25,362 nt of DNA from a virus (lineage: Duplodnaviria; Caudoviricetes), in IMG/VR virus record IMGVR_UViG_3300030330_002855, positions 1 to 25,362 of that record. One strand, 5' to 3'. Shown one piece after another: positions 1 to 25,362 of the stretch. How positions within the stretch are numbered: position 1 is the first letter of the stretch; the number at the start of each line of letters is the position of its first letter. A program made the translations under genes and the position numbers. The notes under the pieces were generated by a model, which made no database searches, was not told the origin of the DNA, and saw only the letters and a list, made by a program, of their open reading frames with translations.

Positions 1-270
1 GCGGATACGCTAGCAAGACTAGATGCGCTAAGAAGACAGGGCGCACAGCAGAGAGCACTGCAACAAGCGGCTTTGGATATGGGTTATCAAGATTTCTTAA
101 GACAGCAAGATGCCACAAGAGGACAGTTAGGATTCTATGGCGGCTTATTAAGAGGTGTGCCTGTAACTCCAAATCAAACCATAAGCACAATGCAACAACA
201 GCCGGGATTATTTCAGTCATTAGTCGGCACTGGTTTAGGGGCATTAGGACTATATAGAGGTATGAGTTAA
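1..270 (+). CDS. C-terminal part of a putative internal virion / DNA-ejection protein (5' truncated)
   Basis: Frame +1 is open from base 1 (ADTLARLDALRRQGAQQRALQQAALDMGYQDF...). Q/A/G-rich, with a Gly-rich hydrophobic end (GLFQSLVGTGLGALGLY) typical of podovirus ejection proteins. Stop overlaps the next ATG (TAATG). Confidence 0.6.
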   Translation, partial: ADTLARLDALRRQGAQQRALQQAALDMGYQDFLRQQDATRGQLGFYGGLLRGVPVTPNQTISTMQQQPGLFQSLVGTGLGALGLYRGMS

Positions 271-1817
271 TGGCTATGAACTTAATTGAGATTGGAGAAG
301 AGTTAGAAAGCGTTCCAGATGCAGAACTTGCCGCCATGATTAATAATCCTGATTCTAAGTATCCAGTTTTTATGGTCGTATCAGAGGTGCAAAGACGAGC
401 AAAGTTTAGAAAAATGTATGAAAATGAAGTAGCTAGAATGAACCAACCGCAAACCACAGTAGTTGAGGAAGCGGTCATGGGATTGATGCAAGGTCAAGGG
501 GCTATGCCTATGCAAGCCAGAATGTCCTCACCAGTTAACTCCCAAGGTTCTGGGTCGCAGGGCATGGCTCCGCCTGTACAAATGCAAGCAGGAGGTCTTA
601 CAGCTACCTCACCACAAGTTCTGCTTCAAAGTATTACTCAAGAACTAAGAGACCCATTTCTTGCTCCGATGAGAAGGCAAATGTTAAACAAGCAACTTGC
701 AGATATACAAAAATCTATGGCAATAGGTGCTACGGGTATAACGCAAACTACTGATGCATTGTCAGATATTGGAGACTTAGATAAAGTAAGAGAAGAGTTT
801 CCTCTATATGATTATTTTGCAGGAGGAGCTAGAGATAGAGAAAAATTAGGAATAGGTTCTATGCAAAGAGAGCCAGAAGCGCAAGCTAAATTAGTGACAG
901 ATGCGGCTTTGGCTAGAGGTCAAGCAAGAACAAAAAATCAATCCACTAATGATGTTGAGGTCGATACAAGAAGAAGATTAGACAGAGCTTTGGAATTAGT
1001 GAAAAAACAGGATACAACATCTGCCCCAATAGAAACATCTGGGCTAAAAAGTTTTAATTTAGAACAAGGTATGCAAGATATAGAAGATGCTTTTTCCATA
1101 AAACCAAAAGCTCCTTTAGAAGAAAGAGTCAGTGGAATTACAGAAAGATTTGGTTTAAAAAGCATAGACATACCTAAAATTACAGAAGAAGATCGGCAAA
1201 GAGAACTTAGCGTATTTACTCTGGGCAACTTAGCTAAAGCCATAGGTTCTGCTAAAAATTTAGGTGAAATTGCATCGGGTCTCGGTGAGTCAGCTATTGG
1301 TTTACAGGGATTAAAGAGAAGGCAAAGAAGAGAAGACATTGCAGATAGGCTAGCGCAAACAAAAGCAGATAGAGAATTGTTATCCACTGCTTTGAATATA
1401 GCAGGAAAAGAGGATGTGCAAGACACCGCTTTACAAGCTCAAAAACAAGCTAAATTTAATGCAGAAAGCGCCTTAAGAAGAGAAGCTTTAGAGATAGACA
1501 AATATAATAATATGGTTAAAAGACAAGCAAGTGCAGATGAACTTGCTAAAGAACAAGGACGATTATTAAGTATTTCGACAGCGGCAACAATAGCTAAAGT
1601 GGATTTGTTAGAGGATCAATTAGATCAATCGCAAAAGAAAAACTTGATAGATACTCTCGAGCAATTAAATAAATCTTACGAACAAGCTATTGATATGACT
1701 GAAAAACAAAATATATTTAATAGAATACTTTCTATAAGCGATGCATTAAACAAAAGGCTAGGCATAGATAACATACCTGCCGCAACAGGTGAATTTGCAA
1801 ATCAGATAACTAATTAG
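270..1817 (+). CDS. Putative internal virion / ejection protein (515 aa, helical)
   Basis: Long ORF with AGAGG upstream, coiled-coil-like composition, located between two other ejection-type genes. Confidence 0.55.
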   Translation: MAMNLIEIGEELESVPDAELAAMINNPDSKYPVFMVVSEVQRRAKFRKMYENEVARMNQPQTTVVEEAVMGLMQGQGAMPMQARMSSPVNSQGSGSQGMAPPVQMQAGGLTATSPQVLLQSITQELRDPFLAPMRRQMLNKQLADIQKSMAIGATGITQTTDALSDIGDLDKVREEFPLYDYFAGGARDREKLGIGSMQREPEAQAKLVTDAALARGQARTKNQSTNDVEVDTRRRLDRALELVKKQDTTSAPIETSGLKSFNLEQGMQDIEDAFSIKPKAPLEERVSGITERFGLKSIDIPKITEEDRQRELSVFTLGNLAKAIGSAKNLGEIASGLGESAIGLQGLKRRQRREDIADRLAQTKADRELLSTALNIAGKEDVQDTALQAQKQAKFNAESALRREALEIDKYNNMVKRQASADELAKEQGRLLSISTAATIAKVDLLEDQLDQSQKKNLIDTLEQLNKSYEQAIDMTEKQNIFNRILSISDALNKRLGIDNIPAATGEFANQITN

Positions 1818-1825
1818 GAATATTA

Positions 1826-4800
1826 ATGGGTCAATATCGTTTACCAGATGGTAGGATATTAGAGGTTGATGATGATATAACCAAAGAAAATGCAATCTTA
1901 TTGCAGAATCAACTGTCTGAATTATATCCAGAATACTATCAGCCATTTAAAGAAGAAGTGCAAACCACCTTTGGCGGTCACCTTGCAGAGGTTGCAAAAG
2001 GTATCCCTCGAGGTTTGGCAGGTTCATTTATTTCTGCCGGAGAAGGTGTTGTCAACTTATTTGATATGGGTAACGACAGTGATGTCGGGGAGTACCTAAG
2101 AGGTTTACAAAATCAACTTAATGAAAGTAGCTTGGGCGCATCAGAGGGATATGAAGATGCTTTCTCTAGTAAGTTTGGCGCAGGGCTAGGATCATTTGCT
2201 TCGTTCTTTATACCCGGAGCCGCGGCAGGAAAGCTAGCAGGATTAGGAGCCACAGCTAAAGGTCTTACAGCCGCAGAAAAATTAGACAGATCACAAAAGT
2301 TTTCGCGAAGAGCCGCTTTAGGTTTAGCTATTCCGGCAGGTATTTCAGCGCAAGGACAAAATATAGAGTTTGCCAGAGAGCAAGGCGAAGAAGTAGGGGC
2401 AATGCAAGAGCTTCTAGCCGAGTTATCAGGTGGCGCAATAGGTGCTTCAGAAATATTTTCTTTAAATAATTTATTTAGATATGTGCCAAAAGACAAAGTA
2501 AATTTAGGATTAGTAGATAAGTTAGGATTTGCTGTAGGCACAGGGGGAAGAGAGGCAATACAAGAAGCAGGTGCAGGTTTAGCGCAAGACTTAGTAGCAA
2601 GAGGAATATACAGCGATAAGTTACCAATAGGAGAAAGTTTACTCGATGACTTTACTGTAGGTGGCGCTGTAGGTTTTGTTTCTGATCTAGTTTTTAGAGG
2701 TGTGCTAGATAAAAGAGGCATTGGCAATACATACAATGAAGACCTAGAGAGACAGCAAAGAGAAGAAGAAGAGAAAAGCAAATTTAAACGTAGAGATTTC
2801 TTTAATCAAGCCACAACTACAACCTTTGTTGCCCCTAAAGATATACAGCCTACCGCGCCAGTAGAAGATGCGCCCATACCCGAGTCCACATTAGAGTTTG
2901 CTGAACCTCCTGTATTAGAAGAGTTTGAAATTGTTCGTAATCCTAACGGCACTGGTTCGGTTGTAGGATTAGAAACAGGCAATGTATATTCTACTGAACC
3001 AGACACTGAATCTGCCGCCAAAAAAGCTATTGATCTAAGAAAAAGTTTAAGAGATTCGTTTGTAGATTCTGCGGCTAAACAAAACTTATCTATCAATGGG
3101 CTGTATGGCAATGGGACAGCTTATAATTTAGCTAGAAAAGTTTATGATCCTCAAGCGCACTTGATACCTGCTCAAGCTGTGGCGGCTTTAGATAGCACTA
3201 TAAACATAAAGCGTAAAGATAAAGTAAAAAATCAAAAACAAATATCAGAAGATATACAAGCTATCAAGAACGTATTAGGTCCTCTAGATGAATCACAAAC
3301 AAAAAATTTAGAGGATAGATTAGCACTACAACAAACTTCATATCCATTAAGAAATACCAAGATAGATAAAGCAAGTCTTATCGGTCAACTCCAAACTAAA
3401 GCACAGAAGAAAAATGTGCCTATCAAATCTTTCTACACTCCCAAAGAAGCCAAGAAACTTTTATCGCCTGCTGACTTTAATTCTTTAATGTCAGAGAGGG
3501 CGCATGTCATATTTAAAGTGGCTAAGAAAGGGGTGCTTACAGGTGAGTCCATTGGACAAAAAAGATCAAGAGAAAAAATACCTGTATCTAGAAATGATTT
3601 CAACAAGGTATTCAAAGCAAAAAACATAACTCCTGATTTAAACTCGCCTGCTTTCCAATACATAGCTGAAACGCTTACTGGCACTAACTCATTTACTAAA
3701 ATGAATAGAGGTCAGAAAGAGTTACTTCTCACTAGACTTAGAAACTTACCTAGGTTTTCTAATCCCACAAAATTACCTGACCTTAGACCTAGACCTTACA
3801 GTGCAAATCAATTAAATACTTTGTATACAAGTATTAAAGGAGAGCCTATTACAACGGCTCAGATTAAGTCTCTCGTAAAGAATAATCAGACTGGTAGGGA
3901 TTTATCTCCCAAAGAATTAAACATGCTTAGAAACGATTTAATAGAGAGTGGAAGGGCAGAAAAAATTAAAAACAAACTGGTAATGACTACAGACTTTGAG
4001 GTTAGACAGGCTAGAAAAGCACAGCCTTTAAATGAAACTACTGATCAATTTAGACAAAGACTGCAAGATTTAACGCCTTTGCAAGAAGAACAAATAGATG
4101 AGGTTGTTAGCAATCAAGAATCTCAAGGTGCAGATGTAGTAACGCAAGAGGAGGTGTTGTTGCTTGCTCCTCCAAATACTATGAAAAAGTATGATACGTT
4201 ACGAAAAAATATTAGAGAAAAAATGAATCAGTTAGGCTTGTCAGATGTAGGTCTTAAATTTGAAACAGCGATTAGGTCATCTCAAGGCATGGAATTTATA
4301 GATGGTAGACCTGTTCTAACTGGAAGAGCAAGTGATGTAGAAGCAGAATATGATGATGCTTTTAGAAGAATACTCGTATCAATGACAAAGTTTGATCCTG
4401 ATGGCAGTAAGTCTGATGCAGAGCTAGAGTCTGCCATCTCAGCTACTATAGATCATGAAGCTATCCATGCCATAAGAGATTTAGATTTAATTACTGAGGG
4501 CGAGTATCAACGTCTTTTAAATTTTGCAAAACAATATTTACCGACTATCGAAGCAGACAATCAACCAAAAGATGCCAAGAAAGGTGACAAGCCAAAGACT
4601 GCTCTTGAAATGATAGATATAAATTATGCTAGTCTCAGAGAAACTGGCAACATCATCGCTCTCGAAGAAGAATATGTTGCTGAACTATTTAGATACTACA
4701 GAAAAGACCCTAGCAAATTTAAGGGCGAGTCAAAGAAAACTATTAGAAAAATCATAGACTTAATAAAAGGTTTTTTTGACAGCATATTTGGTTCTGGATT

Positions 4801-7800
4801 TAGTTCACCGATAGCTGTCATGGAAGACATTCGTCTGGGTAAGATAGGCAGAAGAGAAAGAAATAAAATAAGAAGCTTGCAAGCATTAGATAGAGCCAAA
4901 GAAAGAAATCAATTTGTATCACCACCTAAGTTTTCTCAGACCAGAGAAGATGCAGAGGACAGATTGCAAAGGGCAACACAAAGAATGATGGTAGCTGAGA
5001 GCACCATTAGACAGGAAGGTGGCTCGATGTCTAGGGCTAGCTACCAAAGAGAACTTAACAAGTTAAGGCAAGCTGAAGAAGAAATAAGATTATTGACCGA
5101 TCAAATAAATAGTACACCTAAGTTTTCGCGGGCAGGTATTACGCCTAGTAATATTTTATTCCCCGGTGCGACAGAAGAAGCTGTTTACAATGAATATAAA
5201 AATACTAATGGCAATCCTAAAGCAGAAAACTTTAGAGCCGCGCTCGGTGCATTCTCTCCTACAAAGGCAAAGCGACATGATTTTGTAGATTACTCTCAGT
5301 TAAAAGCAGATTTACGAGATGCAGTAAAGAAAAATATGGATTATCTGTGGTATGAGAGATGGGGTAATGGAATACCAACAATAGTTGGAGATGTTAACAT
5401 GAATGAGTTTTCATCTATCTTTGGCGTTACCTCTGCACAAGCAAAGCCAGAACCTAATTTAAAAGATACGTTAAGAACAATGATAGTTGCCAGACAAATA
5501 GACCCTGTCAATGACAAGGATAAATTTATAAAGGAACTTAAAAAGTTTAACGTAGCTAATAAGAACAATCAAAGACTAAATGACATCGCAAAAATTTATG
5601 AAACAGGCTTGTATAAAAAACAAGAAACGGGCCAGAAAACAGCTACTTATGCCCTAGAAGTATTAGACTCATCTAACAACAGGTTTAGTCCATTCTCTGT
5701 AATTGATAGGCATATGATTAGAAAGTTTGGCATGGATAATGGCACAGGCGGTGGCATTAATGAGAACGAATACAGGGTTATGCAAGCTATTATCGGATTG
5801 TTAGCCACTGAAAATTACAACATTGATGGTGAAGTAAGAACATTTACACCTAGACAAGTGCAAGCTTTGCTGTGGGCTCATCAAAGATATGATGGTCCTA
5901 CTAAGATTTATAATGAAGGAACGTATGAGTCCTCTGTAAGACACTCTTCAGAAGAAATATCTGCAATAAAAGAAATGATAGATCAGGGAGATTTTGCAAT
6001 TGACAGACCCTTCTCTGGTAAATTTATTCACAATCCTAATTACAAAAGTAAAACACAATCAAATATTTTTGACACAGACTTAAAGCAAAATATGTATGAT
6101 GCTATTGTAAATTCTGCTCCTGAAGTAATCATAGAATTTAAAATGGGGAAAGAGAGAGGTTATCTTCCAAAGAATATTGACGAGTCCGTTCCTTTTGCAA
6201 GCTTCTTAAATTATCAGAGACAAATTTTAAAGAAGATTTCTTCAGGTAATAAAATTAAATTCTTAAACAACCTTCAAATACCTCATGAAATTACAGAGTC
6301 TGCCGGAACATATGATGGATACTTGAATCCAAATATATTATTGAAACTTCCCGGGGCGGAGCCTGCTGTAGTTAGGTCAATAGCGCAGTTATTTACGGAT
6401 GCGTTTATGCAAGATGCGGCAGTGACAGCTAGACCTGTAGAAAAAGGTTTATTAAAAACTGGATTGATTTTAGAAAAGCCGGATCAATCTGCATTTACAG
6501 TGCAAGAGTTACAAGATATTACAAATACATTTGAAGGCATGGAAAGAGCCGGACAACAAGTTAACTTTACGTTGATGGCTAATAATAAAACAGGTGTAAC
6601 ATTCATGGACCCCAAGTCTTTTTCTGAAGGTCCTTATACAGCGCAAGATTTGACTGACTTTGCTAGCACTATCCTTGAAGGGATACAGGGTAAGGGTTAT
6701 ACTTTAAAAAGATATGGACAAGAATCGGAGTATATAGAATATGGAGAAGATCAAGGATGGACACCGGGAACTAAATCAGGCATTAGAGGACTTAGGGATA
6801 GAGTTGGTTTCACCGAATCATCCGATATACAAAGAGCCGCCCTCCGTGATCTTTACATCCCCGCCTACGAAAGCTACCGACAATTCGCGGCAGAAGTAGG
6901 ATTTGAACCTAAAACAGTACCACCTTACTTAGAAGAAAACTCAGCACTTGCAGGCGAAGCAGATATTACTGATGCTGATATTGCTGAGGTGCAAGCAGAA
7001 GTTATAAGAATAAATGAATCCTTATCTCGAGGAGTCATACCTACCTACAACGATCAAGCAAATCCTGTTGCCCTTAAGATTGCATTTGATTTTCAAAATG
7101 CCCCAGAGGACATGGGCATAATAAATGATCCTCCTAAATTTCATAGAAGCAATGCCAAAGTTCCTCCCAAATATGAAGGGACTTTAAATGAAATAGGCAG
7201 ACCAGAGATGCCTGCAAAATCATTCGGTAGAACTTTAGTTGATAGCACTAACCTTGGCACTCTCAATGAAATGCTTACTAGAGGAAGAGAAGCGTTTGTT
7301 GATAAGTTAACAAGAGCAGAGCAAGCAATTATGAGAGCCACTGCAATAAGTCCAGAAGCAAGAGAGCTTAATCTTATGGCAGAGACTGGAGCATTACAGG
7401 CTCTTAGGCACTCTGATAGAGCGAAAGGCATTTATGCGATGATGCTCAAAGCAGGAGTGCCTACATTCAAAGAAGGTTTGGCATCTGTGGAACAGTTTGA
7501 GCATGGGGGACTGATAGAAATATTTGCTCCACTATATCAGGACCCGAATGTAGATTTAGAATCTTTATTTAAAATATATGCAGTTGCTACCAGAGGTAAA
7601 CGACTTAACGAACAAGGAGTCGAGACTCCTGTATCTGAAGATGCGATAGCACAAGCCGCAGAGATAGCATCAGATTATCCAATAGTCAAACAGGTATATG
7701 ATAAGTTTCAGCAGTTCAATAATCGTGTAATAGACTTTGCCGTTGAAGGAGGAATACTGCAAGAGGACAGAACGAATGCTCAATTGATAAGAGACTTCAA

Positions 7801-9916
7801 TAAAAAGTCTAAGCGTAAGTATCGAGTTGATGAAAGTCTTACACCTGAGCAAACAAGAGCAGAAATACTAGGTCTGATACAAGCATACAATTCAACAGCT
7901 TCTGCTAATCAAGTTATAGAAACTAGAGGAACAGCGAAAATATGGCGAGAGAACTCTGATTATTATCCTTTCTACAGACAAATGGAAGATCAGAATGTAG
8001 CCGGACCCAAGATTGCTTCTGGATTCTTATCCTCTAATCCTCTATCAGTAAAAATGAAAGGCAGTAAAGAAGATTTAAACCTTGATCCGTTAACTGTTAT
8101 TTCAAAAAATCAATTAGCTATTGTTACTGCGGCTATGAAAAATGATGGACTGCAAAAGCTTATGAGGTCTCTCGAGTTATCTGGTCAAGCGCAAAGAATA
8201 GATGACGAAACTTACGAAGGCAACAGAGCCAACCTCATGCCAGTGATGATAGATGGCGAAAAGGTTTTCTTTGATGTGGCTGATCCTATGTTGGTCAATA
8301 GTTTGCAGACTGTTGGAATAGATGACATAGGTGGTCTCGCAAAATTTTTAGCTTACCCCGCGGGATTTTTGAGAGAGTTAGTAACTCGTGATCCCGGATT
8401 TATGATAGCTAACTTATTGCGAGATAGTCTTTCTTCTTACGTAACCTCGGGAGCAAATATGGTTCCCATCATAGACACCTTTAAAAACTTTAATGCTGAT
8501 ATGACTCAGCTAGAAAAGTTTGGAATTATCGGAGGTTATGATTTTAGCAACGATCCACAGGATGTAGCTAAGTTTATTAGAAAAGAAATGAACAAAGCCG
8601 GTAGAGGAAGAAATGGTGCGCTATCTCTAACAGATTCTGCTGTAAGAATATGGGATTGGCTAGGACAGCAGACCACTAAATCAGACGGAGCAACAAGACA
8701 AGCAGTCTACGATAAGATACTTGATTTGACAGGCAGTCAGGCTGAAGCGGCTTATCAGGCATTAGAAGTAATTAACTTTAGCAGAAGAGGACTTAGTCCT
8801 ATATTTAGGATTGTAACCGCGGCAATACCATTTTTAAATGCTAGGATACAAGGTCTTGATGTTTTGTATAGAGCACATAGCGGCAAGTATTCGGCCGCGG
8901 CAAAGCAAGCGGCTGATGAAACTCAACAAGATTTTGCAAGGCGAGTTGCTCTAGGCACTTTGGCAAGGGGAGGATTATTAACATTATTGACTGGTTTATA
9001 TTACGCTCTAGTAAGTGATGAAGAAGAATACAAAGGAGCAACAAGAGAAATTAGAGATGATAACTGGATAATTCCGTATGCAGAAGGAATACCCGCTTTA
9101 AAAATACCTATACCTTTTGAGGTTGGAGTTATGTATAAGGTTATTCCAGAAAGAATAATAGATGTTGCGATGGGTGGAGATTTAAATGAAACAGTTGATT
9201 CTTTACTTCGGCAAGCAGAAACTACTTTGAAGATTGATCCTTTAGGATTCCAAGCAATCAAGCCATTGACAGAAGCGATAATTAATAGAAGTTCTTACAC
9301 TGGTAATGAGATAGTTCCATACTACAAGAGAGTTGGCTTGGAGCCGGGATATCAAGCTAATTATAATACTAATGAGTTAGCAAGACTTGTCGGAGAAACC
9401 TTTAACATATCACCAATAAAAATAGAGTATGTGTTAAGAGGTTACGGAGGAACAATCGGTGGCTATGTCCTTGGTATGACTGATGCAATATTAAGACAAA
9501 CTACTGACAGAGATTTTATCAGCCCAAGAATAGATAGAATGCCAGTCTTTAAAAGATTTTTACAAACTGATTTGGGCGGTGGCTTACAGCAACAATACTA
9601 TGAATTAAGAGCAGAGAGTAACAAGTTCCAACAGACTGTAAACGCTTTACGCAAGCAAGGAAGAACAGATGAGTTGATGGCATACATGCAAAATCACAGA
9701 GGGCTAGCTGTAACTAGACCTCAAATACTTGCGATTGAAAGATACATGAGACACTGGCGAAAACAAAGGGATGCTGTATTAAATACAAACTCTTTATCTT
9801 CAGATCAAAAAGAAGAGATATTAGAGCAAATGGAAATGTCTAGAGACATGAGGTTAGCTTTCGTGCCAGAGTTAAGAAAACAATCTGACGTTCCTGTCAT
9901 AACCCTTGGACTCTAA
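1826..9916 (+). CDS. Large polyvalent internal virion protein (2696 aa): Gly/Ala-rich N-terminus, zincin metallopeptidase, HhH-GPD-like glycosylase, LPD38-type C-terminus
   Basis: AGGA upstream. HEAIH at 4454-4468 with downstream EEEYVAE; GQKTA...VIDRHMIR at 5630-5722; C-terminal NFSRRG...IPFLNARIQG...RDDNWII...KIPIPFEVG matches my recollection of LPD38-containing phage proteins. Confidence 0.8.
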   Translation: MGQYRLPDGRILEVDDDITKENAILLQNQLSELYPEYYQPFKEEVQTTFGGHLAEVAKGIPRGLAGSFISAGEGVVNLFDMGNDSDVGEYLRGLQNQLNESSLGASEGYEDAFSSKFGAGLGSFASFFIPGAAAGKLAGLGATAKGLTAAEKLDRSQKFSRRAALGLAIPAGISAQGQNIEFAREQGEEVGAMQELLAELSGGAIGASEIFSLNNLFRYVPKDKVNLGLVDKLGFAVGTGGREAIQEAGAGLAQDLVARGIYSDKLPIGESLLDDFTVGGAVGFVSDLVFRGVLDKRGIGNTYNEDLERQQREEEEKSKFKRRDFFNQATTTTFVAPKDIQPTAPVEDAPIPESTLEFAEPPVLEEFEIVRNPNGTGSVVGLETGNVYSTEPDTESAAKKAIDLRKSLRDSFVDSAAKQNLSINGLYGNGTAYNLARKVYDPQAHLIPAQAVAALDSTINIKRKDKVKNQKQISEDIQAIKNVLGPLDESQTKNLEDRLALQQTSYPLRNTKIDKASLIGQLQTKAQKKNVPIKSFYTPKEAKKLLSPADFNSLMSERAHVIFKVAKKGVLTGESIGQKRSREKIPVSRNDFNKVFKAKNITPDLNSPAFQYIAETLTGTNSFTKMNRGQKELLLTRLRNLPRFSNPTKLPDLRPRPYSANQLNTLYTSIKGEPITTAQIKSLVKNNQTGRDLSPKELNMLRNDLIESGRAEKIKNKLVMTTDFEVRQARKAQPLNETTDQFRQRLQDLTPLQEEQIDEVVSNQESQGADVVTQEEVLLLAPPNTMKKYDTLRKNIREKMNQLGLSDVGLKFETAIRSSQGMEFIDGRPVLTGRASDVEAEYDDAFRRILVSMTKFDPDGSKSDAELESAISATIDHEAIHAIRDLDLITEGEYQRLLNFAKQYLPTIEADNQPKDAKKGDKPKTALEMIDINYASLRETGNIIALEEEYVAELFRYYRKDPSKFKGESKKTIRKIIDLIKGFFDSIFGSGFSSPIAVMEDIRLGKIGRRERNKIRSLQALDRAKERNQFVSPPKFSQTREDAEDRLQRATQRMMVAESTIRQEGGSMSRASYQRELNKLRQAEEEIRLLTDQINSTPKFSRAGITPSNILFPGATEEAVYNEYKNTNGNPKAENFRAALGAFSPTKAKRHDFVDYSQLKADLRDAVKKNMDYLWYERWGNGIPTIVGDVNMNEFSSIFGVTSAQAKPEPNLKDTLRTMIVARQIDPVNDKDKFIKELKKFNVANKNNQRLNDIAKIYETGLYKKQETGQKTATYALEVLDSSNNRFSPFSVIDRHMIRKFGMDNGTGGGINENEYRVMQAIIGLLATENYNIDGEVRTFTPRQVQALLWAHQRYDGPTKIYNEGTYESSVRHSSEEISAIKEMIDQGDFAIDRPFSGKFIHNPNYKSKTQSNIFDTDLKQNMYDAIVNSAPEVIIEFKMGKERGYLPKNIDESVPFASFLNYQRQILKKISSGNKIKFLNNLQIPHEITESAGTYDGYLNPNILLKLPGAEPAVVRSIAQLFTDAFMQDAAVTARPVEKGLLKTGLILEKPDQSAFTVQELQDITNTFEGMERAGQQVNFTLMANNKTGVTFMDPKSFSEGPYTAQDLTDFASTILEGIQGKGYTLKRYGQESEYIEYGEDQGWTPGTKSGIRGLRDRVGFTESSDIQRAALRDLYIPAYESYRQFAAEVGFEPKTVPPYLEENSALAGEADITDADIAEVQAEVIRINESLSRGVIPTYNDQANPVALKIAFDFQNAPEDMGIINDPPKFHRSNAKVPPKYEGTLNEIGRPEMPAKSFGRTLVDSTNLGTLNEMLTRGREAFVDKLTRAEQAIMRATAISPEARELNLMAETGALQALRHSDRAKGIYAMMLKAGVPTFKEGLASVEQFEHGGLIEIFAPLYQDPNVDLESLFKIYAVATRGKRLNEQGVETPVSEDAIAQAAEIASDYPIVKQVYDKFQQFNNRVIDFAVEGGILQEDRTNAQLIRDFNKKSKRKYRVDESLTPEQTRAEILGLIQAYNSTASANQVIETRGTAKIWRENSDYYPFYRQMEDQNVAGPKIASGFLSSNPLSVKMKGSKEDLNLDPLTVISKNQLAIVTAAMKNDGLQKLMRSLELSGQAQRIDDETYEGNRANLMPVMIDGEKVFFDVADPMLVNSLQTVGIDDIGGLAKFLAYPAGFLRELVTRDPGFMIANLLRDSLSSYVTSGANMVPIIDTFKNFNADMTQLEKFGIIGGYDFSNDPQDVAKFIRKEMNKAGRGRNGALSLTDSAVRIWDWLGQQTTKSDGATRQAVYDKILDLTGSQAEAAYQALEVINFSRRGLSPIFRIVTAAIPFLNARIQGLDVLYRAHSGKYSAAAKQAADETQQDFARRVALGTLARGGLLTLLTGLYYALVSDEEEYKGATREIRDDNWIIPYAEGIPALKIPIPFEVGVMYKVIPERIIDVAMGGDLNETVDSLLRQAETTLKIDPLGFQAIKPLTEAIINRSSYTGNEIVPYYKRVGLEPGYQANYNTNELARLVGETFNISPIKIEYVLRGYGGTIGGYVLGMTDAILRQTTDRDFISPRIDRMPVFKRFLQTDLGGGLQQQYYELRAESNKFQQTVNALRKQGRTDELMAYMQNHRGLAVTRPQILAIERYMRHWRKQRDAVLNTNSLSSDQKEEILEQMEMSRDMRLAFVPELRKQSDVPVITLGL

Positions 9917-10231
9917 AAACTCTATTTCTTTTTCTTCTTTCAATAGCTTTAACTTAAAGAACCCATTATGTTCTGGATATCTTGCATGGAATAGTCTTGC
10001 GTAAAAAGATATGTAGTCGTTGCTTATCTTAAAGTCACCACCTTTTGTTTCTATCTCTTCGTTCCATCTAATCCTATTAATGATAGCCCAATGTGAGTAA
10101 TTCTTTCTGCCACTATTGATCGCTTCAAATGTGTACTGCTCAAACAAAAGCCATACACGCGGATTACTCTTGTGCCACTCCCACCAATCTCGCTTTCTTT
10201 TGTTTAGTTTCTTTTCGTAAAGTTCAATCAT
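9872..10231 (-). CDS. Conserved phage hypothetical protein (119 aa)
   Basis: NPRVW..F...RIRW...FKISNDY..FYARLF...P...GFF pattern recurrent in phages. Last gene of the leftward operon; overlaps the giant ORF tail-to-tail by 45 bp. Confidence 0.7.
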   Translation of the reverse strand: MIELYEKKLNKRKRDWWEWHKSNPRVWLLFEQYTFEAINSGRKNYSHWAIINRIRWNEEIETKGGDFKISNDYISFYARLFHARYPEHNGFFKLKLLKEEKEIEFLESKGYDRNVRLFS

Positions 10232-10565
10232 CTTTGTTCACCATAAGAGAAACAAAATGCTCCGCTTCTACTACTGCTAGAGTTTTGCTTCTGTTCCTTT
10301 TTATTATTACCAAAGGCTCGTAGCCTTTGCAGTTATCTTCAGCTTGCTGATAGGCTTTCCAGATGTTTACCGCCTCTTGATTCTTGCATTCAATAGAATA
10401 TGGAAACTTATCTCTGGACTGTTTGCCAAGTATAATATCCTCTCCTTGACTGCCCATCGGTCTACTTTCTAAATCTTCTTTATCTAAATTAAGTTTATCA
10501 ATCAACAAATTAGTAAACCATTGCTGTAACTTTCTCCCTTTTGCTTTCGCACTGCTAGCTTTCAT
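10224..10565 (-). CDS. Holliday junction resolvase-like PD-(D/E)XK nuclease (T5 D14-like)
   Basis: SAKAKGRKLQQW...MGSQGED...SIECKNQE...PLVIIKRNR motifs; GGGAG upstream. Confidence 0.8.
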   Translation of the reverse strand: MKASSAKAKGRKLQQWFTNLLIDKLNLDKEDLESRPMGSQGEDIILGKQSRDKFPYSIECKNQEAVNIWKAYQQAEDNCKGYEPLVIIKRNRSKTLAVVEAEHFVSLMVNKDD

Positions 10566-10649
10566 AACAAACTCCCTAAAGATAATGGACGGGTAAATAT
10601 TTTTTTATAACACCCTGCTGTAAAAATACAACAGAAACTATCAAAAATA

Positions 10650-10988
10650 TTAATCGCCATCATATCTCTTGCGCTCTTCCCTCTCGTTTACCTTTTTAGT
10701 TCTCCACTCTTCAAAGCCAATCTTTAAAGCATCTATCTGCACCTTGACTGACATCAAGTGTCCTTGTGCAATGCCTACATTCAATCTAGATTGATAGATT
10801 ACATCTTGATTTTCTGCGTATGTTTCTTGTGAAGCAACTGATTTATTGCCATGAGAGATAGCTTCTGTCTTCAGTCGAGCCATAAGTCTCTGCAAGTTTG
10901 CCTTCTCATTATGAACTTCTATCTCTGCTTTCTCTAAGACAGGAGCGAGACCTCTAATTTTTTCCATCCACAATTCTTTTTCTTCCAT
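10650..10988 (-). CDS. Helical phage protein, possibly a UvsY-like recombination mediator
   Basis: 112 aa coiled-coil ending WRT..VNER, inside the recombination operon; SD-like GGGGG upstream. Function is inference only. Confidence 0.55.
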   Translation of the reverse strand: MEEKELWMEKIRGLAPVLEKAEIEVHNEKANLQRLMARLKTEAISHGNKSVASQETYAENQDVIYQSRLNVGIAQGHLMSVKVQIDALKIGFEEWRTKKVNEREERKRYDGD

Positions 10989-10992
10989 TTGA

Positions 10993-11304
10993 TTACCCCC
11001 TTTGCACTTTACTAATCTTATCTATAGTAAATGCTTCATTTTTAGTAGCATCTTTTCTTATTTGTTCATACTTTTTTTTAACGCCATCCTTCATAAAGCT
11101 ACAGTAAGCTTCTCTAGTTTTAGGAAATAAACCATTCAAAACATATTCGATTTGGTCTGTCATTTTCATATCTAATTCTTCTTCAAAGTGCTCCATCAAC
11201 TTAAATTCATTTTCTGAAAAAGAAACTTTCACTGCAAAATAATTTATCTCTGTTCCTCTAAAACACCCTTTATAAGGATTATTATCTATAATTTTTATCG
11301 CCAT
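10993..11304 (-). CDS. Hypothetical protein (103 aa)
   Basis: GGAGG RBS 5 nt upstream of ATG; co-oriented with the operon. Confidence 0.7.
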   Translation of the reverse strand: MAIKIIDNNPYKGCFRGTEINYFAVKVSFSENEFKLMEHFEEELDMKMTDQIEYVLNGLFPKTREAYCSFMKDGVKKKYEQIRKDATKNEAFTIDKISKVQRG

Positions 11305-11386
11305 TTTATCCTCCGTTATTTAATGATCCGTTGCGACCACAGGTGGATCAAGCCTGCAACTTAAGTATGGAGTCACTTTGGTCTAA

Positions 11387-11599
11387 TCAAACACCCAATG
11401 CTGTTTGCTCTGCTTCCCTTTGGTTCTTGTCAATCACATACTGCAAGTAATCGATCAACAACTTGTGCGGTGTAGTCTTTAATGGATCACGCACATTCTC
11501 CAATTGTTTAGTCAAAGCATTGTAAGATGAAAGAAAGTTATGAAAGTCTTGCGGATTAGTAACTTCCTCTATCTCTTGTATTATTCCCTTTGCGTACAT
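11387..11599 (-). CDS. Hypothetical protein (about 70 aa, start revised to MYAKGII)
   Basis: ORF-track entry 11387..11782 overlaps the SSB-like gene. The ATG at 11599 lies just after the SSB stop and removes the overlap. Confidence 0.6.
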   Translation of the reverse strand: MYAKGIIQEIEEVTNPQDFHNFLSSYNALTKQLENVRDPLKTTPHKLLIDYLQYVIDKNQREAEQTALGV

Positions 11600-11603
11600 C
11601 TTT

Positions 11604-11933
11604 CTAAAAAGGGATATCTTCGTTGGCGAAAGGGTCGGACTGTTGTCTGTTATCATGTCCTCCCTCATTAGGTTTACTTTCTTGGGGTACATTATTGACC
11701 TCCTCTTTCTTTGGTTGTGGTAAATCAAATCGGGCATACTTGTATTCGTTGCCATCCCTTGACGTTCTATCCCAAAGGGCAACTCTAACTTCAGCTTCGC
11801 CCCCCTCTTTAACCTTAGTAACTAAACCTTTAAGTAGTTCTCTACTTAACTTAATTGATCCTGTCCAATCTGGTTGTTTATCTCCAGATTTAAAATTGTT
11901 TGTAAATATCTGTCCATCACTTTGTATCTGCAT
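11604..11933 (-). CDS. Single-stranded DNA-binding protein-like (DUF736-type OB fold, acidic IPF tail)
   Basis: N..K..DKQPDWTG...VALW..TS..G..Y pattern and C-terminal EDIPF. Start revised to ATG 11933, which has AGGAG upstream. Confidence 0.75.
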   Translation of the reverse strand: MQIQSDGQIFTNNFKSGDKQPDWTGSIKLSRELLKGLVTKVKEGGEAEVRVALWDRTSRDGNEYKYARFDLPQPKKEEVNNVPQESKPNEGGHDNRQQSDPFANEDIPF

Positions 11934-12654
11934 CACCAATCTCCTTTTCAAATGCATTTGTTTTCTTCATAAATTTGTCAATTAACTTTTTGTATTCTTC
12001 TGGCACTTGTTCCTCAAGAACCTTGAAGTGACTTTTGTTATTAACAAACAACTCTTTTAAGGATACAACATCTTCAGCTTTATCAATCAACGCTAACATA
12101 GGTGTAACAAATGTGTCAGCATATTTCTTAGGGTCTGATGTCCAGTCCTTTGTTTCTTCTTTTACTGGTTGCTTCTTAGGCTTTTCAGCTTTGACAACTT
12201 TCTCTTCAACCTTCTCTTCTTTTTCACTTGGAGGTAAATCCTCTCCCGCATAGATGTAATGCCCTAATCCAAAAAGTGCTAGAGTCTTTACCAAGCATCG
12301 CATCTTGGCGTCACTAACATCTCTAGAATTTGGATTAACTTTGGCATTGTTTCTGTTGTCCATAACAGGCAACCACATTTCTCTGGTTACAGAACCTATA
12401 GAAACTCTGCATCTAACTTCAGCAGTCTTGTCTGGAAAAAATACACAAGGTAAATTTGTTTGCGGATCATGATAAAAATCAATTACTGCATCGGGATAAT
12501 GATCCATCAAAACACCCCACGCCCATGCCCAAGATAAATAACTTAGGTTCATTTTCTTTTCAATATGATCGTTACAATCTACTTTACTAAGTGTATTCCA
12601 TATAGTTTGATAAGTAGGTTTAGATAAAAGTGCATCTAATGCTTTGTCATCCAT
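11917..12654 (-). CDS. Sak/Rad52-like single-strand annealing protein (DUF1071-type)
   Basis: EKK.NLSYLSWAWAW...LPVMD.RN...MRCLVK..ALFGLG.YIYAGEDLP signature; AGGAG RBS. Confidence 0.85.
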   Translation of the reverse strand: MDDKALDALLSKPTYQTIWNTLSKVDCNDHIEKKMNLSYLSWAWAWGVLMDHYPDAVIDFYHDPQTNLPCVFFPDKTAEVRCRVSIGSVTREMWLPVMDNRNNAKVNPNSRDVSDAKMRCLVKTLALFGLGHYIYAGEDLPPSEKEEKVEEKVVKAEKPKKQPVKEETKDWTSDPKKYADTFVTPMLALIDKAEDVVSLKELFVNNKSHFKVLEEQVPEEYKKLIDKFMKKTNAFEKEIGDADTK

Positions 12655-13534
12655 TCGCTAACTCCTCTTTATACTGGTTACAAAATTGAGCAACATTGCA
12701 GTATGCACCGCATCTAATTGATTCACCTTTAGAAATCTCTATAGATAAACCATCTTCGTTACTCCCCAAAAACTCTTCGGCTTCTTTCAGACTAGGTAAA
12801 ACTCTAATTGCTCTTTTCCTACCCTTCTTTATCACACGAAAAGTGTCCTCTCTTTTCCACCTGTCTTCATCAGAACATAGCGGTAACTCACCATCCATAC
12901 TATGTTTGAATTCAGAAGACCTATGAAAAGAAACTCTATCTTTAAAAAACTGCAACTGTTCTTGCTCAGACCACAGCGGTATATCAATAGTAATGATACT
13001 GCTCTTTGGATAATCACCGCCTCTTCTCTGCAACTCCCTTCGATTCCAGTCGCGAGCTATCGCAATAATATTTAACTGGTTAATGGTTTCTCCAGTGTTG
13101 TGCTTGTAGAGATATGCATAACAGTTAAGCTGTTTCTCCCAATCAGACTTGCCTTCCTTCAAAGCGTTGACCACAGTCCATACTGAAGTAACTTTATAAT
13201 CTTTAAGAATCTTATCATGCACAGCCAAGCTATCTGTCTGACCACTAACAGTCCATCCTTCTATGTCTGCAAACAATCTTTGCTCTGTAATAGTGTCATC
13301 ATAGTTTTCATTTGCCCTTTCTAATATTGCATGTACAGCTTGACCTAGTATTTTCCAAGTCTCATCTGAATAATCTAGAACAATATCATCATGATGTTTT
13401 CGCTCTAACAATCTGATTCTAGGAGGTTGCAATAAACCAGTTACACTTATGTCAGAGTTACCCCTAGTGTACTGGTCATTTTCTATTGCCCTAATAATCT
13501 CTTTAGGGATGTCATGCTTGTTAGTATATTTCAT
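12647..13534 (-). CDS. PD-(D/E)XK exonuclease (RecB/Cas4-like), partner of the annealase
   Basis: GQAVHAILE, E.RL, SGQTD, DYKVT motifs and C-terminal C...RC..YC.....C cysteines (possible Fe-S cluster). Confidence 0.85.
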   Translation of the reverse strand: MKYTNKHDIPKEIIRAIENDQYTRGNSDISVTGLLQPPRIRLLERKHHDDIVLDYSDETWKILGQAVHAILERANENYDDTITEQRLFADIEGWTVSGQTDSLAVHDKILKDYKVTSVWTVVNALKEGKSDWEKQLNCYAYLYKHNTGETINQLNIIAIARDWNRRELQRRGGDYPKSSIITIDIPLWSEQEQLQFFKDRVSFHRSSEFKHSMDGELPLCSDEDRWKREDTFRVIKKGRKRAIRVLPSLKEAEEFLGSNEDGLSIEISKGESIRCGAYCNVAQFCNQYKEELANG

Positions 13535-13821
13535 TCGTGAACATCGTAGTCGTGTAGTCTCCAGACTCTAAGACCATCAATGCGACCATCTGGGTCTTTT
13601 AAAAATCTGTAAGTAAATCTTTTCATTGGATTCTGCTCATTGCCATATCTTCTATAGCTAGCACAAACCCTGTTGCGGAACTTATCAACATCTTCTTTTT
13701 CCCTCATGGGTATCTTAACACTATCTCCTACATCCATTTGTTTCCAAGGATATCTTTCAGCTTTTGTGTTGCGAAGAATCATGTCGCTAGGAAATGGTAT
13801 ATTCTTATCTATCTTATGCAT
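13531..13821 (-). CDS. Small phage protein, paralog A (IDKNIP...YPW..M.VGDS...RVWRL)
   Basis: Start revised to ATG 13821 (TAATG coupling to the upstream gene). Motif pattern shared with the adjacent ORF. Confidence 0.7.
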   Translation of the reverse strand: MHKIDKNIPFPSDMILRNTKAERYPWKQMDVGDSVKIPMREKEDVDKFRNRVCASYRRYGNEQNPMKRFTYRFLKDPDGRIDGLRVWRLHDYDVHE

Positions 13822-14081
13822 TATTCTAACCTCCATATGCCTATGCCATTGACACCGTATTCATCTTCAGTAATTCTGCGAGTAGCAAATTTTCTTTTTG
13901 ATTTATTTTTGTAAGCCGATACAAAATTTCTAATTAATAATGCATCTTCATAATAATTATCCTCAGCCATAGGTACTTTTATCATCTCTCCAACCTGTAA
14001 TTCCTCTATGTTTATAGGGTATTTTTTAGGTCTGCCTGTACGTTTAGGCAACGGAATATCTTTTTCTATCTGATAACTCAT
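13821..14081 (-). CDS. Small phage protein, paralog B (IEKDIP...KYP...L.VGE...IWRL)
   Basis: GAGGG RBS; first gene of the leftward recombination operon. Confidence 0.75.
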   Translation of the reverse strand: MSYQIEKDIPLPKRTGRPKKYPINIEELQVGEMIKVPMAEDNYYEDALLIRNFVSAYKNKSKRKFATRRITEDEYGVNGIGIWRLE

Positions 14082-14111
14082 TTATAATCCCTCACATAAT
14101 TATGATATTAT

Positions 14112-14155
14112 ATAATAAATCATAGGTTGATAATATGCAACTTGTGTATTAGTAT
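14112..14155. promoter_or_regulatory. Divergent sigma70-like promoters
   Basis: Minus strand: TTGCAT (14140-14135)-N17-TATTAT (14117-14112). Plus strand: TTGATA (14127-14132)-N17-TAGTAT (14150-14155), which puts +1 at the ATG of 14162. Confidence 0.55.
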
Positions 14156-14161
14156 TTATAA

Positions 14162-14419
14162 ATGGCTAGTGGTGATGACAGTAAATTAATCAGAGCAATT
14201 TTTAAACAAGCAGTAAGAGATATTGCCAGTAAAGATTTGAATAAATCCACTGATGCCATGCAATATTTAAAGAGTGAGGACTTTCTAGATTTATGCGACA
14301 GTTTAAAGATCAATCATCAAGGTGCGGTGAAATCAATCATGGCACTAACTAATTATCCATTAATTTCAAGAAAGAAATTAGCCAACAATATTGCAAGGGA
14401 GATAGATACTTTAGTGTAG
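14162..14419 (+). CDS. Hypothetical protein (85 aa), probably leaderless
   Basis: L.RAIFKQAVRD...A..YL.SEDF..LC pattern; no SD; -10 element 7 nt upstream of ATG. Confidence 0.7.
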   Translation: MASGDDSKLIRAIFKQAVRDIASKDLNKSTDAMQYLKSEDFLDLCDSLKINHQGAVKSIMALTNYPLISRKKLANNIAREIDTLV

Positions 14420-14490
14420 TAGTTACTTACTACATTTACTAAGTGTTTATTTTAAAGGAGGTTACTACTTACTAGTAAGTTATTATAATA
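14415..14490. repeat. TACT-rich palindromic cluster upstream of the primase-helicase (promoter and possible origin/operator)
   Basis: TGTAGTA-N6-TACTACA (14415-14434), perfect palindrome ACTTACTAGTAAGT (14467-14480), TATTATAATA (14481-14490) containing TATAAT. Confidence 0.5.
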
Positions 14491-14507
14491 ATTTAGCGGA
14501 GAAAATT

Positions 14508-16262
14508 ATGGATGTCAACACAGCGGTAGAGTCGTCTACCTATTCCCTTAGCTTGGGACAACACAAAATCGCCTGTCCACTTTGTCAAGATACCCGATCA
14601 AAACATAAAAGGGATAAACCCTTATCAGTCAATATAGAAAGCGAAAAGATTATTTACAACTGCCATCACTGCGGTGAGAACGGAATCGTGCCAAAGAAAA
14701 CTCAAACAAGACTAAGAGCAGTCAAGCCAACACCAAAGCCTGTCACTAAAATAGATGAGCCTGTCAATGATTTGAGAAGCGTTGGCGCTTTATTTCTTAA
14801 AAGCAGAAAGATAAGTCCAGAGGTAGCTTTGTCTTACGGCACAGCGATTGGCGGATCAGGTGCAAATAAATATAAACCAGTCATAGGTTTTGTCTACCGC
14901 ACAGCAGAAGGGGATATTGAAGCTATCAAATATAGAGATGCCGAAGATAAAAGATTCTGGTGGGATGGCAATGCAACTAGGTTGTGGGGCACAAATGTCA
15001 AAGATAGAAAGCTACCCGATTTAGAAAACACCATTGTAATTACCGAAGGAGAGTTAGATGCCTTAGCAATCAAGACAGCCTTCCATGATTATATGAACGT
15101 AGAAGTTTATTCTGTACCAAATGGTGCGCCATCAAAGATTACTAACAATAAAGTCGATGCATCAGAGGACGGTAGATTTAAATACGTTTGGGAAGACAGG
15201 CAAAAGTTTGAGGGTGTAGAAAAGATTATACTGGCAACAGATAATGATGTGTCTGGTGATGTGTTAGCTGACGAATTATCTAGACGATTAAATAAAGCAA
15301 GGTGCTATCGTGTGGATTTCCAAGGCGAGAAAGATGCTAATGATTTGCTAATAGCAAAAGGCAAGTATGATTTAAAGCAGTCGATACTTAATGCAGAGCC
15401 GATACCATTACATGGATTAAACTCTATTGATCATTACTCAGAGGACTTCCAATCTCTGTACGAGAAAGGTATGCCTACTGGAGTTTCAACAGGTTTTGCT
15501 TCTGTGGATAAGCTGTTTACTCTTAGCACAGGAAATTTATTTGTCGTAACAGGATATCCCGGGGATGGCAAGTCAGCTTTTATTGACCAGTTAATAGTCA
15601 ATGTAGCTAGCAACAATGGTTGGAAGACTTGTTTCTGTAGTTTTGAAAAGCCACCTCATCTTCATGCAGTACAGATAGCACAAATACTTACAGGCAAACC
15701 CTTCTTTAAAGGCGTTAACACGCGAATGACACAAGAAGAAAAGGACTATGCAGAGTCATGGATTAAAGATCATATCTTGTTTCAAGACTATATGGATGGC
15801 GATATACCTACGATTGAAAGCATCTTGGAGAAGGGGGCGAATGCGGTACAGAGAGTCGGTGCAAGGATTCTAGTCATCGATCCGTTTAACTTTATTCAGA
15901 CTGACACTAAGTATGCGTTAGAAACAGACATGGTATCTGACATGCTTACTAAAGTTCAGTTGTTTGCAAAGCAACATGATGTCTTAGTATTTTTTGTAAG
16001 TCATCCGACCAAGCCACAAATTAGGGATGGCAAAAAGAATGTATGCACAGGAGTCGACATAGCTAAATCAATGGCATGGTTTTCTAAAGCAGACACAGGG
16101 ATTACAGTTTACAGAGGAGATGATGGAGTTCAGATTCATAACTGGAAAGCAAGATGGGGTTGGCAAGGTTCTCTTGGCAATGTTACGATGCAGTTCAATC
16201 CAGTTAACGGAAGGTATCGAGAGATAGCTAAAGTAGAAGATGACTTTGATTGGGAAATCTAA
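14508..16262 (+). CDS. Bifunctional DNA primase-helicase (T7 gp4/Twinkle-like)
   Basis: Zn ribbon CPLC...CHHC, TOPRIM ITEGELD and DND, Walker A GYPGDGKS, Walker B ILVID, HPTK motif; GCGGAG RBS. Confidence 0.93.
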   Translation: MDVNTAVESSTYSLSLGQHKIACPLCQDTRSKHKRDKPLSVNIESEKIIYNCHHCGENGIVPKKTQTRLRAVKPTPKPVTKIDEPVNDLRSVGALFLKSRKISPEVALSYGTAIGGSGANKYKPVIGFVYRTAEGDIEAIKYRDAEDKRFWWDGNATRLWGTNVKDRKLPDLENTIVITEGELDALAIKTAFHDYMNVEVYSVPNGAPSKITNNKVDASEDGRFKYVWEDRQKFEGVEKIILATDNDVSGDVLADELSRRLNKARCYRVDFQGEKDANDLLIAKGKYDLKQSILNAEPIPLHGLNSIDHYSEDFQSLYEKGMPTGVSTGFASVDKLFTLSTGNLFVVTGYPGDGKSAFIDQLIVNVASNNGWKTCFCSFEKPPHLHAVQIAQILTGKPFFKGVNTRMTQEEKDYAESWIKDHILFQDYMDGDIPTIESILEKGANAVQRVGARILVIDPFNFIQTDTKYALETDMVSDMLTKVQLFAKQHDVLVFFVSHPTKPQIRDGKKNVCTGVDIAKSMAWFSKADTGITVYRGDDGVQIHNWKARWGWQGSLGNVTMQFNPVNGRYREIAKVEDDFDWEI

Positions 16263-16755
16263 ACTTAAGATAAACGAAATAGGTAATGCCTATCTTCATT
16301 CAAAGCAGAGGGTAGGCATTTCAAAGGTTGAAGATACTAATATTGCTAGAGCAATAGTGTATGATCAGCACATCATAGATAGTCTTTATCTCAGTAACAA
16401 ACTAAACGAAAGCGAACACAATGCTTGTGATAAATACCTAGGTCTCATTGCAACTAGCGGTGCGTTTTTGCAAAGCTCAGCAGGAGCTGTTGATAAAATA
16501 TTTACTGGTCAATCTTTTCCTTCTACGCCTCGTTCTATTGTTCTCATCAAAGTTCAAAGAGAATTAAAAAAAGAATGCGGAGAACAAATAGAAAGAAAGT
16601 TCTGGAGAATAATGGTTGATTCACCTAAAGAATTAGATGATATAGATATACAAGTGGTGAAGACCTCGGCTAAAACTTTACTAAACTACTGGTATATTAG
16701 TCTTGGTGAAAGCCCTGTTGTGATGTTCCAACAAGCCCTTGAAGACCGACCTTGA
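16240..16755 (+). CDS. Hypothetical protein (171 aa)
   Basis: Overlaps the end of the helicase gene, co-oriented; converges on the RHH gene. Confidence 0.65.
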   Translation: MTLIGKSKLKINEIGNAYLHSKQRVGISKVEDTNIARAIVYDQHIIDSLYLSNKLNESEHNACDKYLGLIATSGAFLQSSAGAVDKIFTGQSFPSTPRSIVLIKVQRELKKECGEQIERKFWRIMVDSPKELDDIDIQVVKTSAKTLLNYWYISLGESPVVMFQQALEDRP

Positions 16756-16963
16756 CATCAGATGGCAGTTCCGCAGTCGTTGGAACGTCACTAATTTTTT
16801 CTAACCAATCTGGTTTTTTTACTTCAACTTCTATGCCCAACCTTTCTGCTTCGTTGTGAATTAAATGTATGATTTGTTTAGTAACTGATCTGCTTTCTTT
16901 TTTAGCAAGATCATTTGCCAACTGATAAGTTTCTTCTGAACATCTAATGTATAGATTTTTCAT
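16697..16963 (-). CDS. Ribbon-helix-helix (Arc-like) DNA-binding protein
   Basis: KNLYIRCSEETYQLANDLAKKESRSVTKQIIHLI fits the beta-alpha-alpha RHH pattern; start at 16963 or 16969. Confidence 0.75.
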   Translation of the reverse strand: MKNLYIRCSEETYQLANDLAKKESRSVTKQIIHLIHNEAERLGIEVEVKKPDWLEKISDVPTTAELPSDVKVGLQGLVGTSQQGFHQD

Positions 16964-17237
16964 CCTCATATTCCTCTATGTGTATGGTGTCTTCAACCTT
17001 ACCAACTGCAACTGATTCATTTCCCAACTGCCAAAACTTACCTGTCTGCAATCTTTCTAATGCGTGTGCTAAGTAATGCTCATTGCCAATCAACACAGGG
17101 TCAGTCAATAAAGTGATCGCATAAGCCATAGCTTTTCGTTCAGTATCAAACAACCAAACCTTGTGTTGCCATTCACCTTGAGAGTTATACTTATCTCTAA
17201 GATCAAGCACAAACGTATGTCTTATTACTGCGTACAT
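16944..17237 (-). CDS. Hypothetical protein (97 aa), probably leaderless
   Basis: No SD; ATG 7 nt downstream of a TATAAT. Confidence 0.7.
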   Translation of the reverse strand: MYAVIRHTFVLDLRDKYNSQGEWQHKVWLFDTERKAMAYAITLLTDPVLIGNEHYLAHALERLQTGKFWQLGNESVAVGKVEDTIHIEEYEDEKSIH

Positions 17238-17243
17238 AGATTT

Positions 17244-17272
17244 ATTATATAGCTTAATGCAAGCCTTGTGAA
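17244..17272 (-). promoter_or_regulatory. sigma70-like promoter for the 97-aa/RHH operon
   Basis: TTCACA (17272-17267)-N17-TATAAT (17249-17244). Confidence 0.65.
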
Positions 17273-17292
17273 ATCTTTAGTCGAACATCAAT

Positions 17293-17320
17293 AAAAAAGG
17301 GAGCAACTTGCGTTACTCCC
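17293..17320 (-). terminator. Intrinsic terminator
   Basis: GGGAGUAAC-GCAA-GUUGCUCCC followed by U6. Confidence 0.85.
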
Positions 17321-17356
17321 TTTGCGGAGGTGTCAACCAAATGGAATCGTCAACAC
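17293..17356 (-). ncRNA. Candidate small RNA 1 (antisense to the primase-helicase translation start)
   Basis: GUGUUGAC-GAUUCCAUUUG-GUUGACAC hairpin, CUCCGCAAA linker and terminator, directly downstream of a promoter. 5' end uncertain by a few nt. Confidence 0.65.
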
Positions 17357-17360
17357 AATA

Positions 17361-17388
17361 ATTATACGTTATAGATTGCATAGTGCAA
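17361..17388 (-). promoter_or_regulatory. sigma70-like promoter of sRNA 1
   Basis: TTGCAC (17388-17383)-N16-TATAAT (17366-17361). Confidence 0.65.
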
Positions 17389-17393
17389 GAAAA

Positions 17394-17441
17394 AAACTAC
17401 ATATAGTGTATTAATTATTTAGCCACCACAATATGTTGTGC
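17394..17441. promoter_or_regulatory. Tandem NrdR-box-like sites
   Basis: AAACTACATATAGTGT (17394-17409) and CCACAATATGTTGTGC (17426-17441) fit the consensus acaCwAtATaTwGtgt and are offset by 32 bp. Confidence 0.6.
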
Positions 17442-17535
17442 TTTTGCCGCGAGTTAAAAAAAATATTTACTGGTCAACAGTCGTTTACCACAGGTATTAA
17501 AAACACAGGTGTAGGTAAAGCAACTTTTAATAGAT

Positions 17536-17563
17536 AAAAAAAAGGGATGACTATTGCCATCCC
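17536..17563 (-). terminator. Intrinsic terminator (end of early operon / sRNA 2)
   Basis: GGGAUGGC-AAUA-GUCAUCCC followed by U8. Confidence 0.85.
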
Positions 17564-17598
17564 GAAGGGGGTATCACGAATGAATAACTAATCGTGAT
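17536..17598 (-). ncRNA. Candidate small RNA 2 (antisense to recombination-gene translation starts)
   Basis: AUCACGA-UUAGUUAUUCAU-UCGUGAU hairpin, ACCCCCUUC linker and terminator; same design as sRNA 1. Confidence 0.6.
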
Positions 17599-17601
17599 TA
17601 A

Positions 17602-17629
17602 ATTATATATTAAACCTCAATAAGTTCAA
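17602..17629 (-). promoter_or_regulatory. sigma70-like promoter of sRNA 2, overlapping the end of the upstream CDS
   Basis: TTGAAC (17629-17624)-N16-TATAAT (17607-17602). Confidence 0.5.
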
Positions 17630-17840
17630 CTTCCTCTATCGACACTTCTCTGTGGACAACCTCACAGTTATCTTGCCCTGTCCAATAGAATAAGTATCGA
17701 CCATCTGTCTGCTGATACTCCTCGAGTGCTCTTATTGTCTCTTCAACTTTTTGTTCTGCTTGCTCAGCGTTTTCTGCATCAACTTCCACAGTAAAAGAAT
17801 CTGTGGTGATCATTCCAACTTTAAACTTTTTAATTCCCAT
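17610..17840 (-). CDS. Small acidic protein, DpnD/PcfM-like
   Basis: KKFKV......TVEVDAENAEQAEQKV pattern; GGAGG RBS. Confidence 0.65.
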   Translation of the reverse strand: MGIKKFKVGMITTDSFTVEVDAENAEQAEQKVEETIRALEEYQQTDGRYLFYWTGQDNCEVVHREVSIEEVELIEV

Positions 17841-17871
17841 TTGTGTGTCCTCCCTGCTGTAAAAAAAATAT

Positions 17872-18069
17872 TTATTGACCCGTTAATAATCCTTCCTCAA
17901 TGAATTCTTTGTCTGCCAAGCAATCTTGACATACCAAAGTCGAGCCATCGTCAAAGGTGTCTCGATAACCTCGGCTATCGAAAACACCGTACACATCTCC
18001 CGTTGTCCAGAGATCGTCATCTTTATCAACGATCTCCTCGCATCGATCACACCAGTTCTGCTCTCTCAT
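17872..18069 (-). CDS. Small acidic Zn-finger protein (CxxC...CxxC)
   Basis: CDRC and CQDC; ATGA overlap with the upstream gene. Confidence 0.7.
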   Translation of the reverse strand: MREQNWCDRCEEIVDKDDDLWTTGDVYGVFDSRGYRDTFDDGSTLVCQDCLADKEFIEEGLLTGQ

Positions 18070-19430
18070 CGGTACGCTTCTTCAGCATCAAGGTAGATGT
18101 GTTTACCAAAAGGTAAGTTCTCTGCCATGCGCTTGATGTAATAGTCATCAGTAAAGAATCGCTCATCAGTAATCGCCCAATAGACTGGCAAGTCTGGTTG
18201 CAATTCTGCATTCACATCGCCATGACCATCCGTAAAATAGATTAGTGCCTGTATCTCATGTGCATTATCGGTGTAGTCATTGAGTAAATTCATGACTGGA
18301 TCAAACTCTGTGTAATAACCACCGCGCAACTTGAACTCGATCTCATCGCCACAGCTTAGATCAAAGACATCCCACCATTCACCATCACTATTTTTTCTAA
18401 CGATGTGATCACAGTAACAGACCATTACTTTGTCTAGCCCTAATTCCTCAGCAATAACTCTGGTTTCTTTCGCCATGTAGTCAGCTTCCTTCTGACTGAC
18501 TGACACACTTGAATCCATAGCGATAGCTAACACACCGCCATCAACACTATGCGTGGGCGATGGCATGTGAACACCTCTCCAAGAATGCTTTCTATTAGGC
18601 TTAGACCATGTGTAATCATCAGCTATATTTGACTTCATATCATCGCCAATCACCTCAGACCATTTGATGGTAGATTTTCTAGCTATATCTGACATAACAC
18701 CTATTAAGGCATTCCCTTCACCGTTGCCATGTGATCGCTCTAGCTTCTCGCCCATAACGACATCTTGTCTGAGTGCGCTAGCCATTTCTTCTAACTCCTC
18801 GCCATTAAACTCTCTGCCATCGTCATGTTTAGGCATAATGATTTCGCCTTGCGAGTCTGGAAGATTGTCATACTTTGATGGCGGAGGAGTGTTCTGTGTG
18901 CCATCCTCAGAAGAATATTTACCAGTCGATTGTTGTTCATCTTCTGTGCCGTCATCAGAGTCGGAGTCATTCCCAGATTGATCGCTGTTGCTCTCATCAT
19001 TCTGTTCTTTATCTTGATCCAACTCATCATCCAAGATGGAGTAAACTTTCTCAGCACCCATACCTTTAAATCGCGCGTCATACAATCCACCTTCGGGCAA
19101 CTTCATTCCAAGTACATCTAGAATATACATATTGATCACATAGTCACACGCGATATTCCAAAGTTTATGATTGCGTTTACCGATCCTTAAATGATGCTCA
19201 AAGATAACGTGACAACCCTCATGAAATAAAACACCCTGTATCGCTTCGGATAATAAATCTTTCACAAATTCTGGATTGTAATAAATCTTACGACCATCTG
19301 TTGCCATAGTCGGCTTAGTCTCATCTTCGACAATCTCTAAAGGTAAGAGTATTGATGCCATGCCAACTTGATCGCGCATGAGGGCGGTTCTCGCCTTTAT
19401 TACCATTTCTTTAGGGGTAAGGTTAGTCAT
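18066..19430 (-). CDS. Metallopeptidase-VWA protein (DUF2201-like)
   Basis: TMATDG, HEGCH...H..R, WNIACDY.IN, acidic linker, PNR, MIDAS-like DSSVS and FTDG. Confidence 0.88.
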   Translation of the reverse strand: MTNLTPKEMVIKARTALMRDQVGMASILLPLEIVEDETKPTMATDGRKIYYNPEFVKDLLSEAIQGVLFHEGCHVIFEHHLRIGKRNHKLWNIACDYVINMYILDVLGMKLPEGGLYDARFKGMGAEKVYSILDDELDQDKEQNDESNSDQSGNDSDSDDGTEDEQQSTGKYSSEDGTQNTPPPSKYDNLPDSQGEIIMPKHDDGREFNGEELEEMASALRQDVVMGEKLERSHGNGEGNALIGVMSDIARKSTIKWSEVIGDDMKSNIADDYTWSKPNRKHSWRGVHMPSPTHSVDGGVLAIAMDSSVSVSQKEADYMAKETRVIAEELGLDKVMVCYCDHIVRKNSDGEWWDVFDLSCGDEIEFKLRGGYYTEFDPVMNLLNDYTDNAHEIQALIYFTDGHGDVNAELQPDLPVYWAITDERFFTDDYYIKRMAENLPFGKHIYLDAEEAYR

Positions 19431-20382
19431 TCTTTAACCCTCCTAATTTAGCAAGGAAATCGCCTTTGAGAGGATCAATTGCACTCTTCAAATCTGTTGA
19501 GACTTCCTCGCGTTTACTGGCTGACTCATCGCTATCCTGTCTGAGCGAATCGACAGAATCTATCTTCGCCATGATGCCCACTAATTTTTGATGTGCATCT
19601 TTGACCGATGAAATATCACCAAGTATATCTTTATTGAAATTAGGCAGTACAGAAATAGCCTGTCTGAGTTTCTCAAAGGATGAATCCTTAAAGAATCCAC
19701 CTTGTTTATCTTTAGGATCGTACTGACCCACCTTATCAGCGATGTGAGAGACTTGTTCAACTAGTGAGTCAATGATCGCCTTACTCGCTGAGAGTGCGTT
19801 AGATTGAATCCTGTTGGTTACATCGCTCTCTATCTTTGCCCTTGCGGATGCTGACACCTTTAATCTGATATCAGATGAGTAATTAGGGATCATGTTAGTC
19901 TCAAATTCAAAACGGAACTTCTCTCTAATGTAATCACTATCTGGGTAATCTAAAGGATCAAATGCATCGCCTAATAATACTTTGGCTTGTTTAATCCTAT
20001 CTGGATAAAACTCAAGAAACTCATCAACCTCCTTTTCAAAGTCTCGCTTAGACTGGCTCATCTGAGCAATCAGATTGTCCAGATTTGAGTTAGGGCATAA
20101 CCTCCACCCAGATACTACCATCCCTTCATCATCTGAGGAGTTATCATTCCAAGGCAATGTATTAGGATAGTAAAACTCATTCCTTACTTTGTTGATAATC
20201 CTACGAAAGTATTTGGAGTGCTCTTTACCCACCAGATATTTCTGCACGTTTAATAAGTCAGATTGTGCTGACACATCATCAGCCAACTGTGAACGTAGGT
20301 CTTTATCAGATTTGATGCCACTCCAAAACTTAGTGGTGAATCTCACCAGTGTTGCTGTCTCATGTAATGTAGATTTTTCCAT
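19423..20382 (-). CDS. Helical protein, DUF3150-like
   Basis: K.L...TLPW...GWRL.P...F...Y...LG..F...DYP pattern; lies between the AAA+ and VWA genes; AGGAGG RBS. Confidence 0.7.
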   Translation of the reverse strand: MEKSTLHETATLVRFTTKFWSGIKSDKDLRSQLADDVSAQSDLLNVQKYLVGKEHSKYFRRIINKVRNEFYYPNTLPWNDNSSDDEGMVVSGWRLCPNSNLDNLIAQMSQSKRDFEKEVDEFLEFYPDRIKQAKVLLGDAFDPLDYPDSDYIREKFRFEFETNMIPNYSSDIRLKVSASARAKIESDVTNRIQSNALSASKAIIDSLVEQVSHIADKVGQYDPKDKQGGFFKDSSFEKLRQAISVLPNFNKDILGDISSVKDAHQKLVGIMAKIDSVDSLRQDSDESASKREEVSTDLKSAIDPLKGDFLAKLGGLKND

Positions 20383-20416
20383 TTATTTTTTCCTCCTAAA
20401 AAATATTATTGACCAA

Positions 20417-21463
20417 TCAATATTCGATGTGCTGATTATTGATCTTGAATCCAGAGTAGGCTGACGAATCTTTTAACTCTGGTCTTCTCGCCACGCATTG
20501 ACGCACAAAGAATATCGAGAACTCTGGCGTATCCATTCCACTAACAAATGCTAGTGCATTTTCAAAATATCTGTGGATCAATTCATTGGATGCGGTTTCT
20601 ATCTTATCCATCAGAGCAATACAGGTGGCATAACATACACCGCCCTTTGTAGGTACTTGCGCTTCAACACCGTTAACAATGTCTGACAGATTAGGAACGT
20701 CATCCATAAGCATTATAAAGTTAGCAAACTCAGTAGCTTGTAACTCGCCAACTGAAGACACAGCCATTTCTCTCCACATATCTTTAGGCAGTCCAGTTTT
20801 TAGAATGTCACTCAGCCTAGTCCATGATCTTGGGTTAGCTTGCGCTCCATCAGACTTAGCATCAAAGATATTGAGAGCCTGTGGTTGAAATGACAGATAA
20901 CCCATAACATAAGGATTTACTTTATTCTCAGTACCCCATCGCTCCCAATCTTCAAATACGACATCACACTCAATCAACTGTACTCTCTCAACTAAATGAG
21001 TCGGCAGTCGATTACTGGATGCGCGATCCGATACGCGGTTACAGGCTAGCACCACTCGCCAACCCTTGGGTAGTACATACTCTCCTAGTCGCTTATCACT
21101 AATTAACTGAGACACTAGGCATACAACACTGGGATGAGCCTGTGCGACCTCATCAAGGAATAACAGACCTTCGCCACCTGTGGGAAGATTACCCAGAAAG
21201 GCTCGTTTCTGTTGTCCATTGTCATTAATGTAAGGCAGTCCAGAAAGGTCTAATGACTCATACAGCGGTAATCTGAAATCTATAAACCCATACTCATCCT
21301 CATTAGGCTTTATACTATCTACTACTTTCCTACCATCAGCTAACTTATCAACTAGCTGTCTAACTGTCGCTGACTTACCGATCCCTGTTCCACCTATCAG
21401 ACAGGGCGTATGATTAGCCTTAACGATCCACTCAGTGTGGCTTGCTACTTTTGACATCTTCAT
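20417..21463 (-). CDS. MoxR-like AAA+ ATPase
   Basis: Walker A GGTGIGKS, Walker B LFLDE, ACNR..DRA, NPRSW; GGAGG RBS. Confidence 0.9.
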   Translation of the reverse strand: MKMSKVASHTEWIVKANHTPCLIGGTGIGKSATVRQLVDKLADGRKVVDSIKPNEDEYGFIDFRLPLYESLDLSGLPYINDNGQQKRAFLGNLPTGGEGLLFLDEVAQAHPSVVCLVSQLISDKRLGEYVLPKGWRVVLACNRVSDRASSNRLPTHLVERVQLIECDVVFEDWERWGTENKVNPYVMGYLSFQPQALNIFDAKSDGAQANPRSWTRLSDILKTGLPKDMWREMAVSSVGELQATEFANFIMLMDDVPNLSDIVNGVEAQVPTKGGVCYATCIALMDKIETASNELIHRYFENALAFVSGMDTPEFSIFFVRQCVARRPELKDSSAYSGFKINNQHIEY

Positions 21464-21495
21464 AGAATGTCCTCCATGTAATTTAAGTTTAATGT

Positions 21496-21543
21496 GGTAT
21501 CAATAGACACCAGTAAACCCACTCTCACGAATGGGCTTAACTG
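21496..21543 (-). other. Intergenic double RNA hairpin upstream of the AAA+ gene
   Basis: CAGUUAAGCCCAUUC-GUGA-GAGUGGGUUUACUG (GNRA loop) abutting GGUGUC-UAUU-GAUACC; no U-tract. Confidence 0.6.
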
Positions 21544-21547
21544 CTAG

Positions 21548-21988
21548 CTACTTTATAAAACTTGGTTTTTTATAAAGGCAATCGTTAAACAAATCAATTG
21601 TCCTTACAGCATCCTCCAAGGTATCGTAGTGATCCACCGCGGTGTAATCATCTAAGTCAAATTTCTCTGAATCTGATGATGGTGCGTAAACTACCCACCC
21701 ATCATCATGACGCTCATGCTTTCTGATCAACCAATTTCTGTAGACGAATACCTCTTCATCCCACTCAGTTAGTCCAATCCAATTTGTAAACGTAATTACT
21801 TCAAAATCTAAATCCTCAATATTCTGTAATGCACTGAGCGTCCATGTGTCAGTTTTCATTAATTGTTTAAACTTTTTTGCTGTCGCGCACACTGGATAGT
21901 AACGATCATGATTTGTTTTGTTATATGCTTTCCTATGGCTAAGAGCATCTTCTCCATACACTACAAAAATTTTCTTTGTTGATTCCAT
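21548..21988 (-). CDS. Hypothetical early protein (146 aa)
   Basis: GAGG RBS. N-terminal VYG....YYPVC..AK.F..L....T.T...L..I..L.F pattern is common in marine phage early genes. Confidence 0.75.
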   Translation of the reverse strand: MESTKKIFVVYGEDALSHRKAYNKTNHDRYYPVCATAKKFKQLMKTDTWTLSALQNIEDLDFEVITFTNWIGLTEWDEEVFVYRNWLIRKHERHDDGWVVYAPSSDSEKFDLDDYTAVDHYDTLEDAVRTIDLFNDCLYKKPSFIK

Positions 21989-22028
21989 TTTTAATTCCTC
22001 TATTTAAGTTAATCGATTATCACTAAGT

Positions 22029-22190
22029 TTATGCGTAAACATTACGTCTAGTGTTTCTGTCTTTAGACCATTGCTTCGGTCTACCTTTATCTTTAGTTCT
22101 CTTACCTCTCTGGATACCATTCCAGAAATCTAGGTTTACCTTGTCGAACTTGCGAACGGCTATCCGTTCTTTGTTTATGTTGCTTGTCAT
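22029..22190 (-). CDS. Small basic early protein (53 aa, start revised to MTSNINK)
   Basis: GGAGGT RBS 5 nt upstream of ATG 22190; K/R-rich. Confidence 0.65.
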   Translation of the reverse strand: MTSNINKERIAVRKFDKVNLDFWNGIQRGKRTKDKGRPKQWSKDRNTRRNVYA

Positions 22191-22263
22191 GTAACACCTC
22201 CAAGTGTCTGTTTTTGTTAAGGTTTGTATGGGTGGCGCACCTCGCGCCCTGTCCATACTTATA

Positions 22264-22291
22264 AGTATAATGATATTTAGCATATAAGCAA
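22264..22291 (-). promoter_or_regulatory. Early-operon promoter overlapped by 12-bp-period direct repeats
   Basis: TTGCTT (22291-22286)-N16-TATACT (22269-22264); TATAAG repeats end at 22288, 22300 and 22312. Confidence 0.55.
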
Positions 22292-22352
22292 GCATATAAG
22301 TAGGTATATAAGTATGATCAGAGAATGACTGTTGATCGGTTAATATTTATTC

Positions 22353-22835
22353 ATGACAGAGAAATCAAAACCACAGTTAAAGGTAGTAAAGAAACGCACC
22401 GATCTAACACCCAAACAAAGGGCATTTGTAGAGGGTATTGTCAAAGGTAAGTTAGGAAGCCATATAGAGGTTTATATGAGTGTATATGATGTAGCTCGTA
22501 CCAAGACAGGCGGCATACCTAAACACGCTTACGTTGATTGCAGTAAGCTTATGTCGCACCCTAAGATTAGCCTATCAATATCTAATGGGCTACAGCGTAA
22601 GGAGGACAGTTTAGTAGCTTCAGCCCACAGGACAAGATCATATGTCATAGAACAGCTATATAAAGAGTCTAAAGAGTCAGACAGTGATGCCAGTCGCGTT
22701 CGTGCTTTAGAGCTACTTGGGAAGTCTGTATCTCTGTTTAGTGATGTAGTAGAAACAAAAGAGAGTAGGTCGAGTGATCTAATAGAGAGTGAAATAGAAA
22801 GTAGATTAGTAGAGTTATTAAAAGATAAAGAGTAA
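22353..22835 (+). CDS. terS: Terminase small subunit
   Basis: LTPKQRAFV HTH start, SKLMSHPKI, RVRALELLGK...LF motif; upstream of terL. Confidence 0.85.
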   Translation: MTEKSKPQLKVVKKRTDLTPKQRAFVEGIVKGKLGSHIEVYMSVYDVARTKTGGIPKHAYVDCSKLMSHPKISLSISNGLQRKEDSLVASAHRTRSYVIEQLYKESKESDSDASRVRALELLGKSVSLFSDVVETKESRSSDLIESEIESRLVELLKDKE

Positions 22836-23050
22836 AAAGAATTCTTTTTTGAATCTTTTATTTTTGACCCCCCTACCCCCCTTGACAGCAGTCGACTGAC
22901 TGACAACATATACATAGTAATTCACACAAACAATCACTAGTTTTCATGCCTCTACCCCTTTAATTGCATTTTGCTAGCACTTTTTTAGTATGCCCCAACC
23001 CCCTATTTCTAGGATTTTGCTCAAGGGACCCTACCCCCCCTAAATTTTTT
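22834..23050. other. terS-terL spacer with C-tracts and T-tracts, candidate pac site / genome terminus region
   Basis: AAAAAGAATTCTTTTT palindrome (22834-22849), C6-TA-C6 (22868-22881), CCCCAACCCCC (22993-23003), C3-TA-C7 (23029-23040). Confidence 0.45.
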
Positions 23051-23051
23051 G

Positions 23052-23087
23052 TTGACTTTTATGTGAAGAGGGCTAATATTGTATAAT
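23052..23087 (+). promoter_or_regulatory. Candidate promoter for terL/portal
   Basis: TTGACT (23052-23057)-N16-TAATAT (23074-23079), plus a TATAAT at 23082-23087. Confidence 0.5.
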
Positions 23088-23209
23088 CTGTAGTTAGATA
23101 TACCTTGAGTGCCAGTTAGGTAGTTACTAGATATTAGTATGTACCTACTATAGGAACTACATATTCTTTTTTTTAGAAGGTTTATACAAGACAGGTATGA
23201 ACTACATAT

Positions 23210-24709
23210 ATGGTTACTAGTGTTTTAGACAAGATACAGCATCTAAGTGTAGAGGATAAGCGAGAATTATTGTCGCTGTTAGAAGAACTTGAGGATGCCA
23301 AGCTACGCGAGGCTTGTGAAGACAAGTTTTTATCGTTTGTTCAGTCTATGTGGGTAGCTTTTATTCATGGAAAGCACCATGAAATTATGGCTGAGGCGTT
23401 TGAACGGGTCGCAAGTGGGGAGTTAAAGCGTTTAATTATTAATATGCCCCCTCGACATACCAAGTCTGAGTTCGCATCTTATCTTTTACCTGCATGGTTT
23501 CTAGGAAAATACCCCAATAAGAAGATTATACAGACTGCTCACACCGCTGAGTTGGCTGTTGGCTTTGGCAGGAAGGTTAGAAACCTAGTAAATAGCAAAG
23601 ATTATAAAGAAATATTCACAGATGTTAGCTTACAAGCGGATAGTAAAGCCGCAGGTCGTTGGAATACGAACAAAGGCGGTGAATATTTTGCGATTGGTGT
23701 GGGCGGTGCGGTCACCGGTAAGGGTGCAGACCTATTAATCATCGATGATCCGCACTCAGAACAGGAAGGTGCGAGTTCTGACGTTAATGTTTTTAACAAA
23801 ACCTACGAATGGTACACCTCTGGACCGCGACAGCGTCTACAACCGGGCGGTTCTATCGTAGTAGTCATGACTCGATGGCATCAAAGAGATTTGACGGGTC
23901 AATTAATAGACGCAAGTGTGAAAAGAGGCGGTGCAGATGAGTGGGAAGTCATAGAACTTCCTGCAATTATGCCATCTGGCTCCCCATTATGGGCGCAGTT
24001 CTGGAAATTAGAGGAATTAGAGGCGCTCCGCGCAGAATTACCCGCGTCAAAGTGGATGGCTCAGTACCAACAGGACCCAACTGCGGAAGAAGGGGCGATA
24101 GTTAAGCGTGAATGGTGGAATGAATGGGAATATCGGGAGCCACCTGACTGTGAATTTGTGATTCAGTCGTGGGATACCGCGTTTCTTAAGTCTCAAAGAG
24201 CAGATTACTCGGCTTGTACCACATGGGGCGTGTTTTATCGGGAAGATGAGCACAGTGGTAAGGTAGTTCCACAGATAATTCTACTTGATGCACACAAAGC
24301 TAGGCTTGAGTTCCCAGAATTAAAGCAGAGAGCAATGGAATGCTATCAATCCTATAAGCCAGACGCATTTATCGTGGAAGCAAAAGCGGCAGGTATGCCT
24401 TTAATCTTTGAATTAAGACAAATGGGAATACCTGTACAAGAATATACGCCTAGTCGAGGTAACGACAAGATAGCTAGGGTGAATGCAGTAGCCGATTTAT
24501 TTTCTTCTGGCATTGTTTGGGCTCCGGCAACGCGATGGGCGGAAGAAGTGATAGAAGAGTTTGCGTCTTTCCCTAATGCAGAGCATGACGACTTAGTGGA
24601 TAGCAGTACGCAAGCACTGTTAAGGTTTAGGCAGGGTGGATTTGTACCATTGTATTCTGATGAAGAAGACGAAGAGATAGATAACACTCGAATCGCAAAT
24701 TATTATTAG
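23210..24709 (+). CDS. terL: Terminase large subunit
   Basis: INMPPRHTKS Walker A, LLIIDDP Walker B, MTRWH..DL.G, nuclease motifs QSWDTA...DYSA and HDDLVDS. Confidence 0.95.
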   Translation: MVTSVLDKIQHLSVEDKRELLSLLEELEDAKLREACEDKFLSFVQSMWVAFIHGKHHEIMAEAFERVASGELKRLIINMPPRHTKSEFASYLLPAWFLGKYPNKKIIQTAHTAELAVGFGRKVRNLVNSKDYKEIFTDVSLQADSKAAGRWNTNKGGEYFAIGVGGAVTGKGADLLIIDDPHSEQEGASSDVNVFNKTYEWYTSGPRQRLQPGGSIVVVMTRWHQRDLTGQLIDASVKRGGADEWEVIELPAIMPSGSPLWAQFWKLEELEALRAELPASKWMAQYQQDPTAEEGAIVKREWWNEWEYREPPDCEFVIQSWDTAFLKSQRADYSACTTWGVFYREDEHSGKVVPQIILLDAHKARLEFPELKQRAMECYQSYKPDAFIVEAKAAGMPLIFELRQMGIPVQEYTPSRGNDKIARVNAVADLFSSGIVWAPATRWAEEVIEEFASFPNAEHDDLVDSSTQALLRFRQGGFVPLYSDEEDEEIDNTRIANYY

Positions 24710-24718
24710 GAGAGTTAA

Positions 24719-25362
24719 TTGGCTATTGAAAGAACCCCTGCTACGCCAGTAGAAGGAGTAATAGAACAAGAACCTCAAGAAGAACAATTAAATATCATGA
24801 TTGAGAATCCTGATTCAGTTGCTATTGAAACTGAAGATGGAGGTATGATTATTGATTTTGATCCCAAAGCAGATTCTCCTGATGCAGGTTTTAATAGTAA
24901 TCTAGTAGAATTTATTGACGAAAACGAATTAGAGCGTATAGGCTCTGAGTTAGTTAATGCTTATACGATGGACAAGGACTCTCGCAAAGATTGGGAGGAT
25001 ACCTATACCAAAGGTCTAGATCAGCTAGGATTGAAGATAGAGGAACGCACACAGCCTTGGAATGGGGCTTGTGGTGTGTTCCATCCTATGCTGAGTGAAG
25101 CAGTTATTAGATTCCAATCACAAGCGATAGCAGAGATATTTCCGGCTAGTGGTCCAGTAAAGACCAAGATAGTTGGAAAGATGACAGAAGATAAGACAAA
25201 GCAGGCGCAAAGAGTAGAAGACTATATGAATTATCTTCTCACTCATGAGATGTCAGAGTATCGTACTGAAACAGAAAAGCTTTTGTTTTCTCTACCGTTA
25301 GCAGGTTCTGCCTTTAGAAAAGTATATTACGATCCCAACTTAGATCGACCTAGCGGAATATT
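24719..25362 (+). CDS. Portal protein, N-terminal part (3' truncated, TTG start, absent from the ORF track)
   Basis: GGAGAG RBS then TTG GCT ATT GAA; open to the window end: ...SRKDWEDTY.KGL..LG...EERT.PW.GACGVFHPML.EAV.RFQ...GPVKT...GSAFRKVYYD; follows terL. Confidence 0.88.
   Translation, partial: MAIERTPATPVEGVIEQEPQEEQLNIMIENPDSVAIETEDGGMIIDFDPKADSPDAGFNSNLVEFIDENELERIGSELVNAYTMDKDSRKDWEDTYTKGLDQLGLKIEERTQPWNGACGVFHPMLSEAVIRFQSQAIAEIFPASGPVKTKIVGKMTEDKTKQAQRVEDYMNYLLTHEMSEYRTETEKLLFSLPLAGSAFRKVYYDPNLDRPSGI

Follow-up and report, generated by a model that had tools for sequence, protein, structure and literature searches.

A conserved candidate small RNA of marine phages predicted to act in trans on the translation starts of primase-helicase and early genes

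Introduction

The plasmid countertranscripts CopA and pT181 RNAI exert antisense control on the translation of a replication protein, and are cis-encoded, fully complementary to it and devoted to a single target. The sar RNA of phage P22 is also encoded opposite its target. It has about 68 nt and blocks translation initiation of a phage mRNA (PMC12197685). The c4 antisense RNA of phages P1/P7 is structured and trans-acting, and pairs around the ribosome-binding site (RBS) of an mRNA of the phage itself, with a sequence co-adapted to that of the target (PMC12197685). Other trans-acting phage sRNAs, like PreS of lambda and VpdS of VP882, promote replication through host targets or Hfq (PMC12197685). 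In Alphaproteobacteria, the RNAs of the Cuckoo family (RSs0680/C14/NfeR1) contain two to four hairpins, each with a CCUCCUCCC loop (PMC4615179). Concerning the control of deoxynucleotide supply, the enterobacterial nrdAB promoter contains NrdR sites as tandem boxes 31–32 bp apart, together with DnaA boxes (PMC2892513).

The window analyzed here, i.e. the whole stretch of 25,362 nucleotides of the Caudoviricetes record IMGVR_UViG_3300030330_002855, contains two candidate small RNAs, units 1 and 2, which would work like the c4 and sar antisense controls and can be considered a variant of them. As with c4, they are phage-encoded and structured, with predicted pairing in trans at RBSs of the same phage and, for unit 2, co-variation with targets. 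Yet they do not belong with c4, as the message on which c4 acts is that of the antirepressor (ant), whereas the co-varying targets are here those of primase-helicase, AAA ATPase and DUF3150. Also, the seed is here the linker between hairpins, no antirepressor family was found among the 27 proteins of the 25-kb window fragment, and there was no match to C4-type models when the window was compared to Rfam at E up to 1 (two weak, unrelated matches were obtained elsewhere in it). Nine related loci gave no Rfam match at gathering score; so, the search for a described family suggested by the initial annotation returned nothing relevant. While sar acts on ant, the units of the window face several partly complementary targets located 2.8–6.6 kb away. 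The likeness to the plasmid countertranscripts lies in the predicted antisense control of replication protein translation, but the cis-encoded class (OOP, aQ and plasmid countertranscripts) was rejected because there is no gene on the strand opposite to either unit, and the longest exact match of a unit elsewhere is of 11 nt.

The resemblance to the Cuckoo family is the exposure of a C-rich, anti-Shine–Dalgarno-like motif among variable stems. Membership was ruled out by the presence of a single ACCUCC/UCCUCC seed, mostly between hairpins and with flanks tuned to the own genes of the phage, instead of two to four loops. With PreS and VpdS the common trait is that of a phage trans-acting sRNA tied to DNA replication; however, those RNAs promote replication, while the sRNA of the window is predicted to repress the replication genes of the phage itself. 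Finally, nrdAB carries NrdR and DnaA boxes at one promoter, whereas here they are alternatives between lineages and precede a phage non-coding RNA. No description of this sRNA family was found in the literature covered; subscription papers and the supplementary motif tables of large RNA screens, outside that coverage, could hold one.

Results

Genomic setting

The window contains large virion genes, a Sak/exonuclease/RusA module on the minus strand, terminase and portal genes, and the following replication-related and early genes:

14508-16262, plus strand: primase-helicase gene
21463-18066, minus strand: early operon with the genes of AAA ATPase, DUF3150 and DUF2201

DUF3150 was the sole family confirmed by an Atlas search. 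The public sources listed with related sequence were of DNA, mostly marine metagenomes. The phage was ascribed to no named group or host, since a DNA search with positions 16200–18100 gave no match to named phages, the best terminase identities were 54–59% (DSL-LC04, HTVC027P/023P), and those of primase and AAA ATPase were at most 35%. Two protein searches of prokaryote genomes gave no copy of the locus, and tyrosine integrase was absent from the five records searched (four of them at least 90% complete).

Three other features of these genomes were recorded. Contig FUFK010037491.1 (L085–L095), a record of 396 kb, contains six or more repeats of the same 59.9-kb unit, and is likely a circular phage that was concatenated during assembly. 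Window positions 22880–23060, between terS and the terL/early region, show G-rich tracts and a dyad, possibly a packaging or genome-end region. A hairpin with a short U tail (21536–21508, minus strand), between a 146-aa gene and the AAA ATPase RBS, could be an attenuator or a processing site, and is the origin of a weak Rfam match to BTnc231.

Structure of the two units

17536..17598, minus strand: unit 1 RNA, with a hairpin (17598-17573), the anti-Shine–Dalgarno motif ACCCCC (17572-17567) and a terminator (17563-17544) plus U run
17602..17629, minus strand: promoter-like site of unit 1, TTGAAC-16-TATAAT, found by promoter scan (10/12 consensus)
17293..17356, minus strand: unit 2 RNA, member of the conserved slot, with a hairpin (17356-17330), the seed ACCUCC (17331-17326) and a terminator (17323-17296) plus U run
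17361..17388, minus strand: promoter of unit 2, TTGCAC-16-TATAAT, read in the sequence, family motif

The initial annotation had described both units on the minus strand, each with a promoter of the form TTG..-N16-TATAAT, a 5′ hairpin with an anti-start loop, a C-rich linker and a terminator. Hairpins, linkers and terminators were found in the two units as described. Folding was far better on the minus strand (z of −5.4 for unit 1 and −4.9 for unit 2, with 0/200 shuffles each) than on the plus strand (−3.0 and −1.1, respectively). The 5′ hairpin of unit 1 has 7 bp and a 12-nt loop (17591–17580) that ends in UUCAU (anti-AUG), followed by the linker ACCCCCUUC. That of unit 2 has 8 bp, with two G-U pairs, forms only on the minus strand and shows UCCAU (anti-AUG) in the loop; it is followed by ACCUCCGC. 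Their terminators are the first two among the 15 listed for positions 9500–25362.

Concerning the promoters, the unit 1 site was listed by the scan, while that of unit 2, with a first hexamer of only 3/6 consensus, was missing from the list. As this −35 is weak, and promoter-like hits in the AT-rich window were not above chance (7 found versus 11.9 expected), conservation had to decide on the unit 2 promoter: its first 15 nt form a family motif, with a TTGCA-N3-TGCAA dyad, present in 67/84 clusters of related loci versus 0.2 expected. The unit 1 site overlaps the terminal part of the 76-aa gene (17610–17840) that closes the early genes. It does not recur as a motif of the family, so that a 3′-end fragment of the early transcript is another possible origin of unit 1.

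Unit 1 variants in related DNA contigs retain pairing. In those of three runs (X13, X16, X19) the anti-AUG is changed to UAU, which keeps a G-U pair while the start of the plus-strand mini-ORF is lost (ATG reads ATA); in one related contig, a different hairpin and C-run are followed by the same terminator. Relatives carry a plain early-operon terminator at the place of unit 1. Unit 2 showed no change, among the matches listed, in DNA contigs of eight other runs, except for one divergent contig; its layout is preserved in that contig and in the related locus L033.

Conservation of the unit 2 slot

The family set was obtained by searching for the 97-aa gene located downstream of unit 2, which gave 162 loci, or 163 with the window. 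At least 450 nt of upstream sequence were available for 148/163, which were grouped in 87 clusters. A slot was called when CCTCC, or a close variant, occurred at most 75 nt before a terminator. This rule was passed by 74 clusters, from which an off-slot hit (L115) was removed to leave 73 units; in several of the 13 clusters without a call a seed is visible, but at a distance from the terminator that the rule does not admit.

So, an anti-Shine–Dalgarno seed precedes the terminator of the slot in 73/87 clusters, versus 3/130 terminators elsewhere (45 loci, same rule), and the promoter motif is upstream of 61 of the 73 units. Their median length is 98 nt and their layout is a 5′ hairpin, a single-stranded seed, an optional hairpin and the terminator. 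The median unpaired probability of the seed is 0.98, an accessibility modestly above the null (44/61 versus 62% at a threshold of at least 0.7). The segment from seed to terminator folds better than shuffles in 31/42 cases; the 5′ segment does so more weakly (32/67 versus 20/60 coding controls). An alignment of 21 units with MAFFT was too misregistered for pair counting. As predicted from these features, unit 2 has what is expected in general of a trans-acting anti-RBS sRNA: its own promoter, an intrinsic terminator and a single-stranded seed.

Two units were found in 1/87 clusters, which is the window's own; the modular array of the initial annotation is thus not supported as the general design. 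Neither is the anti-start codon supported as a defining part: an anti-AUG at start-codon spacing occurs in 46/73 units (18.8 expected) and, as shown below, the co-variation signal is elsewhere in the RNA.

When DNA was scanned for the promoter together with the seed, 54 matches were obtained: 34 in family-set contigs (32 with terminator) and 20 elsewhere (6 with terminator). A search with the primase gave 26 loci, of which 5 were too short, 11 contained seed and terminator (one being the dropped false hit L115) and 10 did not.

Several variations of the slot were also observed. Its 5′ part contains longer shared, apparently structured inserts in L003 (9500–9800), L056, L115, L054, L116, L057, L120, L141, L142 and L158, with no Rfam match at gathering score in the nine loci compared. 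The clade of L254, L255 and L246 keeps the promoter, the NrdR-type boxes and the seed, with no terminator within 140 nt and with extra genes before the 97-aa gene. In L094 and L078 an internal duplication places two seeds in one RNA.

Co-variation of the seed with phage translation starts

Starts were picked by a rule of Shine–Dalgarno (SD) strength and pairing energies were computed without target structure. The class of starts on the opposite strand was left out, as it was judged contaminated by the RNA's own antisense ORF. The 18 clades used were hand-drawn from a quick tree and are still related to each other.

With one locus per seed type, own versus foreign early starts (29 loci, 174 starts) gave z values of 5.7 for flank pairs outside GGAGG and −9.0 for duplex energy, while middle starts (18 loci, 68 starts) gave 0.6 and −1.8. 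When the analysis was run by orthologue family, 3/16 stood out: primase-helicase (z −6.6), AAA ATPase (−5.5) and DUF3150 (−6.7). At the level of the 18 clades, and with the 29-nt seed alone, the values were −5.5, −5.1 and −4.7, respectively, with 15/18, 14/18 and 15/18 clades favourable, and 18/19 for all early starts. At this level, own pairing was not significant for the other 13 families. The sRNA-target co-variation for which the initial annotation had called was thus found for primase-helicase; the AAA ATPase and DUF3150 targets of the early operon were absent from it, as were the host-regulator-type boxes described below. Sak and exonuclease were not significant as targets across the family.

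The signal is located in the 29-nt seed: it was lost with flank-shuffled seeds (z between −2.6 and 2.0 over 18 runs), and family-wide co-variation was absent from the 5′ part when the core was left out (z 0.9, −0.4 and 1.3). Among sister pairs on the tree, pooled early starts were favourable in 13/15 by energy (p 0.004) and in 11/14 when flank pairs were counted (p 0.03), but the tests of individual genes did not reach significance (primase 8/12, AAA ATPase 10/14, DUF3150 8/15). In held-out loci, the result was marginal for primase (combined p 0.047; 6 loci, one of them ranking 42/59) and not significant for early starts (p 0.19; 5 loci). G-U pairs were not in excess in own duplexes, so co-variation alone cannot separate RNA pairing from copying at the DNA level.

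Concerning the SDs themselves, a full GGAGG is present in 174/250 early starts versus 54/229 middle starts, and in early SDs it is followed by A in 23/43 starts where the seed is UCCUCC versus 35/131 otherwise. An AGUU in the 3′ hairpin may form a second seed, directed at AACU ahead of SDs: AGTT occurs in 31/42 segments (15.9 expected) and AACT in 28/41 AAA ATPase starts, but early leaders overall showed no excess (91/270 versus 81.7 shuffled).

Predicted targets in the window phage

14478..14527, plus strand: primase-helicase start, best predicted target of unit 2, with three blocks (GCGGAG, AUGGA and GUCAACAC)
12635..12684, minus strand: Sak annealase start, with which both units are predicted to pair in the window phage
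13515..13564, minus strand: exonuclease start, with an 11-nt exact match to unit 1
10969..11018, minus strand: start of a 112-aa gene with a GGGGG-type SD, best predicted target of unit 1 and also of unit 2
20363..20412, minus strand: DUF3150 start, co-varying across the family and moderate in the window phage (rank 5–8 of 46)
21444..21493, minus strand: AAA ATPase start, co-varying across the family and not a target in the window phage (rank 23–25 of 41)

Pairing within the window was tested on 26 curated starts, and orthologous starts of relatives were used for ranking. The best of the 26 for unit 2 was primase-helicase (−27.4 kcal/mol), with pairing blocks that span the SD, the AUG and codons 3–5, followed by Sak and the 112-aa gene. 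The latter was the best for unit 1 (−25.8 kcal/mol), with Sak in second place. Either best energy was equalled by 1/150 shuffles. In the ranking, the window's own starts occupied positions 1/42 (primase-helicase), 1/32 (Sak) and 2/37 (112-aa gene) with unit 2, and 1/37 (112-aa gene), 2/32 (Sak) and 2/38 (exonuclease) with unit 1; two less plausible genes also ranked high (2/47 and 2/41). For this lineage, these predictions agree with the replication and recombination starts put forward as targets by the initial annotation.

When the core was kept in the shuffles, 0/22 were as good as unit 2 for primase or Sak, while 4/22 were as good as unit 1 for the 112-aa gene, a match that is largely the GGGGG core. 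Over 12 families, the own start was among the top two in 3 and 5 cases for the two units, while the 22 core-kept shuffles of each reached at most 2 and 3. The identification of the 112-aa gene as UvsY is a lead only (0.88), and structure look-ups with the 112-aa protein, and with the 88-aa protein described below, gave nothing useful. Two further stretches of the near-identical record G001 gave no extra strong targets among real-looking genes.

Promoter-adjacent boxes and neighbouring genes

17426..17441, minus strand: NrdR-type box 1, by the consensus assumed here
17394..17409, minus strand: NrdR-type box 2, by the same consensus, 32 bp from box 1 and ending 5 nt before the −35 of unit 2
16944..17272, minus strand: promoter (17272-17244) and leaderless 97-aa gene, directly downstream of unit 2
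16697..16963, minus strand: 88-aa gene with a weak lead to ribbon-helix-helix proteins, whose product is a candidate to regulate through the promoter dyad

The promoter of unit 2 is preceded by two 16-bp NrdR-type boxes at the 31–32 bp spacing of nrdAB, according to NrdR- and DnaA-type consensuses which we take to apply here. With them, NrdR-type boxes were found in the 700 nt upstream in 36/84 clusters (1.8 expected) and DnaA-type boxes in 53/84 (12.2 expected), while 28 NrdR-type pairs with a spacing of 31 or 32 bp were counted over 900 nt, versus about 0.1 in 700-nt shuffles. Within 90 nt of 61 sRNA promoters, from clusters that are related, 45 had only DnaA-type boxes, 9 only an NrdR pair, 2 both and 5 neither. 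In 42/47 cases, 3 or 14 nt separate the last DnaA box from the −35; for the NrdR pair, this distance is of 5–8 nt in 11/11. In L043, L048, L050, L051, L002 and L036, an NrdR-type pair is placed at the promoter of the leaderless 97-aa gene, some 100 nt upstream of it; most of these lineages have DnaA-type boxes at the sRNA promoter.

Two other motifs characterize the control block. A parS-like 16-bp palindrome is present in 60/84 clusters versus 0 expected; no partition gene or integrase was seen alongside it, and no such palindrome was apparent by eye in window positions 17237–17750. It lies about 45–60 nt upstream of the 97-aa gene, for instance in L007 (6290–6320), L016 and L023. An AT-rich motif of the ACTGGTAAATAT type (window 17461–17476) is found in 63/84 clusters versus 0.8 expected. 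It occurs also downstream at lower density and could be an operator or an origin iteron.

In the 97-aa gene, a −10 box lies 6–8 nt before the ATG in 68/87 clusters and an SD-like word occurs in 5/87; without an SD, this gene would escape the sRNA. The 88-aa family gave leads to Arc (E 0.0044) in 1/9 members and to HicB in 2/9, while the window's own 88-aa protein matched neither. The TTGCA-N3-TGCAA dyad (window 17374–17388) overlaps the −35 of the sRNA, and a related inverted copy is present in the next promoter, that of the 97-aa gene, in relatives. The 88-aa ribbon-helix-helix-like protein is a candidate binder of this dyad.

Discussion

It seems reasonable to interpret that unit 2 is probably a conserved phage sRNA that represses in trans the primase-helicase and early genes of the phage itself, likely under the host regulators NrdR or DnaA. 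The trans-acting antisense design of the initial annotation is favoured by the predicted pairing, the own promoter, the terminator and the seed. Transcription would start at a sigma-70-type promoter of the unit itself, and the single-stranded C-rich seed of the RNA would mask in vivo the extended SDs of primase-helicase and early-operon genes. Binding of host NrdR or DnaA to the promoter-adjacent boxes would tie the level of RNA to the nucleotide or replication state. If NrdR acts on the unit 2 promoter as the repressor that it is at nrd promoters, a shortage of deoxynucleotides in the host would lead to synthesis of the RNA, and replication would be kept waiting until these are plentiful or the host is permissive.

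Four other explanations deserve consideration. The first, which we deem unlikely by itself, is that the RNA confers immunity: a phage genome resident in the cell without integration would produce it, and it would silence the early and primase genes of incoming kin, with seed and RBS flanks co-diverging into heteroimmune groups, like the heteroimmunity described for c4 of P1/P7 (PMC12197685). The clade-specific seed flanks that track their own RBSs, the absence of tyrosine integrase from the five records and the parS-like palindrome speak for it; however, the prokaryote genomes searched gave no copy of the locus, the invariant ACCUCC core would cross-react between clades, and no partition or repressor gene was found. 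This explanation is compatible with repression of the own genes, the two not being mutually exclusive.

A little less credible is a broad anti-SD agent, directed against host mRNAs or against SD-led translation in general, which would spare the leaderless 97-aa gene and for which the matches to phage starts would be secondary. The invariant core is indeed an anti-SD, the downstream gene is leaderless, and there is a faint own bias at middle starts (p about 0.04–0.05). Against this, the flanks co-vary with three phage gene families and not with 13 others, for which an RNA aimed at the host gives no reason.

We grant equally little credit to the explanation that there is no regulatory RNA, and that the terminators flank a replication-origin or control block in which inverted copies of RBS cassettes are kept alike by duplication or conversion of DNA. 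DnaA-type boxes, the parS-like site and the repeated AT-rich motif fit an origin, relatives have a plain terminator at the place of unit 1, and G-U pairs are not in excess. On the other hand, the promoter of the unit is conserved, its orientation is fixed, the hairpin-seed-hairpin-terminator layout is maintained, and folding is better on the minus strand through G-U pairs. Moreover, the matches are short, discontinuous and to genes on both strands, and unit 2 is unchanged in close relatives, among the matches listed, though its flanks vary.

Finally, that the plus-strand mini-ORFs, which read RBS-ATG-MNN* in unit 1 and RBS-ATG-MESSTQ* in unit 2 as annotated, are the products is largely refuted and scarcely believable, as the good SD-ATG spacing, with ATG so placed in 46/73 units, is outweighed by the 33 different peptides (2 to about 100 aa) among those 46 units and none in the other 27, by the change of the unit 1 ATG to ATA in the three runs, and by terminators that point the opposite way; they are by-products, as initially proposed.

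Returning to repression in trans by unit 2 as the preferred interpretation, unit 1 would be a second RNA, specific to the lineage, that shares this design but has CCCCC as its seed and derives from the 3′ end of the early operon, and it would add a feedback control on recombination genes (112-aa gene, Sak and exonuclease). A wider and more tentative proposal, to which we attach rather low confidence, is that these integrase-less marine phages use the sRNA in place of a CI-type repressor, at a level set by host NrdR or DnaA. The sRNA would silence primase-helicase and early genes, and the phage would wait as an episome with parS for deoxynucleotides to become available in the starved host. Immunity groups would arise by joint divergence of seed and RBS, and the lineage of the window would have added the second RNA for recombination genes.

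The locus bears on the open question of how marine phages that have neither an integrase nor a known repressor time their replication when the host grows slowly and is starved. It offers a circuit, cheap to test, that would run from host nucleotide or replication sensors, through an RNA of 60–100 nt, to the primase-helicase start. The co-varying pairs of seed and RBS form a natural series that provides ready-made compensatory tests, and would show the co-evolution of an sRNA and its targets across a phage group.

Follow-up and report, generated by a model that had tools for sequence, protein, structure and literature searches.

The locus examined here raises the question of what a short minus-strand transcription unit, located between genes and 2.8 kb away from the start of a phage primase-helicase gene, would regulate. 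The first-pass annotation proposed that its RNA is complementary to the Shine-Dalgarno sequence (SD), start codon and first codons of the primase-helicase. The window, meaning the whole stretch of 25,362 nucleotides that was analyzed, is a fragment of an uncultured phage genome and ends in terminase. Tail genes come first; next is a recombination operon that runs leftward and encodes a RusA-like resolvase, Sak and an exonuclease. The primase-helicase operon, which runs rightward, separates it from a second leftward operon, that of the AAA ATPase, DUF3150 and vWA genes, and the terminase follows. The DUF3150 Pfam match scores below the curated cut-off. The AAA operon is called early and the Sak operon middle; these labels were assigned by position and content, not by timing, and the gene starts are our own SD-weighted calls.

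The phages that carry the RNA are a widespread, uncultured marine family. The window terminase and capsid are nearest to those of DSL-LC04, HTVC027P, HTVC023P and MinM2, and the best primase match among cultured phages is 35% (MinM2/Pag-Yong1/Pra-JY27). A literature search for the phage family found no matching description in print. The CRP-810 phages were considered as the source of a family name and rejected; the passages available on them describe a different family. One scan of genome contigs for a host or prophage gave 89 pattern matches, with no relative among them. In pattern scans for the window's own lineage an identical contig was the sole member recognised, and 32 further stretches also matched.

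The small RNA gene and its counterparts in relatives

The minus-strand RNA is predicted to fold into a hairpin at the 5' end and a terminator, with the open 6-nt linker CUCCGC (17329-17324) between them (Table 1). The fold has a z score of -5.2 and was matched by 0 of 200 shuffles, and the terminator is the first in the list from the terminator scan. The promoter, TTGCAC-16-TATAAT, was found by script; the consensus promoter scan of the window lists no promoter for the small RNA. The open linker is the exact complement of the primase GCGGAG. An Rfam search of the window returned two chance-level matches, both away from the small RNA.

Table 1. Positions of the small RNA gene, its predicted partners and neighboring features in the window.
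Feature	Position	Strand	Basis or comment
Start of 112-aa gene (10988)	10983..11004	-	strong predicted partner in the window phage only, -16.7 to -20.8
Leftward promoter-like site TTGACA-17-TAAATT, overlapping primase start	14490..14518	-	consensus promoter scan
Predicted target: primase-helicase SD, start codon, first codons	14496..14522	+	sequence, predicted duplex, family co-variation
Primase-helicase gene, Toprim and DnaB_C, 584 aa	14508..16262	+	profile matches
Small RNA gene, about 62-65 nt, predicted 5' end 17354-17357	17293..17356	-	fold, terminator, conserved unit
Intrinsic terminator and U-run of small RNA	17293..17323	-	terminator scan; in L163 loop changed, stem kept
Anti-SD seed CCUCCGC, CUCCGC single-stranded	17324..17330	-	predicted fold
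5' hairpin of small RNA; 5' strand GUGUUGAC, loop CCAU	17330..17356	-	predicted fold
-10 TATAAT of small RNA promoter	17361..17366	-	sequence; unchanged in L163
-35 TTGCAC (17388-17383) within palindrome TTGCA-N3-TGCAA	17376..17388	-	sequence; TTGC-type -35 recurs in relatives
Second small RNA, same design (hairpin, ACCCCC linker, terminator)	17536..17598	-	fold, terminator scan
SD of DUF3150 gene	20383..20400	-	co-varies family-wide; only 5 bp in the window phage
SD of AAA (MoxR-like) ATPase	21464..21480	-	co-varies family-wide; only 5-6 bp in the window phage
Predicted target: start of 53-aa early gene (22190)	22188..22206	-	seed helix 8 Watson-Crick, 11 with G-U

One 172-nt contig (17293-17464) from an RNA library of seawater spans the small RNA gene and stops at the last base of the U-run. 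The contig may be a weak hint at a transcript, or may be DNA; its other end, 17464, lies about 110 nt upstream of the predicted RNA start and its depth is 3.4 in one study. Within 14000-18300 that RNA run covers nothing beyond this contig, which is no sign of silence elsewhere.

The primase and the 171-aa neighbor gene served as queries to collect relatives, and 80 of about 346 relatives from the metagenome scan were kept. The neighbor gene was found at 217 loci, repeat fetches of contigs included, and 186 of these extend at least 1500 nt past it. The unit is conserved: a minus-strand terminator is present in 181 of the 186 loci and CCTCC occurs at most 125 nt upstream of the terminator in 163, which is a count of loci with repeat fetches included and so not of independent phages. 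Eleven of the 23 loci without the unit were inspected; eight have ACCTCCA but no six-T terminator and three are empty. There are 84 distinct RNAs among the loci, and the base after CCTCC is A in 64, T in 17 and G in 3. Of 89 distinct RNAs, 74 have a promoter call of the TTG-17-TAnnnT type. By predicted folding of those 74, the mean unpaired probability is 0.59-0.91 for CCUCC and 0.12-0.37 for most flanking positions.

The RNA counterparts occupy the same genomic slot and expose CCUCC between helices of otherwise free sequence, and the 5' hairpin sequences are unrelated between clades. Rfam gave no match at gathering score for the seven relative loci searched. As predicted from sequence, the family has a conserved single-stranded seed, its own promoter, an intrinsic terminator and no conserved ORF, all of which are marks of a trans-acting sRNA.

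Several features surround the RNA gene. A palindrome TTGCA-N3-TGC(A/T)A covers the small RNA -35 in most relatives (window 17376-17388) and may be an operator or activator site. The gap that separates the early terminator from the RNA promoter contains CCAGTAAATATTT / AAATATTTACTGG repeats and ACAACATA/GTGTGG-type repeats (window 17459-17475, same gap in relatives), which are possible protein-binding sites or a possible origin. Downstream of the small RNA is a 90-aa gene (16697-16969, minus strand) that has no Pfam or PHROG match; we take it to resemble a ribbon-helix-helix regulator. A strain contig in run X2 has about 780 extra bases at window 16966-16979, where the 97-aa and 90-aa genes meet; the overlap there is 14 bases.

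The cultured Synechococcus phage MinM2 (L276) is a distant relative with the same gene order. It has CCTCCC directly before a terminator in the equivalent slot (about 14400-14580, minus strand), and its primase site TGGAGG gives only a 5 bp match. The RNA region occurs twice in L072, and the neighbor gene occurs twice on contig VTLG01003436.1 (L166/L167); either may be a duplication or an assembly artefact. The RNAs of L215 and L219 have a tandem pair of CCUCC motifs. The window, alone among the 217 loci, has two RNA units of this design. The best predicted partner of the second RNA (17536-17598) is the 10988 start, AAGGGGGTA, at -19.5 with the next at -11.0, and the 112-aa gene of the window has an unusual GGGGG site.

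Predicted pairing at the primase start

The first-pass annotation described three colinear blocks shared by the RNA gene and the primase start, and direct reading bears this out in full. On the plus strand at the small RNA the blocks are GCGGAG (17324-17329), ATGGAATC (17341-17348) and GTCAACACA (17349-17357). At the primase start they are GCGGAG (14496-14501), ATGGAT (14508-14513) and GTCAACACA (14514-14522), with TATAAT at 14484-14489 as annotated. The exact sequence GTCAACACA has two occurrences in the window, at 14514 and 17349. In the window lineage, the 5' strand GUGUUGAC and the loop CCAU are complementary to primase codons 1-5. The seed helix with the primase in the window phage is 6 bp, and the predicted duplex contains bulges.

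With folding costs included, the primase ranks first of 28 window starts when the RNA 5' end is at 17356-58. With a 5' end at 17354-55 it drops to second, and the 112-aa gene start at 10988 leads from 17355 downstream. The annotation noted that the transcribed share of the 9-nt block hinges on the exact +1; the canonical +1 (7th base past the -10) is 17354, which would keep 6 of the 9 bases in the RNA and put 10988 first. At a +1 of 17356, the primase binding energy is -19.3 (leader from 14496) or -17.9 (longer leader), and the next is 10988 at -16.7. The match at 10988 is present, but was wrongly called weaker. It was rejected as a conserved target, with no family co-variation and an energy of -9.1 with the RNA of L163, the closest relative of the window. 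The other secondary match, GATTCCATTT at the 146-aa gene start (21981-21990), is also present, but this start ranks low among the 28 and was likewise rejected as a conserved target. The primase duplex of -28.7 kcal/mol is reached by 48 of 5000 shuffles of the RNA 5' domain with the seed kept, and the best of the 28 starts reaches the observed primase duplex in 8 of 400 shuffles of that domain.

A rightward promoter at 14484, from which the annotation would start the primase mRNA at about the GCGGAG, is absent from the list of the consensus promoter scan. The scan does list a promoter at 14127-14155, from which a leaderless gene of 85 aa, immediately upstream of the primase, would be transcribed. 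The primase leader may therefore be internal to a longer mRNA. The scan also places the leftward promoter-like site of Table 1 over the primase start. Among the matches listed, TTGAC is present at the primase starts of 52 of 57 relatives, in two reading frames (28 and 24), and a TAnnnT -10-like hexamer follows 16-18 nt past it in 43 of 57; three of the 57 primase rows were dropped, namely L170 and two that lack an SD window. At the primase start, the 9-nt block thus doubles as a putative conserved leftward -35 box.

The leftward -35/-10 sits in primase codons 2-4 and the SD flank (window 14490-14518). A promoter at this site would transcribe across the 85-aa plus-strand gene and face that gene's promoter at 14127-14155. 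Palindromic repeats rich in TAGT/ACTA lie upstream of the primase (14420-14483) and of the large terminase (23080-23170). No start codon follows an additional AAGGAGGT at 14456-14463.

L163 is 77% identical to the window on the neighbor gene. The loop and the 3' strand of its RNA differ from those of the window RNA by six substitutions and one deletion, while GUGUUGACG, CCAUU and CACCUCCGC are unchanged and all three blocks are kept. Against the window starts, the L163 RNA ranks the primase first (-16.8), the next start scores -9.6 and 10988 falls to -9.1. This is one supportive comparison, in which the primase start of L163 itself is off the contig and the promoter region is also nearly invariant. 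Across the family, contacts of the 5' hairpin with the start codon and first codons do not reach significance, and the primase z of 1.6-1.9 is like that of control genes. The predicted extension of the pairing into the coding region persists in L163 without being a trait of the family. The proposed pairing over SD, start codon and codons survives in part, since L163 keeps the blocks; the family-wide feature is the short anti-SD seed only.

When 19 hand-picked representatives were analyzed with full folding, the primase was the first-ranked start in 6 and among the top three in 9; in 4 it fell to 12th-23rd. In the window phage a seed helix of at least 7 bp occurs at one of seven early starts, that of the 53-aa gene at 22190. 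This start has the longest seed helix in the window among the matches listed, with a modest binding energy of -9.7. Because the early sites fit poorly in the window phage, the primase is the main predicted target there, in line with the annotation. The primase start is thus a credible target of the RNA, but not the sole one.

Co-variation of the seed with ribosome-binding sites

The co-variation score is the longest helix through the seed between the RNA and a start region, compared for pairs from the same phage and from different phages. The p values were obtained by permutation with one representative per cluster; 16 families, 4 scores and 3 depths were examined. Orthologues more than 6% or more than 8 aa off the family median length were dropped. 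L170, with a mis-extracted RNA, was dropped from the robustness draws and from the sister-pair, G-U and per-position tests.

The flanks of the seed co-vary with the primase and early sites; complementarity of seed and target that is kept over evolution is a further mark of a trans-acting base-pairing sRNA. At 16 clusters (78% primase identity), own versus other seed helices are 7.2 vs 5.7 for the primase, 8.3 vs 6.6 for the AAA ATPase and 7.3 vs 6.0 for DUF3150, with p values of 0.0002-0.0008. The middle operon genes Sak, SSB, 112-aa, 80-aa and exonuclease have no own-phage helix excess at this depth. The z scores of the primase, AAA ATPase and DUF3150 are 3-6 at three clustering depths when the window is excluded. 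In robustness draws the window and its three identical copies were left out and representatives were drawn at random at 85, 78 and 72% clustering. The primase, AAA and DUF3150 reach p<0.05 in 40 of 40 draws at each depth. Sak, 112-aa, 80-aa and exonuclease reach it in none of 40 at any depth, and SSB in 10, 0 and 0. For the vWA gene, which is also early, co-variation is not robust, with p<0.05 in 0, 3 and 2 of the 40 draws. The view of the primase as target is supported by this result, but across the family the early leftward operon is an equally strong or stronger partner.

Because the clusters remain related by descent, a further test used sister pairs whose tree paths do not overlap. The primase alone gives 5.5 positive vs 2.0 negative pairs (p 0.29), and AAA alone and DUF3150 alone are not significant. 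With all early starts pooled, there are 11.5 positive vs 2.3 negative pairs (median p 0.02), or 13.4 vs 1.6 when G-U is allowed (p 0.007); middle starts give 6.4 vs 4.8. Per-position independent pairs for the primase all lean one way and none is at p<0.05. In own pairs, G-U extensions exceed the mirror A-C ones for early genes and the primase at 24 and 16 clusters (p 0.003-0.03), as predicted by RNA pairing on this strand. The preference is absent for middle genes and is not significant at 6-7 clusters, where that of the primase vanishes.

In four complete genomes, helices of at least 7 bp occur at 19 of 43 early starts, 2 of 4 primase starts, 2 of 56 middle starts and 4 of 172 late starts. 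Among the matches listed for the phages with CCUCCA, the SD is TGGAGG at 295 of 382 early starts and AGGAGG at 120 of 175 middle starts, counts that are not independent. The tail of 16S rRNA is CCUCCU. The preference of host 16S alone would therefore not explain the split between early and middle sites. A -10 box lies 5-7 nt before the ATG in 15/31, 21/40 and 21/33 distinct starts of three genes that look leaderless across the family, the 85-aa (14162), 97-aa (17237) and small terminase (22353) genes. The control counts are 0/52 for Sak and 0/45 for AAA starts.

Alternative explanations and proposed role

The small RNA probably pairs in trans with the ribosome-binding sites of the primase and of the early operon and blocks their translation. 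It is unlikely that the RNA is a dedicated primase repressor, with the three-block pairing as its purpose and the other matches incidental. The first rank of the primase among 28 starts, the blocks kept in L163 and the primase co-variation, which holds at 6-7 clusters, would all fit such a repressor, as would rank 1 in 6 of 19 representatives versus about 0.9 expected from list sizes by our own arithmetic. The 5' extension, however, lacks family-wide significance, AAA and DUF3150 co-vary equally strongly and most long helices sit at early starts. Among the matches listed, the L002 clade has 4 bp with its primase and up to 12 with its AAA gene, and the 9-nt block overlaps a conserved -35. A general anti-SD RNA that acts on host mRNAs or a host factor, by ribosome competition or as a CCUCC/GGAGG decoy, is similarly improbable. 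The phage matches would then reflect shared SD usage, in keeping with the only 5-6 bases that are both conserved and open, with the weak sites of late genes and with the three leaderless-looking genes. Such an RNA would predict neither the co-variation of the flanks with primase, AAA and DUF3150 but not with the strong-site genes Sak and SSB, nor the split between early TGGAGG and middle AGGAGG in the CCUCCA phages.

Explanations that dispense with RNA-RNA pairing are less likely still. The motif could be a DNA or protein-binding site, such as an operator or repeats homogenised by recombination, which is present at early starts and at the primase and is inverted in the RNA unit. Long repeated leaders are common to early starts within one phage and a promoter overlaps the primase start, as this would suggest, but in mRNAs the motif is spaced like an SD, on the complementary strand it falls in the open linker of a unit with promoter and terminator, and G-U is preferred to A-C at 24 and 16 clusters; a DNA motif is thus quite improbable. 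The chance that there is no RNA gene at all is very small. In that case the match would come from the SD and start of a small ORF on the plus strand, or the region would be that of a terminator; some clades do have SD and ATG on the plus strand, with 6 codons in the window. Other clades have no start codon, or have variable spacing and length; a promoter and U-run are present on the minus strand, and the early operon has its own terminator upstream.

A literature search, which covered few subscription papers and no supplements, found no description matching the small RNA. The ColE2 RNA I and R1 CopA are antisense RNAs that control plasmid replication, and are cis-encoded and fully complementary. 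Repression of the translation of a replication protein by RNA, as predicted for the small RNA, is common to these systems; unlike them, the small RNA is trans-encoded and has a 6-12 bp core. As far as the cited passages go, the alphaproteobacterial Cuckoo RNAs (RSs0680/CcsR, ar14) have 2-4 hairpins with CCUCCUCCC in each loop (PMC4615179). They also have an anti-SD pyrimidine motif that is held open by helices of freely varying sequence. The small RNA is phage-encoded, in contrast to these bacterial RNAs, has one CCUCC(G/A/U) mostly in a linker and has no Rfam match. Membership of the Cuckoo family was rejected, with neither the 2-4 hairpins with CCUCCUCCC loops nor an Rfam match found.

P22 sar, lambda OOP and aQ are described as antisense RNAs with one named target each in lysis-lysogeny control, and sar blocks translation initiation of ant (PMC12197685). 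They resemble the small RNA as short phage RNAs that pair with phage mRNA. Unlike those RNAs in the source, the small RNA is 2.8 kb from the primase, with imperfect pairing and several predicted targets, and the four complete relatives have no integrase to match the tie to lysis-lysogeny. A cis-encoded antisense RNA of the sar/OOP type was ruled out by the intergenic site 2.8 kb off and the bulged duplex. SviR of the Vibrio satellite PLE is a trans-acting, seed-pairing RNA with several targets near ribosome-binding sites, some of them in PLE's own genome (bioRxiv 10.1101/2022.04.08.487710). It is likewise a trans RNA of a viral element with several targets, but SviR is used by a satellite against its helper phage and has two seeds. 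A family-wide anti-SD seed that co-varies with its targets is a trait of the small RNA and does not appear in the passages on SviR. What is new in the small RNA is this predicted target set of an anti-SD RNA with evolutionary support; in the papers covered, the anti-SD small RNAs of phages are candidates to which no targets are assigned. By analogy, the small RNA would work like T4 RegB, an endoribonuclease that inactivates early mRNAs at GGAG sites (PMC3014915). From what is described there, RegB is a protein that cuts, whereas the RNA would mask the site and take its specificity from pairing to the SD flanks.

Pairing with the primase and early leaders and their repression are likely predictions. 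In the proposed mechanism, the host polymerase would transcribe the small RNA and the open CCUCC(A/G/U) linker would serve as a toehold on the SD. The flanking helices would then unzip to form 7-12 bp with sites that bear the phage's own extended motif, and in the window lineage the duplex would extend across the start codon into codons 2-5 of the primase. Binding of 30S would be blocked at the paired leaders. Middle genes with AGGAG-type sites, late genes with weak sites and leaderless genes would escape repression. The result may be a damping of early and replication proteins as infection proceeds, or replication may be held down in a non-integrated carrier state. These are the likely jobs because tyrosine integrase and HTH_3 repressor matches are absent from all four complete relatives (96-100% complete), and serine recombinase and PolA matches were also found in 0 of 4.

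The more than 80 distinct natural variants of the RNA lead to named, testable targets, which are the primase, AAA ATPase and DUF3150. Negative controls are built in with Sak and SSB, and natural compensatory pairs are available (L206 vs L064, L012 vs L007, and L014 vs the window). If the preferred reading is true, one tiny RNA times the phage's own early and replication genes through co-evolving letters around their ribosome-binding sites. A further and more tentative proposal, for which the chances seem somewhat short of even, is that each lineage tunes its own dialect, an extended SD on the primase and early genes, and that one RNA of 60-140 nt switches this whole class off at the same time, with genes that have AGGAG-type sites, weak SDs or no leader left on. 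Both readings are open to reporter tests even before the host is identified. If the dialect proposal is true, the small RNA would be an RNA counterpart of T4 RegB and would act as a stage switch in a widespread family of marine phages.
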